Source: Hyalangium minutum
GTDB taxonomy: Bacteria; Myxococcota; Myxococcia; Myxococcales; Myxococcaceae
DNA length: 64,000 nucleotides
Reading direction: 5' to 3'
Assembly: GCF_000737315.1 (NCBI RefSeq)
Contig: NZ_JMCB01000010.1
Location: forward strand, 186,001-250,000
Notes under the pieces: generated by a model
What the model was told of the DNA's origin: nothing
The model's database searches: none
What the model saw: only the letters and a program-made list of their open reading frames with translations
Shown here: piece by piece, positions 1 through 64,000 of the stretch
Numbering within the stretch: the stretch's first letter is position 1
Layout of the letters: the number at the start of each line of letters is the position of its first letter
Program-made: the position numbers and the translations under genes

Positions 1-1783
1 GGCGTGCGCCCTGGAGCGCCATCTCCGCCAGGTGGAGACTTCCTCCCGTCCAGAGGAGGAACTCCTGCACTCCCTCCTCCGAGAGCCGCACTCCGTACAT
101 CCTGCGGAGAGACAGCACCTCTTGCTCATCCAGGTCCCCAAGCCTCACTTCATCCGCATGGGGAGAGCGAGGCGTATCTGGCCGACATGCAAGTAAGAGA
201 CGGGCCCCACTGTTTGTGAGGTCTTCCTGCAGGGAAAGAATCGTCATGGGGTTCAGCGCAAGCGTAAGAGGGGGCTGCTCGCCCGGCATCCTCCAAGCAT
301 GAAGCCGATGAAAGTTGCAGATACCCACAACGACCATCGTCTCGGGCAGCCTGCTCCTCCCCTCCTGCTCCACCCGTTTGATACGGGACGCGAAGAACTT
401 CAGAAAGTCATGCGGATCCAGTTCCTGGGGGAGCCGTGAGGGAACATCGAACAGGAAGAACTGCATGGGCACATTGTGTCGCTCCCCGTGCAGCCCAACG
501 CTCCTCAAGAGCGTGGCACTGGCCTGGCCGTGGTAGCCCACCACATGAAGGATGGGCACGTTCGCACTGATGAGGCGGTCGAGAATGACTCGAGCCTCCT
601 TCCGCTCGATGGAGAGCGGAGGAAGCGAGAGTTCCAAGGGTTGTATCGCATCAAGAAGCAGGTGCTGGTGATCCCTTCCCTCCACTGCGCCGCGAGCCAG
701 GAGAATCTCCCAGGTCTTCTCGAACTTCTCGAAGCTCCGCCGGGCCATTCTCCGCAAGAGAGTTCTCGGAAAGTCCCCCTCTGTCTCGCGCCAAGCCTGC
801 GTCACGAGCTGATCAATGACCTGAGCGCCGAAGTGCTGGCGCAGTTCCCAGAAAACCGCTCCCCAGACCTCCCCAAGTTCCGGAATCGTCGAGTCCCGCC
901 GCTGAGCGAACCTCAACCGGTTGTCTAGGTGCCGGAACGGTGTCGGGTAGCCAGGAAGCTCGGCCTCTTTGACGCCAAAACGCGGGTCATTCTTGTAACT
1001 GCACACCAGATAGTCCGCGAGACCGGACTCCACAGCGGCAAGCGTCTCGGTGGTCCCCAGCGACTCGGGCATCAGGACATGATGCGCGTACTGGCGCAGC
1101 AGGGTGTCCTCCAAGAGGAGGCTGCCGTACATCAGCGGAGGCCCAAGCTCACGACGGTCGAACCAGGTGATCTCTGGACTGTCGAACCAGAAGACCCCTG
1201 GATTGTCGGTGGAGCCATGAACCAGGAGCGGTGCAATCCCGCCCTCCAAGATTCCATTCCGGACGAGGTACTTTTGGAAGTCCGCCACGACCTTCCGGAT
1301 CCGCTTGCGCAGGTCCTGCGAGATGGTGTCCTCGAAGATCAGACCGGCGTCTGGGACCTCTGAAGGCTCGTCCGGCGCCTGAGTCCTGATCGGAATCTGC
1401 AGGGTGGGCAGTTCGACAGGGGCGGGCTTGGCTGCGATCTCGATGTCTCGCAGCACCACCGTGTGGACCGTCATCCCATGACGGTTCACGAAGTGGAGGG
1501 TGATCGTTCCTTTCTGGAGCGGATCCTTCGCCGTGAGCAGGAAGGCCGCCGGGCCGTAGCTGCCTCCAAAGCGGTGCAGCACGATGCTCTGGTCCCCCAG
1601 AGGCTCATGCGTAAAGAGCGAGGTATTGATGAGACAGGTGAGCGCCAGTTCCTCCTGTCCGTAGGGCCACCTCTCCGGTGGGTGCCGGTGCTGCAGGTCC
1701 ACCGTGAGGTAGTGACGCTCCCCGGGCCGGGCCGTCCGCGGGTAGGAGACCACCGGCTCGATGGAGATGGGCTCGCTAGCCAT
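1..1783 (-). CDS. Multidomain protein, 3' end runs off the window: conserved N-terminal beta-rich domain + degenerate M4/M36 gluzincin-like domain + degenerate AAA-like/STAND domain
   Basis: Not in the ORF track. I read the minus-strand frame codon by codon from ATG 1783 to position 2 and found no stop (>=594 aa). The start overlaps the CHAT gene stop (1776-1778). Translation includes MASEPISIEPVVSYPRTARPGE, VLHRFGGSYGPAAFLL, DTLLRQYAHHVL, AVESGLADYL, GEVWGAVFWELR, VRLGDLDEQEV and LWTGGSLHL. Confidence 0.85.
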   Translation of the reverse strand, partial: MASEPISIEPVVSYPRTARPGERHYLTVDLQHRHPPERWPYGQEELALTCLINTSLFTHEPLGDQSIVLHRFGGSYGPAAFLLTAKDPLQKGTITLHFVNRHGMTVHTVVLRDIEIAAKPAPVELPTLQIPIRTQAPDEPSEVPDAGLIFEDTISQDLRKRIRKVVADFQKYLVRNGILEGGIAPLLVHGSTDNPGVFWFDSPEITWFDRRELGPPLMYGSLLLEDTLLRQYAHHVLMPESLGTTETLAAVESGLADYLVCSYKNDPRFGVKEAELPGYPTPFRHLDNRLRFAQRRDSTIPELGEVWGAVFWELRQHFGAQVIDQLVTQAWRETEGDFPRTLLRRMARRSFEKFEKTWEILLARGAVEGRDHQHLLLDAIQPLELSLPPLSIERKEARVILDRLISANVPILHVVGYHGQASATLLRSVGLHGERHNVPMQFFLFDVPSRLPQELDPHDFLKFFASRIKRVEQEGRSRLPETMVVVGICNFHRLHAWRMPGEQPPLTLALNPMTILSLQEDLTNSGARLLLACRPDTPRSPHADEVRLGDLDEQEVLSLRRMYGVRLSEEGVQEFLLWTGGSLHLAEMALQGAR

Positions 1784-3377
1784 TCGAGCCTCCCGCAGGC
1801 TCCAGCTTCAGGTAGGCCTCCGGCGTCCCATAGAAGACGTACATGAACTTGTACACGTAGGCTCGCCGAGACGCATTGTCACTCGCGTCCAGCTTCTCGA
1901 AGGCCTCCTTGCGCACCTGGCGCAGCAGTTCTGGAATGCAGACCCCGTCCTTCCCCTTGGCCGCCTCCAGAATGCGCGCGCCGATGGCGGCCGCGATGCT
2001 CTCGTCGATCCGCCCCATCACTCCCAGATACGCACCCGCGAACGTGCCCAGGAACTTCTCCGGCAGACCCGCGATCCCCAGGTCATCCCGCTGCAGCAGA
2101 CCGGAGTGGCACGCGTTGATGAAGGCCAGCGGCCGAGCATGCTGGGGATACATCGGAAGGTTCCGGGCGATCCGCGTGAGCGCAGGCTCGGAAGCATTCG
2201 GATCCGGCTCGCCTTCCTGGAGCTGGCCGTGGCTGGCAACAAACAGCATCGCCAACGGCTTGGACACCTTGCGCAGACCCTTCCCCAACGTCTCGACGTC
2301 ATCGAAGGGCTCATGACATCCCTTCAACGCCTTCAGCTCCTGCTCCGCGTGCTTCAGCTCAGCGGCTGCCACGTAGGACATGGCATGGCCAGACCAATCC
2401 TTGCGTTCCAGCCGCAGCGGGATCTCCTCTCCCTCGATGGCGTCCACCGTCCTCAACCACCGCACCACCTTGATCAGCGCACCGATGGGAATGGGCTCGA
2501 GCGCGAGCGACTGCTCCTTCTGGGAGGGCAGCTCCAGCATCTCCCAGGGCACGCGGGTCTCTGCGCACTCCTGGATGATGAGGGTGACCTCCTTCCGCGC
2601 TTTCACCCGCTCCTCCAGCCATCCCCGCAGCTGTCCGCACGTGCGACGGAAGAAGGTCCTCACGTTGTCGAAGATCTTCTCCGTGTTCGGCTTCCCCAGC
2701 GGGTCCAGCAGGTTCCGAGAGGGCTCTGGCACCACGAGCTTCCCGCTTGAGCCCGCCTTCACGGGGAACCAGTGCAGCCGCAGCTGCTGGTCCGTCGACT
2801 CGATGTGGAGGAAGGCCGTGGCCTCTGGGTCCTTCGGGGCCGTGTCCAGGTCCACCCGGACCTTCTCCCGCAGCTCCTCGGACAGGCTCCACACCGCAGC
2901 CAATTCGGCCGCGACATGGAGCTCGAGCGCCCGCACCTCCTGCGTGCCCAGCGAGCCACGGTGCAGGCTCAGCCGGCCCTGCACACCTGCCGCGCCGGGC
3001 TCCGTCTTCAGCCAGAACTCCCGTGTGGACTGGCGGCTCTCAAGCTCCGAGAGCACAACGCTCGCTGCCTCGCGCTGCACCTGGATGCCCGGTGCGCCAT
3101 CCCACACCAGCGAGAGGGGCTCGGCCTCGGTGAGCTCCACCGCGCCGGCCTCGTCCTGGCCCGCAGGCGACAAGAGCACTCGCACGCTGAACGTGTTTCC
3201 AGGCGCGAGGTGGAAGCGCCCCTTCTCGGGCTCCACCGCCGCGGGCGCTCCCGCAGAGGCCAGCACCACCACCTCCACCCGGGTGCGCACGCCCACGGAC
3301 GCACTGCTCTTCGGCGGCGCCACTGAGACTGCAGGCCGGGAGATGGCGTTCTGGATCAGGCTCATTCCCGTGCTCAT
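1776..3377 (-). CDS. CHAT-domain (caspase-like, HetF family) protease with N-terminal accessory domain
   Basis: True start is likely MSTGMSL at 3377, an ATGA overlap with the upstream stop. CHAT motifs ETRVPWEMLEL, LFVASHG (His), FINACHSG (Cys) and C-terminal YVFYG. Confidence 0.88.
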   Translation of the reverse strand: MSTGMSLIQNAISRPAVSVAPPKSSASVGVRTRVEVVVLASAGAPAAVEPEKGRFHLAPGNTFSVRVLLSPAGQDEAGAVELTEAEPLSLVWDGAPGIQVQREAASVVLSELESRQSTREFWLKTEPGAAGVQGRLSLHRGSLGTQEVRALELHVAAELAAVWSLSEELREKVRVDLDTAPKDPEATAFLHIESTDQQLRLHWFPVKAGSSGKLVVPEPSRNLLDPLGKPNTEKIFDNVRTFFRRTCGQLRGWLEERVKARKEVTLIIQECAETRVPWEMLELPSQKEQSLALEPIPIGALIKVVRWLRTVDAIEGEEIPLRLERKDWSGHAMSYVAAAELKHAEQELKALKGCHEPFDDVETLGKGLRKVSKPLAMLFVASHGQLQEGEPDPNASEPALTRIARNLPMYPQHARPLAFINACHSGLLQRDDLGIAGLPEKFLGTFAGAYLGVMGRIDESIAAAIGARILEAAKGKDGVCIPELLRQVRKEAFEKLDASDNASRRAYVYKFMYVFYGTPEAYLKLEPAGGSNG

Positions 3378-5299
3378 GGGGGCGCGCCTCCCTCCGCCTG
3401 CTCCGGCGGCCCGAAGTCCACCAGCCTCGCGCCCAGGGCATCCGCGAGCTGCACGGGCAGATCCTTCAGGCTCGCCAGCGGCGGCCTCAGCACCACCGCC
3501 GCCACCTGCCGCATCCCTCGCAGCTGCGCGGCGACCCGGAGCGCATCCTCCACACCCTGGCGGCCCACGGGCGGCTGGAGTTCTCCTGTCTGGCTCGCCT
3601 TCAGCGGGATGTTGCCCCGTCCATCTGTGACCACGACGAGCCACGCATGGTGTGCGGCCGCTCGCCCCACGCGAAGCGCACGCCGCAACGTGGCCAAGGC
3701 CAGATCGAGCCCATCCGCCAGCGGCGTGGCCTGCCCCGGCTCGGCCTCCAGGGCGCGAGCCACCGCGGGCACGAGCAGGTTACGCCCCATGACCCTCCGC
3801 GCCCGCAGCTCGCTCTCCTCCTGCGCACTGCCGTCCCCGCGTGCCCCCACCTGGATGACGCAGACCTGGGCCCGCTCCACGTAGGCCTCGGACAGGTACG
3901 GCATGAGCGCCTGCTGCCAGCCCTCCGTCAGGCTCGTGAAGTCCAGGACCAGCGCCAGCAGGTGCTGAGGCACAGTCGCCCGCCGGTACGCGCGCAGGTC
4001 CGAGCGCGTCAGCAGCAGGCCCCTTCGCCGCGAGCGGGACTTCCTCCGGCGGAGACGCTGGTATGGGGCCGCAGCCAGCAGGCTGCTCACGATGGCCAGA
4101 TCCTGCATGTCCCTGGCGGGCTGCACGCCGATGACAGCGCCTCGGCCTGTGGCGCTCACGCCTCCCTGAGCGGAGGGCAGCCGCAGCGGCGCGTGCTCCC
4201 GCTGGATCAGCGTGGTCCGCTCCACCTCCAGCGGAGGAAGCGCGGCGGAGGGCAGGGCCTCCGCGGGAGATACCTGGGCAGGCACCACGGTCACCGAGGG
4301 AAGAGAACTCTCCTCGGGCTCGATGACCGGAGGCGGCTCCAGAAGCGGAGGGACAGCGCCAACGAGCGGCTGCACTTCCTCTCCGCCCGGCAGAGGCGAA
4401 CTCGGGGCACTGGGGAGCTCGGATGGCTTCGGGGCTGGGGCCGCCTCCTCCACGGGCGCTGGGAGCTGCAGCAGCCGCGCGGCCTCCTGGACCTGCGCCG
4501 CTCGAAGCTCCACGGGCAGCCCACGGGCCGTCTCCGCCGCCGCAGCCGTGAGCTGCGCCAGCGCCGACGCCATCCTCCCGAGGGTCAGCAGCCCCCGGTG
4601 GCCTGCACCGGACATGGGAGGAAACCGCTGGAGGATCGCGGCTCGGGCCTCGGCCGTCATCTGGACCTGCACCTGGGCCGCACGTCTCAGCCGCGAGGAC
4701 TTCAGAACGTCCAAGCCCGCCTTCTTCCGAGACGGCTTGCGCGGCTCGGGCTCCAGGGCTCGCAGGAGCACCTCCGTTGCATTCCCCGGCATGGAGGGGG
4801 CGCGGACGCGCAGGGCAAACCGATCGAGCAGGTGTGGCGAGACCTCGCCCACCTCCGCCAGGGCGCAGCCTGCCAGCCAGTAGCATTGCGGCCGGAAGCG
4901 GCGCACCTGCCCCACCCGCTCGACGGAGACGTGCTCCGCGCCCATCCAGCTCACGCACGCACGCAGCGCCGCCAGCGACAGCCGGGCCAGATCTGGGATC
5001 ACCACCAGCCGGGGCGCGGCGGAGTCCAGCAGCCCGGGGCGCCGCCACTCCTTCGGCAGCGAGTCATCCAGCCCCCAGAGATCCTCCTCTGTCGTCCAAG
5101 GCCCCAGCTGCACCTGGCGCGCGCGCACCCCGAGCAGCGCCAGGTTTCCGAGCCACGCCTCCGCCACCTGCTCCAGCAGCGGCGCGGGAGCGTCATAGAG
5201 GACCAGGTTCCCCAGGTCCTCGCGAAGGCTCGCGCACTCGAGCAGCCGCTCAAGCGGTGCCGGGAGCAATCCCGAGGGCCTTGTCGACGAGCGCGTCAT
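3374..5299 (-). CDS. ChlD/BchD-like protein: inactive AAA+ module, Pro-rich linker, C-terminal vWA domain
   Basis: Likely start MTRSST at 5299 after a GAGGTGG RBS. LLDRFALRV motif, no Walker A, Pro/Glu-rich linker, vWA motifs LALVLDFTSL (degenerate DxSxS), TPLADGL and LVVVTDGRGN. Confidence 0.85.
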   Translation of the reverse strand: MTRSSTRPSGLLPAPLERLLECASLREDLGNLVLYDAPAPLLEQVAEAWLGNLALLGVRARQVQLGPWTTEEDLWGLDDSLPKEWRRPGLLDSAAPRLVVIPDLARLSLAALRACVSWMGAEHVSVERVGQVRRFRPQCYWLAGCALAEVGEVSPHLLDRFALRVRAPSMPGNATEVLLRALEPEPRKPSRKKAGLDVLKSSRLRRAAQVQVQMTAEARAAILQRFPPMSGAGHRGLLTLGRMASALAQLTAAAAETARGLPVELRAAQVQEAARLLQLPAPVEEAAPAPKPSELPSAPSSPLPGGEEVQPLVGAVPPLLEPPPVIEPEESSLPSVTVVPAQVSPAEALPSAALPPLEVERTTLIQREHAPLRLPSAQGGVSATGRGAVIGVQPARDMQDLAIVSSLLAAAPYQRLRRRKSRSRRRGLLLTRSDLRAYRRATVPQHLLALVLDFTSLTEGWQQALMPYLSEAYVERAQVCVIQVGARGDGSAQEESELRARRVMGRNLLVPAVARALEAEPGQATPLADGLDLALATLRRALRVGRAAAHHAWLVVVTDGRGNIPLKASQTGELQPPVGRQGVEDALRVAAQLRGMRQVAAVVLRPPLASLKDLPVQLADALGARLVDFGPPEQAEGGAPP

Positions 5300-6242
5300 C
5301 CACCTCGCTCCAAGCGGCGGCTTCCCGCTGCGAACCATGCTTGCGCCGGTGCGCCAGCGCCAGCGGAGCCACCCTCTGGATGTCCTCGGCCGAGACCACG
5401 CTCCGGCCCTCGATTGCCGCCAGTGCCCGTGCCGCTCGGGCCATCACCAGCTCGCCGCGGTGTCCCTCCACGGAGAGCGCCTTGGCCGCGCGGATGCACG
5501 CGTCCGCCAGCGCTCGCGGCAGCTCCACCTTCGGCAGCCGCTCCCGGGCTTGAAGGAGCCGCTTGCGGCAGGTCCCATCCTCCTGCTCCGCCGCGCGCCG
5601 TTGCGCCGCGTCCTCCATGCCCAGCACCCGCTCGAGGATCTGCCCTCGCACCTCCGGCTCCGTCTCCGCCTTCACGGTCACCATCAGCCCGAAGCGGTCC
5701 AGCAGCTGCGGCCGGAGCGTGCCTTCCTCGGGGTTCATCGTGCCCACGAGGACGAACTGGACGTCCTCCGTCTTGTTCAGCCCCTCGCGCTGCACCACCA
5801 GGACTCCCGTGGAGGTGACGTCCAGGATGATGTTGACGATGTGGTCGTCCAACAGGTTGACCTCGTCCACGTAGAGCAGCCCGCCGTGCGACTCCTCCAG
5901 CAGGCCCTTCTGGAAGACGGTCTTCCCATCGATCAGATCCTTGATGCGCCAGCCCCCCACCACCCGATCCTCGGTGGCGTTGATGGGCAGGTTCACCAGG
6001 GGCTGATCCTTCTCCCCCATGGCCATGCGAGCGAAGGCACGGACCGCAGTCGTCTTGCCCGTACCGCGCTCTCCGCTGAGCAGCACGCCGCCCATGCGAG
6101 GCTCCACGAAGCACAGCTCCAGCGCCCGCTTGACCTGGGCCTGCCCGACGATGGCGCTGTACGGCATCTGCGGAGGAGACCGAGGCGGCGCGGACCGAGC
6201 CGCAGCTCGCTTCTTGCCCGCTCTCTGAAACTTGCCCGTCAT
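5250..6242 (-). CDS. ChlI/BchI-like (Mg-chelatase subunit I family) AAA+ ATPase
   Basis: Walker A GERGTGKT, LPINATEDRVVGG, Walker B LYVDEVNLL, GTMNPEEG, QLLDRFGL (Arg finger), GHRGELV. Confidence 0.93.
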   Translation of the reverse strand: MTGKFQRAGKKRAAARSAPPRSPPQMPYSAIVGQAQVKRALELCFVEPRMGGVLLSGERGTGKTTAVRAFARMAMGEKDQPLVNLPINATEDRVVGGWRIKDLIDGKTVFQKGLLEESHGGLLYVDEVNLLDDHIVNIILDVTSTGVLVVQREGLNKTEDVQFVLVGTMNPEEGTLRPQLLDRFGLMVTVKAETEPEVRGQILERVLGMEDAAQRRAAEQEDGTCRKRLLQARERLPKVELPRALADACIRAAKALSVEGHRGELVMARAARALAAIEGRSVVSAEDIQRVAPLALAHRRKHGSQREAAAWSEVDDALVDKALGIAPGTA

Positions 6243-8443
6243 GAGGGTTCCCTCTTCCCCACGATACCCTCCGCCAGACCGGCGAGGGTGCTGAAAGTCG
6301 CCTGGTGGATCCCGAGCCCCCAGAAGAAGGCCGTGATGTGCGCGGTCCAGCCGCCCCAGGTCAGGTCATTGGCCCACAGGGTCATGAGGCCCACCAGCCC
6401 CGCGATGAGCGCCAGGAACACAGAAACCGCCAGCTCGATCTTCCACCGCCACCCGGTGACAGACTGAAGATCCAGCGGCCCCGTGATGGGCCCGATGCCC
6501 CCCGCAGGCGCTCCGATGGCGAACGTGGGCGCGGAGGCCGCGAGCGTCAACAACGTGGGCCGTGCCATTACGGGCTTGGAGCGGTCCCCCGCGGGGGTGA
6601 GCACTTCCTGAAGCCTCTCCCGGACCGTCTCGAAGGTTGCGGTGGCCTCGGTGAGCTTGCCCCCTGGGGCATTGCGCACAACGTCCTGGAGCAAGGGCTC
6701 CAGCTTCTCGAGTTCCGCTTTGAGCGCCTCGCGGTCCTTCGTATTGAGTTCGGGGTCCTCGTCGATGGTCTTCCGATGGCGCGGGAACTCGGCCAGCAGC
6801 GCATGGGCGCCTTCCTCGAGGAACAGCCGGCGCGCCCGCGTGTAGGCCGCGAAGGCCGCGTCCATGTTCACGGCCTGCTCGACCGTGGCCAGTTCGGCTC
6901 GCACCCGCTTGCGCAGCGCCTTCCAGGGGTTCTCCGAAAACCCCAGGGGTGCCTGCTCGGAGAGCTGGGAGTCCAGCTGTCGCACGAGCAGCGGAAGGTA
7001 GGCGCGGCGGGCCCGGTCGTAGGCCTCAAAGGCCTCCCGGGGCTCGTTGGCGACCACATGCCTCAGCGCTGTCTCCAGATGCGGGGTCACCTCCCGCTCC
7101 AGCATCGACCCATCCGGAGAACCATGGCTCACCTGCACCTCGGCCAGCAGCTCCCGGATGGCGGTCTTCAGCTCGCTGCGCACGGCGTCGGCGATCTGCT
7201 GAGGGACCTGCATCAGCTCGCCGCGGGCCTTGCCGAGTTCCTCGGCCTGAGCCTGGGAGTCGAGCAGCCGGCTCTCCGCCACGGAGAGCAACTGGGCAAA
7301 GGTCTCTTGCAAGGTGTAGGGGCGGACCTCACGGACCTGCCGCCGGATCCCCACCCACACGGCCCACAAGTCGCACTTCGCTTGAAGCACGAGTTGGCGC
7401 GTGCCTGCCTCCGCGGCCTTGAGTGAGCCCGCCGCGATCCGCGCGTTCATCCGGTCCGCCTCGTTCAGGACGCCGAGGAGCACCCGTCGCTCCTGGGGCT
7501 CGAGCGGGTCCAAGGCCTGAGCCGCCTGCTCCAGCTCCCGGCGAAGCAGGAGCACACCGTGCTGAAGCTCCAGGCGAGGCTGAACGCGCTGAACGACCCA
7601 GCGCAGAAACATGGACAGGCCGATGCCCAGGCCGATCCAACCGAAGGCCAAGAACCACGGCTCCTTGAGGAACACGCGGACCTCCTGCTCCACCGCCTGC
7701 GAGCCCTCACTGCTGAAGAGCAGCGTCCCCTTGTACTCCCCTGCTCCCGCCAACCCCTTCAGCACGATCCGGGCCTCCGTGGGAGCGCCCTCCTTCAAGG
7801 GGATGTTCTCGGGGCTCTTCACCTCCACGGGCGCCTGGAACTGCAGGGCATCCTTCCGAACCTGGCTCATGCCGACCACGCGGGGCACGACGGTGAGCTC
7901 CGGGCCCGAGGTCAGCTCGAGTGTGGCCGCAACGGAGGCCTCACTGTCCCCCCACAGTGCCGTCGTCCCCTCTACCGGGAGCAGATTCTTCACCACGACG
8001 GGCAGGGGCCGAAGGCCGCGCACCACGGAGAGAGGCACGCGCATGGGCGCGTCTCCATGGATCAGAAAGAGATCTCCCGAGTACGTGCCCGCCGCGGGCA
8101 GCTGCGCCCTCAGCGTCAGCGACACGCTCCCGAACGCCGGCACGGGCACCGCGGTGTCCTGGCCCTTGCCGCCGAGATCCCACTGGACGAACCAGAGCTG
8201 TCCATTGGCGTCCCGGAGCGGAGTGACAACGACCTTCAGCGACTCCACGGCAGCGGTGGTGGTGGACTGAATCCGCAGCACCTGATCCAGCGTGGGCGTC
8301 GCGAGGGGCAGCTTCACGCCCTCGGTGGTGTGCGCACCCAGGATCTCCAAGGTGGGCTTGTCCTCCGGGGCGGACCAGGCCACCCAGGACACCAACCCGA
8401 GTGCCACCAGGCACAGCCCCTTGAGTGAACGCCAAGGCAGCAT
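6239..8443 (-). CDS. Large membrane protein: signal peptide, extracytoplasmic beta-sandwich-like region, TM helix, long helical region, two C-terminal TM helices
   Basis: 734-aa ORF with purine-rich RBS. N-terminal hydrophobic signal; TM segment PWFLAFGWIGLGIGLSMFL; C-terminal LAVSVFLALIAGLVGLMTLW and WTAHITAFFWGLG; ATGA overlap with the ATPase gene. Confidence 0.82.
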   Translation of the reverse strand: MLPWRSLKGLCLVALGLVSWVAWSAPEDKPTLEILGAHTTEGVKLPLATPTLDQVLRIQSTTTAAVESLKVVVTPLRDANGQLWFVQWDLGGKGQDTAVPVPAFGSVSLTLRAQLPAAGTYSGDLFLIHGDAPMRVPLSVVRGLRPLPVVVKNLLPVEGTTALWGDSEASVAATLELTSGPELTVVPRVVGMSQVRKDALQFQAPVEVKSPENIPLKEGAPTEARIVLKGLAGAGEYKGTLLFSSEGSQAVEQEVRVFLKEPWFLAFGWIGLGIGLSMFLRWVVQRVQPRLELQHGVLLLRRELEQAAQALDPLEPQERRVLLGVLNEADRMNARIAAGSLKAAEAGTRQLVLQAKCDLWAVWVGIRRQVREVRPYTLQETFAQLLSVAESRLLDSQAQAEELGKARGELMQVPQQIADAVRSELKTAIRELLAEVQVSHGSPDGSMLEREVTPHLETALRHVVANEPREAFEAYDRARRAYLPLLVRQLDSQLSEQAPLGFSENPWKALRKRVRAELATVEQAVNMDAAFAAYTRARRLFLEEGAHALLAEFPRHRKTIDEDPELNTKDREALKAELEKLEPLLQDVVRNAPGGKLTEATATFETVRERLQEVLTPAGDRSKPVMARPTLLTLAASAPTFAIGAPAGGIGPITGPLDLQSVTGWRWKIELAVSVFLALIAGLVGLMTLWANDLTWGGWTAHITAFFWGLGIHQATFSTLAGLAEGIVGKREPS

Positions 8444-8534
8444 CGCTCCCCTCCCCCCTGGCGCTTACCACAGCGGCCCGTAGCCGCCCCTCCTGATCAC
8501 GCACGGCGCTCAGGACCACCGCATCCATGACCGC

Positions 8535-8594
8535 TTGACTTCCCTCAGCCGGGGCTCTATTTAACCATCAAGTTAATAAACCGGTTGGTTATAT
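8535..8594 (+). promoter_or_regulatory. Sigma70-like promoter with probable ArsR autoregulatory operator
   Basis: TTGACT (8535-8540), 17-bp spacer, TATTTA (8558-8563), followed by AT-rich imperfect palindromes TAACCATCAAGTTA and AAACCGGTTGGTTA directly before the ArsR ATG. Confidence 0.7.
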
Positions 8595-8948
8595 ATGGCC
8601 TCTGCGCAGCTCGATCTCACCTTCTCGGCCCTGGCCGACCCCACGCGGCGGGCGATCCTGGCGCGCCTCTCTCGAGGAGAGGCCTCGGTCCTGGAGCTGG
8701 CGGAGCCGTTCGACATGAGCCTGCCGGCCATCTCCAAGCACCTGAAGGTGCTGGAGCGCGCGGGGCTGATCACACGGGGCCGGGATGCGCAGCGGCGTCC
8801 CTGCCGGCTGCAAGCGGCGCCTCTCAAAGCGGTGGCGGACTGGACGGAGCACTTCCGCCGCGCCTGGGAAGAGAGCTTCGACCGGCTCGACGAGTACCTA
8901 CAAGAGATGCAGGAGGAGGAAGAGGACCATGACGACCAGAAGAAGTGA
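8595..8948 (+). CDS. ArsR/SmtB family transcriptional regulator
   Basis: FSALADPTRRAILARL, SLPAISKHLKVLERAGLI winged HTH. Confidence 0.95.
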   Translation: MASAQLDLTFSALADPTRRAILARLSRGEASVLELAEPFDMSLPAISKHLKVLERAGLITRGRDAQRRPCRLQAAPLKAVADWTEHFRRAWEESFDRLDEYLQEMQEEEEDHDDQKK

Positions 8949-8970
8949 GTCAACGCCCGAGGGAGCTGCC

Positions 8971-9447
8971 ATGCACGCCACCACCCCTGAAGTGTCGAGC
9001 ACCGCCGATCGCGAGATCATCATCACGCGCGTCTTCAACGCGCCGCGAGAGCGGGTGTTCAAGGCCTGGACGGATCCGAAGCACGTGGATCGCTGGTGGG
9101 GCCCGCGAGGCTTCACGAACCAGACGTTCGAGATGGACGTGCGGCCAGGCGGTGTGTGGCGCTACATGATGCACTCCGCCGAGCACGGCAACTACCCGAA
9201 CAGGATCGTCTACCTGGAGGTCGTGAAGCCCGAGCGGCTCGTCTACGACCACGACGCCGATGACGGGAACCCTCCCCACTTCCGGGTGACGGTGACCTTC
9301 GCCGACAAGGGCCAGAAGACGGAGCTGACCATGCGCTCGGTCTTCCCGACAGCTGCGGCGCGCGACAAGGTCATCAGGGAGCACGGCGCCATCGAGGGCG
9401 GAAACCAGACGCTGGATCGGCTCGGAGAGTGGCTGGAGACGGCGTAA
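8971..9447 (+). CDS. SRPBCC/AHSA1 (START-like) domain protein
   Basis: REIIITRVFNAPRERVFKAWTDP, WWGPRGF, DVRPGGVWRY. Start is 8971 (GAGGGAG RBS) or 8929. Typical partner of this ArsR type. Confidence 0.93.
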   Translation: MHATTPEVSSTADREIIITRVFNAPRERVFKAWTDPKHVDRWWGPRGFTNQTFEMDVRPGGVWRYMMHSAEHGNYPNRIVYLEVVKPERLVYDHDADDGNPPHFRVTVTFADKGQKTELTMRSVFPTAAARDKVIREHGAIEGGNQTLDRLGEWLETA

Positions 9448-10108
9448 GCGCGTCCGTCGCGTGCAGGAACAGGCGCAGCAGGCCCGCGACATGGCTGGCC
9501 GCCATGGGGATGATCCGCTCGGCCTGCTCCGCCAGCTCGTGGCGAGGCACCGGCTTCCGGAGTCCCCGCTTCATCAACCAGCGTCCGAGCAGGTTGTGAG
9601 TGCGATCCGGAGTGAACTGCTGCGTGAAGCGGGCCAGCCCCTCGACCAGCTCCGAAGGGCGCTGCGCCTGAGGGGCGCTCGGAACACGCAGCGTGGCCAG
9701 CTGCTCCATGTGCGCGTCGACGTACCACTCATAGGGATCGCTCTCGTGGGCGACCCGGTGCACGTGGACGGGACAGGCCATGTCCGTCAGCACATGGCAG
9801 GCGCGGCCCAGCTCGAGGAACGCCGCAGGCACCCGGCCCTGACGATAGAGAGCGACGGCTCTGGAGAAGAACCGCTCGGTCTTCCAACGAGCGCCCGGCC
9901 ACAGGAAGGGCAGGAACCCTCCCGGCAGGCCCGGGCCGTAGAAGTGGCTCAGCGAGAGGTGCTCGAAGACGACGCGCACCCCCGGGACAAAGAAGACATC
10001 CTCCCGCAGGGCACCGAGGATGAGCGCCTTGCGGTAGCGGCGAACCCGCGGAGCATCGAGCTCACGCACGGCCATCTCCAGGACGAGGAGCTGCCCGTTC
10101 AGTCGCAT
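9374..10108 (-). CDS. Zn-dependent phospholipase C / P1 nuclease-like fold protein
   Basis: SHFYGP, ELGRACHVLTDMACPVH and HESDPYEW resemble zinc-ligand motifs. Start MRLNG at 10108 overlaps the upstream small ORF. Confidence 0.6.
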   Translation of the reverse strand: MRLNGQLLVLEMAVRELDAPRVRRYRKALILGALREDVFFVPGVRVVFEHLSLSHFYGPGLPGGFLPFLWPGARWKTERFFSRAVALYRQGRVPAAFLELGRACHVLTDMACPVHVHRVAHESDPYEWYVDAHMEQLATLRVPSAPQAQRPSELVEGLARFTQQFTPDRTHNLLGRWLMKRGLRKPVPRHELAEQAERIIPMAASHVAGLLRLFLHATDALTPSPATLRADPASGFRPRWRRAP

Positions 10109-10290
10109 GGGAGCTGCTCCAGGCACTCCTCCATCAGCTCCAGAAGTTGGGCGTAGCGAGGGCGGCCGCCGTGCTGGTGGCAAAAGCCTTTCACGTCCTC
10201 GAACCACGAGCGCAGGCTCTCAGGGGGCAGTTCCAGCGCCTCGAGGGTCTCGCGCAGATCGGACTCCGAAGCAGGCTCAGGCTGGGACAT
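10099..10290 (-). CDS. Small hypothetical protein (63 aa)
   Basis: MSQPEPASESDLRETLEALEL...; coding-like codon usage; overlaps the start of the PLC-like gene. Confidence 0.55.
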   Translation of the reverse strand: MSQPEPASESDLRETLEALELPPESLRSWFEDVKGFCHQHGGRPRYAQLLELMEECLEQLPCD

Positions 10291-10329
10291 GCCCCAGGAT
10301 CCTAATGAGGAGTCCACGAGAGCAGGGGC

Positions 10330-10370
10330 AAAAACGAAGACGCCCGGGGGCCATGAGGCTCCCGGGCATC
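10330..10370 (-). terminator. Rho-independent terminator downstream of aminopeptidase gene
   Basis: Minus strand GATGCCCGGG...CCCGGGCGTC stem followed by TTCGTTTTT. Confidence 0.7.
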
Positions 10371-10392
10371 CGGACTTCAGAGACGCTTCAGA

Positions 10393-12342
10393 TCAAGGCG
10401 AGTACGTGCCCTTCATCGTCACGTTGGTGTAGGTGCTGTAGCCGCGCGAGCAGGCGTACCAGGTGCCCGCCGCCGGGCTGCTGATGGTGCACGTCTCCGT
10501 GCTGCCGCTCAGGTACGGACGGCAGGTGTAGCTGCTGGTCGTCGGAGCCGAGCCCTGCTTCACGAACAGGTCCGCGTCGCCCGTGGTGCCCGTCTTGCCC
10601 ACCTGGTTGAAGACCAGCGAGGTCTTCCCGCTCGGCACGCTCAGCGTGTAGCAGGTCATCGCGCCCGTGGCGCCCCCGTAAGGAGCCGTCTCCACGCCGT
10701 TGGCCAGCACGTTGCCACTGCTGCCCGTGGTGTACGAACCCTTCAGGCTCACGCCCGAGGCGGCCGAGTAGCCGAGGAGCTTCACGTAATAGGTGCCGGC
10801 GGTCGGGGTGGCGATGGTGCAGGTCTCCGTGTTGCCGTTCACTTCCGAGCGACAGTCGTACACGGTGCTGGTCGGCTCGGCGCCGGCCTTCACGTACAGG
10901 TCCGCGTCACCCGTGCCGCCGCTCAGGTTGAACGTCAGGTTGCTGGCGCCCGTCGGCACCGCCAGGGTGTACGCGCACGTCCAGGCGTTCGCGGCCACGG
11001 AGATACCCGACACCGTCACGCCGTTGGAGAGCGTCACCGGCGTGCACGTCGTGGGAGGAGTCCCGTCATCCGTCGGCGGCGGGGTGTTGCCCGTCGTCGC
11101 GCCCTTGGCCAGCTCGCCCAGGAAGGACACCGCCAACTTGGCGAACTTCACCGAGTTGTTCGCGGTGCCGCCCATGAAGGTCAGGGTGTCGCCCGTGGTG
11201 TGGATCTGCGGGTTGTCCGTGGTCATCGTTGCCTCGAAGGGCATCGTGGACGGGTAGCCCGCGCTGGTCCAAGAGGCGTGATCCGAGCAGCCGTAGCCGC
11301 AGGTGATGTTGGTGATCTTGGTGCCGCCCAAATCCGGCTGGTAGGTGTTGATGAGGCTGACGGTGAAGTTGTTCAGCGTGGCGTTGGTGTTGTCCGTCAC
11401 CATGGCGAACTCGTATTGGGAGCCCTTGTAGTTGGTCATGTCCAGCTGCAACACGCCCACCACGTTCGTCCCGGCGCTCTTGAACGAGTTGGCGATGGCG
11501 GCCGAGCCGTTCAGGCCCACCTCCTCGGCGGCATAGGCCATGAACTTCACCGTGCGCGCCGGCTTGTAGCCGTTGGCCACGGCCACGCGGAAAGCCTCGG
11601 TGAGCGAGGCCACGCCCGAGGCGTCGTCATCCGCGCCCGGAGCGGCGCCCGTGCTGCTGCTCTGGTTGATGGAGTCCAGGTGGCCGCCGATCACCACCAC
11701 CTCGTTGGGCAGCGTGGTTCCGGTGATGGTGGCAATCACGGACGGCTGCGTCCACGTATGCGTGAAGAGCGCCACGGAGATGTCCGAACGCCCGTTGGCG
11801 ATCGTCGTCCACTGGCTCTTCAGCCAGTTGGCCGCGTCCGCGCCCGCCTGCACGTTGTAGCGGCGCGTGGTGAAGTTGGTGGACAGCGAGTTGATGGTGT
11901 TGCGGATGTTGAGCTCCTGCACTCCGCTCAGCATCGCGTTCACCGACGGGCCGTTGTTGATGAAGTAGGAGGTGGCCAGCAGCGACGGCGGCGGCGGGCT
12001 GTTGGCGATGTCCACCTCCTTCAGGGCCTCGGCCTCGGAGTCAAAGGTCTTGAAGCCCGCGCAGCGGTTGAGCTTCGAGTGCATCACCCCGGCGATCTGG
12101 TCGATCTGCGACTCGGGAATGTTCAGCGCCGACACACCCCCCTTCTCCTTGAGCGGGGTGGCCAGCGCCAGGCCCTGGCCCGTGAAGGCCTCGCGCACCG
12201 TGGGCAGCGCGTCCGAGCCGATGGTGATCCACACCCTCTTCTCTTGCACCTTGTCCAACTTGCCTTGCTGCGGAGCCTGGGCGAACGCGGGAGCGGCACA
12301 GGCGAGACAAGCGATGATCGGAACGGATTTCCTCAGGGTCAT
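10393..12342 (-). CDS. Secreted M28 family leucyl aminopeptidase with two C-terminal PPC domains
   Basis: Signal peptide MTLRKSVPIIACLACAAPAFA; GGHLDS, GADDDASG, AAEEVGL, QLDMT, SDHASW, IHTTGD; two PPC repeats (GGTGDADLYVK, TGDADLFVK). Confidence 0.95.
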   Translation of the reverse strand: MTLRKSVPIIACLACAAPAFAQAPQQGKLDKVQEKRVWITIGSDALPTVREAFTGQGLALATPLKEKGGVSALNIPESQIDQIAGVMHSKLNRCAGFKTFDSEAEALKEVDIANSPPPPSLLATSYFINNGPSVNAMLSGVQELNIRNTINSLSTNFTTRRYNVQAGADAANWLKSQWTTIANGRSDISVALFTHTWTQPSVIATITGTTLPNEVVVIGGHLDSINQSSSTGAAPGADDDASGVASLTEAFRVAVANGYKPARTVKFMAYAAEEVGLNGSAAIANSFKSAGTNVVGVLQLDMTNYKGSQYEFAMVTDNTNATLNNFTVSLINTYQPDLGGTKITNITCGYGCSDHASWTSAGYPSTMPFEATMTTDNPQIHTTGDTLTFMGGTANNSVKFAKLAVSFLGELAKGATTGNTPPPTDDGTPPTTCTPVTLSNGVTVSGISVAANAWTCAYTLAVPTGASNLTFNLSGGTGDADLYVKAGAEPTSTVYDCRSEVNGNTETCTIATPTAGTYYVKLLGYSAASGVSLKGSYTTGSSGNVLANGVETAPYGGATGAMTCYTLSVPSGKTSLVFNQVGKTGTTGDADLFVKQGSAPTTSSYTCRPYLSGSTETCTISSPAAGTWYACSRGYSTYTNVTMKGTYSP

Positions 12343-12598
12343 ACGCGGCTTCTCCTCGGCGCTGGGACTGCTTCGTGGGGGATTCCTCGAACCTGCTTTC
12401 CGTGAATGGCGGGAAGGCAGGGTGATTGCGCCAATTCTGGACCTTAATGAAAGTCCCGTATGGAGCACCAGAAACCACATGGATTTGTTTTCACGCCTGG
12501 GTAGCGCGTTTCATACCCCTGCCTCGTTTTGCTGGTGTAGCAACGAACTTCGAGGCCACGTGCGCTCGGACAATCCCTGAAGAGAACGGGCATGACAC

Positions 12599-13243
12599 TT
12601 GCTCCCAGCCATCCCCCACGGAGGCTTCTTCATGGTGAATTGTCTACAGTCCCCGCGTCCGTTCGAGCTGCCTTGGCGTCCGCTCAGTGTGTCCGTTCCG
12701 CGCCAGCAGCGGCGCCCTCCCCTCTGGCTGCTGGGGCTCTTGTGCCTCTCCTGCTCGTGCTTGGGCTACGGGAAAACCCAAGTCCCGGAGTGCAAGAGGA
12801 ACCTCAAGGCCATCTTCACGGCCTTCATGGTCACCCAGAACAGCCCTCGCGGCAGCGAGCCCCCGCTGGGCGAGCAGCTCGGCCCCCTCGTGGAGCGCGG
12901 CAACCGCTACGCCTACTTCGTGGGCGAGGGCCCGCTGGAGCAGCGCAGCGGCAAGGACGCCCAGCGCGTGGCCGGGGCGATGGGTGTCGGCGTGGACCTG
13001 TTCAAGTTCCAGAACGCACGCCCGCTCACGCTCAGGGATGTTCCCTCGGCCGTGGCCGCCGAGGTGGGGCTCCACGGAACGTGTCCAGACTGCCGGCTCG
13101 TCGCGGCCTGCGCGGGAGACACCGACAACAAGCCCCTGGATGCCCCCGACGTGTGGAGCATCTCGAGCGAGGATCGCGTGATCGACGGAGAGACCATCCC
13201 TGCGGGCCAGCCCTACCACCACCTCTGGGACACGGACGACTGA
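12599..13243 (+). CDS. Type IV pilin-like globular domain protein without a class III signal peptide
   Basis: ECKRNLKAIFTA, VERGNRYAYF, CPDC..AACAGDTDN, DVWSI resemble the myxobacterial PilA body. No G|FTLIE motif. Start uncertain. Confidence 0.6.
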   Translation: MLPAIPHGGFFMVNCLQSPRPFELPWRPLSVSVPRQQRRPPLWLLGLLCLSCSCLGYGKTQVPECKRNLKAIFTAFMVTQNSPRGSEPPLGEQLGPLVERGNRYAYFVGEGPLEQRSGKDAQRVAGAMGVGVDLFKFQNARPLTLRDVPSAVAAEVGLHGTCPDCRLVAACAGDTDNKPLDAPDVWSISSEDRVIDGETIPAGQPYHHLWDTDD

Positions 13244-13474
13244 GCCCTGGCGTGGAGAGCGTGCCTCCAGTCCTCATCCTCTGGGGCAGCTCATTGTCTC
13301 CCACTGAACCCGCGTGAGACAGCGAGGGCCGGGCAAGCCGCGCTCCATTACCATTTGAGCCCCCGGCGGTGGGGGGCGCCTCCTGGGAGCAGCACCTCGG
13401 GCGGAGTGTCTACCCACCGTGTCGGACTGGCCCTGGTCTCCGGGCCATGCCCTCTCTGGTTCTGGAGCACATCC

Positions 13475-14794
13475 ATGAGCGCGTCCCCGGCGAAGACTCC
13501 CCAGGTGCTGGATCCCGAGCAGGTCGTCCGAGGGCTGCATCCCCTGATGATGAAGGGGAGCCTCACGCTCTCCGTCGCGATCACCCTTCAGTTCGTGGGC
13601 GAGTGGCGGACGATGGCCTGGGTCTTCACGCTGAACTCCGTGCGCATCCTCGCCAACATCCTGCTGTCGCGTTTCATCCGCCTCCGGCTCTCGCAGGCCT
13701 CGACAGAGTGGATCCGGATGTTCATCAACGTGTCGAGCCTGTCGGCGACAGGGGTCGTCACGGGGTGGAGCCTGTTGCTGTGGATCTACGTTCCCTTCGC
13801 CATGCTGTGGATCTACGGGATGGAGAAAGGGAGCCGCATCCGGGCCGCCGTCTATCTGGCGATCATGGACACGGTGGCGCTGCTGACGGGCTGTGAGCCG
13901 CACCAGCCCGTGGCCTTCACGCTCATCGCGGTGCTGGTCTTCCTGTTGACGGAGAAGCGGGCGGAGCTGCTGCAACAGTCGCTGGAGCACATCATCCAGC
14001 AGCGCGAGCAGCTAACCCAGGCGCAGGGGCGGCTGCGGCTGCTGCACGAGCGGGCCTTCGAGCAGGAGAAGCTCTCCAGCCTGGGCATGATGGCCGCGGG
14101 CGTGGCGCACGAGATCAACAACCCGATGGCGTTCGTCACCAGCAACATCCACGCGCTGGCGAAGGATCTCCAGCAGCAGCACCCGCTCCCGCCCGATCTG
14201 CTGAAGGAGTACCAGGAGGAGGTGCTGCCAGCGACGATGGAGGGCATCCGGCGGGTGAACGCGATCGTGTCGGACCTGAGGCACTTCGCGCGGGGCGATG
14301 CGGAGGTGCCTTCCGAGTACGACCTGAACGCGGAGGCCAAGGCGGCGCTGCGCATCGCCCAGAACCAGCTCAACCACTGCGAGGTGCAGGTGCAGCTGGG
14401 CGAGGTGGGCACGGTGGTGGGCCGGTCGCGGCAGATCGTCCAGGTGATGGTGAACCTGCTGATCAATGCCGGGCAGGCGACGGGCTCGGTGGGCACGGTG
14501 CGGCTGTCCACGCGCCGGGTGGGCGACGAGGTGCGGGTGGAGATCCGCGACACGGGGACGGGAATGACGCCGGACACGCTGCGCAACCTGTTTCAGCCGT
14601 TCTTCACCACCAAGCCGCCGGGCATGGGGCTGGGGCTGGGGCTGGCGGTGGCCCATGGCATCGTCACCGGCCAGGGCGGCCGCATCGAGGTGGAGAGCGA
14701 GCCCGGCCGAGGCTCGTGCTTCACCCTCCACCTGCCGCGCGTGGCCCGCGGCACTCCGGGACATGCCAGCCCGCTGCGGGCCGTGGCCGCGTAG
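13475..14794 (+). CDS. Membrane-bound sensor histidine kinase
   Basis: Several N-terminal TM segments; H-box AAGVAHEINNP; N-box NLLINA; DTGTG and GLGLGL G-boxes. Confidence 0.95.
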   Translation: MSASPAKTPQVLDPEQVVRGLHPLMMKGSLTLSVAITLQFVGEWRTMAWVFTLNSVRILANILLSRFIRLRLSQASTEWIRMFINVSSLSATGVVTGWSLLLWIYVPFAMLWIYGMEKGSRIRAAVYLAIMDTVALLTGCEPHQPVAFTLIAVLVFLLTEKRAELLQQSLEHIIQQREQLTQAQGRLRLLHERAFEQEKLSSLGMMAAGVAHEINNPMAFVTSNIHALAKDLQQQHPLPPDLLKEYQEEVLPATMEGIRRVNAIVSDLRHFARGDAEVPSEYDLNAEAKAALRIAQNQLNHCEVQVQLGEVGTVVGRSRQIVQVMVNLLINAGQATGSVGTVRLSTRRVGDEVRVEIRDTGTGMTPDTLRNLFQPFFTTKPPGMGLGLGLAVAHGIVTGQGGRIEVESEPGRGSCFTLHLPRVARGTPGHASPLRAVAA

Positions 14795-14803
14795 CCCGGT
14801 GGC

Positions 14804-15163
14804 TCAGAGCTCGACGATCGACTTGAAGCCGCCGTAGATCATCCGCTTGCTATCGAAGGGGGTTTTCTTGGGGTCCATCATCGCGGACAGGCGCGGGTCC
14901 TTCATGACCTGCTTGTTGATGCGGTCCCGCTGCGCGCGCGACTTGTAGACGATCCACGAGAACACGACGACTTCGTCCGCCTTGAGCTTGACGCTCTGCG
15001 GGAACGACGTGCGCTTGCCCGGCTTCACGTCGTCGGCGACACACTCGATGTACTCGAGCGCACCGTACTCCTTCCAGATCTTCCCCGCCTTCTGGGCCAG
15101 GCGGCGATAGGCCTGCACGTTCTTCTTGGGCACAGGCACGACGAAGCCATCGACGTATCTCAT
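14804..15163 (-). CDS. DUF1428 family protein
   Basis: MRYVDGFVVPVP, EYGALEYIEC, VVFSWI, PFDSKRMIYGGF. Confidence 0.92.
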   Translation of the reverse strand: MRYVDGFVVPVPKKNVQAYRRLAQKAGKIWKEYGALEYIECVADDVKPGKRTSFPQSVKLKADEVVVFSWIVYKSRAQRDRINKQVMKDPRLSAMMDPKKTPFDSKRMIYGGFKSIVEL

Positions 15164-15443
15164 GAATCCTCCCCTGTCAGTGGAGAGGCGACCCTGTCCC
15201 AGAGCGGGCAGGCGCTCAAGTCTTTGTGCTGGCGAGTGAACAGCCCCGAACGCTCACTGCGGCGCTGCCTCTTCTGGGCGAGCCTGAGCTAGGATCTCCC
15301 CCACCTCGCCGAGCCTCGAGCCCGCGCTGGGTGACAGACCATGACGTGGGGGGACTACCGATGCTCGAAGCCGAATACCGTGTCACAGTCCTCACGGCGT
15401 CTCTCGCGCCCTACCCGCTCTGTTCCATGACCTGAGCTTTCCG

Positions 15444-15668
15444 ATGACCAACCGGATCTGCTTGATCACGCGCTTCATCGAGCGGAGGAAGACCGGCTTC
15501 GGCGTTGCCCGCCTCATGATGATGAGCGGCGTGAACGTCCGCGCCTTCCGTCCCGAGGATCCGGAGACGCCGGGGACTCTGGATCGGGTCCAACAAGCAC
15601 TTCCCGAGCTCCTCTCCTCCCAGGAGATTCAGGAGCTCGAACGCTTTCTCGCGGAGGAGAGGACATGA
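15444..15668 (+). CDS. Small hypothetical protein (74 aa)
   Basis: Coding-like ORF whose stop overlaps the FIST start (ATGA). Confidence 0.6.
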   Translation: MTNRICLITRFIERRKTGFGVARLMMMSGVNVRAFRPEDPETPGTLDRVQQALPELLSSQEIQELERFLAEERT

Positions 15669-16852
15669 CGCTCTCGATCGGAGTCGGAGTCGGAGATCAC
15701 CCGGATATCCGGCCAGCGGTTCAGTCGGCGGTCCTGCAGGCGCGGGCCCAACTGGGCAGGGTGCTCCCGCAGGCGGCCTACATCACCTGCACGGTGGATC
15801 ACGATGCCGCACAGGTGCATGCCGCCTTCCAAGAAGTCCTCGAGGGCGTGGCCCTGCACGGCGTCACCACCTCCCTGGGCATCCTCACACCGGATGGCGT
15901 GCGCAACCCGGGCAGCGGCGCGGTCGCGGTCATGCTCCTGGGCGGCGAACCGGGAACCGCCTTCACCTCCTCTTCTCAGGAGGCCGATGGGCGCAAGGCA
16001 GGAGAGGCCGCAGCCCGGGAACTGGTGCAGCAGGCCGGCGGCAGGCAACCGAAGATGATCCTGTTCAACGCCTCACCGGGCCTGGAAGAGGACATGCTCC
16101 AGGGCATCGCGAACATCTGCCCAGGCGTGCCCTGCCAGGGAGGGAGCGCCGCGGATCATACGATCTCTGGGCAGTGGAGCGTCTTCACACAGCAGGGCCC
16201 CGTCACCTCGGGTCTGTCGCTCCTGGGCATCTTTGGAGAGGTGCGGCTCGGCACCTCGCTGTCGACGCCCTACGCCGCCACGGGCACGCGGGCCCGAGCC
16301 ACGGGGACGCAGGGGCGCACGTTGAAGACGCTCGACGGCCAGCCGGCCTCGCAAGTGTTGGGGCAGTGGCTCGACGGGGCCATCGATCGTCAGGTCCGCT
16401 CGGGAGGCAACATCCTGGCTCAGACGGCGCTGCGTCCCATCGCGGTGCGGAGGACCGCGGGTTCTCGGGAGCACTACGTGACGGTCCATCCGGCCCAGAT
16501 TCACGCGGCCGAGGGAACCGTGGAGGTCTTCGCACGAATCGATCCGGGCGACGAGGTCTGCCTGATGAGCGGCAGCCCCGAGGCCCTCGTGGGCGATGTG
16601 GCGCACCTGATCGACTCGGCCCTGGCGCAGGGCGGGATGACCGTGCGAGAGGTCAAGGGCGCGGCGCTCATCTTCTGCGCGGGGTGTGCGGGCGCGCTGG
16701 GGGCACGCATTGATGAAGGGCTCCGCTCGTTCCAGCGCCTGCTGCCCGGAGTCCCCATGCTGGGGCTGTGTACCTTCGGCGAGCAGGGACACATCCCGGG
16801 GCTTGGGAACGTGCACCAAGACCTGTCGCTCAGCCTGACCCTGTTTGCCTGA
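15665..16852 (+). CDS. FIST N/C domain signal-transduction protein (NosP-like)
   Basis: LHGVTTS, CQGGSAAD, VHPAQI, IFCAGC, GLCTFGEQG motifs. Confidence 0.9.
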   Translation: MTLSIGVGVGDHPDIRPAVQSAVLQARAQLGRVLPQAAYITCTVDHDAAQVHAAFQEVLEGVALHGVTTSLGILTPDGVRNPGSGAVAVMLLGGEPGTAFTSSSQEADGRKAGEAAARELVQQAGGRQPKMILFNASPGLEEDMLQGIANICPGVPCQGGSAADHTISGQWSVFTQQGPVTSGLSLLGIFGEVRLGTSLSTPYAATGTRARATGTQGRTLKTLDGQPASQVLGQWLDGAIDRQVRSGGNILAQTALRPIAVRRTAGSREHYVTVHPAQIHAAEGTVEVFARIDPGDEVCLMSGSPEALVGDVAHLIDSALAQGGMTVREVKGAALIFCAGCAGALGARIDEGLRSFQRLLPGVPMLGLCTFGEQGHIPGLGNVHQDLSLSLTLFA

Positions 16853-16915
16853 GGCCAACGCTATGTGCGGCCTCGGGCCCGCGCGTTCAAGGACCCTTTT
16901 GCTCCGGATGCTCCC

Positions 16916-18424
16916 ATGAGCCGTCCTCGTCCCAGCGTGGGCTGGCTCAGGAGGGTTCCCATCCCCCTGCTGCTCCTGACGCTCTGGGCTGTGGGCATCG
17001 GGCTCTTCTCGCTGAAGCAGGAGACGGAGCTCGCGGCCCACCGCGCCGAGGAGGAGGCCGTCCGGCTCCAGTACGACGTGGCGGAGCATGTGCGCACCAG
17101 CGTCCACGAGGCCCGCGAGCGGGTGCTGCGCACCACCGGGATGATGCTGGTGCTCGCGGGAGGGATGGGGCTCATCCTCCAGTTCTTCCTGGGGCGGCGC
17201 ATCCGGCATCTGGCGGCGGAGATCCAGGAGTTGGTGGATCAAATCCCCGGCGCCCAGCGGGCCGAGCCGCGTGAGGGAGACGCGCTGGTCAAGCTGGACG
17301 ACGCCTTCCGCCACATCGCGGAGCAGCTCGGCCGCAGCCGGGCGCGGCTCGAGGAGAACGAGGAGCGCTTCCAAACGATCATCGAGCGCTCACCGGACGC
17401 CACATTCATCCATTGGGAGGGGAACGTCGTCTTCAACAACCCGGCGGCGGCCACGCTGCTCGGCTATGAGCAGGCGGTGGAGCTTCAGGGCCGGAAGATC
17501 GAGGAGCTGATCGTCCCGGAGGACGCGCCCGTGCTGACGGATCCCTCGGCGGAGGGGACGCCCCGGGAGGTCCACTGGCTGCACCGCTCGGGGCGGAAGG
17601 TGCTGGGCGAGGTGGTGACGTTCCCCATGCTCTTCGAGCGGCAGCGGGTCCGGGTGTCAATCGTGCGGGACATCACCGAACGCAAGCAGCTGGAGCAGAA
17701 GCTGCGCACCGCCGACCGCATGGCCTCGCTGGGGACGCTGGCGGCGGGCGTGGCGCACGAGATCAACAATCCCCTCGCCTTCATGCAGAGCAACGTGCGC
17801 TTCGTCCTGGAGGAGCTGCGCTCGGTCGCCATGGACTCGGACCCGGCCAGCCGGAAGCGGCTGCTGGAGCTGGAAGAGGCGCTCCTGGAGACGCTGTCCG
17901 GTGGCGACCGGGTGAGCGACATCGTGCGGGATCTCAAGACGTTCTCGCGAGGGGACGACGGGGGCCACGGGCAGGTGAACATCCACAGAGTGCTGGACCT
18001 GTGTGCGAGCATCGCCCGGAACCAGCTCCGCCACCGCGCGAAGCTGGTGAAGAACTACGGTGAGGTTCCCCTCCTCCAGGCCAACGAGTCCCGGCTGGCG
18101 CAGCTCTTCCTGAACCTCATCATCAACGCCGCGCAAGCCATCCCCGAGGGCCGTGACGTGAACGCCAACGAGGTGCGCCTCACCACGCGGCAGGAGGGCT
18201 CCTGGGCGGTGGTGGAGGTCAAGGACACGGGGGTGGGCATCCCCCCGGAGAACCTGCACCGGCTGTTCGACCCGTTCTTCACTACCAAGCCTGTGGGAGT
18301 AGGGACAGGACTGGGCCTGTCCATCTGCCACGGCATCGTCACGGCCCTGGGAGGGCGCATCACCGTGGAGAGCGAGCCGGGCCAGGGGACCACCTTCCGC
18401 GTCTTCCTGCCTCTGAGCAGATGA
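16916..18424 (+). CDS. PAS-domain sensor histidine kinase
   Basis: Two TM segments, HAMP-like linker, PAS (ERSPD...VFNNPAA...RDITERK), H-box AGVAHEINNP, GLGLS G-box. Confidence 0.94.
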   Translation: MSRPRPSVGWLRRVPIPLLLLTLWAVGIGLFSLKQETELAAHRAEEEAVRLQYDVAEHVRTSVHEARERVLRTTGMMLVLAGGMGLILQFFLGRRIRHLAAEIQELVDQIPGAQRAEPREGDALVKLDDAFRHIAEQLGRSRARLEENEERFQTIIERSPDATFIHWEGNVVFNNPAAATLLGYEQAVELQGRKIEELIVPEDAPVLTDPSAEGTPREVHWLHRSGRKVLGEVVTFPMLFERQRVRVSIVRDITERKQLEQKLRTADRMASLGTLAAGVAHEINNPLAFMQSNVRFVLEELRSVAMDSDPASRKRLLELEEALLETLSGGDRVSDIVRDLKTFSRGDDGGHGQVNIHRVLDLCASIARNQLRHRAKLVKNYGEVPLLQANESRLAQLFLNLIINAAQAIPEGRDVNANEVRLTTRQEGSWAVVEVKDTGVGIPPENLHRLFDPFFTTKPVGVGTGLGLSICHGIVTALGGRITVESEPGQGTTFRVFLPLSR

Positions 18425-18492
18425 GCAAATGCATCTCTAAGCGAGGTCTGCGTGACTTCTCTTATGCTGGCACCCATGAATGGGCTCCGTGC

Positions 18493-18993
18493 ATGAAGAA
18501 CAAGAGAGGCGTCGAGGAAACCGAGTTGCTCCGAGAGGCCGCGCAAGAAAGACCGGGAGGTCAGCAGACTGCGCGGAAGGCTGCAGCCATCCTGGTCGAT
18601 TCTGGCCAGGGGTTCATCCTGCCCACGGCAGCACAGCGACGAGCGCTACTCATTGCGTTCGCCCAGGCCGGCTTCGTCATCTATGGGAAAGCCTTTGATG
18701 CGGTGAAGATCAAGGTGCCCATCGACCTGACGGATCCAGAAGATATTGGCCGTCACTTGGACGACCTTGTCATCTACGAGATCAAGTCCACGGGGAAGTC
18801 CACTGTCCAACCTGACTTCCGGCGCTATTTTTTTTCGCTCTCCACCGCTGAGTTGCTTGTTGCCCAGAATTTGGGGAAGCGCTTCAAATTCGTGTTTGTC
18901 AACACGCTGACGCGCCACCATGTCGAGCTCTCCCTGCCGGAGGTCTTCGCTCGCGCTCGCGGCATCTACCCCACCTGGAGCATCCAATTCTGA
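18493..18993 (+). CDS. PD-(D/E)XK nuclease-like protein (DUF3883/NOV_C-like)
   Basis: AFDAV...IYEIKST...YFFSLSTAELLVA...FVFVN pattern. Visibly more A/T-rich than its neighbours. Start 18493 (ORF track starts at 18421). Confidence 0.6.
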   Translation: MKNKRGVEETELLREAAQERPGGQQTARKAAAILVDSGQGFILPTAAQRRALLIAFAQAGFVIYGKAFDAVKIKVPIDLTDPEDIGRHLDDLVIYEIKSTGKSTVQPDFRRYFFSLSTAELLVAQNLGKRFKFVFVNTLTRHHVELSLPEVFARARGIYPTWSIQF

Positions 18994-19090
18994 TCGTTCC
19001 CTTTGGGGCTTCTCAGCTCACAAAGGGTTTTACGAGCAGCTGCTGCTGAAGAGTTGATTCCGGACCGGGGGCGGAGTGAGGTAGCAGGTC

Positions 19091-20296
19091 ATGAGCTCCT
19101 CGCCTCGCCCCACCGTGCTGTGCCTCGCCAGCTTCTTCAAGGGCAACCGCTTCCTCCAGCGGCTCCATGAAGAGGGTTGCTACGTCATCCTCATCACTTC
19201 GGACAAGTTCAAGAACGAGGAGTGGGCCCGCCAGTACATCCACGAGTTCCACTCCGTGGCCTCTTTCGAGGACCGCAATGCCCTGCTCCTCGGCGCCGCG
19301 TGGCTGTTCCGGGAGCGCCGCATCGATCGGATCGTGGCCCTCGATGACTTCGACGTGGAGGTGGGCGCCGCCCTGCGCGAGCACTTCCGCATCCCTGGCA
19401 TGGGCGACTCGGCCTCGCGCTTCTTCCGGGACAAGCTCGCCATGCGCATGAAGGCCCAGGAGCTGGGCATCCGCGTCCCCCGCTTCACCTCGGTCTTCCA
19501 CCACGCGGACGTCGCGAAGTTCCTCTCCGAGGTTCCCGCCCCCTGGCTCATCAAGCCTCGCTCCGAGGCCTCCGCCGTCGGCATCAAGAAGCTGAAGACC
19601 GCCGAGGAGGCCTGGGCCACCCTCCACGAGCTGGGCGATCGCCAGTCCTTCCACGTCTTGGAGCAGATGATCCCAGGCGACCTGTACCACGTGGACTCGC
19701 TCACCCAGGACGGCAAGATCGTCTTCGCCGAGGTCGGCCACTACGGACGTCCCCTGCTGGAGGTGGCCCATGAGGGCGGCATCTACATGACGCGCACGCA
19801 GCGCCGCGACTCGAAGGAGGCGAAGATGCTCACGGAGATGAACGCCCAGGTGCTCCAGGGCTTCGGGCTCCGCCGGGGCGCTTCACACACCGAGTTCATC
19901 ATCGGCCGCGATGACGGCCTGCCGTACTTCATCGAGACCTCGGCCCGCGTGGGCGGCGCGAACATCGCGGAGACGGTCGAGGCCGCCACCGGCGTGAACC
20001 TGTGGAGCGAGTGGGCCAAGCTGGAGATCGAAGGCGAGGGCTACGCCTACAAGCCGCCCCAGACACGCCAGGAGTTCGGCGGCGTCATCATCTCGCTCGC
20101 CCGCGACGAGTACCCGGACACCTCCTCCTTCAACGAGCCGGAGGTCGTCGACCGGCTCAAGAAGAAGCACCACATCGGGCTCGTCGTGCGCGCCCCGAAG
20201 GCGGAGCGCGTCGAGGAGCTGCTCGAGAAGTACCTGCAGCGCATCGCCCAGGAGTTCCACGCCTCCCTGCCCGCGCCGTCGAAGTCGACCTCGTAA
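19091..20296 (+). CDS. ATP-grasp domain ligase
   Basis: RDKLAMR, PWLIKPRSEASAVGI, LEQMIPG, HTEF, FIETSARVGG. Confidence 0.92.
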   Translation: MSSSPRPTVLCLASFFKGNRFLQRLHEEGCYVILITSDKFKNEEWARQYIHEFHSVASFEDRNALLLGAAWLFRERRIDRIVALDDFDVEVGAALREHFRIPGMGDSASRFFRDKLAMRMKAQELGIRVPRFTSVFHHADVAKFLSEVPAPWLIKPRSEASAVGIKKLKTAEEAWATLHELGDRQSFHVLEQMIPGDLYHVDSLTQDGKIVFAEVGHYGRPLLEVAHEGGIYMTRTQRRDSKEAKMLTEMNAQVLQGFGLRRGASHTEFIIGRDDGLPYFIETSARVGGANIAETVEAATGVNLWSEWAKLEIEGEGYAYKPPQTRQEFGGVIISLARDEYPDTSSFNEPEVVDRLKKKHHIGLVVRAPKAERVEELLEKYLQRIAQEFHASLPAPSKSTS

Positions 20297-20315
20297 TCCA
20301 GGGGCGGAGCGGCGC

Positions 20316-21878
20316 TCAGCTCCGCTGCCGGGCCTCGAGCGCCTCCACCAGGGCCGCGATGGGTGAGCCGGTCGGCTTGCCCGCCTGCCAGTCCGGAGGC
20401 GTCACCACGACACCCGAGATGTCCAGGTGCACGAACGGCAGCTGGGAGTTCTTCAGCCCGGCCGCCACGTCGATGAAGGCAAACGGCCCCTGGTGCCCGC
20501 GCGCCGTGTCCACGCTGGCCAGCCGGTTGCTCGACAAGACGTCCTCGGTCGGGGCCTTGGGCGCCACGAACTGGTAGTCCTCGCGCCGAGGCCGCGTCGT
20601 CTCCAGCGGCTCCCCGAGCAGCTCGCCCGCCTCGGCCAGCGTCCGGATGAAGCCCTGCGCCCGCGCCGGACCGTTCTCGATGGCGCCCACGTAGGGCCCG
20701 AACGCCCGGTACACATGGCCCGTCAGCGTCGCCACCGAGACCAGCGTGGCCGTGGCCGGATCCGCGCCCTCCTTGAGCGCCGCGAGCAGATCCGCCAGCA
20801 CCAGGCGGCCCTCCGCGTCCGTGTTGCCAATGCGGACCCGCACGCCCGAGCGCGCCGGGATGATCTCGTCCGAGACGAACGACTCGTCGCCGATGCTGTT
20901 GCGCACCATGCCCAGCAGCGCGATCACCCGGAGGCCGGGGATCTTCCGCTCGGCCAGCACCCGCACCAGCCCCGCCACCGTCGCCGCACCGCCCTTGTCG
21001 CGAGACATGCCGGCCATGCCGCCGTTCGTCTTCAGGTCCGCGCCGCCCATGTCATAGGTGACGCCCTTCCCCGCCAGCAACAGCGTGCGCGTGACGTGCC
21101 CCTCCGGCACCCAGTCCAGGCAGACCACGCAGGGCCGGTGACGCTCCACCCGCATCGACGCCCGCGCCACCGCCGCCAGCAGCGGATAGCCGGACACGTC
21201 CTTCTGCACCGCGACCCTCACGCCCGTGCCCTTGAAGGCCGCCTCGCAGTACTCGGCGAACCGCAGCGGGGTGAGCCGCTCTGGACCGCCCGTCACCAGA
21301 TCGCGGCACATCGCCCTGCCCTTCTCCAGCGCGTTGGCCCGCGCGGCCGCCTCGCTGGACAGGTTCAGCACCGAGAGCTTGCGCAGCCGCACCGGAGGCG
21401 CCTTCCGGGCAGGAGACTCCCGGGCCTCCAGCGGCTCCCACGCGGTGGCCACCGCCGAGAGCGCACACACCTCCAGCGTCCGGGCGAACCGAGCCCCGTC
21501 CGGCACCGCGACCGCCAGCAGCGGCTGAGAGGCCCCCGCCTGCACCGCCCGGGCGATGGCCGTGGCGGCCGCCTCGGACAGCACGCGGCAGTCATCCGTG
21601 TCGTGGGCGATGGGCGCAGTGGGCGCCAGGACCACCCGGCCTCCGGGCGCCGAGGGCACCGCCACCACGGTGGGCGCGGGGCTGCCCTCGGCCAGGGACT
21701 GGTCCACCGAGAGGGCGGCCTCCAGCGCCCGCCGCCACTCGTCCGGCAGGCCCAGCTTCTCCAGAGAGGTCCTCAAGGGCGCGGGGGCGACCACCACCAG
21801 CGCGTCCGAGTCCTTCGCCGCCGCGGAGGCCTCCGCAGCACCTTCAATCACGGGGAGTGTATTCACGTGCGGCACCAT
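20316..21878 (-). CDS. M17 family leucyl aminopeptidase
   Basis: GKGVTYDMGG, DKGGAA, NTDAEGRL, ATLTG, HLDISG. The N-terminal extension in the ORF track (to 22856) is an antisense artefact; likely start 21878. Confidence 0.93.
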   Translation of the reverse strand: MVPHVNTLPVIEGAAEASAAAKDSDALVVVAPAPLRTSLEKLGLPDEWRRALEAALSVDQSLAEGSPAPTVVAVPSAPGGRVVLAPTAPIAHDTDDCRVLSEAAATAIARAVQAGASQPLLAVAVPDGARFARTLEVCALSAVATAWEPLEARESPARKAPPVRLRKLSVLNLSSEAAARANALEKGRAMCRDLVTGGPERLTPLRFAEYCEAAFKGTGVRVAVQKDVSGYPLLAAVARASMRVERHRPCVVCLDWVPEGHVTRTLLLAGKGVTYDMGGADLKTNGGMAGMSRDKGGAATVAGLVRVLAERKIPGLRVIALLGMVRNSIGDESFVSDEIIPARSGVRVRIGNTDAEGRLVLADLLAALKEGADPATATLVSVATLTGHVYRAFGPYVGAIENGPARAQGFIRTLAEAGELLGEPLETTRPRREDYQFVAPKAPTEDVLSSNRLASVDTARGHQGPFAFIDVAAGLKNSQLPFVHLDISGVVVTPPDWQAGKPTGSPIAALVEALEARQRS

Positions 21879-21968
21879 CCCATAGCTCGGCCCCAGAGGA
21901 GACGAGGAATCCACTGGGCACCAGTGGAAGAGGACCGTATATGCGCGGTACATCCTGGAATCACAAAC

Positions 21969-23174
21969 ATGTCCGACACCGTGAAGCATCCCGCCCCCAT
22001 CTACGGCGAGCGCCCCCTCCTCGAGCAGGAACCCCCCACCGTCTGGCCGCAGGGAGAGCCCGCCAAGGAGGAGATCCTCCCCATCGCCAGCCGGCTCCAC
22101 ATCAACCCGCACTACCAGGGCCGAGGCGTCACCGTGGCGTTCCTCGACTCCGGGTTCTACGCCCACCCGGACCTGATGCAGCCGCGCTGCCGCATCCGCC
22201 GCTACTACGATCTCATCAACGACCAGTATGGACTGGAGCTCATCAGCACCCCGGACAACTCCATGTGGCACGGGATGATGACGTCCACTGTGGCCGCCGG
22301 GAACGGGTTCCTCTCGGATGGGAAGTTCAAGTCGCTGGCGCCCGAGATGGACGTGGTGCTCGTCAAGGTGGGCCACCTGTCGCGCGTGAAGCACGACGAC
22401 ATCGTCCGAGGCATCCGCTGGGTCATCGCTCGCAAGGACGAGCTCGGCATCCGCGTGCTCAACATCTCCGCCGGCGGTGACTACGAGGCCAGCTACCTCG
22501 TGGATCCCATCTGCCAGGCCGCCGAGGACGCCGTCCGCGCGGGCATCACCGTCGTCTGCGCCGTGGGCAACGCCGCCCATGGCCGCCACCGCGTGATCGC
22601 CCCGGCCAGCACTCCCGCCGTCATCACCGTGGGCGGCCTGGATGATCGCGGCGACCCCCGCCTGGGCCGCATGGGCACCTACTGGTCTTGCTTCGGCCCC
22701 ACCATCGACGGGCTCCAGAAGCCCGAGGTCATGGCCCCGGCCATCTGGGTCGTTGCCCCCATCCTCCCGGGTACCCCCACCGCCCAGGAGGCCGAGCTGC
22801 TCGCACTCCTGGAGAAGACGCCGGACGACCAGCTGGGCAGGGTCCTGGCCGCCCACCCGGGCATCATCCGTGAGCTGGACTCGGTCAAGGATGACGAGCC
22901 CTACCTCATCCGACAGCTGATCGGCTCCAAGGTAAAGGATCAGAAAGTCATTTCAGGCAGTTACAAGCACGTGGACGGCACCTCCTTCGCCGCCCCCATC
23001 GTCACCAGCATCGTCGGGCAGATGCTCGAGGCCAATCCCCGGCTGACTCCCTGGGAGGTCAAACGAATCTTGGTGGATACGGCCCGGAGGCTTCCGAGCG
23101 TGGCGGTGGAGCGCCAGGGCTGGGGGGTGGTCCAGCCAGCAGCGGCCATCACCGAGGCGGAACGTCGCCGGTAG
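21969..23174 (+). CDS. Cytoplasmic S8 (subtilisin-like) serine protease
   Basis: Catalytic triad VAFLDSG, WHGMMT, GTSFAAP; no signal peptide. Real start MSDTV at 21969. Confidence 0.93.
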   Translation: MSDTVKHPAPIYGERPLLEQEPPTVWPQGEPAKEEILPIASRLHINPHYQGRGVTVAFLDSGFYAHPDLMQPRCRIRRYYDLINDQYGLELISTPDNSMWHGMMTSTVAAGNGFLSDGKFKSLAPEMDVVLVKVGHLSRVKHDDIVRGIRWVIARKDELGIRVLNISAGGDYEASYLVDPICQAAEDAVRAGITVVCAVGNAAHGRHRVIAPASTPAVITVGGLDDRGDPRLGRMGTYWSCFGPTIDGLQKPEVMAPAIWVVAPILPGTPTAQEAELLALLEKTPDDQLGRVLAAHPGIIRELDSVKDDEPYLIRQLIGSKVKDQKVISGSYKHVDGTSFAAPIVTSIVGQMLEANPRLTPWEVKRILVDTARRLPSVAVERQGWGVVQPAAAITEAERRR

Positions 23175-23255
23175 GACCTAGAGACCCCACCGGTAGGCCT
23201 TGGAGGAGGGGTACCCCTTTTCACTGCCTCGTAAAAACAGGTAGACGAGGGGTAC

Positions 23256-24206
23256 ATGACACACGCCGGCCGCTCCCGTCCCCTTCGCATAGGTCTCATC
23301 GACATGAACAACGGGGTGGCCAACCAGGCCATCCGTTCGTTCCGCTCCATCATCGCCACCTTTGGGGAGCGCGTTCGGGCCCGGAACCCTCACCTCTCGA
23401 TCACGACCTCGCACGTCCAGCCGCGCAACCTGGGCGAGGCGCCCCCCACCGACTGCGATCTGTACCTGAGCACGGGCGGGCCGGATGCCCCGGTAGACGG
23501 CTTCAAGGAGTCCTGGGCCACCGGCATTCGGAAGTTCTTCGATCGCATCGTCGAGGGGCAGCTGCAGCACGGCCCCTCCGCGCCAGCCGCCTTCGCGGTC
23601 TGCTACTCGTTCGAGATCGCGGTGATGCACTTCGGCGTGGCGTCCATGATTCCGCGCGAGCGCAAGTTCGGCATCATGCCCGTGTACCCGACCGAGGAGG
23701 GCCTGGCGCACTCCATGTTCGCCCCGTTCGGGGACCGGCTCTTCGTCTGGGAGCACCGCAGCTGGCAGGCGGTGGACCTGGATGAGAAGCGGCTGAAGGA
23801 GCTGGGCGGCACGCTGCTGGCCCGCGAGAGCCGCGACGGCCACACCAAGGGCCGCGGGCTCATGGCGTTCCAGTTCTCCCGGGGCATCGAGGGCACCATC
23901 TTCCACCCCGAGGCGGACCGCCCCGGCGTGCTGAACTGGCTGGAGCGCCCCGAGCAGGCCAAGGCCGTCATCGAGACCTACGGCGAGCTCATCTACAAGC
24001 GGATGACCAAGACGATCGACGATCCCACCCGCCTGGCGCGCACCTACGCGCTGCTGCTGCCGGGCTGGCTGGCGCGCTCGTTCAACGCCATGGCTCAGGA
24101 GCACGACTGGGCCCAGGTGGAGATGCCAACTTACGATGCCGCATTGGGACTGGACGCGTTTGGCCGTCCTACGGAAGCGGCTGCAACGGTGGGGAGCAAC
24201 TCGTGA
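23256..24206 (+). CDS. Class I glutamine amidotransferase-like protein
   Basis: LSTGGP, nucleophile AVCYSFE, IFHPE (Cys-His-Glu). Confidence 0.85.
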   Translation: MTHAGRSRPLRIGLIDMNNGVANQAIRSFRSIIATFGERVRARNPHLSITTSHVQPRNLGEAPPTDCDLYLSTGGPDAPVDGFKESWATGIRKFFDRIVEGQLQHGPSAPAAFAVCYSFEIAVMHFGVASMIPRERKFGIMPVYPTEEGLAHSMFAPFGDRLFVWEHRSWQAVDLDEKRLKELGGTLLARESRDGHTKGRGLMAFQFSRGIEGTIFHPEADRPGVLNWLERPEQAKAVIETYGELIYKRMTKTIDDPTRLARTYALLLPGWLARSFNAMAQEHDWAQVEMPTYDAALGLDAFGRPTEAAATVGSNS

Positions 24207-25213
24207 ACAAGAAGATTGGAATCCTGGCGGGAATGGAGTGGGACCATTTCCCGATGGCGCTCATTGAGCGCATCAACGCGGTGCCCGGCTTCGAGGCGGA
24301 GCTGGCGAAGATCGACGCCACTCCGGAGAACTTCACCAAGAAGTACGACGTGCTGGTGGACCGCATCAGCCACGAGGTGCCGTTCTACCGGTTCCACCTC
24401 AAGGCGGCGATGCTGGCCGGCACCTACTGCATCAACGATCCGTTCTGGTTCTCGGCGGACGACAAGTTCTTCGGCTTCTCGCTGGCCCAGCGCATCGGCG
24501 TTCCCGTGCCCCGCACGGTGATGCTGCCCCAGCGCGAGTACATCCCGGCCATCGACCCGAACCGCTCGCTCAACAACCTCGTCTATCCGCTCGATTGGGA
24601 GGGAATTGCCCGCTACGTGGGGTTCCCGGCCATCTGTAAGCCCGCGGACGGCGGCGGCTGGCGCAACGTGAACCGCGTGGACTCCATGGACGAGCTCATG
24701 CGCGTCTACAACGAGTCGGGCCAGCTGGTGCTCACGCTGCAGCAGTTCATCGAGTTCGATGACTACGTGCGCTGCCTCGTCATCGGCCGCGATCACGTGC
24801 GGATGATCCGCTACAGCGTGAAGAACCGCGGCTACCTGCCGGACAAGAACTTCCTGCCCGCGGCGCTCGAGGCCCGCATCATCGACTACGCCCGCGAGCT
24901 GAACCGCGCGCTGGGCTACGACATGAATTCGGTGGAGTTCGCCATCAAGGACGGCGTGCCCTACGCCATCGACTTCACCAACCCGGCGCCGGACATGTAT
25001 CCACACCACATCCTCCCGGACAACTATGAGTGGTGCCTGGAGAAGATGACGGAGTTGTGCATCACCGCCGCGCGCGAGGGCCGCAAGAATGACGCGGGCC
25101 ACTCGTGGCAGCGTTACCTGGAGAAGAAGTCGTCCCACCCGGCGGCTCCCCCGGCGGCCACTCCCGCCGCCGCGCCACGCGCCGCTGCCGCTGCTACCGC
25201 GAGGAGGTCATAA
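24203..25213 (+). CDS. RimK/glutathione-synthetase-like ATP-grasp ligase
   Basis: DDKFF, CKPADGGGW, LQQFIEF, SVEFAIKDGVPYAIDFTNP. GTGA overlap with the upstream gene. Confidence 0.9.
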   Translation: MNKKIGILAGMEWDHFPMALIERINAVPGFEAELAKIDATPENFTKKYDVLVDRISHEVPFYRFHLKAAMLAGTYCINDPFWFSADDKFFGFSLAQRIGVPVPRTVMLPQREYIPAIDPNRSLNNLVYPLDWEGIARYVGFPAICKPADGGGWRNVNRVDSMDELMRVYNESGQLVLTLQQFIEFDDYVRCLVIGRDHVRMIRYSVKNRGYLPDKNFLPAALEARIIDYARELNRALGYDMNSVEFAIKDGVPYAIDFTNPAPDMYPHHILPDNYEWCLEKMTELCITAAREGRKNDAGHSWQRYLEKKSSHPAAPPAATPAAAPRAAAAATARRS

Positions 25214-25215
25214 CC

Positions 25216-26367
25216 ATGGCGTCTTCCCTGCTGGATGGTCAGTTCACGCTGGGTGTCGAGGAAGAGTTCCAGATCGTCGACTCGCAGAGCTGCGAGCTGC
25301 GCTCGTACATCTCCAAGCTGCTGGATGATGGCAAGGCAGTGCTGCGCGAGCGCGTCCGGGCCGAGATGCACCAGTCCGTCGTCGAGGTGGGCACGGGTAT
25401 CTGCAAGACAGTCCACGAGGTGCGCTCGGAGCTGACCGAGATGCGGCTCGAGCTGGACCGCCTGGCGCGCAAGGGCAACATGAACATCGTCGCGGCGGGT
25501 ACCCACCCGTTCAGCGACTGGAAGAGCCAGGAGATCACCCCGAACCCTCGCTACGAGGTGATCGTTCAGGACCTGCAGGACATCGCCCGCGGCAACCTGA
25601 TCTTCGGGCTCCATGTCCACGTGGGCATCAAGGAGAAGCAGACGGCCATCGCCCTGGCCAACCAGCTGCGCTACTTCCTGCCGCACCTGCTGGCGCTGTC
25701 CACCTCGTCGCCGTTCTGGCTGGGGCGCGCCACGGGCCAGCAGTCGCACCGGACGATGATCTTCAAGCGCTTCCCGCGCACGGGCATTCCGCCCACGTTC
25801 GAGAGCTACTCCCAGTTCATGGAGTACGTGGACCTGCTCATCCGGACCAACTGCATCGACAACGGGAAGAAGATCTGGTGGGACGTGCGCGTCCACCACG
25901 TCTTCGACACGGTGGAGATCCGCATCTGCGACATGCCCACCAGCCTGGAGCAGGAGCTGAGCATCGTCGCGCTCATCCAGGCCCTGGTGGCGCAGCTGTA
26001 CCTGATGCTGCGGCGCAACCAGTCCTGGCGCCACTACATGTCTCCGCTCGTCGAGGAGAACAAGTGGCGCGCCAGCCGCTACGGCATCCGGGGCAAGCTG
26101 ATCGACTTCGGCCAGCAGCAGGAGCGTCCGTACTCCGAACTGCTGGAGGAGATGATCTCCTTCGTCTCCGAGGCCTCGGACATGCTGGGGACCTCGGAGC
26201 AGGTGGCCAGCGTGCGCCGCATCCTCAAAGAGGGCACCTCCTCGGAGCGGCAGCTCGAGGTCTTCAAGAACAGCAACAATGACCCGCGCGCCGTGGTGCG
26301 CTGGCTCATTGAAGAGACGATGCGCGGCGTGGGCTCCAAGGCCGCGCCCGTCAGCCAGGTGGGGTAG
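25216..26367 (+). CDS. ybdK: Carboxylate-amine ligase, GCS2/YbdK family
   Basis: TLGVEEEFQ, EMHQSVVEVGT, GTHPF, GLHVHVG, WWDVR, EIRICD. Confidence 0.93.
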   Translation: MASSLLDGQFTLGVEEEFQIVDSQSCELRSYISKLLDDGKAVLRERVRAEMHQSVVEVGTGICKTVHEVRSELTEMRLELDRLARKGNMNIVAAGTHPFSDWKSQEITPNPRYEVIVQDLQDIARGNLIFGLHVHVGIKEKQTAIALANQLRYFLPHLLALSTSSPFWLGRATGQQSHRTMIFKRFPRTGIPPTFESYSQFMEYVDLLIRTNCIDNGKKIWWDVRVHHVFDTVEIRICDMPTSLEQELSIVALIQALVAQLYLMLRRNQSWRHYMSPLVEENKWRASRYGIRGKLIDFGQQQERPYSELLEEMISFVSEASDMLGTSEQVASVRRILKEGTSSERQLEVFKNSNNDPRAVVRWLIEETMRGVGSKAAPVSQVG

Positions 26368-26397
26368 CCCGGCGAGGGCCTCTGCGCCGAGGGCGGC

Positions 26398-27606
26398 CTA
26401 CTCCGCCTTCGGCCAGAGCGCCACGGTGGAGCCCACCCAGTCCAGACCCTTGTTGAAGTCCACCCCGAGCATCTTCCCTCGGGACAGCCGCACCAGGTTC
26501 ATGAAGGGCTGGGGCAGGCGCTGGCCCTGGTCCCTCAGGCAGAGCACGCGGATCTCCGCGGCCACGCCGATGCCCTCGGGCGTGAACAGCTCGCGCGCGT
26601 AGGTGATCTTCTTCTGGAGGATCCACCCGTCGCGCTGGTCCGCGGGGATGTTCGCAACATCCTCTCGCGTGGGGTCCACCTTCACGCCCGCGCCGGCATA
26701 CGAGAACAGCGGCTTGAGCACGTAGTTCTCCAGGTCCGCCGGCAGCTCCTTCAGCTGCGCCACCGTGGTCGCCTTGGGGACGGCCGGGTGGTCAATCAGC
26801 GGCAGCGAGAACTTGGACCACATCCAGTACCAGTTGGGGTGCGGGCACCAGCTCACGTCCAAGTCATCCGTGAACTTGAACGCCATGGGCGGGTTCTTCT
26901 TCTGGAGCTCGTCAAAAACCACCCGGTTGAAGATGCGGCGGATGGGCAGCTTGCGGCCGTCCTTCATGCGGAACAGCTGGCGGCCCTCGCGAATGACTTC
27001 CGTCACGCAGACGGGCTCGATGCCGGTGAGCTCCTGGGTCGCCACGAAGTCCGGCAGCGTCTTCTGCTTCTGCGGCTCGATCTCCAGCAGCACCACCTCT
27101 TCCGGCTTGTGGCCCGCGAGCAGCGCGCGGCGCAGCAACTCCTTGCCACTGTCGTAGTCATACCCGGGGGCGAAGCAGTGGAAGCCCTTGTCGGCGCCCG
27201 GCAGGTTCATCATCTCGTTGAAGATGCGCGCCTGGATCATCGTGAAGGCAAACAGGGACGGGAACGCCTGCAGCTCCACCACCTGACCGTCCAGCTCGCC
27301 GTCCTTGTTGCGGACCACGGCGTAGTCGATGGTCATCACGTCCGGGGCCTCGTCCTGGCGAGGCACGTCGTACTCGGGCGGGACGGCACGGCGAGCGGCG
27401 GCCAGGCGCTGCGGCTCGGCCAGCTGGGCGATGATGTCCCGCGTGTAGCCGAAGATGCGATCGCGCGTGGCCGGAGGGATGAACAGCGGCGACTCCGCCA
27501 GGCGATACGGTACAGGCCCCACCACCGCTTGGAGGCGGTTGCGATATTGCTCGTAGAACGTGGGGGAGAAGATCTGGTTGTAGACGCGTCGGAAATCTGC
27601 GTGCAT
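26398..27606 (-). CDS. Circularly permuted ATP-grasp-like ligase
   Basis: IDYAV...VELQAFPS near the N-terminus, IFNRVVFDE, WSKFSLP, YVLKPLFSYAGAGV, ILQKKI: the permuted ATP-grasp order. Confidence 0.75.
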   Translation of the reverse strand: MHADFRRVYNQIFSPTFYEQYRNRLQAVVGPVPYRLAESPLFIPPATRDRIFGYTRDIIAQLAEPQRLAAARRAVPPEYDVPRQDEAPDVMTIDYAVVRNKDGELDGQVVELQAFPSLFAFTMIQARIFNEMMNLPGADKGFHCFAPGYDYDSGKELLRRALLAGHKPEEVVLLEIEPQKQKTLPDFVATQELTGIEPVCVTEVIREGRQLFRMKDGRKLPIRRIFNRVVFDELQKKNPPMAFKFTDDLDVSWCPHPNWYWMWSKFSLPLIDHPAVPKATTVAQLKELPADLENYVLKPLFSYAGAGVKVDPTREDVANIPADQRDGWILQKKITYARELFTPEGIGVAAEIRVLCLRDQGQRLPQPFMNLVRLSRGKMLGVDFNKGLDWVGSTVALWPKAE

Positions 27607-27811
27607 TGAGGGCAGGCTAGCACGTGTCCAATGGCGCCCAAGCAGGCTCCCAACGGTCCGTCGCTTGCTCAGGGGCCGGGACAGTTCACTGCTGAAACGG
27701 ACAATCCTTGAAAACCCTGTCGCCTTGTGGAGGGACCCGCGCGCTTATCGAGACGGGCAGCGAGGTGCACAACGGCTTTCATGCCCGAGGCAAGACGGTT
27801 AGACATGGGGC

Positions 27812-28891
27812 ATGCCTTCCTCCCATCGCTCTGGATGTCGTCTCTCGGGGCTCCGGCTCGAACGAGCGCAGTCCTCCCGGCAGTTCACCGACGGCCGCTT
27901 CCGGAACACGGCACCTGTAGAGCCGGGTCTCCAGGGCAACCCGCTGCCGGTGCTGGGGGAGTTCTTCTTCGGGGGCGCGAAGCGGACGCCTCCGGGAGTG
28001 CTGCCCCTGGAGAGCCCGCTGGAGACGTGGACCCGCCCGCCGTCGAGCGGCTTCCGGGTCACGTGGCTCGGCCATAGCACGCTGCTCCTGGAGCTGGATG
28101 GCGCGCGCGTCCTCACCGACCCCGTGTGGGGCCCGCGTGCCTCCCCGCTGAGCTTCGCAGGGCCCAAGCGCTTCCACGCCGCGCCAGTGCCCATTGAGGC
28201 CCTGCCGAAGCTCGATGCGGTGCTGGTGTCGCATGACCACTACGATCACCTGTGCCGCTCCACCATCCAGGCGCTCGCGAAGCTGCGGGTGCCGTTCGTG
28301 ACCGCGCTGGGCGTGGGGACCCGGCTCGAGGCGTTCGGCGTGGCGCCGGAGCTGATCACCGAGCTCGACTGGTGGGAGCAGGCCACGGTGGGCCCCGTGA
28401 GCTTCACCGCGACGCCCGCGCAGCACTTCTCTGGGCGAGGCTTGGGAGACCGAAACCAGACGCTGTGGGCCTCGTGGGTGGTGAGGACCGACAAGCACCG
28501 CGTCTTCTTCAGCGGCGACACGGGGCTGACGACGGAGTTCGAGGAGATCCGCCAGCGCCAAGGCCCCTTCGATCTGGTGATGCTAGAGGTGGGAGCGTGG
28601 CATCAGAGCTGGGGCGGCATCCACCTCGGGCCGGAGAATGCGCTCAAGGCGCACGCGATGCTCGGCGGGGGGACGCTGCTGCCCGTCCACTGGGGCACCT
28701 TCGATCTGGCGCTTCACGCGTGGGACGAGCCCGCCGAGACGCTCCTCAGACTGGCGACGGAGCAACGCGTGCGATTGCTCACACCGCGCCTAGGAGCCGC
28801 CAGCGAACCCTCGCATATCGAACAACCCACACCGTGGTGGCGAGAGGTCACTGCGGCAGAACCCGCGCTCTCCCTGGCAAAGGGATGCTAA
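27812..28891 (+). CDS. MBL-fold metallo-hydrolase (NAPE-PLD/Lactamase_B_2-like)
   Basis: WLGHST, TDPVW, SHDHYDHL, QHFSGR, FSGDTG, PVHWGTF. Confidence 0.94.
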   Translation: MPSSHRSGCRLSGLRLERAQSSRQFTDGRFRNTAPVEPGLQGNPLPVLGEFFFGGAKRTPPGVLPLESPLETWTRPPSSGFRVTWLGHSTLLLELDGARVLTDPVWGPRASPLSFAGPKRFHAAPVPIEALPKLDAVLVSHDHYDHLCRSTIQALAKLRVPFVTALGVGTRLEAFGVAPELITELDWWEQATVGPVSFTATPAQHFSGRGLGDRNQTLWASWVVRTDKHRVFFSGDTGLTTEFEEIRQRQGPFDLVMLEVGAWHQSWGGIHLGPENALKAHAMLGGGTLLPVHWGTFDLALHAWDEPAETLLRLATEQRVRLLTPRLGAASEPSHIEQPTPWWREVTAAEPALSLAKGC

Positions 28892-28924
28892 AGCCAGCTC
28901 TCCCCAGTTGCCCATGAGGACCGC

Positions 28925-29473
28925 ATGAAGTCCGTTCAAGCCTTGGTGCTCACCACCCTCCTCTCCGCCCTGCTCGCTGTCCCTGCATCCGCTAAGGAGA
29001 AGAAATCCACAGGGAGCGCGAAGACGTCTTCCTCCGGCAAGTCTGGGGGAAGGCAAGGCACGTGGATGGAGCGGTCCGACGCAAAGGGCTACACGATCAA
29101 GATGCCCGCGGACGCCACGGAGAAGCGGGACGAGTGGACCACCACCTACGTCGCGACGCTGCCCCCGGACGCAGCGCTGATCAAGACCAGCGTGTCAGTG
29201 GAGATGCTGGACGAGTTCACCGCCGTCACCAACCTGGACAAGGCCGTCGAGGCCGTGCTCGCGGCGCGGCCTCGGGGCATGCAGGCGTCCATCAGCGAGC
29301 AGAAAGAGCTGCCCAACGGCTACCTGGTGGTCATCGGCCCGGAGTACGACACCTATGCGGTCGACGTGATCCGCAACGGCAAGGAGGTGCAGGTGAAGGC
29401 ACACTGCACCGGGCCGAGCTCCCGCCTCGACGAGCTCAAGGAGCTGTGTCTCTCCGTGAAGCCGACGAAGTAG
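28925..29473 (+). CDS. Secreted hypothetical protein
   Basis: Signal peptide MKSVQALVLTTLLSALLAVPASA; 182 aa. Confidence 0.75.
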   Translation: MKSVQALVLTTLLSALLAVPASAKEKKSTGSAKTSSSGKSGGRQGTWMERSDAKGYTIKMPADATEKRDEWTTTYVATLPPDAALIKTSVSVEMLDEFTAVTNLDKAVEAVLAARPRGMQASISEQKELPNGYLVVIGPEYDTYAVDVIRNGKEVQVKAHCTGPSSRLDELKELCLSVKPTK

Positions 29474-29474
29474 C

Positions 29475-30056
29475 TCAGTGCTGGATGCGGGTACCCAGCA
29501 CCTGGAGGAACGCGGCGATCCACTTCGGGTGCGCCGGCCAGGCGGGTGCGGAGACGAGGTTGCCGTCCACCACCGCGTCATCCACGGAGACCTGGACGTA
29601 GGTGCCACGGGCGAGCGTCACCTCGGGGCCGCAGGCCGGGTACGCGGTGCAGCGCTTGCCCTCGAGGGCCCCGGCGGCGGCGAGCAGCTGCAGGCCGTGG
29701 CAGATGGCGGCGATGGGCTTGCGCGTCTCGGCGAAGTGGCGGACCACCTGGAGCACCTTCGCGTTGAGGCGCAGGTACTCCGGCGCCCGGCCGCCCGGGA
29801 TCACCAGCCCGTCATACTGGGTGGGATCGATCTCGGCGAAGTCGGCGTTGACGGCGAAGTTGTGGCCCGGCTTCTCGCTGTACGTCTGGGCGCCGTCGAA
29901 GTCGTGGACGGCGGTGCGGACTGTTTCTCCCGCCTTCTTGTCCGGGCAGACCGCGTGGACCGTGTGGCCCACGGCGAGCAGGGCCTGGAACGGCACCATC
30001 ACCTCGTAGTCCTCTACGTAGTCACCCACCAGCATCAGCAGCTTCTTGCCAGCCAT
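29475..30056 (-). CDS. DJ-1/PfpI family protein
   Basis: [23 protein letters not shown] nucleophile. Confidence 0.95.
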
Positions 30057-30123
30057 ACAGCCTCCTCGGGGTTGGGCACTTCAGGGCCAGGATGCCCGTG
30101 GGCGCATGCTACCGTCTGCGCCC

Positions 30124-31494
30124 ATGAGCGAGAACCTGTTGGGTGAACTCGCGGGTGTGCTGCCGCCCGAGGGACTCGTGACCGACCCCGATGTGCTGGA
30201 TGCGCACCGCCGGGATCAGGCCTCGTGGGCCGAGGCCGGCACGCCACGCGTACTCGTCCGCCCAGGCTCGACCCGAGAGGTCCAGGACGTGCTCCGGGTC
30301 GCCTCCGCCCACCGCGTTCCGGTGGTCCCCCGAGGGGCGGGCTCGGGGCTCGCAGGAGGTGCCAACGCGGTGGAGGGCTGCATCGTCCTCTCCCTGACGC
30401 GGATGAACCGGATCCTGGAGCTGGATCGGCGCGGCCTCTTCGCCGTGGTGCAACCCGGGGTGATCAACGCCACGCTCAAGGCTGCGGCCGCGGAGCAGGG
30501 GCTCTGGTACGCGCCGGATCCCGCAAGTTGGGAGTTCTCCACGATTGGAGGCAACCTGGCGACCAACGCGGGAGGACTGTGCTGTGTGAAGTACGGGGTG
30601 ACGGGGGACGCCGCGATGGGCCTGGAGGTGGTGCTCGCGGATGGCTCGGTGGTCCGCACCGGCGGCCGCACGGTGAAGAATGTGGCGGGCTACGATCTGA
30701 CGCGCCTGTTCGTCGGCTCCGAAGGCACGCTGGGAATCATCACCGAGGCCACGCTGCGCCTCCGGCCGCGCCCTCCTCCGGCCACGACGCTGGTGGCCTC
30801 GTTCCCCACGCTTGTCGCGGCGGGCGCGGCCGTCACCGAGATCATGGCCCACACTCGGCCCTCGATGCTGGAGCTGATGGATCGGGCCACGGTCCGTGCC
30901 GTCGAGGCCTACCGGCCCATGGGGCTGGACGTCGATTCCGCGGCGCTGCTGCTGGCCCGCTCGGATGCGGGAGGAGATCAGGGCGTCACGGAGTGCTCCC
31001 GGATGGCGGCGGCCTGTGAGGCGGCGGGGGCCACCTTCGTCGCGCAGTCCGCGGACGAGGCGGAGGGAGAGCTGCTGCTCGGTGCGCGCCGGCTCGCCTA
31101 CCCCTCGCTGGAGCGGCAGGGGGCGACGCTGCTCGATGACGTGGGCGTGCCACTGTCGCGCATCCCGGAGCTGCTCGCGGCGGTGGAGCGCATCGCCGAG
31201 CAACGCGGGGTGCTCATCGGCACGTTCGGGCACGCGGGGGATGGGAACATGCACCCCACCCTCGTCTTCGATCGGAACGATCCGGCCGCCGTGGCGCGGG
31301 CCCAGGAAGCCTTCGACGACATCCTCCGTGCCGCGTGCGAGCTGGGCGGGACCATCACGGGAGAGCACGGCGTTGGCGCGCTCAAGCGCCCGTACCTGGC
31401 CCGGCAGCTCGGGCCCGAGACAGCGCGGCTCCACGGTACTCTCAAGGCCGCGCTCGATCCGCAGGGGCTGCTCAACCCCGGCAAGATGCTCTGA
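30124..31494 (+). CDS. FAD-linked oxidase (GlcD/D-lactate dehydrogenase family)
   Basis: PRGAGSGLAGG, PDPASWEFSTIGG, GSEGTLG, GHAGDGNMHP, GEHGVG. Confidence 0.95.
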   Translation: MSENLLGELAGVLPPEGLVTDPDVLDAHRRDQASWAEAGTPRVLVRPGSTREVQDVLRVASAHRVPVVPRGAGSGLAGGANAVEGCIVLSLTRMNRILELDRRGLFAVVQPGVINATLKAAAAEQGLWYAPDPASWEFSTIGGNLATNAGGLCCVKYGVTGDAAMGLEVVLADGSVVRTGGRTVKNVAGYDLTRLFVGSEGTLGIITEATLRLRPRPPPATTLVASFPTLVAAGAAVTEIMAHTRPSMLELMDRATVRAVEAYRPMGLDVDSAALLLARSDAGGDQGVTECSRMAAACEAAGATFVAQSADEAEGELLLGARRLAYPSLERQGATLLDDVGVPLSRIPELLAAVERIAEQRGVLIGTFGHAGDGNMHPTLVFDRNDPAAVARAQEAFDDILRAACELGGTITGEHGVGALKRPYLARQLGPETARLHGTLKAALDPQGLLNPGKML

Positions 31495-31727
31495 GGATGG
31501 CTCCCGGCTCTACTGCGCTGGCGCCAGAATGGGCAGCCCGAGCCGCTCCTCCAGCCATTGGGCGTAGGGCGCGAGAGTGGCTTTGGCCCGGGACTCTTCC
31601 GCGTCGCTCTTGAAGCGACCGGTCAGCTCCACATGGTTTCCCACGACGATGACGCGCTGCTCTCGGGAGCCAGGGCTTCATATGAGGCCTCAGCCTAGCC
31701 CAGCGCTGGGCGTGTAGACTCGCTGCC

Positions 31728-32960
31728 GTGAATCGGCGAACCCTCCTCTCCTCCCTGGGCCTCTTGGGCGCGAGCACGCTGTCAGCCCGGTGGGGACTGG
31801 CGCGGTTGGCGCGCAGCTCCGCTCCGGACAGTCCGCTCAGCGCCGAGGCCCAAGCGCTGGTGGACAAGGCATGGGAGGGCGTGGACCCGGCGCGGATGGT
31901 GGACTGCCACGTGCACCTGGTGGGGCTCGGCACCGATGGCACGGGCTGCTACGTGAACCCGCGCACGGATCAGTTCCTCCGGCATCCCCACACCTATCTG
32001 AAGTTCTCCATCTACCGCCACGCGGCAGGGGTGGAGGACGGAGAACACCCGGACCGCCAGTACCGCGAGCGGCTCCTGTCGCTGCTCAAGACGCCGCCGA
32101 TGCGGGGGCGCGCGTTGGTGCTCGCCTTCGACTACCTGCACGACGAGGCAGGCAAGCCCCAGCCCAGCTTGAGCGAGTTCCACACCCCCAACGACTACGT
32201 GCTGAAGCTCGCGCAGGACAACCCACAGCACGTGCTGGCTGGCGCATCGATCCACCCCTACCGACCGGATGCGGTGGATGAGCTGGAGCGCGTGGCCGCC
32301 CTGGGCGCGCGCGCCGTGAAGTGGCTCCCCAACGCCATGAACATCCACCCGGGCTCGCCACGCTGTGACGCCTTCTACCGGAAGCTGACCGAGCTGAAGA
32401 TGCCGCTAATCACCCACGCGGGAGAGGAGCAGGCGGTGGAGGCCGAGGATGCGCAGGCCCTCGGCAACCCGCTGTATCTGCGGCGCCCACTGGATGCGGG
32501 GGTCAAAGTGGTGGTGGCGCACGCGGCGAGCCTCGGCAGCAGCGAGGACCTGGACAAGCCGGGCACTGCCGTCGACAACTTCCAGCTCTTCCTGCGGCTG
32601 GCGCAGGAGGAGCGTGCCAAGGAGCTGTTGCACGCGGACTTCTCGGCCCTGACCCAGAACAACCGCTGCGGCGAGCCTCTGCGCGGGCTGCTCACGCGCG
32701 AGGACCTCCACTCTCGGCTGATCCACGGCAGCGACTACCCACTCCCGGCCATCAACATCCTCATCCGCACCGGGATGCTGGAAGATCTGGGCTACATCAC
32801 CTCGGACGAGCGGCGGGCGCTCAACGAGCTGGACCGCCACAACCCGCTGCTCTTCGACTTCGTCCTCAAGCGCACCTTGGCGGTGCACAAGGACGGCAAG
32901 ACCTACCGCTTCCCCGCCTCCGCCTTCATGCTGCCCGAGGGACTCCTCCGCGGCGTGTAA
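31728..32960 (+). CDS. Amidohydrolase-2 family protein with probable Tat signal
   Basis: MNRRTLLSSLGLLG twin-arginine motif; DCHVH, THAG, AHAA, HGSDYP. Confidence 0.9.
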   Translation: MNRRTLLSSLGLLGASTLSARWGLARLARSSAPDSPLSAEAQALVDKAWEGVDPARMVDCHVHLVGLGTDGTGCYVNPRTDQFLRHPHTYLKFSIYRHAAGVEDGEHPDRQYRERLLSLLKTPPMRGRALVLAFDYLHDEAGKPQPSLSEFHTPNDYVLKLAQDNPQHVLAGASIHPYRPDAVDELERVAALGARAVKWLPNAMNIHPGSPRCDAFYRKLTELKMPLITHAGEEQAVEAEDAQALGNPLYLRRPLDAGVKVVVAHAASLGSSEDLDKPGTAVDNFQLFLRLAQEERAKELLHADFSALTQNNRCGEPLRGLLTREDLHSRLIHGSDYPLPAINILIRTGMLEDLGYITSDERRALNELDRHNPLLFDFVLKRTLAVHKDGKTYRFPASAFMLPEGLLRGV

Positions 32961-33007
32961 GAACTGGGGCTCTTGGGCCCGCCACCGGGCCTGCTAGGCT
33001 GCCCCCC

Positions 33008-33850
33008 ATGGCTGACCTGATCCTCACGGGAGCGTCCCGCGGTATTGGCCACGCCCTGACCTTGGCCCTCGCCGAGCGGCGTGGAGATCGCCTTGTGCTG
33101 GTCGCTCGGGATCGCGCACGGCTGGACGCGCTAGTCGCCGCCATCGAGCAGAAAGGCGGCCAAGCCATCGCGGTGCCAGGGGATCTCTCGTCTCTGAACG
33201 GAGCCCAGGCGCTGGGACAGCGCCTCATGGAAACCACTCACCCAGGCGCGACGCTCATCCACAACGCCGGGCTGTGGCCGTCGAAGCGCGAGCTCACCCC
33301 CGAGGGCCTCGAGACGGCCTTCGTCATCAACCACCTGGCGCCCCTGGTCATGCAGCAACCGCTGCTCGACGCCAAGCGCCTCAGCCGCATCATGCTGGTG
33401 AGCGCCGGCCTGATCGTGAAGGGTCGCTTCGACGCCGCCAAGACGCCCACAGGCGAGGACTTCTCCAGCATCCGCACCTACTGCAACACCAAGCTCTGCT
33501 TCGCCCTCGCCATGCGAGACATTGCCGCCGCTCACCCGAACACTGATGTCGTGGTGCTGCACCCGGGCGTGGTGCGCACGGACCTGGGGGCGCGCCCGGG
33601 GCTGCTCGGCTGGCTGTTGTCCCGCGTCAAGCGCAGCTGGGAGTCGCCCGAGGTCTGTGCTGCACGACTCACACGGATCCTCGCACGCGAGCGCTGGTCG
33701 CCTCCAGGAGAGGCCCGCTGGCTCATGGAGGAACAAGAGCAGCCGTGGCCCGCCGTCGCCGAGAACGAGGCCACACGGCGCGCCGTACGGGAAGCCACCG
33801 CGCGCCTGTTACCTCCTCCGCCCCCAGCTTCAGCCCTATCACAGGGCTGA
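33008..33850 (+). CDS. Short-chain dehydrogenase/reductase
   Basis: TGASRGIG, HNAG, YCNTK (YxxxK), HPGVVRT. Confidence 0.93.
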   Translation: MADLILTGASRGIGHALTLALAERRGDRLVLVARDRARLDALVAAIEQKGGQAIAVPGDLSSLNGAQALGQRLMETTHPGATLIHNAGLWPSKRELTPEGLETAFVINHLAPLVMQQPLLDAKRLSRIMLVSAGLIVKGRFDAAKTPTGEDFSSIRTYCNTKLCFALAMRDIAAAHPNTDVVVLHPGVVRTDLGARPGLLGWLLSRVKRSWESPEVCAARLTRILARERWSPPGEARWLMEEQEQPWPAVAENEATRRAVREATARLLPPPPPASALSQG

Positions 33851-34086
33851 AGGAGTCCCGCCCCGCGTTGCTCCGAACCTGAGATTGCCCCGATTCAGTG
33901 GACAGTGAGGTTAGGCTGCCAATTCATTGGATAGGGCGAACGCTCATACTCCACTGGGCTCACGTAGCCCAAAGAAGGAAGCTGGGCGCGGCCGGTCACT
34001 ATAAAAGGGGCTCCGCATGGGGGGCGGACACGCGGCGCAAGGGAGCCTTCGAGAAGGCCCCTGCCTGACAACCGTCCACTGCAGGC

Positions 34087-37000
34087 TCAGGGCTTGGACA
34101 CCTCCCGCACCACGCTCTGGCCCACCTTCAGCTTGTAGCCCTGGAGGTACGGCTCGCCGTCCGGGCCCGCCGCGTCCGTGTTGAGGTAGCCCGCCATGTA
34201 ATAGAGCTGGGTGGCGGCCCGGCGCTGCGCTCCCTGCTTCGCGGCGTACTCGAAGCGCTCCTTCAGGAAGTGCGGCGGCGCGCTCTGCGAGTAGAGCGTG
34301 ACCCGCACCTGCTTCGCGGCCGACCGCTGCTCCGAGCTCAGCCTCATCCGGTACACCACCGAGTCCGTCCCCGGCAGCCCTCTCGGGTGATCCGCCAGCG
34401 TGTAGTCCGGATCTCCCTTCGTGTCCGTGTAGCGCTCGATGGCGGGGAACTTCGGGTTGCGATACCGCTCCGGCTTCGCCGGCTTGGGCCACCAGTGCTG
34501 CTCGGGCCCCTGCCCTGGCCGCGTCGCCGCTCCGTACTCCTGCCGCCGCGCCGGGTCCTCCACCCACATCGGCGTGTACCCCTGCGGCCGAAGCCGGTTG
34601 TCTTTGAGCTCCCAGTAGCGGTGCAGGAAGCTCGAGGTGAACACCAGCGAGGCGTTCTGGGTCACCTCTTCGTAGATCTGTGCCTGCCCCTCGTCGGTGA
34701 TCACCTGATGGTGCGGCTGGAACGGCAGCCCGTCGCGCCCCGGCTGCCAGAACTCCGTCGGGAGGGCCTGCTGCGTCGTCCCCTTCAGCAGCACGCCGAT
34801 CTCGTTCGTCCGCCCGGACGCCCACAGCGGCTGCCCTGCCCCATCCAGCACGGCCACTTCCAGGAACAGCCGCCGGAACCCCACGCCACTCGGCAGATTG
34901 TGGCCGCTGAGGTTCTGCACCGTCACCGCCGCCTCCAGCCCTTCGGGCGTCCAGGTCACGCGATCCAGCCCCACCGACGCCGTCTCCTTGGCCGCCACCT
35001 CCAGCACGGACTCCAGCCCCGTGAGCAGCGGCGCCTTCACGTTGCCGTTCATGAAGTCCTGCTGCCGGTAGCCGATCAGCAGCGGGTACTGCTGCACGTA
35101 CGCGTTGAGGAACACATTGAGCCCGTACAGCTTGTGCCGGTTGTAGGGGCGCTCCGGGATGTCCACCTCCGCCGCGGGCAGCAGGAAGTCCGCCGCCGGG
35201 TACCGCGTGTCCTGCACGTTGGCGATCCCCGTCTTCATCGGCTGGCCGTGGTAGTCGCCCTGCATGTGGCAGTCCTGGCAGCTCTTGCCTCCCGGCGCTC
35301 CCGCGGGCCTGTGCGTCGTGAAGTCGCTCAGCAGCCACTCCAGGTACGTGGTCTGCTCATAGGACGTGCCCGCGAGCTTCCCCTGGTCCGTGAACACAGG
35401 CAGGAACACCGTGTGGCACGTGCCGCACAGCTCCGAGCCCTGCATCTGCTTGCCGAGCTCGGGCGTCACCTTGAGCGCGTTCTCCATCGGCTTGGTGAGC
35501 ACCGCCTCCTTCGAGGACTCGTTCGGGAAGGGGCCATAAAGCTTGTCCGGCGGCCCCACCCGGTAGTTGCCCGTGAAGGTCTTCGACAGGTTCTTCGGAT
35601 CGAGATCCTTGTCCGCGATGTGGTGACAGATCGTGCAGCTGACCCCATCCCGCGCCAGCCCGCCGTACTTCGCGTGCTCCGGGCGCTCGTCCCGCCACGC
35701 GAACACCATCTCCTGCGTGAAGAGGGCGCCCGCGTAGTTCGTCTCCGCGCGCTCGGCCTTGGGAGGAAGGAACGCCGCGCACGGATCCCCCGCGGGTCCC
35801 TTCCCCTCCGTGTCGATGTTGTACTGCCGCGCCCCGGGGGCCCCATGGCAGTGCAGGCACGTGTTGTCGATGCAGTCCTTGATCGATGCCAGCCCCGGCT
35901 CTCCCGTGGCGATGTTGCGCTCCAGCTCCAGCTGCGAGTGGAAGATGGGATCGCGGCCCGCGAGCCCCATGGGCGAGGCGCTCCACTCCGCCCACTCCGA
36001 CAGGTCCACCTGTGTCTGGTTCACCTCCCGCACCATGTACGGCAGCTTCAGCTGCCCGGAGCCGCCCGCCTCGTGGCAGCCCTGGCACTGGTCCGAGGTC
36101 AGGAACTGGTGCTCGCGAGGAGGCACCCCCTTTACGCCCAGCCGAGACACCGCGTGGTCATACGTCTGCGCGGGCAGCCGCGTGGCCCAGACCTCCTCAA
36201 AAGGAGGGTTCAGCTCCGGGAACGTCTGGCGGAAGCCGGGCAGCGGGTCTCCCCACTCGCGTGGCAGCGGGAAAGGCCCCGCCATCTGGGTCTGCTCCTT
36301 GTTCTGGGGGGCCGCCGGGGCCTGCGCCATGGCTCCCTTGAGGTGATCATCGAAGTCCTTGGGCGAGGCGGGCTGGGGCCTCCACTTGTAGAGGATCTCC
36401 TGGCCCAGCAGGTTGGTGAAGCTCGAGAACGTCGACTGCCCCTGCGCCGACGCGTGGCAGTACACGCAGTAGTTGCCGAACTCGTAGTTGGGGAACTGCA
36501 CGTCGTTCACCGAGTAGCCCCAGTAGGTCGGCAGCCACGGGTTGGCCAGCGGAGGCGCCGTCACGGGCTTGCCCCCCTCCCCCGGGTACGGCTTCATCGC
36601 GAACGCGGTGCGGTCCCAGAGGGGTGGGTTGCTCGTGCTCGACTTGTCGAAGAAGGCCCAGTACCACCCATCCGCCGAAGCCTCGGGCGCCTTGATGACG
36701 ACCGTCCAGGAGCTGAACGCGTCGTCGTACCAGCTCGCGGGCTTGCCCGGCATCGGCGCGATCCACAGCTCGTCCGAGCCGGGCACGCGCGCCAGGTTCA
36801 CCTGTCCCGGGTCGATCATCTCCTTGATGATCATCGCCCCGACCGGCAGGTCCTCCGCGTTCGGGAGTTCGTGCTCGCCCCGGCGGTACTTGCACATCCA
36901 GGCGATGACCTCCGGCGAGTAGTAGATGCGCACGGCGGGGTGTGGCCCCTTGTTCACGCCGCAGTTCTTGGACTCACCGGGGCACGGGCAGCCCTCGAAC

Positions 37001-37341
37001 TCTCCGGTGAGCCGCCACGTCGAGTCCTTCAGCCACGCGTACGGCGCCTGCCGGTACTCCAGCTTGCGCAGGAAGTCCCTCACCCGGAGCGCATAGGCGT
37101 CCGACTGCTGCAGCCAATCGGGCCCCAGCGGAGGCACCGCCCCGGGCCAGGGCTGGCCGCGATCCGCCTGCGCGCACAGTTGCTCCACGTCCTTCCATGG
37201 AAGCGCGGGCTGCTCGCGTGGCACCTCGGGGATGCACGCCTCGCCCGTCTGCGCGGGCCTGACCGAAGTCGCCTCTGGTGTCTTCGAGGAGCAGCTCATC
37301 CACAGAGCCGCGATGGCCGCGAGCAGTGCCCGCCTCGTCAT
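34087..37341 (-). CDS. Multiheme c-type cytochrome lipoprotein with N-terminal cytochrome P460-like domain
   Basis: Lipobox-like WMSC; GAMIIKEM...DGWYW...CVYCH; five further CxxCH (CQGCH, CLHCH, CTICH, CGTCH, CQDCH). Confidence 0.88.
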   Translation of the reverse strand: MTRRALLAAIAALWMSCSSKTPEATSVRPAQTGEACIPEVPREQPALPWKDVEQLCAQADRGQPWPGAVPPLGPDWLQQSDAYALRVRDFLRKLEYRQAPYAWLKDSTWRLTGEFEGCPCPGESKNCGVNKGPHPAVRIYYSPEVIAWMCKYRRGEHELPNAEDLPVGAMIIKEMIDPGQVNLARVPGSDELWIAPMPGKPASWYDDAFSSWTVVIKAPEASADGWYWAFFDKSSTSNPPLWDRTAFAMKPYPGEGGKPVTAPPLANPWLPTYWGYSVNDVQFPNYEFGNYCVYCHASAQGQSTFSSFTNLLGQEILYKWRPQPASPKDFDDHLKGAMAQAPAAPQNKEQTQMAGPFPLPREWGDPLPGFRQTFPELNPPFEEVWATRLPAQTYDHAVSRLGVKGVPPREHQFLTSDQCQGCHEAGGSGQLKLPYMVREVNQTQVDLSEWAEWSASPMGLAGRDPIFHSQLELERNIATGEPGLASIKDCIDNTCLHCHGAPGARQYNIDTEGKGPAGDPCAAFLPPKAERAETNYAGALFTQEMVFAWRDERPEHAKYGGLARDGVSCTICHHIADKDLDPKNLSKTFTGNYRVGPPDKLYGPFPNESSKEAVLTKPMENALKVTPELGKQMQGSELCGTCHTVFLPVFTDQGKLAGTSYEQTTYLEWLLSDFTTHRPAGAPGGKSCQDCHMQGDYHGQPMKTGIANVQDTRYPAADFLLPAAEVDIPERPYNRHKLYGLNVFLNAYVQQYPLLIGYRQQDFMNGNVKAPLLTGLESVLEVAAKETASVGLDRVTWTPEGLEAAVTVQNLSGHNLPSGVGFRRLFLEVAVLDGAGQPLWASGRTNEIGVLLKGTTQQALPTEFWQPGRDGLPFQPHHQVITDEGQAQIYEEVTQNASLVFTSSFLHRYWELKDNRLRPQGYTPMWVEDPARRQEYGAATRPGQGPEQHWWPKPAKPERYRNPKFPAIERYTDTKGDPDYTLADHPRGLPGTDSVVYRMRLSSEQRSAAKQVRVTLYSQSAPPHFLKERFEYAAKQGAQRRAATQLYYMAGYLNTDAAGPDGEPYLQGYKLKVGQSVVREVSKP

Positions 37342-37410
37342 GGGAACTCCAATGCAGGGTGTCCCAGCGATGCTCGGCGCTGCACTGTTGCCAAGTCAAC
37401 ACCCCTGGAA

Positions 37411-37695
37411 TCACCGCCGCTCGTTGGGCTCGGGCAGCCCCAGCTCGCGCGCGGCCTCTTCCATCATGCGCTGCTTGATCTCTTCGGGCCGGCCCTCCTC
37501 ACCCCGCGGGAGGTCCATCCCTACGTCCTCGGCGAGACCACTTCCCCGCCAGCTCTCGGCAGGGCCTTCCAGGGCCGGCCCGAGACCCGTCCTGCGGCGG
37601 GAGAGAGAACCCCACGGCACGCGTGCGGCGGCCCATCCGATTCCAATCCCGAGGGTCACCCACCCCCATGCCCACAGCAGACGCTCACGCTTCAT
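37411..37695 (-). CDS. Small membrane-anchored hypothetical protein
   Basis: MKRERLLWAWGWVTLGIGIGWAA TM segment. Start inferred at 37695. Confidence 0.55.
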   Translation of the reverse strand: MKRERLLWAWGWVTLGIGIGWAAARVPWGSLSRRRTGLGPALEGPAESWRGSGLAEDVGMDLPRGEEGRPEEIKQRMMEEAARELGLPEPNERR

Positions 37696-37994
37696 CGAGA
37701 AAGTCCTCCTCAGGGAAGAGTGAGGATGGCGATAGATCCAGACCCAGCCCCCGGCGGCCCGCGTCAGCGTCCCTACGAGTCCCAGGCGAGCGAACGAGCG
37801 CCTATCCGGCAGTCCACGAGGTGGATCACCCCTCCGGCATCTGCTGGACCTCGACCGCCCGGTGAATTCCACGGCCACCGCCCATGCTGGCGGCGGAAAA
37901 TCTGCATGATTTTCCGCCTCGCGGGCTCATCTCGTTCGTGGGGCAAGCACTCGGCCCTACGGAAATGAACCGCTCCCGTGCGCGAGGACCCATC

Positions 37995-39419
37995 ATGAAC
38001 TGGGGAAGACACCTGAAGGAATCCGTGCAATTTGCAGTGGCCGCTCTCCTGGCCTGCTCTTGTGGACCCATCGACGATGACAGAGCGCTCTTGACGGTTG
38101 TCACCAGCGAGTTGTCGCCCGAGCCGTTGGCGGTGCATCCCACCGTTGCTTGCAGCGGTGACACCTGCCGTGCCTTCAAGGCCGTGATTCAGCCTCAGGC
38201 TCCGCAAACGCTCGCCACCGTGGGCTATTCGACCTATCTGGGCTTCGCGGGAAATGACTGGGGCTACGCAGTCGCGGCGGACGCCTTGGGTAACGCCTAC
38301 GTTGTCGGCACCACCACCTCATTCGGGGGTGCCAAGCCCTTCGTCGCCAAGATGAGCCCCACGGGACAAGTTGTTTATTTCACCTATTTCTCTGTCGATG
38401 GGGACGCAAGAGACATCGCAGTGGATAGCTCTGGAAACACCTACGTCGTCGCGGAGATCTCGAACGGCCAAAGCATCGTGGCGAAGCTGAATCCCAGTGG
38501 TTCGGCATTCGTCTACTACAACACCGTGCCGTGGGTGCTCAATGGCGTCGCCGTGGACTCCCTGAGGAATGCCTACCTCTTGGGACAATATTCCGGCGAT
38601 AGCGCCAAGGGTGTCGACGTCATCGTCAGCAAGTTGAACTCGGGTGGCACGGCCTTTGTCTACAGTATCGCCTTCGGCGGAACGCAACACGAGACCACTC
38701 AAGACATCGCGGTGGATGGTTCAGGAAATGCGTACGTGACGGGCTGGACCGCATCGTTCAACTATCCCGTCTGGAACGCGGTTCAGTCCACCCCTCCCGG
38801 TGGCCCGAACTCTTTCATCACCAAGCTGAACGCCTCAGGCACGGGGTTGATCTACTCAACCTATCTGGGCAGCCCGGGTGGCCAGAGTTATGGCATTGGC
38901 ATCGCGGCCGATGGCGCTGGCAACACCTACGTCACGGGCATCACGGGGAGCAACTTCCCGGTGACGCCCGGCGCGGCCCAGACAGCATTCGGTGGAGCCT
39001 TCGACCGCTATGTGGCGAAACTGTATCCCTCGGGAGGGCTTGCTTACGCCACCTATCTGGGGGGGAGTGGCAACGAAGATGCCTATGGAAGCATCGCGGT
39101 GGACAGCAGCTCAGGCACGGCTTACGTGGCGGGGCATACCTCTTCCACGAACTTCCCCGTGACATCCAATGCGTTCCAGCCCACCAACTGGGGTGGACAT
39201 GACGCCTTCATCACCCAGATCAGCCCCTCGGGAAACGCGATCGGGTACTCCACTTATCTGGGCGGGAGCTATTCGGAATATGGGCGGGAGATCGCGCTGG
39301 ACTCCTCGAAGAACGTCTACGTCACAGGCGATACCAACTCGGGCAACTTTCCGACCAATGTCTACTCCTACGCCGGCGGCGCGACGGACGCCTTCATCAC
39401 GAAGTTGAACATCCCTTGA
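37995..39419 (+). CDS. SBBP (beta-propeller repeat) lipoprotein
   Basis: Lipobox LLACSC; repeated YSTYLGG...IAVDSSGN.YVTG.T.S.NFP...DAFITK units. Confidence 0.92.
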   Translation: MNWGRHLKESVQFAVAALLACSCGPIDDDRALLTVVTSELSPEPLAVHPTVACSGDTCRAFKAVIQPQAPQTLATVGYSTYLGFAGNDWGYAVAADALGNAYVVGTTTSFGGAKPFVAKMSPTGQVVYFTYFSVDGDARDIAVDSSGNTYVVAEISNGQSIVAKLNPSGSAFVYYNTVPWVLNGVAVDSLRNAYLLGQYSGDSAKGVDVIVSKLNSGGTAFVYSIAFGGTQHETTQDIAVDGSGNAYVTGWTASFNYPVWNAVQSTPPGGPNSFITKLNASGTGLIYSTYLGSPGGQSYGIGIAADGAGNTYVTGITGSNFPVTPGAAQTAFGGAFDRYVAKLYPSGGLAYATYLGGSGNEDAYGSIAVDSSSGTAYVAGHTSSTNFPVTSNAFQPTNWGGHDAFITQISPSGNAIGYSTYLGGSYSEYGREIALDSSKNVYVTGDTNSGNFPTNVYSYAGGATDAFITKLNIP

Positions 39420-39436
39420 GCGGCGGCGTACCTGCG

Positions 39437-39478
39437 AAAGAAACAGCCCCGCGTCCCTCGGTGCAGGAACGCGGGGCC
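39437..39478 (-). terminator. Terminator hairpin between convergent genes
   Basis: CCCCGCGT...ACGCGGGG stem; GTTTCTTT tract on the minus strand. Confidence 0.65.
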
Positions 39479-39497
39479 TGGGTTCAACGGCTTGGCG

Positions 39498-40226
39498 TTA
39501 GGACACCGGGGGCGCGGACGGCGGCTTCGCCAGGAGCGCCTCGGCCAGCAGTTCCAACTGGTCCTCGGGGACGCCCTTGAAGTCCATCACCGCCTTGCCC
39601 TTCTCGTTGCGCACCACCACCTTCACCCGAGTGCCCTTGCCCTGCGGGAAGCGCTGAGCCACCGCCTCGGCGTACCGCTCGGCGCGCGCCTCCACCTCTG
39701 GCGGCAGTGGCTTGCTGGAGGCCGGCTTGCGCTTGCCCCGCAGCGCCCGGCGCATCTCCTCCATGCTGCACTGCCCGAAGGGCTTGGAGGTGACATGCCC
39801 CTTCTCGTCCGGCACGTCGATGAGGGTGGGGCCCGGCTCGGCGCGGTGGGGCTCCAGGCCCGCTGCCTCCGTGTAGCCCAGCAGCAGGTACAGGCAGGTG
39901 ACGCCGAAGCGCCGCGCCACCGGCTCGCTGAACTCCGCGGCCACCGCCCCGTACATGCTCAGCACCGACTGCGACAGGTCCGCGAACTGCTGGCTGAAGT
40001 AGTCCCGCGCGTCCTTGTACCCGGCCTTCTCCGCCAGCTTCTTGTCCACGATGTGGTTGTAGATTTCGCCCATCCGGTGGTGGTCAGTGTTCTCATTCGC
40101 GTACAGCTGGCGCAGTTCGGCGCCCAGCTGTTCCAACGTGGTGCCCTCCGGGATGGCGGTGCGCTGGACGTCGGTGCTCACCGAGGTGGTACGAGCGGCT
40201 TCCTTGAACTTCAACAGGCTGAACAT
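39498..40226 (-). CDS. Conserved myxobacterial hypothetical protein
   Basis: 242-aa ORF with GGAGG RBS-like site and coding-like codon usage; HHRMGEIYNHIV, GYKDARDYF, RFGVTCLYLLL. Confidence 0.8.
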   Translation of the reverse strand: MFSLLKFKEAARTTSVSTDVQRTAIPEGTTLEQLGAELRQLYANENTDHHRMGEIYNHIVDKKLAEKAGYKDARDYFSQQFADLSQSVLSMYGAVAAEFSEPVARRFGVTCLYLLLGYTEAAGLEPHRAEPGPTLIDVPDEKGHVTSKPFGQCSMEEMRRALRGKRKPASSKPLPPEVEARAERYAEAVAQRFPQGKGTRVKVVVRNEKGKAVMDFKGVPEDQLELLAEALLAKPPSAPPVS

Positions 40227-40370
40227 GGGAGGTTTCCCCTACTGGGCACGCATGATTGCGTTCCCGGCCGCGAGCGTTTGGGACGTTGCGGTTGAGCCCC
40301 CCCATGGCAGGTTCCGTACCAATCACTGTCATCCAGTGAAAACAGGCACTTGAGCGCAGAGGCCCCCCAA

Positions 40371-40556
40371 CACAGTCCGCGATCGCGGACGATTCGTCCG
40401 CGTTGGGAGACGGCCCCCCCAAAAAGCGCTGGAATGACAAGGGCTTGCGCGAAAGGTGGCAGCTCCGGGCGCCTCGACGCATGGTGCCAACCTGTTGAAT
40501 TCACTGGAGTAGGTTTTGCCGCACACGACAGGGACCGTCCGCGATCGCGGACTGTG
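40371..40556. repeat. 21-bp inverted repeat pair, each with a 16-bp perfect palindrome
   Basis: CACAGTCCGCGATCGCGGACG (40371-40391) and its exact reverse complement (40536-40556); core GTCCGCGATCGCGGAC. Confidence 0.9.
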
Positions 40557-40559
40557 CCC

Positions 40560-40768
40560 GTCGACGGTACCCACCGGTGGGCAACAGCCGTTTCATGGTT
40601 CCGACCAGTCGGAAGCGTCGTTTCATGGTTCCGACCAGTCGGAAGCGCCGTTTCATGGTTCCGACCAGTCGGAAGCGCCGTTTCATGGTTCCGACCAGTC
40701 GGAAGCAGCCGCTTCATGGTTCCGACCAGTCGGAAGCAGCCGCTTCACGGTACCTACCGGTTGGCAGC
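40560..40768. repeat. Tandem array of 30-31-bp palindromic REP-like units
   Basis: Five near-identical units of GCCGTTTCATGGTTCCGACCAGTCGGAAGC (40587-40737) plus degenerate flanking units; each holds TTCCGAC-CA-GTCGGAA; no spacers. Confidence 0.95.
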
Positions 40769-40804
40769 GTCCACCGGGCACCTCGCCTATAACGGGAGAG
40801 CCTG

Positions 40805-41387
40805 CATCAGGTGGGGCCATGCCGGAGTTGGCGAGCTGCCGGATGAAATGGACCTGCAGCTGGGCGCGTGGCGCGCGATATTCCGCGAGCGGGGCACTGC
40901 GGCCGAGGCGGCGCCCACCCAGACCGGCCGCCGCACCCACCTTCAGTCCCCCGAACTCCCGCAGGAGCGCCTCGCTCCCGCCCAGCTGCGCGTGAAGCAA
41001 GGAAACACCGAGCAACTCCATCCGCTGGGCTCCGGCAGCATCACCGTGGGCAAGGACCCGAGCAACGAGGTGGTCATCCAGGACAAGTTCATCTCGAGCC
41101 GGCACCTGCGGGTGACACAGGGGGAGAAGGGCTTCCACGTGCAGGACTTGAACTCCACCAACGGCACGCTCCTGGACGGGGTGCGCCTGTTCGAGGCGAA
41201 GGTGCCGCTGAACACCGTGCTGCGCGTGGGCGAGACGGAGCTGGTGTCCGAGCCGGTGTCTGATGACCCGCAGTCAGCGCCCTTCGACGGGATTGTGGGC
41301 AGGGATCCGTCCATGAGGGAGCTGGTGAAGCGGCTGCAGAAGGTGGCACCCACCGACGTGCTGGTGACGGTGCTGGGCGAGTCCGGA
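40805..41387 (+). pseudogene. Fragment of FHA-domain sigma54-dependent enhancer-binding protein
   Basis: ELPDEMDLQLGAWR (tail of one FHA), full FHA (ITVGK...ISSRHL...DLNSTNGT), IVGRDPSM...VLVTVLGESG. Similarity stops inside Walker A (GESG|TGKE missing); no AAA+ core or HTH. Confidence 0.85.
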
Positions 41388-41473
41388 CGATTGAGCCAAG
41401 GGCGATCCACGTCGAATGACTCGCTCCAAAGCCATGTCGTCGTAGAGCACCTATTTCTCGCTCGGAACCGACC

Positions 41474-41541
41474 GATCGACACTGCCAACCAGTTGGTACC
41501 AGCCACCGGCCCGGATCGACACTGCCAACCAGTTGGCAGTG
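41474..41541. repeat. Two direct copies of a palindromic REP-like unit
   Basis: GATCGACACTGCCAACCAGTTGG at 41474 and 41514; the second extends to CACTGCCAAC-CA-GTTGGCAGTG (41520-41541). Confidence 0.85.
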
Positions 41542-41644
41542 AGCGCACGCCCAGATCCGCCGACAGTGATTGCTCAGAATCCATCGAGCGCCTGTTCACC
41601 ACTCGTGGCGATGACCTCCCATTGAGGCAGGCAGAGGCGGATTC

Positions 41645-43078
41645 TTACCGTGGAGGGGGCAGGCCCGCGCCTGAGGTGGACGGACGCCCCTGCTTGCCGG
41701 GATAGACGGGCACGTAGCACGCCTGCTGGTACATCTGGCCATTCACGGCCTCACACTCCCCTCGGCTCCCTTTCAGGCGCCCCCAACAGCCTCCGTTGAG
41801 CACCACCTGATGGGGGTGAGGGCAGCGGCCCTTCTTGTCGGGCTGGGCCTGTCCCTCGGAGAGCTCGGGGAGGCTCTCGGCCACCGCGCGCTCCGAGCCG
41901 GGCGAAGGGACCTGCTGTGGCAGATCCGAGGCCGCCTCCCCGAGCCCCGCAGTCTCCGTCTTGGCCGCTTCCTGCGTGGCGCTCAGGGGCACGGCGGCGG
42001 TAGCCTGGGAAGGCTCCTCGCGAACCGGCGGCGGCTCCTGCTGCACGAGGGCTCCGGCCCACAGGCCCAGGGCGCCCGCGGCCACCACGAGCCACGGCCG
42101 CCACACGGGCCCGGAGGTGGAGAGTGGAGCCTCCCGCGTTCCCCCTCGGTCTGCTTCGGGCTCGGGCACGCTCGGGGACGCGGAGTGCAGCGCATCCGCT
42201 GCCCGCTCCAGCGCGGGGACCAGCTCGGCCGCCGTGGGGCGCTGCTCAGGCAGAATCGTGAGCATGCGCAGAATCAGCTCACGCAGCGGCGGCGCCACCT
42301 GGGCGGAGAACAAGGCGCGCGGCAGCTTGAGCGCATCCAGCACCGCGCGTCCCTTCACGTCTTTCCGAGGCACACCCATCTCCGGGTACCTGCCGGTGGC
42401 GAGCACACAGGCGGTGACGCCCAGGGCGAACACATCATCCGCGGGCCGGGCCTGGTAGCGCTCGGAGGCGTTGCGCGCGTCGAGGCTGAAGAGCCAGGCC
42501 TCGGGGGAGCGGTACGCCGGAGTGCCCGGAGGCAGTTGCTGCGGAGTGAGGGTGTCGGCGCCGGGGGAGATGCTGGAGCCAAAGTCCATGAGGAACAGGC
42601 GGCTGTCCCAGCGGCGCACCAGGAGGTTGTCGCCCTTGAAGTCCCGGTGGAGCGCGTCCTGGGCATGGAGGTACTGGAGGGTGAGCGCCGCCTGGGCCAG
42701 GAGCCGCAACTGCTGCGCCGCCGAGGGGCTGTGCACGCGGCCCCACTCGTAGAGTGTCACGCCATCCACCCACTCCATGGCGATGAAGGGGTGCCGGGCG
42801 CCGGAGGGGCTCACCCAGTGGCCCGTGCCTATGAGCTGGGGAATGTGCGGGTGGAGCGAGCGGAACAGCAGGTCCTGCTCGCGCTGGTAGCGCGGGTCCT
42901 CGGCGAGCACGGCGACCTTGAGGGCCACGGGCGGCAGGTGCTCATGGCCGATGCGCACGGCGCGGTACACGGCGCCGTTGACGCCGCGGCCGGCCCAACC
43001 CACGACACGGAAGGGGCCCACGGGGGTGCCGGGAGGAAGCGCCGCAGGGTGGAGCGAGGGCTGGAAGGAGTTCGGCAT
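41645..43078 (-). CDS. Ser/Thr protein kinase (myxobacterial type) with TM and C-terminal Cys-containing region
   Basis: GRGVNGAVY, VALKVA, LHRDFKGDN, MDFG, GTPAYRSPE, DVFALG. Confidence 0.93.
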   Translation of the reverse strand: MPNSFQPSLHPAALPPGTPVGPFRVVGWAGRGVNGAVYRAVRIGHEHLPPVALKVAVLAEDPRYQREQDLLFRSLHPHIPQLIGTGHWVSPSGARHPFIAMEWVDGVTLYEWGRVHSPSAAQQLRLLAQAALTLQYLHAQDALHRDFKGDNLLVRRWDSRLFLMDFGSSISPGADTLTPQQLPPGTPAYRSPEAWLFSLDARNASERYQARPADDVFALGVTACVLATGRYPEMGVPRKDVKGRAVLDALKLPRALFSAQVAPPLRELILRMLTILPEQRPTAAELVPALERAADALHSASPSVPEPEADRGGTREAPLSTSGPVWRPWLVVAAGALGLWAGALVQQEPPPVREEPSQATAAVPLSATQEAAKTETAGLGEAASDLPQQVPSPGSERAVAESLPELSEGQAQPDKKGRCPHPHQVVLNGGCWGRLKGSRGECEAVNGQMYQQACYVPVYPGKQGRPSTSGAGLPPPR

Positions 43079-43169
43079 AGGCTCTTGGTCATCCTACCTC
43101 CAAGGTAGGTTCTCGTCACTCACCCTGCGCAGGCGTCGGCTGCTCCCGTCGGCGCGCGCCCGCCCAGCC

Positions 43170-43558
43170 TTCTCGAAGATCTTCGCGTCCAACGGCAGCT
43201 TCCTGGCCTCACGGTCCGAGGCGACGAGCTGCGCGGGCGCCTCTTCCAGGCGATTCACGCCCTGCGGGACGAGCTGACGCGGCGGGTGTTGACGTGCATG
43301 GGCTCGCCCTCCCCCATCGTCCCGTTGCTGATCGGCAACGAGAAGCTGGCGCGTACCGCCAACCGGCTGATCTTCGACCGGGGCGTGCTGGCGTTCATGG
43401 TGGAGTTCCCGGTGACGCCGACGGGTTCCTCGCGCTTCCGCTTGCAGGTGCAAGCCAACCACAAGCCGGAGGACGCCTGCGAGGCGACCCGCATCATCGA
43501 CGAGTCCATCGCCGACTCCCGGGCCTACCTGTCGAGCGCGTTCGGCAGCGGCGTCTGA
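43170..43558 (+). pseudogene. Remnant of a PLP-dependent alpha-oxoamine synthase (AONS/KBL/SPT family) C-terminus
   Basis: FSKIFASNGSF (PLP-lysine motif) in one frame, then GDELRGRL...SPSPIVPLLIG...VEFPVTPTGSSRFRLQVQANH in another. N-terminal two-thirds absent. Confidence 0.75.
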
Positions 43559-43610
43559 CGCCGCTGGGCCCGGTCGGCGGGGCGGCGTTCAACACCTTCC
43601 GTAGGGAAGA

Positions 43611-43838
43611 TCAGACCGCGAAGTTCTGGATGACGGACTTCTCCTGATCGTCCTTCATCACCGTGCCGATCAGCTGCGTCAGCTCCTGCATGCGCTGCAG
43701 CTCGAGCTGCACGGACACCAGGTTCTTCTGCTCCGGCGGGAGCTTGTCCAGGTGGGCCTTCAGCTCGTTGGTCGCATCGTTGCTGTACAGCGAGCTGAGC
43801 GCGTCGAGCGTGTCGAATTTGCTGATGTTGCGCGACAT
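43611..43838 (-). CDS. Small helical protein resembling a T3SS needle/rod subunit (SctF/SctI-like)
   Basis: 75 aa, MSRNISKFD...LDKL...VQLELQRMQELTQLIGTVMKDDQEKSVIQNFAV. The C-terminus resembles PrgI KVFKDIDAAIIQNFR. Start inferred at 43838. Confidence 0.55.
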   Translation of the reverse strand: MSRNISKFDTLDALSSLYSNDATNELKAHLDKLPPEQKNLVSVQLELQRMQELTQLIGTVMKDDQEKSVIQNFAV

Positions 43839-44088
43839 GATCGAAATCTCCGCGAGGCAGTCACCCAGCTCTGGGCACATCCGTATCCGCCCTGAGTATC
43901 GACGCACCGCTCAGGAAAGTTTCCGGGAATTCCTCCGTGCAAGAAATGACGCTCCGGGCCATGGACGAACAACCCCTGGAAGATCGGGTACTTGCCTCCG
44001 TAGAGGTGAAGTCCAGGCAACTCTTCTCAGGATCAGGCGAGAATCCCTGGGATAGCGGTTCTTTTTAAAAGATTGCAGGAGGCTCATC

Positions 44089-44481
44089 ATGGGTGTCGAT
44101 GGAGTTCGCAGTGCAGGGACGGGGACGCAGCAGGCCGCGTCTGCCACCTTCGAGGCTAAGGATCTGCTGCAGAACGGCCAGTTCAAGCTGACGCCGGAGA
44201 TGCAGGAGGCTCTTGCCCAGGCCAAGGACGTCTACGGCAAGGACATGGGCGAGAAGTACACGAAGCCCGCGGGTGAGAAGGCGGAGAAGGCCATCACCGA
44301 GTGGATCAAGGCGCACCCGAACGCCAGCGAAGAGGCGACCACCGAGGCCATCAAGAGCGCCCTCAAGGACGCCGTCATTGAGCAGCAGACGAAGAAGATC
44401 GGCGACGATCACTTCATGAACCAGATCGTCTCGAAGATCGGCGCGTCCTTCAAGTTCGAGAACGACGCCTGGGAGGACTGA
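44089..44481 (+). CDS. Hypothetical helical protein (130 aa)
   Basis: AGGAGG RBS; strongly coding-like codon usage; low-complexity N-terminus MGVDGVRSAGTGTQQ. Confidence 0.85.
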   Translation: MGVDGVRSAGTGTQQAASATFEAKDLLQNGQFKLTPEMQEALAQAKDVYGKDMGEKYTKPAGEKAEKAITEWIKAHPNASEEATTEAIKSALKDAVIEQQTKKIGDDHFMNQIVSKIGASFKFENDAWED

Positions 44482-44507
44482 GCTCCGCTCGGCGTTGAAG
44501 TCCCGGT

Positions 44508-44546
44508 CAGGCGCGGGAAGGAGGGCCCCCTCTCCTCTCGCGCCTG
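44508..44546. terminator. Hairpin between convergent genes
   Basis: CAGGCGCGGGAAGGAGGG / CTCTCCTCTCGCGCCTG long GC-rich stem. Confidence 0.55.
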
Positions 44547-44561
44547 TTCCATTTGCGGGGT

Positions 44562-46157
44562 TCAGAGCAGCAGGCGGTGGGGCGAGAAGACGTCCTCGGG
44601 CACCTCCGGGAGCGCCCGCCCTGCCGCAAGCATCTCGACGGCCGTGTACCCGGCCTCCACGCAGTAGCTGCCCCCGTACCCGTTGAAGCCCGCGGCCACC
44701 ACGAGGCTCTGGGGATCCGCCCCGCTGCGGCGGAAGAAGCCCAGCGCCGGCAGCCGGTCGGGCGTAAAGGCCATGGGCCCTGTCCACACGCGCGAGGGAG
44801 GTTGTCCCCGCGTGTCCGGGAAGCGCCGGTCCGTCCCAGCCTTCACCAGTCCCAGCACCGCCATCGAGCGCTGGAGATCCTCCGGCGGAGGCGCGGGCCG
44901 ATCCAGCCCTCCGCCCACGTGCAGCATGCCGCGCCGCACGCCCTGCGCGTCCACGTACCGCGAGGCACCAGGGAAGTTGTAATAGAGATCCCCCTTCTTC
45001 TCGGTGACCGTCATCCCTTTCAGGCGATCCTCGACGTGCTCCAGGTTGAGGATCTGGCTCTGGAAGCAGGCGATTTGCTCGAGCTCGGGGAACAGGTGCG
45101 AGGTGAACGCGTTGGTCGCGACGATCACCCGCCGGGCGCGGATATCTCCCTCCGAGGTGCAGACAATGGGATCAGGCCCCGCCCCCGTCACGATGTTGTC
45201 AACGCGCACCCGGGTGTAGAGCCCCACGCCCCGCTCCAGGGCCTTGCCCAGCACGCCACAGACGAACTTGCGCGGGTGGTAGTTGCCGCTCTTGGGCGCG
45301 CACCGGCCGCCGAAATAGGATCGCAGCCCCACCTCCGCGAAGATCTTCTCGGGGCTCCAGTACACCAGCAACTCCTCGTTCCCAACGAGCGCCACCTCCT
45401 CCCTCAGCGCGACCTCCTCCTCGGCGGTCTCCGCGACGCGCAGCCAGCCGTGGGGCGAGTAGTCACAGTCGATCCGCTCCTCGGTGACGATCCGGCGGAA
45501 GCGCTCGCTGTTGCGCAGCCCGAAGCCCACCACCAGCCTCGCCTGCCGCTCCGCCTGCTCGCGAAGTTCCGCCTCTTGCAGCCCCGGGCGCGTCACCCGC
45601 AGGAACTTGTACCGCTCCCGGACGAGCCCCTCGTAGGGCCCCAGGAAGTTCTCGGGGATCAGCTCGAAGTTGCCGCCATTCCGTCCACTGGCCTGGCTGG
45701 CCGGATCCGCCAGGTCAACCACGGCGACGCGCTGGCCCGCCTGCACCAGCGGAAGGGCGTGGTAGGCCGCCGACGCCCCCGTGAGGCCCGCTCCAATGAT
45801 GAGCAGGTCGACCTCCGTGGGCAGCTCGGGCGTGGAGCGATAGGCCGCCAGGGGGTTGGGGAGGAGCTGCCAGTACGGCGTCTCCTCTTCAGGCATCGCG
45901 ATGAGGCCGCGCATCCGGGCTCCGACGCTGGCCACCCAGCTCTGGAAGGCAGCGGCGGCCCCGGGGTCGAAGCGAGGCCGGAGCAGCCGCTCTATCTCGT
46001 AGAGCGCCTCCTGGAGCGCGGGCGTGGTGCGTCCGTGGCCATCGACCAGGCCGGTGGCGGCGGCACGGAGCTCCACGAGATCGTCGCGGCGCACCTCCCG
46101 GAGCTCCGACTTCCGGTGGGCGAGACTCAGGAGCTGCGAGCTGGCATCCAAGGTCAT
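44562..46157 (-). CDS. FAD-dependent oxidoreductase (DAO/PuuB-like) with ~85-aa N-terminal extension
   Basis: LIIGAGLTG, ASGRNGG, VIVATNAF, WTGPMAFTPDRLP, GFNGYG. Confidence 0.9.
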   Translation of the reverse strand: MTLDASSQLLSLAHRKSELREVRRDDLVELRAAATGLVDGHGRTTPALQEALYEIERLLRPRFDPGAAAAFQSWVASVGARMRGLIAMPEEETPYWQLLPNPLAAYRSTPELPTEVDLLIIGAGLTGASAAYHALPLVQAGQRVAVVDLADPASQASGRNGGNFELIPENFLGPYEGLVRERYKFLRVTRPGLQEAELREQAERQARLVVGFGLRNSERFRRIVTEERIDCDYSPHGWLRVAETAEEEVALREEVALVGNEELLVYWSPEKIFAEVGLRSYFGGRCAPKSGNYHPRKFVCGVLGKALERGVGLYTRVRVDNIVTGAGPDPIVCTSEGDIRARRVIVATNAFTSHLFPELEQIACFQSQILNLEHVEDRLKGMTVTEKKGDLYYNFPGASRYVDAQGVRRGMLHVGGGLDRPAPPPEDLQRSMAVLGLVKAGTDRRFPDTRGQPPSRVWTGPMAFTPDRLPALGFFRRSGADPQSLVVAAGFNGYGGSYCVEAGYTAVEMLAAGRALPEVPEDVFSPHRLLL

Positions 46158-46192
46158 GAGAGGCCTCCTAGCCTACCCGCAGGCCCGGGGCT

Positions 46193-46645
46193 TCAGTACG
46201 GCCGATCCACGCCTCGCCGCGAGTTCAGCCACGTGCCCTTCACATAGTCGGGGAGCTGGCTGGCGATCTTCTCGGACTCGGCCTCGGTGATCTGCGTGTG
46301 GAGCGCCGCGAAGACGCCGTGGAGCACCAACCGCATGTTCTCCGGCTCGGCGTTCAGGTGGTTGGCCACATGCAGGTAGAAGTCGTCCCGGTCGAGCTTC
46401 GTCGGCGGCGCATCACCGCGCTTCTGGCAGCGCCCCACCAGCTCGCGCACGTCTGGCGTGAGCTGCTCCATGAGCTGCTGGACGATTCCTCCTGGCAGCC
46501 GCTGGGTCAGCGCACAGAACACGGCCTCGACGGCCTGCTCGGCGGAGTAATCCGGAAGCTGCTGGGCGACATGCCTCAAGAAGGTCTCCCGATCCGTCCC
46601 AACCCCCAGACCGGACCACGACTGCGTCATCTCTTGGTCTTGCAT
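46193..46645 (-). CDS. DUF2267 family protein
   Basis: FLRHVA...AEQAVEAVFCALTQRL...EKIASQLP duplicated helical pattern. Confidence 0.8.
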   Translation of the reverse strand: MQDQEMTQSWSGLGVGTDRETFLRHVAQQLPDYSAEQAVEAVFCALTQRLPGGIVQQLMEQLTPDVRELVGRCQKRGDAPPTKLDRDDFYLHVANHLNAEPENMRLVLHGVFAALHTQITEAESEKIASQLPDYVKGTWLNSRRGVDRPY

Positions 46646-46795
46646 GTTGGCTTCTCCTGGCTTGCGCTCTCTTCACCCTGGGGGCCCCAGGCACGGACAG
46701 CAGCAGCCAGGACGCCAAGGGCCCCCGCGGCTCTTGGAGGAGCGGTACGCATCAAGCGGGCCGCATGTCTGCCTGTCCGGGCGTAGACTGGCCGG

Positions 46796-47473
46796 GTGCG
46801 ATTCCACCCCTTCGTGCTGAGCCTCTCCCTGCTCATGGGGAGCGTCTCGGCGGCCCAAGCTCCCGAGGAACTCACCCCTCCCCCACTGCCCCAGGAGGAA
46901 CCCTCTCCCCCCCCACTGCCCCAGGGCGAGAGCATCCCCTACCAGTACCGGCCCGAGAACGAGCTGCCTCCCGATCCGATCTTCTCGCGCATCCTGGTGG
47001 AGTCGACCGGAGGCGTGCTCGGAGGCGCGGTCATGGGACTCTCGGGCCTCCTCTCAGGAGCGCCCGCGCTCCGCGAGGTGAACTGCAAGTCGGGCGAGGT
47101 GTGCCTCCTCCCGCTCCTCTTCGTCATGGTCCCCGCCGCCTTCGTGGGTATCCCCTACGGCGTCGAAGGCTTCGCCGACGGAATGTCGGGCCGGGGCGAG
47201 CTTCTCCCCACCATGGCCGGCAGCGTGCTGGGCACAGGCGTTGGCTTCCTCTCGGGGTACGCCACGGGGAGCACCGCAGGATGGATCGTCAGCCTCATCC
47301 TCTGGCCCATCACTGGCGCCGTCGTGGGCTATGAGCTCTCGCATGCCTTCAACCTGCGCAGCGCCAGCGCGGCGGGGCCGGGCCCTTCCGCCAGCACGGG
47401 TCCCCGCATGGTGCCCCTCCTCGGCGCGACGCCCCAGGGAGGTTTCTTCACGGGGCTCTCGGGATGCTTCTGA
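46796..47473 (+). CDS. Secreted/membrane hypothetical protein with Gly-rich TM segments
   Basis: Signal peptide, Pro-rich linker, GxxxG-rich hydrophobic segments, C-terminal GLSGCF. Confidence 0.75.
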   Translation: MRFHPFVLSLSLLMGSVSAAQAPEELTPPPLPQEEPSPPPLPQGESIPYQYRPENELPPDPIFSRILVESTGGVLGGAVMGLSGLLSGAPALREVNCKSGEVCLLPLLFVMVPAAFVGIPYGVEGFADGMSGRGELLPTMAGSVLGTGVGFLSGYATGSTAGWIVSLILWPITGAVVGYELSHAFNLRSASAAGPGPSASTGPRMVPLLGATPQGGFFTGLSGCF

Positions 47474-48940
47474 TCAGCGGCGGGCCCGCGCCTGCCTCAC
47501 GTACGGCGAGACATGATCGCCGTACCGCTCCTCGATCCACGGCTCCAGGTGGTCCGCGCCACGAATGACGCCGCGGCACCGCGGACTGCCGCACTCGCAC
47601 CGGAACTCCGCCATCCCCGGTCCATAGAGGGTGGCGTAATCGATCGTGATGGGCTCTCCCTCCTGGATCGGCCGGCGCGCCACGCAGTCGAGTCCCTCGT
47701 TCCAGGCGTTCGGATCGCACGAGTGGTTGAGGAGCGACCATTCCTGAGGAGCCTCGCCTCCGACCGCGAAGACGCCCTCCGAGACCGGATACGCCCATTG
47801 CGGCAGCATCGCGCGCTGCCAATCGGCCCAGGTCTTCTCGAGGTGCTGACGGCTCGCCAGGACGTGGGCACGCTCCTCGCCCACGAGGATGCGCTCACCG
47901 GCGGCCAGGTTCATCGCGGCCACCAGGCCATAGCCACCGGGCTGGCCGTACTCGGTCCGGAACCGGGGACGGCGTGCCGCCTGACGGCGCAGGGCGCACG
48001 CGATGATGTGCTCCAGGAAGCCTCGCTGCCCCGCGGGATCCTGCGAGAGGATGAGGTCCGCACTGCCGAACTCACCCGGTGGGTAGAAGACGCCGCAGGA
48101 CGGGTTCACATCCAGCAGGAACAGCCGCCCGTCCGGCCCCATGCGGACATCGAGGCGCGCATACCCCACCGCCTTCGTCGCGGTGAAGACGCGCTGGGCC
48201 AGCTGCCTCAGCCGCCCCTCCAGGACCGGATCCGCCACACGCCGCATGCCCATCTGCTCATAGTCCGACCACTTGAGATCAAAGTGCTTGAAGGTCTCTC
48301 CCTCGGGGAAGCGGATCTCCATGGGGATGTAGACCCGGGGGAGCAGCTCTCCGATGCCGGGCTCGGCGACCAGCACGGTGAACTCGGGGCCCTCGACGAA
48401 CTCTTCAATCAGCGCGGCCCCGTACTGCGACACCATGTGCTCGGCCCTGTCGAGCAGCGCCTCGCGCGTCTCGACCCGGGAGCCCTGGGTCAGGCCGATG
48501 CTGCCGTAGCCGTTCGGGTGCTTGACGATCAGCGGGAAGCGCAGCGCCTTGGCGGCCCGCTCGGCCTCGGCGCGCTGGCCGGCGAACGCATACCGAGGCG
48601 TGTCCACGCCGATGCGGTGACAGACGCCCTTGAGCCACTGTCGGGTCGGCTCATAGAACTCCGGAGTGGGGCCCGTGTACGCTACGCCGAGCCGCTCCAG
48701 CTCGATGACCACCTCCAGCCCCGGCAGATCCTCATCCCACGCCGCATCGCACATGTTGATGAAGACGTCGAAGCCGCGCTGGGCCAGCTTCCGGACCGTC
48801 TGCACGGCGGTGGCCTTGTGGATCGGGCTCCGTTCCCAGTCCTGCTCCGGCATCAACCGGGAGGGATCCTGAACCGGATCGAACCCCTTGAACGGGGAGC
48901 TGGACTGCTCGTAGGAGGGGAACAGCACGCACAGTTTCAT
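47474..48940 (-). CDS. D-Ala-D-Ala-ligase-like ATP-grasp fused to SET/post-SET domain
   Basis: PLIVKHPNGYGSIG, IEEFVEGPEF, YARLDVR, LLDVNP; C-terminal LNHSCDPN, ITIDY, CECGSPRC. Start MKLCVLF at 48940. Confidence 0.9.
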   Translation of the reverse strand: MKLCVLFPSYEQSSSPFKGFDPVQDPSRLMPEQDWERSPIHKATAVQTVRKLAQRGFDVFINMCDAAWDEDLPGLEVVIELERLGVAYTGPTPEFYEPTRQWLKGVCHRIGVDTPRYAFAGQRAEAERAAKALRFPLIVKHPNGYGSIGLTQGSRVETREALLDRAEHMVSQYGAALIEEFVEGPEFTVLVAEPGIGELLPRVYIPMEIRFPEGETFKHFDLKWSDYEQMGMRRVADPVLEGRLRQLAQRVFTATKAVGYARLDVRMGPDGRLFLLDVNPSCGVFYPPGEFGSADLILSQDPAGQRGFLEHIIACALRRQAARRPRFRTEYGQPGGYGLVAAMNLAAGERILVGEERAHVLASRQHLEKTWADWQRAMLPQWAYPVSEGVFAVGGEAPQEWSLLNHSCDPNAWNEGLDCVARRPIQEGEPITIDYATLYGPGMAEFRCECGSPRCRGVIRGADHLEPWIEERYGDHVSPYVRQARARR

Positions 48941-48977
48941 GGGCGCATGATAGGGGTGCTTTCTCAGCGGGAGAATC

Positions 48978-49523
48978 ATGAGTCGGAAGAGCTACCTGCC
49001 TCACACCTGGGCCGATGAGCGCGTGAGCGTCAAGCCCTCGCCCATCGACGGGAAAGGGCTCTTCGCCACCCGCGACATCCCCGAGGGCACCGTGCTCATG
49101 GTCTGGGGCGGCCAGGTGGTGGACCGGAAGACCATCGACTACTCCCAGTACCGGGCCGAGACGGTGGTCGCCATCAGCGAGGCCGAGTACCTCGCCCTCC
49201 CCCGCTCGGACACCCGCGAGGCCCTGGATGTCTACCTCAACCACTCGTGCGATCCGACGGCCTGGCTCATTGATGAGGTGACCATAGTGGCTCGGCGCCC
49301 CATCCAGGCGGGCGAGGAGATCACCACGGAGTTCGCCACCTGGTTCGACTATGAGCCCGAGGTGTCCTACTCCGAGAACTGGGCCTGCAAGTGCGGCAGC
49401 CCTCTGTGCCGGAAGGCCCTGAGCGCGCAGGATTGGAGGCGGGCGGATCTCCAGGAGAAGTACGCGGGGCACTTCTCGCCCTTCCTGGAGAGGCGCATCC
49501 ATGAGGAGCGGCAGAAGGTCTGA
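48978..49523 (+). CDS. SET domain protein
   Basis: SPIDGKGLFATRDI, YLNHSCDP, GEEITTEF, CKCGSPLC. Confidence 0.92.
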   Translation: MSRKSYLPHTWADERVSVKPSPIDGKGLFATRDIPEGTVLMVWGGQVVDRKTIDYSQYRAETVVAISEAEYLALPRSDTREALDVYLNHSCDPTAWLIDEVTIVARRPIQAGEEITTEFATWFDYEPEVSYSENWACKCGSPLCRKALSAQDWRRADLQEKYAGHFSPFLERRIHEERQKV

Positions 49524-49529
49524 GCGCCT

Positions 49530-49991
49530 TCAGCGCTGGCGCGAAGCCCGCTGTAGGAGCCGCGTGATGTGGGGGTTGAGGCGCTGTCCCTGGAGCGAGT
49601 GCTCCGGCAGCTGCGAAGCCCCGGCGATCCTCCGGAGGCAGTGAGGGCTCCCGCAGGCACAGTCGAAGGGCTCCGCCATCGTCCACTCGGTCGAGGGATA
49701 AAAGAAGGTGATCGGCTCGCCCGCTGCGATGGGCTTGAGCGCGACCACCTGCCACTGCTCGACGTCGAAGAAGGCGTTGGGATGGCAGCTGTGATTGGTA
49801 AACGTGAGGACCGAGGGCAAGAGCGTGATGTGCTCGTCCTCGGAGACCTGGAGCGTCAGCTGGGCCGGGCGATCGTACGTGGCCAGAGCGCGAAACGGTG
49901 TGAGCACTTCCCCCGCAGCAAAAGCGCGGAGGCTCCGGAGAGAGCGCTGGCCGAGCTGCTCATCGTGGAGGACCTCTAGCGGAAGGGCCAT
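49530..49991 (-). CDS. SET domain protein
   Basis: FTNHSCHPN, GEPITFFYPSTE, FDCACGSPHC. Start inferred at 49991. Confidence 0.88.
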   Translation of the reverse strand: MALPLEVLHDEQLGQRSLRSLRAFAAGEVLTPFRALATYDRPAQLTLQVSEDEHITLLPSVLTFTNHSCHPNAFFDVEQWQVVALKPIAAGEPITFFYPSTEWTMAEPFDCACGSPHCLRRIAGASQLPEHSLQGQRLNPHITRLLQRASRQR

Positions 49992-50046
49992 GGAGACTCC
50001 GGAGTGTGACACAGACTCGGCGTCTCCATGGCCAAACAACAGGGCG

Positions 50047-52269
50047 TCAGAAGAAGAAGCTGACGGTGGCCTGGGCGTTGAACGGCGCGCCGGGTGTGAA
50101 GTGCAGATCCTCACACCCCTCGAAGGTGTCCTCCCCAGCCGGGCGCGTTCCCGCTGGACAGCTCTCCGGTCCCGTCTCGTCCGGCAGCCGGGAGACGTTG
50201 GCGAACTGAGCCTCGCGCCACTCCGTGTTCAGCAGGTTCTGGAGCCCCAGCGTCACCTCGAACCAGGAGCCTCGGTAACCCGCGGTCACGTCCACCCGGG
50301 TAAAGCCCTCCGCCGTGAGGAAGCGATCCTCCGTGGCAGGCCGATCTCCCAGGTGGATCGCCCCGATGCGGCCATATGCGCCACTCGGATGCCGCGCTGA
50401 CACTCCGCCAGCCAGGATCAGCGTCGGTGCCAGCGCCACTGCATCGGCGTTCCCCGCGTTCCCCACGAAGGTGGCCCGAGACACCGTGAGATCCGCGTCC
50501 GCGAAGAGCCACGGCAGGATGCGCAGCCGTGCCTCCGCCTCCAAGCCTCGCCGCCGCGTGGGGCCTCGCGCCTCCGTGGAACCCTCGTCCCCAACCCACA
50601 CCAGCTCGCTGTCCAGATCCAACAGGAAGACCGAGCCGGCCAGGTCCAGCACGTCGAACAGCCGCGTCCTCGCGCCCAGCTCGTAGCCGCGCGCCTGGGT
50701 CAGCGGCGTCACCGGATCCGGCTGGCGCACCACCCCTCTCGCGTCATTCGAGTGAAAGCCCGCACCCGCGTTGAGGTACAGCTCCGTCTCCGGAATGGCT
50801 CCGAAGACGAGGCTCGCCTTGGGCGAGATGCGCGAGGCCTGCCGCACCCCAGAGGTCTTCGTGTCCTGTGTGGTGAGATCCTCCAGCTTGTCATCCACGT
50901 CGAAGCCGAAGAGATCCCCTCGCACGCCCAGCACCGTGCGCAGCCAGGGCGTGAGGATGATGTCCTCCTGGGCGTACAGCCCGAGGCTCCCCTCGCGCAC
51001 GCTCGCGTCCACCACGGGCGCCAGGCGCTCGCGCGCGCGATCGTTGAAGAGGCTGTTCTCAATCGAGTCGGTGCGCAGCTGCGTACCGAATGTCGTCTCG
51101 AAGGACAGCCCCCTCCACTGGTGCCGGAAGCGATAGCTGGCCTGGAGCCCCGCCATCGTCCGAGCGTCGTGCTGCTCGATCATGTCTCCATTGATCGGAT
51201 CCCGGCTGAAGAACGTGAAGTTCGAGAAGAGGTTGAGCCGGTACTGCACGAGGTACGCCTCCACGCGCACCTCCCCCTCCTCGCCGGTGCGCGCGCTATA
51301 GGTCGCGGAGAGGCTGTGCCGCTGGGAGTTTCCTCCCTCCGTGGGATCGATCGTCCCGAAGCGGCTGAGCCGGCCCGCACGCACCTCGCGCAAGGGAACC
51401 TGCCCGCTCGCGTTCCATCCGCTGCCGTAGGACATGAGCCGGAGCGACAGCGACGCGCGATCCGACACGTCCCGGGTGACCTGGGTGAACAGACTGAAGC
51501 GCTGAAGCTTCTCGGGAGAGTCGAACGGGCCGTTCGTCCCGTACACCTGCGCCGCGATGATCGGATCCCAGCCCTCGACCTCTGGGGCGGCGATGAAGAG
51601 CCCTCGCCACGTGTCGAACGAGCCACCGCTCAGCGTCACCTGGCTCTTCTCGAAGTGCCGCCGCGTCACGAGGTTGATCGCCCCCGCCGTGGCAAAGTCT
51701 CCGAACCGGGCGAAGTACGGGCCCTTGGCCACCTCCACCCGCTCGATGAGCTCGGGGATGAGCCAGTTGAGATCCGCGTACCCCTGGCCATGCGCGTGGC
51801 TCACCATGTTCACGGGCACGCCGTCGACGAAGAGCGCCACATCCGTGCCGTGGTCCGCGTCGAATCCGCGCAGGAAGTACTGGTTCGCCTTGCCCCCTCC
51901 CGCGTGCTGGTTCGCGTAGAGGCCGGGGACGACTTGCAGGATGTCCACGGGACGTGGGTGGGGGCGCAGCAGGAAGTCGCGATCCCGCACCGTCGTCGAT
52001 GACGCCGCGGTGAAGGACCTCCGAGACGTAATGGTTGTCTCCAGCCGGCTGGGAGTCTCCGGGGGGGTGGGCGCGGAGACTTCCTCGGAAACAGCCGGCG
52101 CAGGAGGCTCGGCCGGTGGGGGTGGCGGAGGTGTTTCTGGAGTGGGCGGAGGCGAGGCAGGAACTGCCTCCGGAGGGAGAGACGCTTCTGGGGACTGAGC
52201 AAAGGACGGCGAGGCCGCGCACAAAAGCGCAGCGAGCATGGCCCGGCGGGCCACGCAAAGGCGTGACAT
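50047..52269 (-). CDS. TonB-dependent receptor
   Basis: Signal peptide, Pro-rich linker, plug motifs (QHAGGGKANQYFLRGFDADHGTD, ERVEVAKGPY), C-terminal Phe. Confidence 0.95.
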   Translation of the reverse strand: MSRLCVARRAMLAALLCAASPSFAQSPEASLPPEAVPASPPPTPETPPPPPPAEPPAPAVSEEVSAPTPPETPSRLETTITSRRSFTAASSTTVRDRDFLLRPHPRPVDILQVVPGLYANQHAGGGKANQYFLRGFDADHGTDVALFVDGVPVNMVSHAHGQGYADLNWLIPELIERVEVAKGPYFARFGDFATAGAINLVTRRHFEKSQVTLSGGSFDTWRGLFIAAPEVEGWDPIIAAQVYGTNGPFDSPEKLQRFSLFTQVTRDVSDRASLSLRLMSYGSGWNASGQVPLREVRAGRLSRFGTIDPTEGGNSQRHSLSATYSARTGEEGEVRVEAYLVQYRLNLFSNFTFFSRDPINGDMIEQHDARTMAGLQASYRFRHQWRGLSFETTFGTQLRTDSIENSLFNDRARERLAPVVDASVREGSLGLYAQEDIILTPWLRTVLGVRGDLFGFDVDDKLEDLTTQDTKTSGVRQASRISPKASLVFGAIPETELYLNAGAGFHSNDARGVVRQPDPVTPLTQARGYELGARTRLFDVLDLAGSVFLLDLDSELVWVGDEGSTEARGPTRRRGLEAEARLRILPWLFADADLTVSRATFVGNAGNADAVALAPTLILAGGVSARHPSGAYGRIGAIHLGDRPATEDRFLTAEGFTRVDVTAGYRGSWFEVTLGLQNLLNTEWREAQFANVSRLPDETGPESCPAGTRPAGEDTFEGCEDLHFTPGAPFNAQATVSFFF

Positions 52270-52330
52270 GAGAGACCTCAAGGATGGAAGAAGAGACAGA
52301 AGACAGCCCGTGACAACAGCGGGGCTGCTC

Positions 52331-52849
52331 CTAGGGGCCTTGAGGCATCGCGGTGGGACGAAGCGGAGCGACTGGCACCCACTCGCGGCGAGGGGCCGCT
52401 ACGGCGTGGAGCCGCTCCCAACGAACTGCTGGCAACAACAGGAGGGGTTGCGACAACGCCACCGCCTGCAGGTGCTCCACGGCCCCCCAGGCGTGGCGGT
52501 GCGGCTTGCCCTTTCCATGGCGGTGCGAGTGCCCGTGCTCATGGCCGTGGCCGTCCACCGCGTGGCCGTGTCCGAGCCCCTCTGCTTCGCTGGACTCGTC
52601 CTCCGTGGGAGGGCTCTGAGCCCCCATCGCGCCAGGGGGATCCACCCACTCCTGCGCCGCCTCCGGAAGGTCCAGCTCTCCCGCGTGGTCGGCCACCGCG
52701 TGCAGCACCGGCCCCAGCACGAGGCCGTACACCACGACCATCAGGCCGAGGCATGCCAAGTCACGGCGATCTTGAGGGTGGCTCAGCACGGGGCGTTCGA
52801 CAGGCGCGGGAATGACCGGAGCGCTGGCTAGCCGTCTTCCGGCGGACAT
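52331..52849 (-). CDS. His-rich membrane-anchored protein upstream of TonB-dependent receptor
   Basis: TM LGLMVVVYGLVLGPVLH; HGHAVDGHGHEHGHSHRH...HRH...EH; C-terminal PQGP. Start uncertain. Confidence 0.65.
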   Translation of the reverse strand: MSAGRRLASAPVIPAPVERPVLSHPQDRRDLACLGLMVVVYGLVLGPVLHAVADHAGELDLPEAAQEWVDPPGAMGAQSPPTEDESSEAEGLGHGHAVDGHGHEHGHSHRHGKGKPHRHAWGAVEHLQAVALSQPLLLLPAVRWERLHAVAAPRREWVPVAPLRPTAMPQGP

Positions 52850-52877
52850 GCAAGGCGCTCTTTACGCCAACACGCCG

Positions 52878-53654
52878 CTACTTGCGGTGACCGGCAGCCG
52901 CCAGTATCAGCTTGGCGATGTCCTGTGGGTGTGAGACCAGGGACAGGTGGCCTGCCTCCAACTCCACGGTTGAGGCGTTCATGCGGTGTGCCAGAAAGCG
53001 CTGGAGGTCCGGCGCGATGGTCTGATCCTGCTTCGACACCGCATACCAACTCGGCTTGGAGTGCCAGGCGGCCGCGGTGGTCTTCTCCGCGAACAGCGAG
53101 GCCGCAGCCGGCTGTTGCACGGCATACAGGATCTTCGCCTTCTCGCGCGAGACACCGTTCGCGAAGTACTTGAGAAAGGGGTCCTCGGAGATGGTGGTGA
53201 AGCCCTCGCGCTCCTGGACGCCGGCCCGCACGGGCGTGGTGGGGTACTTTTGGGAGAGGGCGACGAAGTCCTCGCCCGCATCGGGTGCGCGAGCGGCCAC
53301 GTACACGAGCGCCGTCACCTTTGGGTCGGTCCCTACCTCACTGATGACGGTCCCCCCCCAAGAGTGGGCGACCAGCACGGTGGGGCCCTTCTGCACCGCC
53401 AAGGCCCGTCGCGTCGCGGCGACGGAATCGGCGAGCGATGTCAGTGGATTCTGCACCGAAGTCACCTGCAACCCGGCAGCTTGCAACCGTTGAATGACTT
53501 CGCTCCAACTCGAGCCGTCCGCCCAGGCGCCGTGCACCAGTACGACGTGGGTCGCCTTGACCGAGGGGGGCGGCTGCGCTGACGCCTCCGTCGTCAAGAA
53601 GACCGTTGAAAGGATACCGAAGAGGGTCACTGTCCATGTGTGTAGCGTCTTCAT
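52878..53654 (-). CDS. Secreted alpha/beta hydrolase (Abhydrolase_6)
   Basis: Signal peptide from MKTLHTW; LVHGAWADGSSW, AHSWGG, QDQTI, GHLSL. Confidence 0.93.
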   Translation of the reverse strand: MKTLHTWTVTLFGILSTVFLTTEASAQPPPSVKATHVVLVHGAWADGSSWSEVIQRLQAAGLQVTSVQNPLTSLADSVAATRRALAVQKGPTVLVAHSWGGTVISEVGTDPKVTALVYVAARAPDAGEDFVALSQKYPTTPVRAGVQEREGFTTISEDPFLKYFANGVSREKAKILYAVQQPAAASLFAEKTTAAAWHSKPSWYAVSKQDQTIAPDLQRFLAHRMNASTVELEAGHLSLVSHPQDIAKLILAAAGHRK

Positions 53655-53930
53655 CCGCCAGTCTCCTCTCGTGAGCCATGGGCTCCGGCACGGTTCCCCC
53701 TCATGCATGAGCGTGAAGGTGAAGTGGCCAGCAGCCGCTGCCAAGGTGCCAAAGAGGGCGAGGACGCCGCGGGTAGACTGGGCATGGCTGCTGCGGCGCA
53801 CGCCAGGCGCTCCATCTCCTCTCTCGCTCGCAGCCGTGCCCTGTTCTTTGATCAGCACGTCCCGAAGCCGGCGCGCTGAGGACGCGCGCACGGCCAGAGG
53901 TGGCCAAGCTCCGCAGCGGGAGATGAGGAG

Positions 53931-54074
53931 TGGAGGCGGCGGGAATCGAACCCGCAGCAAGGCGGAAGCAAAACCCTAAGCAGGTCGCGCTGTTACCGGC
54001 TAACGCCTTGATCTCACACCAGATAGTTCCCCCGCTCCGTCCCGTCTCGTCCCGTTTTCATCCCCGCTGGAGGG
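53931..54074 (-). repeat. Repeat copy 1 (left part): tmRNA 3'-end-like att fragment plus arm sequence
   Basis: Minus strand GCGGGTTCGATTCCCGCCGCCTCCA = T-arm + CGCCTCC-A acceptor strand (U70, as in tmRNA). About 140 bp highly similar to 58705-58868. Continues at 56041-56060 beyond the intron. Confidence 0.85.
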
Positions 54075-56040
54075 GTAGAGTCGACGGGAGGCGCGGTGCC
54101 GCTCGGGTTCGTCAGCGCCTGCTGCGAGGGTCCACTTTCGCTCGCCCTCTCGCCGAGTCTCACCCACGGTCCGTTTCCTCCACGCCGCTCATCGAACCGG
54201 ACGTGCAGATTTCCTGCATCCGGCTCTCGGACAGGTTTCACGCGACGCGTCTCAGCGCAGGAGCGCACGTACCTCCAGTACTCCAAGGTTCCGGTGCACC
54301 TCGTTGTACTTGAAGCGTGACGTAGCTCGCGCCATCTCGTGCCTCCTGCTCAGGAAGTTCCTCACCCGTTCTGTGACGTGCCAGTCCAGCACGTTGAACG
54401 CGTGCATCGACGAGTCGTAGGCAAAGTACGTCGCCCACCCTCGCAGGAACAGGTTGAGCTCGCCCGCTATCTCCTCCCAGCGCTCCGTCCTGCCGCGCCG
54501 GAGGATTCGGCTCACTTCACCTCGGGCGTGCTCCATTGCCTTCTTCGAAGGTCGGGCTCCCAGGTACTTCTGGCCGGTCTTCTTGTAGACCAGTGGCCCC
54601 AGCTCGTACCCCAGAAAGCGGAAATGCTCCTTCCGCGCATCGCGAATGCTCGTCTTCGTCTCGTTGAGCGTCAGCTTCATCCCAGCGAGCCACCTCTTCA
54701 CTTGCGCCAACACCTCTGTGGCTCCCTTGCGGGCTACCACCACGAAGTCATCGGCGTAGTTGACGATCTTCGCTCCGCTCCTCTTCATCAGCTCGCTCTG
54801 GGCGAACACCTTCAGCAACCGGTTGATGTAGATGTTCGCCAGCAGCGGTGAGATGACACCGCCCTGCGGTGTCCCCTGCTTCGAGCGCTTGCCTCCGCTG
54901 TACTTCGGGCGTCCCTGCTCGTCCCTCTCTTCCACAGGCACCTTCAGCCACATCTTCAAAAGATGCAGCACCGCCTTGTCCGCAACTCTCCTCGCGACGC
55001 TCTTCATCAGCTCCGCGTGGGGAATCGTGTCGAAGTACTTCGAGAGATCCGCATCGACCACTTGGGTTCGCCCCTGCTTCAGCTCCTGATGAACCTCCTT
55101 GACCGCATCCACCGCACTGCGTCCGGGTCGGTACCCGTAGGCAGCCTCGCTCAAGTCGGCCTCGAAGATTGGCTCCAGAATGAGCTTCGCCGCCGTCTGG
55201 ACCACACGATCTCTGATCGTGGGGATACCCAGAGGCCGCTCGCCTCCCCCTGGCTTGGGTATCAGCACCCTCCTCACGGGCTGGGGCCGATACGTCTTCC
55301 CTTGCAGCTCGCGCTGCAACTCCTCAAGCCAACGCTCCTCGCCGTACGCCTCGATCTGCTCGAAGGTCTGTCCGTCCACTCCTGCGGCGCCCCGCTTCTG
55401 TTTCGACTGCTTGAGCGCCTCCGTCAGGACGTCCCGCCGATGGATCTTGTCGTACAGCGCGTAGAACCGGAACGTCGGCTCCGCCTTGGCCTTCGCGTAC
55501 AGCTTCGCTCGGAGCTCTTCGAGCTTTGTAGGGGTTGTTAGGCTCACGCCAATCTCCCGCTGCGTCCGCTCCTTGCGAAGCACCCTGAACCAGGGCTCCT
55601 TCCCTCCACGGTCGTTACCCGCTTCATCGGTAGTACGAGCCCCTCCGACTCCTGGCCTCCGCCACGCTCCAAGGGCGTGTTCGGGTCGCTTTCCCGCTCG
55701 GACCAGGTCTCCCGTGTTGCGCACTTCACCGTGTGCTCACATGCCGCGCCCCACTACCCCGGTGGTCCACCCGGCGGCGATGCTGTCGACCTTCTCGCCG
55801 GGTGCTTGGCCTTCCCTGTATGTGCGCCAGGTCGGCTCCCACGATTGCCCTTTCGGGGCCTGCTCGGGCTTCACTCACGTTGCGGCCTGCGAACTCGCTC
55901 GACCTCCTTTCGAGGCCTTCTGTCTCTGGGCTTCGAGTCCCAGAGTCGCCTCTCGTCCCCGCCAGATAGCTACCGAGGGGGTCGACTTCCTCCTCGGGCG
56001 GGACTTCCTCCCGCTGGTCAAGTGCACCTTCACGGCGCAC
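54075..56040 (-). mobile_element. Group II intron
   Basis: 5' end GTGCGCCGTG at 56040; domain V GAGAGCCGGATGCAGGAAATCTGCACGTCCGGTTCGATGAGCGGCG (about 54183-54228); 3' end ...GACTCTAC at 54075; internal RT/maturase ORF. Confidence 0.92.
54252..55547 (-). CDS. ltrA: Group II intron reverse transcriptase/maturase (no endonuclease domain)
   Basis: RFYALYDK, RPLGIPTIRDRVVQ, GTPQGGVISPLLANIY, YADDF, FLGY, LRGWATYF. GTG start 55547 after a GGGAG RBS. Confidence 0.95.
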   Translation of the reverse strand: MSLTTPTKLEELRAKLYAKAKAEPTFRFYALYDKIHRRDVLTEALKQSKQKRGAAGVDGQTFEQIEAYGEERWLEELQRELQGKTYRPQPVRRVLIPKPGGGERPLGIPTIRDRVVQTAAKLILEPIFEADLSEAAYGYRPGRSAVDAVKEVHQELKQGRTQVVDADLSKYFDTIPHAELMKSVARRVADKAVLHLLKMWLKVPVEERDEQGRPKYSGGKRSKQGTPQGGVISPLLANIYINRLLKVFAQSELMKRSGAKIVNYADDFVVVARKGATEVLAQVKRWLAGMKLTLNETKTSIRDARKEHFRFLGYELGPLVYKKTGQKYLGARPSKKAMEHARGEVSRILRRGRTERWEEIAGELNLFLRGWATYFAYDSSMHAFNVLDWHVTERVRNFLSRRHEMARATSRFKYNEVHRNLGVLEVRALLR

Positions 56041-56585
56041 GCACATACGGGGCACATGCGGCCCAACTCGGTTCAATGCCGCGAGGCCCGCGTGCCACCA
56101 GACCGCCTGAGAAGGTATTGACCAAGAGCAGCCAAGCAAGTGAGATAGCGCACTTCAGGAGCATGGCCGCTTGCAGGGGAGTCGTGCATCAGGGGACAGG
56201 GGTGAGGGAGTTTGTCGCTCCGTCAGCCGCCTGCGGCAGAGTCCTCAGAGGTGCCCGCCTGCGTGGCTGTTCGGAAATGTCGGGACTTTTGCGCCTAAAA
56301 ACCCCTGATATTTCCGGGCAGTGGGCCCACGAGTTGGGCGGTCGACCGGGCCCCAGACAGAGGCCATAAGTCTCCCCAGACGTGGTCACACGCTTCCTTC
56401 GGCCATGCGCTCACTAGCTGCTTCGATCGCTCAAGCCATCTCAACACATTCTGATCACGTACGACAATTGTGGGCGTTGAGTGTGGTACGCTGGACTTCA
56501 AGGGCTCTCTATCTCGCGGCATCAATAGATTCGAGTCTCACCGAGCGGCCCAATGTGCTTATTACCTAACGGAGAGGCAATCCGA

Positions 56586-58007
56586 ATGTGCCGTCTTGTT
56601 CTCGCATGCCTATTGCTTGTCAACTGGCTCGGGTGTGTCACTACAGCTTCGAGGCCTCATGAGGAATCACCCGCCAATGAGCAACCCAGCGCTCATGATT
56701 TCCAATCAGAGATCTTCCGGAAAGATCAGCAACTTCACAAGACTCTCAATGGCGGGAATGAGAGTGCTATCGGGCTGGGGGCTACTGGAGAGTTCGTGAA
56801 ACTCCTTCAGCAGGCGTTGCAACAAATAGGTTATGGCGCACTCTTGAAGAAAAAGCCTGACGGGGTGTTTGACGATGAAACCAGACAAGCCGTCGAACAG
56901 TTTCAGCAGAACCAGGATCTCATGAGCGATGGTGTCGTCGGCAGTCAGACGCTCGCAGAGCTTGATCTACTCATGTCACGCCATGAGAGTAGCAGTCTGT
57001 CAGAAGAAGATGATGATGATTTTTCCTTCCGACCGTTTGTGCTGGGCCCTCTCCAGCGCTTGGGATCCACAGGCTCTGGGCATGCAAATGTTTCTCCCCA
57101 AGTTGCTCTGGCCATCCTCGACAACATGGCTAAGACGAAGGGGCAGATTAGCTTCATTCCTGATAAAGGAGGGGTTGGCCAATGCTCTTGGTTCACCATC
57201 GAAGGAGATCCGTATGTCGGAAAGCTTGCTGGAAAACCTATCAAGCTTGATGTGGCCCTTAAAATCCCTGATAACGCGCTCGTTTTCAAGGAGGCGGAAC
57301 TGGTCCAACGCATAAAGGACAAGGCCCAAGCTTTCGACGCAGAGGCGGACTACCGGCAGCGCAAGAACATCCCTAAGAATCAAGAACTCTCGTCTCGCCA
57401 AAAAGAGATAGTCCGCAGGTTGCACCGAACTAGGCCCGAGCAACTCGTCTGGAATGAGGTAGGCCAAGAGGTTCAGAGGCACCCATCAAAGATAGGGATT
57501 ATTGAATACGATGGCGTCGATCGAGGCGATTGGTCTCTCTCTAAGAACAGACCAGGGAAAACGGTCGCTGTCGCGGATGGTTCGAAGATTACGATCAAGG
57601 GCGGTGTAGGTGCTGTTGTCGAGGCGCTGCAAAGCAAAGGATATGGCGTCGATCCTACCCTTCGGGAAGCCGCCGAGACCCTTGTTCGAAGAGCAAAAAA
57701 TGTGGCCAAGGTCAAGGGTGTGTTCAAGTATGGCGGACGGGTGCTCATTGTTGTTGGTGCGGTCGCAGATGGTTACCGTATCTATCGCGCCGAGAACAAA
57801 CTTAAGGAGACCGTAAAAGTTGCTGGTGGGTGGGCTGGAGCCTCGGCTGCCGCAGCCCTCTTTTCTGCCTTTTGGGTGCCTGCTGATACTGCAGGACCCA
57901 TCGCTTGGGGCGTCCATGGTGTAGGTGTACTGGTCGCCGGAGGCGTTGGCTATTTCGTTGGTAGTAAAGCCACAACGTACGTGTACGAACTTGTGTTGGA
58001 GGAGTAG
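56586..58007 (+). CDS. Lipoprotein with PG-binding domain, uncharacterised central domain and hydrophobic Gly/Ala-rich C-terminus (putative toxin)
   Basis: Lipobox NWLGC; PG_binding_1 motif GATGEFVKLLQQAL...DGVFDDET..AV.QFQ...DGVVG..T; C-terminal GRVLIVVGAV...GGWAGASAAA...GGVGYFVG. A/T-richer DNA. Confidence 0.8.
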   Translation: MCRLVLACLLLVNWLGCVTTASRPHEESPANEQPSAHDFQSEIFRKDQQLHKTLNGGNESAIGLGATGEFVKLLQQALQQIGYGALLKKKPDGVFDDETRQAVEQFQQNQDLMSDGVVGSQTLAELDLLMSRHESSSLSEEDDDDFSFRPFVLGPLQRLGSTGSGHANVSPQVALAILDNMAKTKGQISFIPDKGGVGQCSWFTIEGDPYVGKLAGKPIKLDVALKIPDNALVFKEAELVQRIKDKAQAFDAEADYRQRKNIPKNQELSSRQKEIVRRLHRTRPEQLVWNEVGQEVQRHPSKIGIIEYDGVDRGDWSLSKNRPGKTVAVADGSKITIKGGVGAVVEALQSKGYGVDPTLREAAETLVRRAKNVAKVKGVFKYGGRVLIVVGAVADGYRIYRAENKLKETVKVAGGWAGASAAAALFSAFWVPADTAGPIAWGVHGVGVLVAGGVGYFVGSKATTYVYELVLEE

Positions 58008-58009
58008 CA

Positions 58010-58591
58010 ATGCTCTCACGCAAAGAACTCATCGACATCTTGGCGAATCTGGCCGCGCCATTGACTCCCTTCACTCTCGAAGGAGCGCCAGAGGACGGCA
58101 CACTCTTCATAGACTGGCTTGAGCGGCGCAGCCAGGAACAGTTTAATCGAATCCAAGGCGACGCGGTAAATGCCTTCATTGATATCGTGCTCCATCCACC
58201 GGAACTTCACGAGTACGTTCCACCAGCCAGGGATGAAGAGTCTTTCAGGACCGAGTTCCTTGGATTGGCCGAGTCTTACAGCAACTCGCTGCATGCACCC
58301 CGGATCATTAAAGGCATTGAACCCGCGCTTCAGCTTCCCTCCCAGCGGCGTTGGGCTGTTGATGTATTGGGAAGATTGAAGACTTATGAGGCACTCCCCC
58401 TTCTCCATGCGTTCGCCGCGAGTAACCTAACAAAAGAAGAAGAAATGCATATCATTGAGGCCCTTGGAGAGAGAGCCGAGCCAGAAGCCCGGGCTTTGCT
58501 GGAGGAGTTGCATAGGCGTTGTCTTGAGCCTGAAGCACAGGCCAGGATCAATACATTGCTCCGACGCTTCAAGAGTGTTGAGCAGGAGTGA
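58010..58591 (+). CDS. Cytoplasmic helical (HEAT-repeat-like) protein, putative immunity partner
   Basis: Starts 2 bp after the previous stop; RRWAVDVLGRLKTYEALPLL...IIEALGE..EPEARALL HEAT-like pattern. Confidence 0.7.
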   Translation: MLSRKELIDILANLAAPLTPFTLEGAPEDGTLFIDWLERRSQEQFNRIQGDAVNAFIDIVLHPPELHEYVPPARDEESFRTEFLGLAESYSNSLHAPRIIKGIEPALQLPSQRRWAVDVLGRLKTYEALPLLHAFAASNLTKEEEMHIIEALGERAEPEARALLEELHRRCLEPEAQARINTLLRRFKSVEQE

Positions 58592-58704
58592 GCAGGACCA
58601 AGACACTCAGGGCGGCCATCAGCCACACGCTTGCTGTTACTGTCCCTGGCTGGCCCTTGGTAGGTCATGCTCGATTATTCCCTCTATTGCTAGGCATCTC
58701 AGGA

Positions 58705-58887
58705 TGGAGGCGGCGGGAATCGAACCCGCATCAAGGCGGAAGCAAAACCCCAAGCAGGTCGCGTTGTTACCGGCCAACGACTTGATCTCACACCGGATCG
58801 TTCCCCCGCCCCGTCCCGTCTCGTCCCGTCTCGTCCCGTCTCGTCCCGTTCAATTCCCCGCCGGAGGGTCACACTGGGGCACATGCG
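58705..58887 (-). repeat. Repeat copy 2: tmRNA 3'-end-like att fragment plus arm sequence with 10-bp VNTR
   Basis: Same 25-bp tmRNA-like end as 53931 and same orientation; CGTCCCGTCT x3 (58812-58841); ends GGGGCACATGCG. Confidence 0.85.
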
Positions 58888-59012
58888 ATTCCTGCCCTGT
58901 AGTTGAGCCCCGGTGCAGCCCTCGCACGCCTAGGAAGCAGTGTGCCCCATGGGGGTGCTCGGACCCCTACACCCGCTTGGCACACTGCTCGGGTAGCCCC
59001 GTCCACAGCTCG

Positions 59013-60236
59013 TCACGGCGTGTACAGTTCCGCCCAGTACAAAGCATTGCCACCGAACACCAGCACCCTGCCCGAGGACAGCAGCGTGGTCGTGTGGGGA
59101 GCCCAGTGGGGATGGACGAGGCGTCCGGTGGGCGACCAGGTTCCCGTTTCCGGGTCGTACACCTCCGCCGATTGGGCGCTTTCCAAGGAGCCGGAAACGC
59201 TGGAACGGCCGCCGCCCACCACCAGCACCTTGCCCGAGGGCAGCAGCACGGCCGTGTGGCCATCGCGGCCGATGGCGAGGCTGCCGGTGCGCGACCAGGT
59301 GCCCGTCTCCGGATCGTACACCTCCGCCGTGAGGGTCCCTCCGGCCGCCACCAGCACCTTGCCCGAGGGCAATAGCGTGGCTGTGTAAGCATAGCGAGAC
59401 ATGGCGAGACTGCCAGTCCGTGACCAGGTACCCGTCCCCGGGTCATACACCTCCGCATCTTTGCCGTCCGTCACCAGCACCTTACCCGAGCGCAGCAGTA
59501 CGGCCGTGTAGCCTTCGAGGCTCGTGTTGGGGGTGAGCGAGGAGGTTCCCGTTTCCGGGTCGTACACCTCCGCCTTGTTGAAGTACTCCTCGTCCGTCGC
59601 GCCGCCCAATACCAGCACCTTGCCCGAGGGTAGCAGCGTGGCCGTGTGGCCAGAGCGGCCCGTGGCGAGGCTGCCGGTGCGTGACCAAGTGCCCGTCCCC
59701 GGGTCGTACACCTCCGCCGTGGCGAGGGTGGGACTGTCCCACCCATCGACGCCGTCGGGGTTATAGCCGCCCAACACCAGCACCTTGCCCGAGGGCAGCA
59801 GCGTGGCCGTGTGGGAATAGCGGGCCGTGACGAGGCTGCCGGTGGGCGACCAGGTGCCCGTCTTCGGATCGTACACCTCACACCCGGCATACGCCCTGAG
59901 ATAATCGCCGCCCGTTATCAGCACCTTGCCCGAGGGCAGCAGCGTGGTCGTGTAATCGTCAAGGAAATGGCCTCCCATGGCGGGGCTGCTGGTGGAGGAC
60001 CATGTCTGGGGAGTGCCTGAATCCTCACCTGCGGGTGGCGCGCCACAGCCTTCGAGGCTCGACTGGCAGTCGTCACTCGGCGCATGCTCGAGGCCGAGAC
60101 AGCCGGAGAGGAATGCCAGCAATCCCACCATCAGCAGCATGAAAGACGGCAGCGAGGGCTCTTTTACGCGCCGGAGCCTGAACCCGAGGCTGCTGGCTGC
60201 GGCGGGCACATGTTCATCAGGGGTATGAAAAGACAT
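59013..60236 (-). CDS. Kelch-repeat lipoprotein
   Basis: Lipobox-like FLSGC; repeated HTATLLPSGKVLV.GG....AEVYDP.TGTWS units. Start MSFHTP at 60236 after a GGGAGG RBS. Confidence 0.92.
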   Translation of the reverse strand: MSFHTPDEHVPAAASSLGFRLRRVKEPSLPSFMLLMVGLLAFLSGCLGLEHAPSDDCQSSLEGCGAPPAGEDSGTPQTWSSTSSPAMGGHFLDDYTTTLLPSGKVLITGGDYLRAYAGCEVYDPKTGTWSPTGSLVTARYSHTATLLPSGKVLVLGGYNPDGVDGWDSPTLATAEVYDPGTGTWSRTGSLATGRSGHTATLLPSGKVLVLGGATDEEYFNKAEVYDPETGTSSLTPNTSLEGYTAVLLRSGKVLVTDGKDAEVYDPGTGTWSRTGSLAMSRYAYTATLLPSGKVLVAAGGTLTAEVYDPETGTWSRTGSLAIGRDGHTAVLLPSGKVLVVGGGRSSVSGSLESAQSAEVYDPETGTWSPTGRLVHPHWAPHTTTLLSSGRVLVFGGNALYWAELYTP

Positions 60237-60417
60237 ACGCGGGACCTCCCTTGGGGTTGCACGGAGCAAAGAGAGGGCGCGTTCGCGGCTCAAGACCGCT
60301 GAAAATCCTGGGGTAAAGTGCCCGGAAAACGCGCCGACTCCTTATCCACCAAGCAGGACGGAGTTCCAGCCGCGAGGCTGGGGAGGAGAACCGCGTGGGA
60401 GCAGCACGAGGAGCCGG

Positions 60418-61134
60418 ATGATGGCCAAGAAGCCCAGTCTCAGCGTGTGGGGTTTAGAGCTACATCCCGAACTTTTACGCGACCTGCAATCCGAACACGG
60501 AAGTATTCGGACGCGCGCGTTCCTGGTGCATCTCTACGAGCGCGCTGTTCGCAGTGCGGCCCTCGCCATCTTCAAGCACGGGGGCAGCCCTCTTGCGGAA
60601 GAAGCCAAGGAATTGGGCAAAGAAGCCGTCGTGCGCCTCGTCAAAGTCCTGGCCGAGCGCAGCTTCCGCCATCCTCAGGCTCTGCCAGCCTACCTCTACA
60701 GCATCATCGAGACGGTGTTGCGGGAGAGGCGCCGCCTGGTTCTCCAGGTGGCCCGGGATGAGGGCGAAGCCCAGCGTCTCGAGGGGGTTCCGGCGCCCGC
60801 CCCCATGGAGGAACTCAACCAGTATCCCTGGTTCCTCCGGCTGGCGCTATCGGCGGCGCAGAGTTGTGGGCTCAGTGCCCGCGACTTGGACGTCTTCTGG
60901 ACCGTCCAGGAACGCTCCACGGTGAACCAGAAGGAGAGGACCGCCGTCTACGAAGAGCTGGCCACCAAGCACGGGGCGTCCCACGACCGCATCCGCGGCA
61001 TCTACTTCACGGCGCGAAAGAGGATCAGAAAACGGATCACCGTTCTTCTGGCGGAATATCCGCGCATGCAACAACTCGATTTCTACAAGCACACGCGGTT
61101 GCTCGAGAACATGCGACAGATGGGTCGAGGCTGA
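60418..61134 (+). CDS. Divergent ECF-type sigma factor-like protein
   Basis: Region-2-like AEEAKELGKEAVVRL...PAYLYSIIETVLRERRR; region-4-like LSARDLDVF...YEELATKHGASHDRIRGIYFTARKRI. Confidence 0.6.
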   Translation: MMAKKPSLSVWGLELHPELLRDLQSEHGSIRTRAFLVHLYERAVRSAALAIFKHGGSPLAEEAKELGKEAVVRLVKVLAERSFRHPQALPAYLYSIIETVLRERRRLVLQVARDEGEAQRLEGVPAPAPMEELNQYPWFLRLALSAAQSCGLSARDLDVFWTVQERSTVNQKERTAVYEELATKHGASHDRIRGIYFTARKRIRKRITVLLAEYPRMQQLDFYKHTRLLENMRQMGRG

Positions 61135-61135
61135 G

Positions 61136-61624
61136 ATGGCGCCTACGAACACGAAGATGGAGTTCGGTGGAGAGGCGGAAGAAGATCAGGAACTGCCTCC
61201 GGAGTTGCGGTTCACCCCAGAGGAGTTGAGCCAGGGGCGGCGAGAGGCTCAGCGAGAGGCCATCGCTGTGCTGTGGAAGAACACCGCAGTTCCTCATGAA
61301 GGATTCCGTCTGGGAGACTGGCTCCGGGCCGTCCGGCTTGAGCAGGGCTTGACCGTTACCGAAGTAGCAACCCTGCTGGGGCTTTCCGAAAGGACGTTGT
61401 TGGACCTTGAGGAAGGCCAGGAGTCATTGAAGCCTTTCTCCCAAGAGGCCTTCTCCACCATTTCGGAGATGATCGGCTTGCCGGTCCCTGTGGTTGAGAG
61501 GATGTTTTTTCAGCCGCGCCGGGCCTCTAAGGTGGCTCAACCGAAACTGGCGGTGAGCGAATGGATTGCCCGCAGGGTTCCACAATTCGCACAGATGAGC
61601 GTCGCCTGGGTGCTGAGCTCATAG
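61136..61624 (+). CDS. XRE-family HTH protein
   Basis: LGDWLRAVRLEQGLTVTEVATLLGLSERTLLDLEEG; starts 1 bp after the previous stop. Confidence 0.85.
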   Translation: MAPTNTKMEFGGEAEEDQELPPELRFTPEELSQGRREAQREAIAVLWKNTAVPHEGFRLGDWLRAVRLEQGLTVTEVATLLGLSERTLLDLEEGQESLKPFSQEAFSTISEMIGLPVPVVERMFFQPRRASKVAQPKLAVSEWIARRVPQFAQMSVAWVLSS

Positions 61625-61669
61625 CCTCGGGGTTCTATTTGAGCCGAGTCCGCATCTTACTCTGTCAGG

Positions 61670-62383
61670 ATGGAAAACATGCCTCGCTCCTCGCCGCGCA
61701 CCCCGCTTCCGTGGCTGGCCTGCGCTCTGCTCACCGCCGCCTGTGATTGGCCGCCGCCGCCGCCCAAGCCCGTGGGCGAATGCAAGGGTATCTACCAGGG
61801 CCAGAACGTGACCTGGCCCATCACCTTGAGCTCGGTCAAGCTCCCCTTCACCCAGTTGGACGGAAGCACGAACGCGCAGCTCTCCCTGCAATACACGACC
61901 CAGGGCTTCAAGGGCCTCTTGGGATTCGGGGCGAACATCCTGCTGATGGGCGAGCCCCAGTTCGAGGCGGTCAGCTCGCGGACCGTGAAGCTCATTCCCA
62001 GGGAGAGCCAGCTGGTGCCCGAGGAGACGTCGTTGGTGCGCGAGTGGGAAGGGAACGTCGGACAGGGGCAGACGGGCTATCTCGCCCCGCCCGGGGTTCC
62101 AGTGGAGGGCTCTGTGACGCTGGAGCGGGTGACCCCGGACCACACGGAAGGCCACTTCCTCTACCACTACGCGAACGGCAGTGAGCTGACGTGCACCTTC
62201 GATGTGCCGGACCGCCTCTTTGACGACGGTCTGGACGACGGTGGTGGCATTGGTGGGTGTGGGACGACAGCGATTGATCGGTGGGTCCTGGGCCCCCTTG
62301 GTGTCGCTCGAGCCTGGCAGGCGGGTTCTTGGGACCACGTGATCACATGCGAGTCGGTCCCCGAGGAGGAGCACGGGAACTGA
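61670..62383 (+). CDS. Putative lipoprotein, unknown function
   Basis: Lipobox LTAAC followed by a PPPP linker; Cys pairs in the C-terminus. Confidence 0.75.
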   Translation: MENMPRSSPRTPLPWLACALLTAACDWPPPPPKPVGECKGIYQGQNVTWPITLSSVKLPFTQLDGSTNAQLSLQYTTQGFKGLLGFGANILLMGEPQFEAVSSRTVKLIPRESQLVPEETSLVREWEGNVGQGQTGYLAPPGVPVEGSVTLERVTPDHTEGHFLYHYANGSELTCTFDVPDRLFDDGLDDGGGIGGCGTTAIDRWVLGPLGVARAWQAGSWDHVITCESVPEEEHGN

Positions 62384-62680
62384 TGTGGCGCAGGCAGAGC
62401 AGGCAGGCGGCCCGCCTGACGCTGCCAGTTGTGGGAGGGACTTCATGAAATCGGGGCAAGCCCACTACATCCCTTGCTGCTGGTAAGTGTTCGCCGTGCC
62501 CCGTGCCCCGTCCCGAGGGGGAAGGGTCTGCCCAACTGGGGGCTCACGACAGGTGGGCACCCCGTCACCACGGGGACAGCGAACACTTAGAGGGGGTTGA
62601 ACTGAAGCAGGCAGGCACGGGAGGGAGTGCTTGCCCAACCCAGAGTCAGGCCGCAGGCTCCTTGCACACAGGAGGATGAT

Positions 62681-63712
62681 ATGGCGCGTGCCAAGTTCAA
62701 GGAGCCGAGGACTGGAGGCTCGGCGACCGTCGTCGTCGGGGTTTCCTCGGGAGGGATGGACGCTCTGACGAGGTTGGTCGCGCAACTCCCTGAGAGCTTC
62801 CCTGCACCCATGTTCGTTGTCCAGCACATGTCAGCGGACACCACCGGAGATGCGCTTGTCCACGCAATCAACAAGCACGGCAAGCTCGTGTGCACCCATG
62901 CACAGGATGGAGAAAAGTTCGTAGGCGGTCACATCTATCTGGCCCCGTCCGATCACCACCTGATGATCGGCAAGGGAAAGATACTGGTCACGAAGGGCGC
63001 CCGGGAGAACCGCTCGCGTCCGGCCATTGACCCACTGTTCCGATCAGCCGCTGTGGCCTATGGAAACAGAGTGATCGGTGTGTTGCTGACCGGCTATCTG
63101 GATGATGGAACCGCCGGCCTGACAGCGATCAGGAGGTGCGGGGGGACTTGCGTCGTGCAGGACCCTCAAGACGCAGCCTACCCCGACATGCCGCAGAACG
63201 CCCTCAATCGCGTGAAGGTCGACTATTGCCTGCCGCTGGCGGAGATGGGCGCTCTTTTGTCCAAGCTCGTCCAGAGGAAGTTCGGCGGGCGCAAGCCCGT
63301 GCCCAGAGACATCGCCATTGAGGCGAAGATCGCGGAGCGAGTGTTGAGCGACGTGCGTTCGGTCGATGCGCTCGGGAAACAGGTGCCATTCAACTGCCCA
63401 GGTTGCGGCGGCGTCTTGTGGAAAGTCGAAAAAGACAAGTCCCTCCGATACCGCTGCCATACCGGCCACGCCTACACCGCACCCGTCCTTTTGGCCGAAC
63501 AAACGGCGAAGGTCGAAGAGACACTCTGGGTTGCCCTGCGGATGTTCGAGGAGCGGCGAAACCTCCTGCTCTCGATGCACACTTCCCTCGACGGCCCCGG
63601 CTATCGCTCGGCCTCCGAACGGGCAAAAGAATCCGAGGTCCACATCAAACGCATCAGGGCCATCCTGAACTCGGGCGACAAGGCGACCGACGATGATGTG
63701 TCCGAACACTAA
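62681..63712 (+). CDS. cheB: Stand-alone CheB-like methylesterase with C-terminal Cys/His motif
   Basis: GVSSGG (Ser), VVQHM (His), LTGYLDDG (Asp), RPAIDPLFRSAA; CPGCGG...CHTGH tail; no REC domain. GGAGG RBS before ATG 62681. Confidence 0.92.
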   Translation: MARAKFKEPRTGGSATVVVGVSSGGMDALTRLVAQLPESFPAPMFVVQHMSADTTGDALVHAINKHGKLVCTHAQDGEKFVGGHIYLAPSDHHLMIGKGKILVTKGARENRSRPAIDPLFRSAAVAYGNRVIGVLLTGYLDDGTAGLTAIRRCGGTCVVQDPQDAAYPDMPQNALNRVKVDYCLPLAEMGALLSKLVQRKFGGRKPVPRDIAIEAKIAERVLSDVRSVDALGKQVPFNCPGCGGVLWKVEKDKSLRYRCHTGHAYTAPVLLAEQTAKVEETLWVALRMFEERRNLLLSMHTSLDGPGYRSASERAKESEVHIKRIRAILNSGDKATDDDVSEH

Positions 63713-63901
63713 ATTAGGAGCCGCTTGGCTGTCTTGAGTCTCAACGTGGGTTGGATGGACTCGGGCCTCCCCTCCCCTTGCAGCACCAGGATGGGGACCT
63801 GCTGCTCTCCGATCTGGGCGAACGTCCCCATCCGGGCCGAGAGGCTCACAGGCGTCGTGTCTCCCCATGAGCCTCAGCGTGCCCGACGGATCGGCGCTAC
63901 G

Positions 63902-63941
63902 AAAGGGGCCCGCTTCCCAGCGAACGCGTCGGGAAGCGGGC
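63902..63941 (-). terminator. Terminator-like hairpin, probably for a minus-strand gene beyond the window
   Basis: GCCCGCTTCCC...GGGAAGCGGGC 11-bp stem with CCTTT tract on the minus strand. Confidence 0.5.
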
Positions 63942-64000
63942 TGCGCTGCAATCGGCGCCCCGCGCAGGCGGCCGGGAAGGATTCAGTCCGCGGTATACAC

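Follow-up and report, generated by a model that had tools for sequence, protein, structure and literature searches.

Results

Organisation of the SET gene cluster

The window analysed here, a stretch of 64,000 nt from Hyalangium minutum, contains three neighbouring genes, from here called G1, G2 and G3, each of which encodes a SET domain. G1 (positions 47474..48940, minus strand) encodes a 488-aa fusion of a Ddl-fold ATP-grasp ligase (aa 1–325, 47966..48940) with a SET methyltransferase part consisting of the SET domain, the post-SET region and a C-terminal helix (aa 326–488, 47477..47965). G2 (48978..49523, plus strand) and G3 (49530..49991, minus strand) encode stand-alone SET proteins of 181 aa and 153 aa, respectively. 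The Pfam SET model (PF00856, gathering score 22.4) was matched with 39.0 bits by G1, 51.6 bits by G2 and 33.4 bits by G3, and Dala_Dala_lig_C (PF07478) was matched above its gathering score in G1.

The NHxC motif and the post-SET zinc cysteines CxCx4C were found in all three proteins, as NHSCDP (47711–47728) and CECGSPRC (47576–47599) in G1, NHSCDP (49239–49256) and CKCGSPLC (49386–49409) in G2, and NHSCHP (49779–49796) and CACGSPHC (49638–49661) in G3. Their histidine and cysteine residues are invariant in the family alignments. The SET part of G1 additionally contains GYG (47918–47935) and DYAT (47630–47641). The Pfam matches and the located motifs confirm the preliminary description of three genes with NHSCxP and CxCGSPxC SET/post-SET motifs, one of them fused to a Ddl-like ATP-grasp. 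The three SET domains belong to three separate subfamilies, and a tblastn search of the 64-kb window yielded no further SET gene or related ATP-grasp copy beyond G1–G3.

The mechanical open reading frame of G1 extends to 48979. Since all 15 aligned homologues begin at Met14 (MK[LI]C[VI]L), the true start was placed at 48940, leaving exactly 37 bp (48941..48977) to the ATG of G2 at 48978; the divergent arrangement and the spacing that had been described before are correct with this start. The reading frame of G3 reaches a GTG at 50114, with the ATG at 49991 favoured by the homologue lengths of 150–177 aa. The 37-bp intergenic region contains no match to the sigma-70 consensus, and promoter and terminator scans gave no signal exceeding shuffle expectation. 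Searches with Rfam at the gathering threshold in the window and nine operon loci returned only tRNA and a group II intron, no cis-RNA or riboswitch. All three genes are under purifying selection when compared with their orthologues (dN/dS 0.10–0.47; 0.17–0.31 for G1).

The fused ligase shares the fold of D-Ala-D-Ala ligases and differs at the substrate site

The AF2 model of G1 (pLDDT 91, pTM 0.86) was compared with the PDB using Foldseek. The top 50 matches of the ATP-grasp domain were all D-Ala-D-Ala ligases (best E 1.6e-18, TM(target) 0.65–0.81). In common with the Ddl/VanA family, G1 keeps all three subdomains and the omega-loop, the latter with the motif FKHFDLKW at 48269–48292, as well as the ATP, Mg and acyl-phosphate residues; in pairwise and profile alignments the counterparts of Ddl K144, K215, R255, D257 and N272 are invariant in the G1 family. 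The family is large, with 1182 homologues at E ≤ 1e-5 and 265 clusters (50% identity) at E ≤ 1e-30.

Nevertheless, G1 scored only 60.3 and 59.7 bits with the NCBIfam Ddl models TIGR01205 and NF002378, far under their cut-offs of 245.65 and 243. Its fusion to a SET domain and the lack of a cell-wall gene context are further differences from Ddl. For the D-Ala site, S150, Y216, S281/L282 and H63 were located through pairwise and profile alignments with 4zqi and 3r23. Of these, Y216 is replaced by an invariant W and H63 by an invariant C, S150 corresponds to G, A or S in the G1 family, and the S281/L282 region, which forms the D-Ala2 site, reads FYPP..GSAD. The likeness to Ddl in Foldseek and profile searches shows the fold and not the substrate class. 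Similarity to other ATP-grasp ligases was weaker still, with 25.2 bits for RimK (TIGR00768, cut-off 143.4) and 17.3 bits for LysX (cut-off 275.6), and G1 had no TTL match in Pfam.

At the position of Ddl E270, G1 has an aspartate, and the motif DVN at 48104–48112, previously contrasted with the EVN of Ddl-type enzymes, is present as described. It is not a family hallmark, because 44 of 59 aligned G1-family members have E here (mostly EIN) and only 15 have D; we rejected it as a distinguishing feature and regard it as a lineage variant.

In the SET part, the G1 family profile matched the SET domain of MLL1 (5e-13) and BurB (1e-13). The catalytic tyrosine of (E/D)LxFDY is present as DY and is nearly invariant in the family.

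G3 is most similar to the methionine methyltransferase BurB

BurB of B. thailandensis and MSMT of S. mobaraensis are SET-domain methionine S-methyltransferases, and BurB methylates free methionine inside a sealed pocket, in which the methionine is held through main-chain atoms (PMC12542666). BurB was the best match of G3 in the PDB, both by sequence (phmmer 2e-15, 37% identity over 113 aa) and by structure (Foldseek 6.5e-12, TM 0.74/0.71, with the next match at 3e-7; AF2 model pLDDT 96.6). Both consist of one small SET domain of the same fold that includes a post-SET region, and neither has a GxG motif. Residues Y124, H93, T73, Q75 and H81 of BurB correspond to Y98, H67, T46, Q48 and H54 of G3, which are invariant or near-invariant in the G3 family; the catalytic tyrosine occurs as FY and is invariant. 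Among the BurB ligand contacts H93 and Y124 are retained, whereas H72, S88, R133 and H138 correspond to L45, L62, E107 and A112 of G3 and are not conserved. The invariant signature FFYPSTEW, by which we recognise the G3 subfamily, reads MDYASTED in BurB. Because BurB binds methionine through its main chain, the sequence divergence of G3 need not alter the substrate.

G2 is a myxobacterial partner of the fusion gene

G2 is a paralogue of the fused G1 SET domain. It matched Pfam SET at 1.4e-13, and its best match in the PDB was MLL1 (6.5e-9). The canonical catalytic tyrosine is a Phe in G2, and this position varies (F/S/C/Q/Y/W) across the G2 family; the corresponding Y124F mutant of BurB retains >60% activity (PMC12542666). 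Orthologues of G2 that are 73–90% identical lie divergent to G1 in six myxobacterial contexts (L081, L083, L085, L087, L090 and L091), in which the tight spacing is 38–61 bp. With L081 the window shares the G2-G1 pair alone, as a 2039-bp block between unrelated flanks, and in other Archangiaceae-like genomes G2-G1 is present and G3 is absent. In one Myxococcales locus a G2-like SET gene was found directly upstream of a SET-less ATP-grasp gene. Pairing with G1 is confined to myxobacteria, where G2 is a dedicated divergent add-on, while relatives from the wider family stand alone elsewhere. Those in reduced CPR genomes are located in housekeeping contexts among translation and replication genes, which, together with the histone-methyltransferase matches of G2, may hint at protein targets.

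ATP-grasp and SET genes are linked across phyla

For the distribution of the module, genomes and metagenomes were scanned, and the best 80 loci among at most 600 pattern matches were evaluated, so that all fractions given here refer to samples. Conservation of the ATP-grasp-SET fusion extends to some ten phyla, at about 50% identity from end to end. The fusion was found in Myxococcota, Planctomycetota, Acidobacteriota, Chloroflexota, Gemmatimonadota and Rhodothermales, and in addition in Chlorobium, Verrucomicrobiota, Bacteroidota and Actinomycetota. A G3-type SET domain was located in the same reading frame or abutting in 20 of 50 sampled fusion loci. Moreover, 30 of the 120 best G1 matches are 611–668 aa long, and all four that were examined carry a second, G3-like SET domain at the C-terminus.

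The reverse test, starting from metagenomic loci of the G3 family, gave the same association. Among the best 80 loci an ATP-grasp gene followed directly downstream in 42; where 1.5 kb or more of sequence was available on that side, it did so in 30 of 48 sampled loci. The full order G3 -> ATP-grasp2 -> ATP-grasp1-SET was observed in 26 of the sampled G3-family loci, and many sampled operons encode two Ddl-like ligases plus two SET domains. Stop and start codons in these operons frequently overlap, including 4-bp overlaps with G3-type SET genes. The fusions across phyla, the Rosetta-stone fusions and the operons with overlapping G3-type SET genes support a functional coupling of the ATP-grasp and SET activities.

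About half of the sampled fusion loci are without an extra SET gene and some lineages possess the ligase alone, so that part of the family can do without methylation. A fusion with a C11 peptidase occurs in one family member and might indicate peptide or protein substrates.

The three-gene cluster had been expected to co-occur elsewhere. Two close relatives, L090 and L091, were the only ones to have it as a unit, and G2 is paired with G1 only in myxobacteria; what does extend across phyla is the linkage of G1- and G3-type genes.

Neighbouring genes are lineage-specific

Downstream of G1 lies a gene for a DAO-family FAD oxidoreductase (44562..46157, minus strand; Pfam DAO 2e-41). G3 is preceded on its own strand, at a distance of 55 bp, by a gene for a TonB-dependent receptor (50047..52281, minus strand; Pfam Plug and TonB_dep_Rec). 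These two genes, DUF2267 and the open reading frame at 46796 were considered as co-occurring partners and rejected, as in tblastn searches they adjoined SET genes only in L090 and L091, with the exception of one weak TonB-receptor match in L007. The oxidoreductase gene is next to G1 in these two relatives, and a further 50 plus 6 fusion loci lack it; in L091 the stop codon of G1 overlaps its start by 4 bp. Its earlier designation as PuuB-like was not borne out by any specific match beyond Pfam DAO, and its co-occurrence with the SET genes was limited to the same two relatives. The best NCBIfam models (AmaA, aminophosphonate oxidoreductase, MnmC and ThiO) gave 40–56 bits at cut-offs of 174–633, and the best PDB match was L-amino acid deaminase (2.7e-6). 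We regard the oxidoreductase as a lineage-specific neighbour whose membership in the system is uncertain. The TonB-G3 order is repeated in both relatives, and there is no terminator-like site between the two genes; the receptor is a lineage-specific neighbour as well, probably belonging to a separate metal-uptake unit.

The surroundings of the 50 fusions contained no other conserved gene family. When all open reading frames up to about 6 kb from the match were clustered de novo in 80 loci, conservation was confined to the ATP-grasp family, the SET family and frames antisense to them; the remaining clusters were due to synteny between closely related genomes of Anaerolineales or Bacteroidota. 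Matches to anti-phage defence systems in PADLOC were absent for G1, G2, G3, the DAO gene, DUF2267 and the second ATP-grasp.

Discussion

A possible ligase-methyltransferase module

The cluster had been read initially as a pathway of ligation followed by methylation, acting on a small amine or peptide or on a protein tag. From this reading the coupling of ATP-grasp and SET activities stands and a small-molecule target is plausible, whereas the triple unit, the oxidase and the DVN motif no longer contribute to it. We see about an even chance that the locus is a self-contained ligase-methyltransferase module with a small methylated amino-acid conjugate as its output. The ATP and Mg residues, NHxC, the catalytic tyrosine of G1 and G3 and the CxCx4C cysteines are invariant or nearly so. 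Activation as acyl-phosphate followed by ligation to an amine is the established mechanism of the ATP-grasp superfamily, and the G1 ATP-grasp domain would convert a carboxylate to the acyl-phosphate and join it to an amine in this way. The SET domain of G1 would transfer methyl groups from SAM, and G3 would most likely place a methyl group on a nitrogen or sulfur atom, either in a free amino acid or in the product of ligation, with G2, the paralogue of the fused SET domain, as a divergent myxobacterial partner. The product could be dipeptide-like here and one unit longer in lineages with a second Ddl-like ligase, and it may bear a cationic group (ammonium or sulfonium).

The domain sequences and structural models, from which we infer the step chemistry, the reaction order and the product, make a small-molecule rather than a protein target plausible, because the ligase has a Ddl-like fold and G3 is nearest to BurB, which acts on free methionine. 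We lean to it also because operons of two ligases and two SET domains have the layout typical of a short biosynthetic route, and because the matches to RimK and LysX are weak. A protein substrate with its gene elsewhere would fit the absence of conserved neighbours just as well. By analogy only, the module resembles two known systems in which an ATP-grasp dipeptide ligase and a group-transfer enzyme act on common amino acids with no further dedicated genes. These are Ngg (N-acetylglutaminylglutamine amide synthase), a GNAT plus ATP-grasp fusion, and carnosine synthase with carnosine N-methyltransferase, where ligation and group transfer yield a modified dipeptide. They differ from G1 in the ligase subfamily, and the modifier is a GNAT or a class I methyltransferase instead of a SET enzyme.

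Alternative explanations

The most serious alternative, which we nonetheless consider unlikely, is a modification of proteins or peptides, in which the ATP-grasp domain would add one or more amino acids to a carboxylate of the target and the SET domains would methylate lysines of the same target. RimK makes such an addition of amino acids on S6, and TTL/TTLL enzymes on tubulin. Most SET domains methylate lysines of proteins, G2 and the G1 SET domain match MLL1, ASH1L and SETD2, and both the CPR contexts of G2-family genes and the C11 peptidase fusion are in line with it, as is the fact that protein-modifying enzymes such as RimK need not neighbour their substrate genes. The locus could then be a prokaryotic counterpart of TTLL12, which, like G1, combines SET-type and ATP-grasp ligase domains in one polypeptide; in TTLL12, however, the SET domain is N-terminal, reversing the order, and SETD3-like, and the ligase is TTL-type and not Ddl-type (PMC3520985). 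Human TTLL12 lacks key catalytic residues and showed no activity (PMC3520985), whereas G1 keeps the catalytic motifs in both domains. Against protein modification also speak the fold and profile scores of the G1 ligase, which is Ddl-like and not RimK-, LysX- or TTL-like, the nearness of its recurrent partner G3 to a small-molecule enzyme, the two Ddl-like ligases per operon, which would be unusual for a tagging system, and the surroundings of the locus, in which no gene for a possible substrate or carrier protein is conserved.

A role of G3 as a methionine S-methyltransferase of the BurB/MSMT kind appears improbable; the cluster would in that case produce S-methylmethionine, or a ligated sulfonium compound derived from it, to serve as an osmolyte like DMSP or as a building block. 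BurB is the best match of G3 in sequence (2e-15) and structure (TM 0.74), five of its residues including Y124 and H93 are matched in G3, and its binding of methionine through main-chain atoms would be tolerant of divergence. On the other hand, S88, H72, R133 and H138 are not conserved, FFYPSTEW differs from MDYASTED, and no equivalents of burI/D/E (SMM decarboxylase, aminotransferase, aldehyde dehydrogenase) were found among the neighbours in the window or the related loci; the partners of G3 are ATP-grasp ligases, those of BurB the enzymes from SMM to DMSP.

Still a little harder to uphold is an independence of the genes, brought together by rearrangement, with G3 belonging to the TonB unit, G2 being a separate protein methyltransferase and only G1 a ligase-methyltransferase. 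The restriction of the triple cluster to two close relatives, the G2-G1 pairs without G3 in other Archangiaceae-like genomes, the 2039-bp block shared with L081 and the gap of only 55 bp from the TonB gene to the downstream G3, in which no terminator-like site occurs, would all fit. The association of G3-type SET domains with G1-type genes in fusions and operons of many phyla, which holds in reverse, argues against it, as do the persistence of G2 with G1 through six genomic contexts, the G2-like gene upstream of a SET-less ATP-grasp gene and the lack of other SET genes in 64 kb. Finally, a cell-wall role of G1, as a variant D-Ala-D-X ligase in the remodelling of precursors of peptidoglycan, can practically be dismissed, for although Ddl, VanA and VanG are its nearest fold and profile matches, G1 reaches 60 bits at cut-offs of 243–246, has the D-Ala site replaced (Y216W, H63C, S150G/A, S281/L282), lies outside any mur/dcw context and is fused to a SET domain.

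Wider implications of a proposed ligase-methyltransferase module

Bacterial SET domains are usually taken as histone-mimicking effectors or protein lysine methyltransferases. A free amino acid as the substrate of a SET enzyme was shown only recently, by BurB (PMC12542666). The compact module of two to four domains described here couples SET enzymes with Ddl-like ligases in about ten phyla of soil and freshwater bacteria. Full-text literature searches, which did not cover the amidoligase paper of Iyer et al. (2009), yielded no report that connects SET domains with ATP-grasp or Ddl-like ligases in bacteria, and neither these searches nor curated family models contained a characterisation of the ATP-grasp-SET module. 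As a more tentative generalisation, to which we give somewhat less than an even chance, Ddl-like ligases with one to four SET domains may form a widespread pathway from common amino acids to a methylated metabolite resembling a di- or tripeptide and possibly of the onium type (trimethylammonium or sulfonium), for example a new compatible solute or signal. The identity of the product would give a function to hundreds of clusters annotated as 'D-alanine-D-alanine ligase' or 'protein-lysine N-methyltransferase' and could reveal a new class of methylated metabolites. It would also bear on whether the SET fold took up the methylation of small molecules early; if the small-molecule pathway is true, a large share of bacterial SET diversity would act on small molecules and not on proteins. 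As no accessory genes are needed, the module is open to direct heterologous expression.

Well-known stand-alone SET proteins of bacteria are chlamydial NUE and Legionella LegAS4/RomA. G2 resembles them as a SET plus post-SET protein of about 180 aa with an MLL-like sequence, and a weak match to the LegAS4 N-terminal part was observed. It differs in having no secretion signal or effector context, in the Phe in place of Tyr and in being tied to an ATP-grasp gene in myxobacteria.

A three-gene SET cluster with a ligase fusion

The presence of three clustered SET genes, one of them a ligase fusion, is confirmed. G1 (47474–48940, minus strand) encodes a protein of 488 aa with a match to Pfam Dala_Dala_lig_C (ORF aa 138–296, 2e-15) followed by one to SET (1.2e-9). 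The stand-alone genes G2 (48978–49523, plus strand; 181 aa) and G3 (49530–49991, minus strand; 153 aa) match SET at 1.4e-13 and 6.6e-8, respectively, and all three SET matches exceed the Pfam gathering score. The SET/post-SET motifs NHSCxP and CxCGSPxC were located in each of the three genes, in agreement with the preliminary description. As called mechanically, the G1 ORF would begin at 48979; because all 15 aligned homologues (15/15) begin at its Met14, the true start was placed at 48940, which yields exactly the 37 bp to the divergent G2 start codon reported earlier. G2 and G3 are convergent, and 6 bp separate their stop codons. In tblastn searches with each domain, the 64 kb window yielded no additional copy of SET or of a related ATP-grasp. 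The dN/dS ratios against orthologues were 0.17–0.31 for G1, 0.18–0.47 for G2 and 0.10–0.18 for G3; therefore, all three are maintained genes.

The ligase domain of G1

From 59 sequences, AlphaFold produced a confident model of G1 (pLDDT 91, pTM 0.86), whose best 50 PDB neighbours are all D-Ala-D-Ala ligases (Ddl; ~330 aligned columns, TM 0.65–0.81 on the target). Across the family, Ddl K144, K215, R255, D257 and N272 have invariant counterparts, and a nearly invariant F.HFDLKW preserves the omega-loop. Nevertheless, Y216 of Ddl is replaced by an invariant Trp, H63 by an invariant Cys and S150 by a variable small residue, while the D-Ala2 site (S281/L282) corresponds to a conserved FYPP..GSAD segment. 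The assignment of G1 as a true Ddl was rejected, with 60 bits versus NCBIfam Ddl cut-offs near 245. The DVN motif noticed earlier in place of EVN is present (48104–48112), but it is a lineage variant: this position is Glu in 44 of 59 aligned members (EIN in 41) and Asp in 15, confined to the myxobacterial group plus a few others.

Three SET subfamilies

The SET domains of G1, G2 and G3 represent three subfamilies rather than three copies. They have a helix beyond the post-SET cysteines in common, and that of G1 shares ~43% identity with G2 in the C-terminal half and 35% with G3. The closest match of G2 is the MLL1 SET domain (6.5e-9); G2 has Phe at the usual catalytic Tyr position of SET enzymes, and its family residues are F, S, C, Q, Y and W. 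For G3 the closest match is BurB (PDB 9l4t; phmmer 2e-15, 37% identity across 113 residues). This SET enzyme catalyses the S-methylation of free L-methionine, and a gating loop seals the pocket in which it does so (PMC12542666). BurB was also the top Foldseek match (6.5e-12, TM 0.74) of the G3 AlphaFold model (pLDDT 96.6), followed by NSD, ASH1L and SETD2, all at 3e-7 or weaker. The signature FFYPSTEW..F.C.C is invariant in G3 and its homologues. Counterparts of BurB T73, Q75, H81, H93 and Y124 are kept in the G3 family, whereas those of H72, S88, R133 and H138 are not.

Distribution of the fusion family

Among 8000 candidates scored, G1 had 1182 homologues at E ≤ 1e-5, most of them ~50% identical across 97% of the length, and HMMER, run exhaustively against 1.84 billion cluster representatives, returned 265 clusters at E ≤ 1e-30. 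When each species was represented by a single genome, at least 523 relatives were detected, in Myxococcota, Planctomycetota, Acidobacteriota, Chloroflexota, Gemmatimonadota, Rhodothermales, Chlorobium, Verrucomicrobiota, Bacteroidota and Actinomycetota. In NCBI and JGI the homologues carry just the names "SET domain-containing protein-lysine N-methyltransferase" or "D-alanine-D-alanine ligase"; they fall outside all curated NCBIfam and PADLOC models, and full-text literature searches found no paper on the bacterial ATP-grasp/SET combination. Further, unusual architectures (family proteins P0332, P0346, P0422 and P0471) are a 1415-aa protein with four SETs plus an ATP-grasp, a fusion of two Ddl-like ATP-grasps, an ATP-grasp-SET-ATP-grasp protein, and an ATP-grasp joined to a clostripain-type C11 peptidase.

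G3-type SETs as recurrent ligase partners

As the refutation test proposed in the preliminary description, neighbourhoods were counted in the best 80 genome loci and in 80 metagenomic loci found via the G3 motif. The fusion occurs in 50 of the 80 genome loci, the others, mostly Anaerolineales, having the ligase alone. A G3-type SET is carried by 20 of the 50 fusion loci: at the C-terminus of the same ORF (L007, L011, L035), as abutting upstream ORF (L002, L008, L013, L018, L019, L031, L033, L041, L042), as downstream ORF (L015, L017, L045) or with only a second Ddl-like ATP-grasp paralogue between (L026, L038, L040, L046, L072). Of the 120 best G1 protein matches, 30 measure 611–668 aa, and the aligned proteins of this length (4/4) carry an additional SET at the C-terminus that bears the G3 signature. 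In the reverse search, an ATP-grasp lay directly downstream in 42/80 metagenomic loci, or 30/48 among those extending 1.5 kb or more downstream, and the complete order G3, second ATP-grasp, ATP-grasp-SET fusion was found in 26; loci without ATP-grasp were mainly from one Bacteroidota lineage with housekeeping synteny. Overlaps of 4 bp are frequent between genes of these operons. Clustering of all surrounding ORFs yielded no further conserved gene family near the fusions. In Chlorobium (L018, L019), the region 3′ of the G3/ATP-grasp-SET genes (~11.9–14.1 kb in L019) contains an exporter-type ABC gene (ABC_membrane plus ABC_tran, 587 aa), which might export the module product, as well as a further partial G3-like SET match; L016 has a similar ABC gene.

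G2 and the local neighbourhood

G2 behaves differently from G3. Its orthologues (73–90% identical) are divergent to G1, with 38–61 bp between starts, in six Archangiaceae-like contexts with otherwise unrelated flanks (L081/82; L083, Hyalangium versicolor; L085/86; L087/88; L090; L091), and L084 has a G2 remnant only. Elsewhere, relatives of 45–53% identity in CPR and other bacteria are solitary among housekeeping genes; in a Myxococcales MAG (L054) a G2-like SET gene lies directly upstream of a SET-less ATP-grasp. The ligase/G3-type SET pairing recurs widely, but the full triple, together with the TonB receptor gene (50047–52281, minus strand) and a DAO-family FAD oxidoreductase gene (44562–46157, minus strand), only in the two nearest relatives, L090 (G3 95% identical) and L091 (83%). 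The oxidoreductase had been labelled PuuB-like, which is not supported: its protein has no PuuB-specific match, and the gene accompanies the triple only in these two loci. In L091 the G1 stop overlaps its start. The intervening DUF2267 and a 649-bp segment just 3′ of the G1 stop (46838–47486) are variable insertions; L090 lacks the segment and L091 both. The segment carries an ORF (46796–47473, plus strand) that begins like a signal peptide, contains Gly-rich hydrophobic segments and a Pro-rich stretch that includes a 30-bp ×2 repeat, and has no Pfam match.

Against L090, otherwise the closest genome, G1 has a dS of 0.34 compared with 0.09–0.18 for flanking genes, whereas against the L081 copy it is 0.17, with nucleotide homology confined to a 2039-bp block from G2 stop to G1 stop (92.8% identity). 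This pattern suggests that the G2–G1 pair underwent recombination or relocation. A His-rich 172-aa ORF (52331–52849, minus strand) directly upstream of the TonB receptor gene looks like part of a metal-uptake unit with it, probably unrelated to the SET genes.

Possible function

The coupling of a Ddl-like ligase to a SET methyltransferase is strongly supported by the fusion and operon evidence, and the module is self-contained. By analogy with established superfamily chemistry, the ligase would proceed through an acyl-phosphate to an amide bond, and the SET step would be a SAM-dependent N- or S-methylation. We favour, with roughly even confidence, a small-molecule product, because the ligase fold belongs to the Ddl branch and not to RimK, LysX or TTL, because G3, the partner that keeps recurring, has as its nearest relative a SET enzyme with demonstrated activity on a free amino acid, and because two ligases and two SETs share a tight operon in many lineages, a layout suggestive of a short biosynthetic pathway. 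Protein modification of the RimK or TTLL12 type (PMC3520985) is a serious rival, albeit rather unlikely; the MLL-like character of G2 and the family member fused to a C11 peptidase speak for it. That G3 is specifically a methionine S-methyltransferase is possible, but the downstream pathway genes are absent. The ligate-then-methylate pathway proposed earlier, acting on a small amine or peptide or a protein tag, is partly supported. The module is an uncharacterised, widespread variant of amidoligase-plus-methyltransferase systems built from known enzyme families, and the window cluster is its myxobacterial elaboration with an extra paralogous SET gene. It is of interest as compact, testable and at present mis-annotated.

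Other features of the window

A group II intron (54075–56016, minus strand) is delimited by Rfam RF00029 (54075–54228) and RF02003 (55875–56016) on either side of a reverse transcriptase/maturase ORF (54252–55724; RVT_1 and GIIM). Six tandem copies of a 30-bp unit (40587–40769, 92% matches) lie upstream of or overlap the start of an FHA-domain ORF (40350–41705, plus strand). The latter adjoins a Ser/Thr protein kinase gene (41645–43078, minus strand; Pkinase 1e-23), signalling genes of a kind typical of myxobacteria. Judging from the high GC content (~67%) and the closest homologues, the genome appears to be Archangiaceae-like.

Follow-up and report, generated by a model that had tools for sequence, protein, structure and literature searches.

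Two direct repeats of about 190 nt each, one on either side of a low-GC cargo, end in a copy of the 3' end of a tmRNA gene within the window (the whole 64,000-nt stretch of Hyalangium minutum DNA analysed here). They are probably (a likelihood of about 60%) integrase-less remnants of integrative elements that became stacked at tmRNA-core att sites, the repeated unit comprising an attP arm and a core. The unit belongs to a family that is dispersed across the Myxococcaceae, and the left copy in the window is interrupted by a group II intron.

Anatomy of the two repeats

The 25-mer GCGGGTTCGATTCCCGCCGCCTCCA occurs exactly twice in the window, both times on the minus strand (53931-53955 and 58705-58729), as the initial annotation had stated; the chance expectation is 0 matches, even with 3 mismatches allowed. 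The left and right copies are 94% identical over 125 nt (53931-54055 versus 58705-58829), and their likeness extends further through the GGGACGAGAC repeats, two of which are present on the left and four on the right. The sequence GGGGCACA belongs to CGCATGTGCCCC, a 5' motif that is conserved. On the right, the motif is contiguous with the remaining repeat, which ends at 58887, whereas in the left copy GGGGCACA lies at 56049-56060 and is split off from the rest by the 1,966-nt intron. An inverted-repeat scan found no overall palindromic symmetry in the repeat. Coordinates are collected in Table 1.

Table 1. Features of the two repeats, the DNA between them and the flanking genes.
Feature	Position	Strand	Evidence and remarks
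Alpha/beta hydrolase gene, directly beyond left repeat	52878-53681	-	Pfam Abhydrolase_6, 1.4e-23; GC 65-68%
Left repeat (unit copy 1), 3' piece: CCCTCCAGCGGGG.., two GGGACGAGAC repeats, conserved middle, core (53931-53969)	53931-54074	-	nhmmer match 54077-53924, 179 bits
Group II intron, 1,966 nt, ends GTGCG...CTAC	54075-56040	-	RNA signatures; RT/maturase ORF
RT/maturase ORF inside intron	54252-55724		Pfam RVT_1, 8.8e-39; GIIM, 2.8e-12
Left repeat (unit copy 1), 5' piece, CGCATGTGCCCCGTATGTGC	56041-56060	-	5' exon of intron
Non-coding/leader DNA, left repeat 5' piece to cargo gene 1	56061-56585		GC falls from 63% to 53% along the stretch
Cargo gene 1, 473-aa predicted lipoprotein (MCRLVLACLLLVNWLGC)	56586-58007	+	Pfam PG_binding_1, E = 3.5e-16; GC 52-56%
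Cargo gene 2, 193-aa HEAT-repeat protein	58010-58591	+	Pfam HEAT_2, E = 1.4e-6; GC 54-55%
'Class A' flank remnant (TCCTGAGATGCCTAGCAAT)	58686-58704	-	Truncation point common to L003, L010, L011 and L033
Right repeat (unit copy 2), uninterrupted	58705-58887	-	nhmmer profile match 58894-58686, 222 bits; aligned with 27 other copies
Right repeat, tmRNA-derived core (GCTTCCGCCTTGATGCGGGTTCGATTCCCGCCGCCTCCA)	58705-58743	-	Rfam tmRNA model; alignment to genuine tmRNA (L072)
Right repeat, conserved middle (..GCCGGTAACAACGCGACCTGCTT..), then tmRNA-like core		-	
Right repeat, four GGGACGAGAC repeats	about 58808-58849	-	
Right repeat, 5' motif CGCATGTGCCCCAGTGTGACCCTCCGGCGGGG	58856-58887	-	
Kelch-repeat gene, beyond right repeat	59013-60293	-	Pfam Kelch families

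The unit joins a tmRNA 3' end to an arm-like sequence

The proposal that the 25-mer represents the 3' end of a tmRNA is borne out: of 120 metagenome loci in which the 25-mer occurs together with GGAC, 81 hold ARAGORN-predicted tmRNA genes that end in it. When the unit was aligned to a genuine tmRNA (L072), the match was limited to the last 35-39 nt (39 nt in copy 2), and the upstream ~155 nt scored 16, compared with 18.9 ± 2.4 in shuffles. The core of copy 2 holds the T-arm, the 3' acceptor strand and the discriminator A, and CCA is not encoded. These alignments leave the remaining ~155 nt, comprising the 30-nt motif and the GGGACGAGAC repeats, as an arm-like sequence without tmRNA similarity. 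An arm of this kind attached to 35-39 nt of a tDNA end is the pattern expected of an attP-derived 'arm + tDNA fragment' (framework of PMC4383910).

The unit lacks the hallmarks of a functional tmRNA gene, namely a 5' acceptor strand, a tag frame, pseudoknots and an Rfam score at the gathering level; copy 2 reaches 26.3 bits with the Rfam tmRNA model, under the gathering score of 47, and the 324-nt middle is absent. Neither ARAGORN nor Rfam detected a tRNA or tmRNA in the window, and extending the ARAGORN search to ~73.7 kb (9.7 kb beyond) was also negative. The Phage_integrase domain and the HxLRH signature are likewise absent between the repeats and across the whole window, which agrees with the original statement that no integrase or ssrA gene was in view.

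It is very unlikely that the unit is instead a gene, present in several copies, whose product is a small tRNA-like or 'mini-tmRNA' RNA and which integrases target as they do tRNA genes. Within the unit, 106 nt can be aligned with both ends of the Rfam tmRNA model, and at locus L044 a unit sits in the place held by tRNA-Leu in L045. However, besides the low Rfam score, ARAGORN was negative save for one spurious nonsense-tag call (L033), and the apparent 5'-end similarity vanishes on comparison with real tmRNA. Acceptor/T-arm pairing is 93.8% as against 93.5% in shuffles, mutated copies break pairs without compensation, and fold energies are no better than those of shuffles (z 0.07 to 1.4). RNAalifold found 0 compensatory pairs over the unit copies, and this lack of covariation for any RNA fold indicates that the copies behave as DNA sites.

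A group II intron within the left repeat

The DNA at 54075-56040 carries domain I-IV and V/VI signatures (Rfam group-II-D1D4-4, RF02003, 96.6 bits at 55875-56016; Intron_gpII domain V/VI, RF00029, 44 bits at 54075-54228), GUGYG..AY ends and an ORF with reverse transcriptase and maturase domains, all of which identify it as a group II intron. Its insertion point is the conserved motif of the unit, and the identical junction is found at L010, L023 and L046. From this shared junction, the intron appears to home specifically into the unit; it would recognise the 30-nt motif, and its entry into the left unit would be a later event. The intron, unrecognised in the initial annotation, makes up 1,966 of the 4,774 nt that separate the two 25-mers, so 40% of what had been taken as cargo is intron inside the left repeat; the cargo itself is foreign, with a GC content of 52-56%. 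A separate integrase/intron relic lies at about 70.9-71.3 kb, to the right of the window.

Cargo and flanking genes

Between 56400 and 58600 the GC content is 52-56%, compared with 65-70% in the flanks and ~67% in the genome. In the protein encoded by cargo gene 1, a PG_binding_1 domain is combined with an uncharacterised middle region and a hydrophobic, Gly-rich C-terminus; no family was found for residues 148-473, and PDB matches are confined to the PG-binding domain. Cargo gene 2 starts 3 nt past the stop codon of cargo gene 1, and its protein is recorded in no assembly but this one. In searches of the pair only the lipobox, PG_binding_1 and HEAT_2 were detected, and no toxin or Imm family was found. 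The first protein is a candidate envelope-targeting toxin and the second its candidate immunity partner.

The hydrolase gene beyond the left repeat was originally suggested to belong to a neighbouring unit. It has a host-level GC content, and its H. versicolor orthologue (83% identity; the only orthologue whose context was compared) has unrelated genes around it. There is accordingly no sign that the gene belongs to a unit, and it looks like ordinary chromosomal flank outside the element. The Kelch gene beyond the right repeat could be part of an older upstream element with copy 2 as its right end; no left end for such an element is in view, there being no further core, motif or tRNA to ~73.7 kb.

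A dispersed family of units in the Myxococcaceae

The unit is present in at least 38 copies in 11 Myxococcaceae assemblies representing at least five genera, with as many as 7 loci in one genome (individual loci are cited here by L numbers). An intact tmRNA gene adjoins none of the 38 loci. The genome-wide count that had been proposed at the outset therefore yielded many copies but none next to an intact ssrA, and the repeat cannot be regarded as a local duplication at ssrA.

Tandem pairs, found at 10 loci, are in direct orientation in 11 of 11 cases, for which the probability would be ~0.0005 if orientation were random. The DNA separating the copies measures 1-4 kb, is lower in GC and carries conflict genes; cassettes at other loci encode an MmeI-like RM system, a lipoprotein with Imm26, DUF6310 with DUF5953, ParA with Schlafen, and AAA with SLOG, and at L033 a Tox-PAAR-like toxin gene lies directly downstream of a unit and class A junction. 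Class A sequence at the left is always accompanied by a type-1 unit at the right (the window, L005, L010, L014 and L029). The class A remnant corresponds to the first ~19 nt of a longer sequence that at other loci continues with a hairpin and T-run terminator, a copy of the motif and an integrase stub; the remnant in the window is read as a putative truncated P' arm.

Unit boundaries are sharp at both the 5' and 3' sides and are common to loci with unrelated flanks: three copies begin at TTAGCCGG and five end at AGCAAT. This points to a site-specific process that may act at these positions and that a simple att model leaves unexplained. Ordinary segmental duplication of an immobile intergenic sequence, with cargo arriving independently between pre-existing copies, would be consistent with the close similarity of the two window copies and with a cassette that has no mobility gene. 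However, that reading is disfavoured, and hardly probable at all, given a unit with defined ends and recurrent foreign cargo at 38 or more unrelated loci, with integrase and transposase relics adjoining units.

Tyrosine-integrase stubs point towards the unit or tRNA-Leu

A C-terminal stub of a tyrosine recombinase is recurrent in the Myxococcaceae, and all of its 120 best relatives are of 129 aa or less. In M. faecalis the stub is directed at a terminator and a genuine tRNA-Leu(GAG) next to secG. In Corallococcus sp. EGB it faces a unit, with the T-arm end about 90 nt away. The order at L014 is core, class A-type terminator sequence, motif and stub; at L043 it is class A-type terminator sequence, motif and stub, the T-arm having gone. 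The stub is present in only 2 of the 38 genome-scan loci (L014 and L034) and no intact integrase was found adjoining any unit, so that catalysis by this integrase family is something we infer rather than observe. In phage comparisons the unit matched no known phage, and the best phage matches of the stub were generic lambdoid integrases (58%).

The orientation of the stubs toward the unit or tRNA-Leu, together with the direct orientation of every pair, fits the serial accretion of cargo and att units, or of non-autonomous elements, that was first suggested, though not as a local ssrA event. In the preferred explanation, the recombination core of the integrating elements would be the tmRNA gene's 3' end. 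Each unit would then consist of an element-derived arm (the 30-nt motif and one to four GGGACGAGAC repeats, possibly integrase arm-binding sites) and the last 35-39 nt of the tmRNA, where crossover would take place, and successive integrations at such cores would leave direct repeats in series, separated by cargo. The inner element in the window (minus strand, from 58704 to 53931) would have been stripped of its integrase and of the greater part of its other arm, leaving a 19-nt arm stub, the two-gene cassette and an arm-plus-core unit. An element so reduced would be non-autonomous: it would either be inert or depend for movement on an integrase acting in trans.

Several observations stand against this explanation. 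Up to seven dispersed loci per genome is unlike the prediction for an integrase with a single attB, no unit lies beside an intact tmRNA gene, the integrase is never intact, and many copies share a junction with an IS91-family gene.

IS91-family remnants adjoin the unit

A link between the unit and IS91-family transposase remnants adds an alternative route of mobilisation that was absent from the initial annotation. A remnant adjoins 14 of 40 copies at a fixed junction: upstream of these copies lies a hairpin, the stem of which varies on both sides, and beyond it the N-terminal part of an oppositely oriented Zn_Tnp_IS91 gene (Pfam 1.2e-17). Y2_Tnp is present as well in relatives, and the identical junction occurs in M. 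xanthus. At a second type of junction (L007 and L022) the upstream region of the IS91-like gene is joined straight to the same T-arm end, and at L012 a bare core lies ~100 nt from a remnant of the gene. The boundary that lies upstream of the remnant carries the palindrome GCGGGTTCGATTCCCGC and then CGC-CTCC. The terIS of IS91 relatives, located upstream of tnpA, has one subterminal palindrome beside a CTCG or GTTC cleavage site; it fails in 1-50% of events, mobilising the DNA beyond it (PMC13181058).

The main rival to the att-remnant explanation is based on these junctions. It holds that the unit is a terIS-like end of an IS91-family (Y2 HUH) rolling-circle element, with the T-arm as subterminal palindrome and CTCC as cleavage tetranucleotide. 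Dispersal and unit-cargo-unit blocks would then arise by rolling-circle or one-ended transposition that reads through one end and stops at the next, much as ISCR and IS1294 capture adjacent genes. The resemblance of the boundary palindrome to terIS, the nested alternative 3' boundaries and the multi-copy dispersal all agree with such transposition. On the other hand, every IS91-like gene in the relatives is truncated or frameshifted (255 aa or less), and no intact Zn_Tnp_IS91 plus Y2_Tnp transposase is present in the window, which has no IS91-like gene at all. No oriIS or conserved target tetranucleotide (CTTG/GTTC) is definable at the 5' boundaries, where flanks show a loose ..CC preference; in no case has the gene kept its downstream end; and one remnant in C. 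fuscus is unit-free. A fixed ori end and a variable ter end are predicted, whereas many copies vary on the 5' side, and both the stubs aimed at the unit or tRNA-Leu and the exact match to the tmRNA 3' end are left unexplained. We therefore consider this rival unlikely.

A combination of the two is distinctly improbable: attP in an ancestral element would have been flanked by genes for an integrase and for an IS91-like Y2 enzyme, the Y2 enzyme (a transposase or rolling-circle replication initiator) scattering the units and the cores serving as landing pads for integrase-mobilised cassettes. Overlaying left ends (core, class A, motif, stub) on right ends (IS91-like gene, hairpin, motif, repeats, core) does give a contiguous int-attP-tnp arrangement, which would account alike for dispersal and for direct arrays of small cassettes. 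However, this reconstruction draws on different loci; no single locus has a stub and an IS91-like remnant around the same cargo, and neither gene was found intact.

A broader proposal, which we regard as doubtful, is that the Myxococcaceae possess an integron-like but mechanistically distinct cassette system. The module would have been copied to many sites, perhaps by an IS91-family Y2 enzyme through one-ended transposition, to serve as pads for integrase-less toxin/immunity and defence cassettes gained and lost via an integrase in trans, with an intron lineage specialised on the arm motif.

Significance and comparison with known systems

The toxin/immunity and defence genes through which myxobacteria recognise kin and compete form large sets that change quickly, and the movement of small conflict cassettes in these organisms is poorly understood. 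A tDNA-derived module that is present at several loci and repeatedly flanks cassettes would provide a testable route of gain and loss together with a sequence tag. Standard island finders, which need an intact tDNA and an integrase, would miss all these loci. The association of tyrosine-integrase and IS91-family relics on opposite sides of one att region is unusual, as is the apparent homing of a group II intron into an att arm. If the copies are only fossils, they are a tidy example of element decay with little wider consequence.

Elements are reported to integrate at tmRNA and tRNA genes by means of tyrosine integrases, tandem arrays included, a phenomenon described as 'traffic at the tmRNA gene'. 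CIMEs, reportedly the cis-mobilisable leftovers of decayed integrative elements that accrete at att sites (Streptococcus ICESt3/CIME work), resemble the present loci in retaining att sites after loss of the recombination genes, new integration into an att site giving tandem composites movable in trans. The loci described here are candidate remnants for which no partner element with a working integrase was found, and they differ from CIMEs in host lineage and in how widely they are dispersed.

The likeness to tDNA-integrated islands (Islander, PMC4383910) lies in direct repeats of a tDNA 3' fragment at element ends, in attP-sized (~200-250 nt) conserved DNA accompanying the fragment, in an integrase toward the tDNA end in relatives, in serial stacking and in foreign, lower-GC cargo. 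Both window repeats carry the terminal tDNA 3' fragment in the same orientation that Islander looks for; there is no intact tRNA or tmRNA gene at either end and no tyrosine integrase inside, so its filters would reject the window element. Moreover, each repeat is a complete arm-plus-core unit, in place of a gene at one end and a short fragment at the other; many loci per genome are occupied rather than a single ssrA, and the enclosed segments are tiny (1-4 kb). The myxophages Mx8 and Mx9 (PMC11610982) are likewise myxobacterial tyrosine-integrase systems with a tDNA-type attachment logic; in Mx8 the int gene spans attP (PMC4383910), whereas here the integrase stop codon is outside the core, about 90-170 nt away.

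The loci resemble IS91/ISCR elements (PMC13181058) in having a Zn_Tnp_IS91/Y2 gene and no inverted repeats, in the possible capture of adjacent genes, and in an upstream end whose one subterminal palindrome by a CTCG-like tetranucleotide may correspond to terIS. They differ in that the genes are all decayed, neither oriIS nor a target tetranucleotide could be recognised, integrase stubs occur, and the end reproduces a tmRNA 3' end precisely. The resemblance to integron arrays is in the cassettes of one to three genes, the repeated, putative recombination site in one orientation and the conflict or adaptive cargo. Group II introns are known to target integron attC sites. Unlike integron arrays, the window has no IntI or attI, the arrays comprise only two or three repeats each and are scattered, and the repeat is a tDNA-derived att unit rather than an imperfect palindrome of the attC type.

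The bracketing repeats and the segment between them

The 25-mer GCGGGTTCGATTCCCGCCGCCTCCA occurs exactly twice in the window, on the minus strand at 53931-53955 and 58705-58729, where no match is expected by chance even at three mismatches. The two copies have 125 nt in common at 94% identity, beyond which similarity continues through repeats of the 10-nt sequence GGGACGAGAC, of which the left copy has two and the right copy four. GC content between the copies (56.4-58.6 kb) is 52-56%, compared with 65-70% outside. ARAGORN, run on the window and on two further stretches of its contig (NCBI GCA_000737315.1, JMCB01000010.1) extending to about window coordinate 73.7 kb, identified no tRNA or tmRNA, the rightward search for ssrA was negative up to 73.7 kb, and no integrase domain or signature was found in the window. 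Together, these data establish that the initial annotation was correct in describing two direct copies of the 25-mer around A/T-richer DNA, with no integrase or ssrA in view.

The description of everything between the repeats as cargo needs revision, however. A foreign-looking, low-GC, two-gene part is indeed present, but 40% of the supposed cargo is a group II intron located inside the left repeat. The true cargo comprises two co-oriented genes, the first of which encodes a protein with a middle region lacking a family assignment and a Gly-rich, hydrophobic C-terminus.

Features of the window element, and cargo recorded at related loci (L-numbers) in relatives
Feature	Position or locus	Strand	Description
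Right copy	58887 down to 58705	minus	uninterrupted: motif CGCATGTGCCCCAGTGTGACCCTCCGGCGGGG, four 10-nt repeats, conserved middle, tmRNA-like end
Left copy, first 20 nt	56060-56041	minus	split from remainder by group II intron
Left copy, remainder	54074-53931	minus	
Class A start after right copy	58704-58686		19 nt
Group II intron	54075-56040	minus	1,966 nt, inside left repeat; ends GTGCG...CTAC
Cargo gene 1	56586-58007	plus	473-aa predicted lipoprotein: signal/lipobox MCRLVLACLLLVNWLGC, PG_binding_1 domain
Cargo gene 2	58010-58591	plus	193-aa HEAT-repeat protein; starts 3 nt past gene 1 stop codon
Cargo elsewhere	L010		MmeI-like RM enzyme
Cargo elsewhere	L033		Tox-PAAR-like toxin
Cargo elsewhere	L040		lipoprotein + Imm26
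Cargo elsewhere	L022, L013		DUF6310 + DUF5953
Cargo elsewhere	L029		ParA + Schlafen/AlbA_2
Cargo elsewhere	L014		AAA + SLOG
Cargo elsewhere	C. fuscus		aerolysin-like protein

Two further repeat families reported by find_repeats, D1 (122-nt) and D2 (77-nt) at 59051-59964, are Kelch-motif repeats internal to the flanking 59013-60293 gene and were rejected as mobile DNA. On the other side, an empty-site comparison based on the alpha/beta hydrolase (52878-53858) found the Hyalangium versicolor orthologue not to be syntenic; its location in a different neighbourhood suggests that the hydrolase gene is itself horizontally mobile. This hydrolase has thousands of relatives, many of them 72-80% identical and from non-myxobacterial sources, some named Burkholderiales or Gammaproteobacteria.

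A dispersed repeat family with a tmRNA-like core

Representative genomes were searched for exact matches to a 23-nt pattern from the part of the repeat outside the T-arm. This returned 39 loci, 38 of them in 11 Myxococcaceae assemblies; with only exact matches counted, these are minimum numbers of units. A Trebonia locus was dismissed as a chance match. Hosts include H. versicolor (6 contigs), three Hyalangium MAGs (up to 7 loci), other MAGs, Cystobacter fuscus, Corallococcus terminator and Pyxidicoccus caerfyrddinensis, and a profile search extended the family to Myxococcus xanthus (a diverged copy) and Corallococcus sp. EGB (one copy). The order within the repeat unit is fixed, the motif being followed by (GGGACGAGAC)n, a conserved middle and the tmRNA-like core; the outer ends were placed before CGCATGTG (5') and after CTCC (3'). 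Ten loci have tandem copies; the 11 adjacent pairs among them are without exception in direct orientation. Where the core on the left is followed by class A sequence, a flank that includes a hairpin and T-run terminator when complete, a type-1 unit always closes the segment on the right (the window, L005, L010, L014 and L029). The point at which class A is truncated in the window, after 19 nt, is common to five independent loci.

All-against-all BLAST of the loci revealed no long near-identical blocks. Recent mobility was rejected on this ground, and judged by sequence divergence the unit family is old. The unit matched no known phages, plasmids or IMG/VR proviruses. At L013 (5602-5633), GGAGGC stands in front of a T-arm fragment, and the result, GGAGGCAGCGGGTTCGATTCCCGCAGCCTCCACC, is a perfect acceptor/T-arm 'minihelix' with CC after it; this may be a chance occurrence or a different kind of target site.

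The 25-mer preceded by GGAC was found at at least 120 metagenome loci, and 81 of 120 hold ARAGORN tmRNA genes ending in the 25-mer. These genes carry many different tags, which argues that the 25-mer is a genuine and widespread tmRNA 3' end in metagenome loci. The Myxococcus ssrA presumably carries the tag ANDNVELALAA and the same 3' end. None of the 38 loci has an intact tmRNA gene beside the unit. When the unit was aligned to a high-GC tmRNA with the tag ANDNVELALAA (L072), only the last 39 nt were covered; the upstream 155 nt scored 16, compared with 18.9 ± 2.4 for shuffles. An Rfam tmRNA alignment that seemingly included a tmRNA 5' end reached 26 bits against a gathering score of 47, and because the upstream 155 nt align to the real tmRNA no better than shuffles, a 'mini-tmRNA' with both tmRNA ends was discarded as an alignment artefact. 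The sole ARAGORN 'tmRNA' call among the loci, of 422 nt at L033 (2520-2941), was likewise rejected: it has a nonsense 30-aa tag, reuses the 3' end of the unit and is without Rfam support. Units can seed false tmRNA annotations.

The possibility that the unit is a functional structured RNA was rejected. Folds of single sequences were no more stable than those of shuffles, RNAalifold found no compensatory pairs across 28 copies, and the T-arm and putative acceptor positions were 93.8% paired compared with 93.5 ± 0.3% in column shuffles. In mutated copies the pairs are simply broken.

Cargo at other loci

Segments between tandem copies or beside units usually have lower GC and encode conflict functions. 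Taken with the gene arrangement in the window, this makes the lipoprotein and HEAT-repeat protein a plausible candidate toxin/immunity pair. A DUF5953 gene recurs directly upstream of units (L013, 4236-5120; L022, 1267-2127), paired at L022 with a DUF6310 lipoprotein; its C-terminal coding sequence (..YERFPEIGGR) lies beside units at L025 and L029, and a 29-aa remnant is present at L044. Possibly, DUF6310 and DUF5953 form a toxin/immunity-type pair of myxobacteria that moves together with the unit. At three loci from two genomes (L010, 469-1359; L022, 3-1009; L027, 4161-5256), the unit meets, 3' end to 3' end, paralogous genes for sigma-54-type (NtrC-like) regulators, which share 76-84% DNA identity. 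Clustering of all flanking ORFs gave only spurious repeat-overlapping ORFs and no consistently adjacent protein family.

A group II intron occupies the units

The intron matches Rfam group-II-D1D4-4 (96.6 bits) and domain V/VI (44 bits), and contains a 490-aa ORF with RVT_1 and GIIM domains. At the identical position, ...TGTG[A/C]|GTGCGCC..., units of the window, L010 and L023 (three genomes) contain the intron or internally deleted remnants (90-92% identity). A fourth, truncated copy is inserted about 12 kb rightward of the window repeats, in a P'-side motif variant. Judged from these insertion sites, the intron homes into the unit. Intron positions 216-223 (window 55818-55825), GCACATAC, are a perfect complement of the 5'-exon end in the window, GTATGTGC (56041-56048); the corresponding family consensus is CAGTGTG[A/C], with CAGTGTGC and CAATGTGA at the other occupied sites. 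The perfect match suggests either selection of matching targets or co-conversion of the exon.

Integrase relics lie on the core side of the unit

A single type of tyrosine recombinase is represented at two loci, by its C-terminal ∼ 60 residues. In M. faecalis this stub is directed at a hairpin/T-run terminator and at a genuine tRNA-Leu(GAG), whose 3' end it faces, next to secG-tpiA-pgk-gap. Corallococcus sp. EGB has the same stub, here directed at the T-arm end of a unit about 90 nt away. At L014 the order is core, complete class A, a second copy of the 30-nt motif and the stub; Corallococcus CA054B has a diverged class A copy, a second motif copy and the stub, with no T-arm left. This layout in relatives corresponds, in its order of elements, to the usual tDNA end, P' arm and inward-reading integrase.

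A stub search returned 190 relatives, and the best 120 of 190, from Corallococcus, Myxococcus, Archangium and metagenomes, are all short (58-129 aa), with no intact integrase among them. Against known phages the stub matched only generic lambdoid integrases. An Mx8-style attP inside the integrase gene was considered as the cause of the uniform stub size, but the geometry does not fit because the stub is oriented with its 3' end to the core and its truncated 5' end away from it. A further relic lies beyond the window in the contig extension (L046, about 18180-18650; window coordinate about 70.9-71.3 kb). It consists of the C-terminal ∼ 25 codons of this integrase type (..RTTAHPPAARRSGL*) and, after them, the P'-side motif variant, interrupted at the usual position by the fourth, truncated copy of the group II intron (3' exon CCCTCTGGCGTCTCTAGCCC); next in line is a 462-aa gene of 50-55% GC with no family match.

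A proposed model for the units, and a possible contribution of IS91-like elements

We propose, with a probability of about 60%, that each unit is an attP-derived arm joined to a tmRNA core, and that 58704-53931 is a decayed, integrase-less integrative element consisting of a P' stub, a two-gene cassette, a P arm with intron, and a core. This element would lie downstream of another unit, representing the right end of an older Kelch-side element or a solitary site, and arrays would form as further elements integrated, one after another, at cores that had been retained. The integrative-element model leaves unexplained why units are scattered over many loci other than ssrA and why their outer boundaries are sharp and shared.

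An IS91-like association could account for both. Fourteen of 40 copies run upstream through a hairpin, its stem varying on both sides, into the N-terminus of an opposite-strand gene with a Zn_Tnp_IS91 domain (1.2e-17), whose relatives also have Y2_Tnp. The same junction is present in M. xanthus, and in a second junction type the upstream region of the IS91-like gene is joined directly to the same T-arm end. Every IS91-like copy is truncated or frameshifted, with none intact. In IS91 relatives, terIS lies upstream of tnpA, has one subterminal palindrome beside a CTCG or GTTC cleavage site, and adjacent DNA is mobilised upon termination failure (PMC13181058); the unit palindrome followed by CGC-CTCC at the boundary resembles this description and would, by analogy, be a terIS-like end. 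As the primary mechanism, IS91-like mobility is the leading rival reading, considered unlikely. Alternatively, in a hybrid of the two, the ancestral element may have carried the IS91-like module as an additional means of mobility, which could explain dispersal and boundaries.

At L041 (M. xanthus CP017169) the IS91-like gene is apparently split, with an N-terminal part next to the unit (6001-6750) and a C-terminal-like part ∼ 4 kb away (about 10592-11024), separated by RibD_C, Cas3_HD and a 585-aa HEAT_2 gene. The IS91-like remnant at L167 (C. fuscus ANAH02000007, 10001-12923) has no unit; it lies directly upstream of a gene of 53-60% GC for a 683-aa protein with an aerolysin domain, another low-GC toxin-like gene beside an IS91-like transposase relic.

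Comparison with known systems

No description of the unit family was found in the literature. A conserved tmRNA-core att module present at several loci per genome across a bacterial family appears undescribed, as do its bracketing of very small conflict cassettes, the integrase and IS91-family relics on its opposite sides, and a group II intron dedicated to it. Precedents exist for islands that target tDNAs, for decayed att remnants and for gene capture by IS91. The unit arrays would be comparable to CIME accretion, in which successive integration takes place at retained att sites. The same successive integration as in tandem islands at tDNAs (PMC4383910) is proposed here for the unit arrays.
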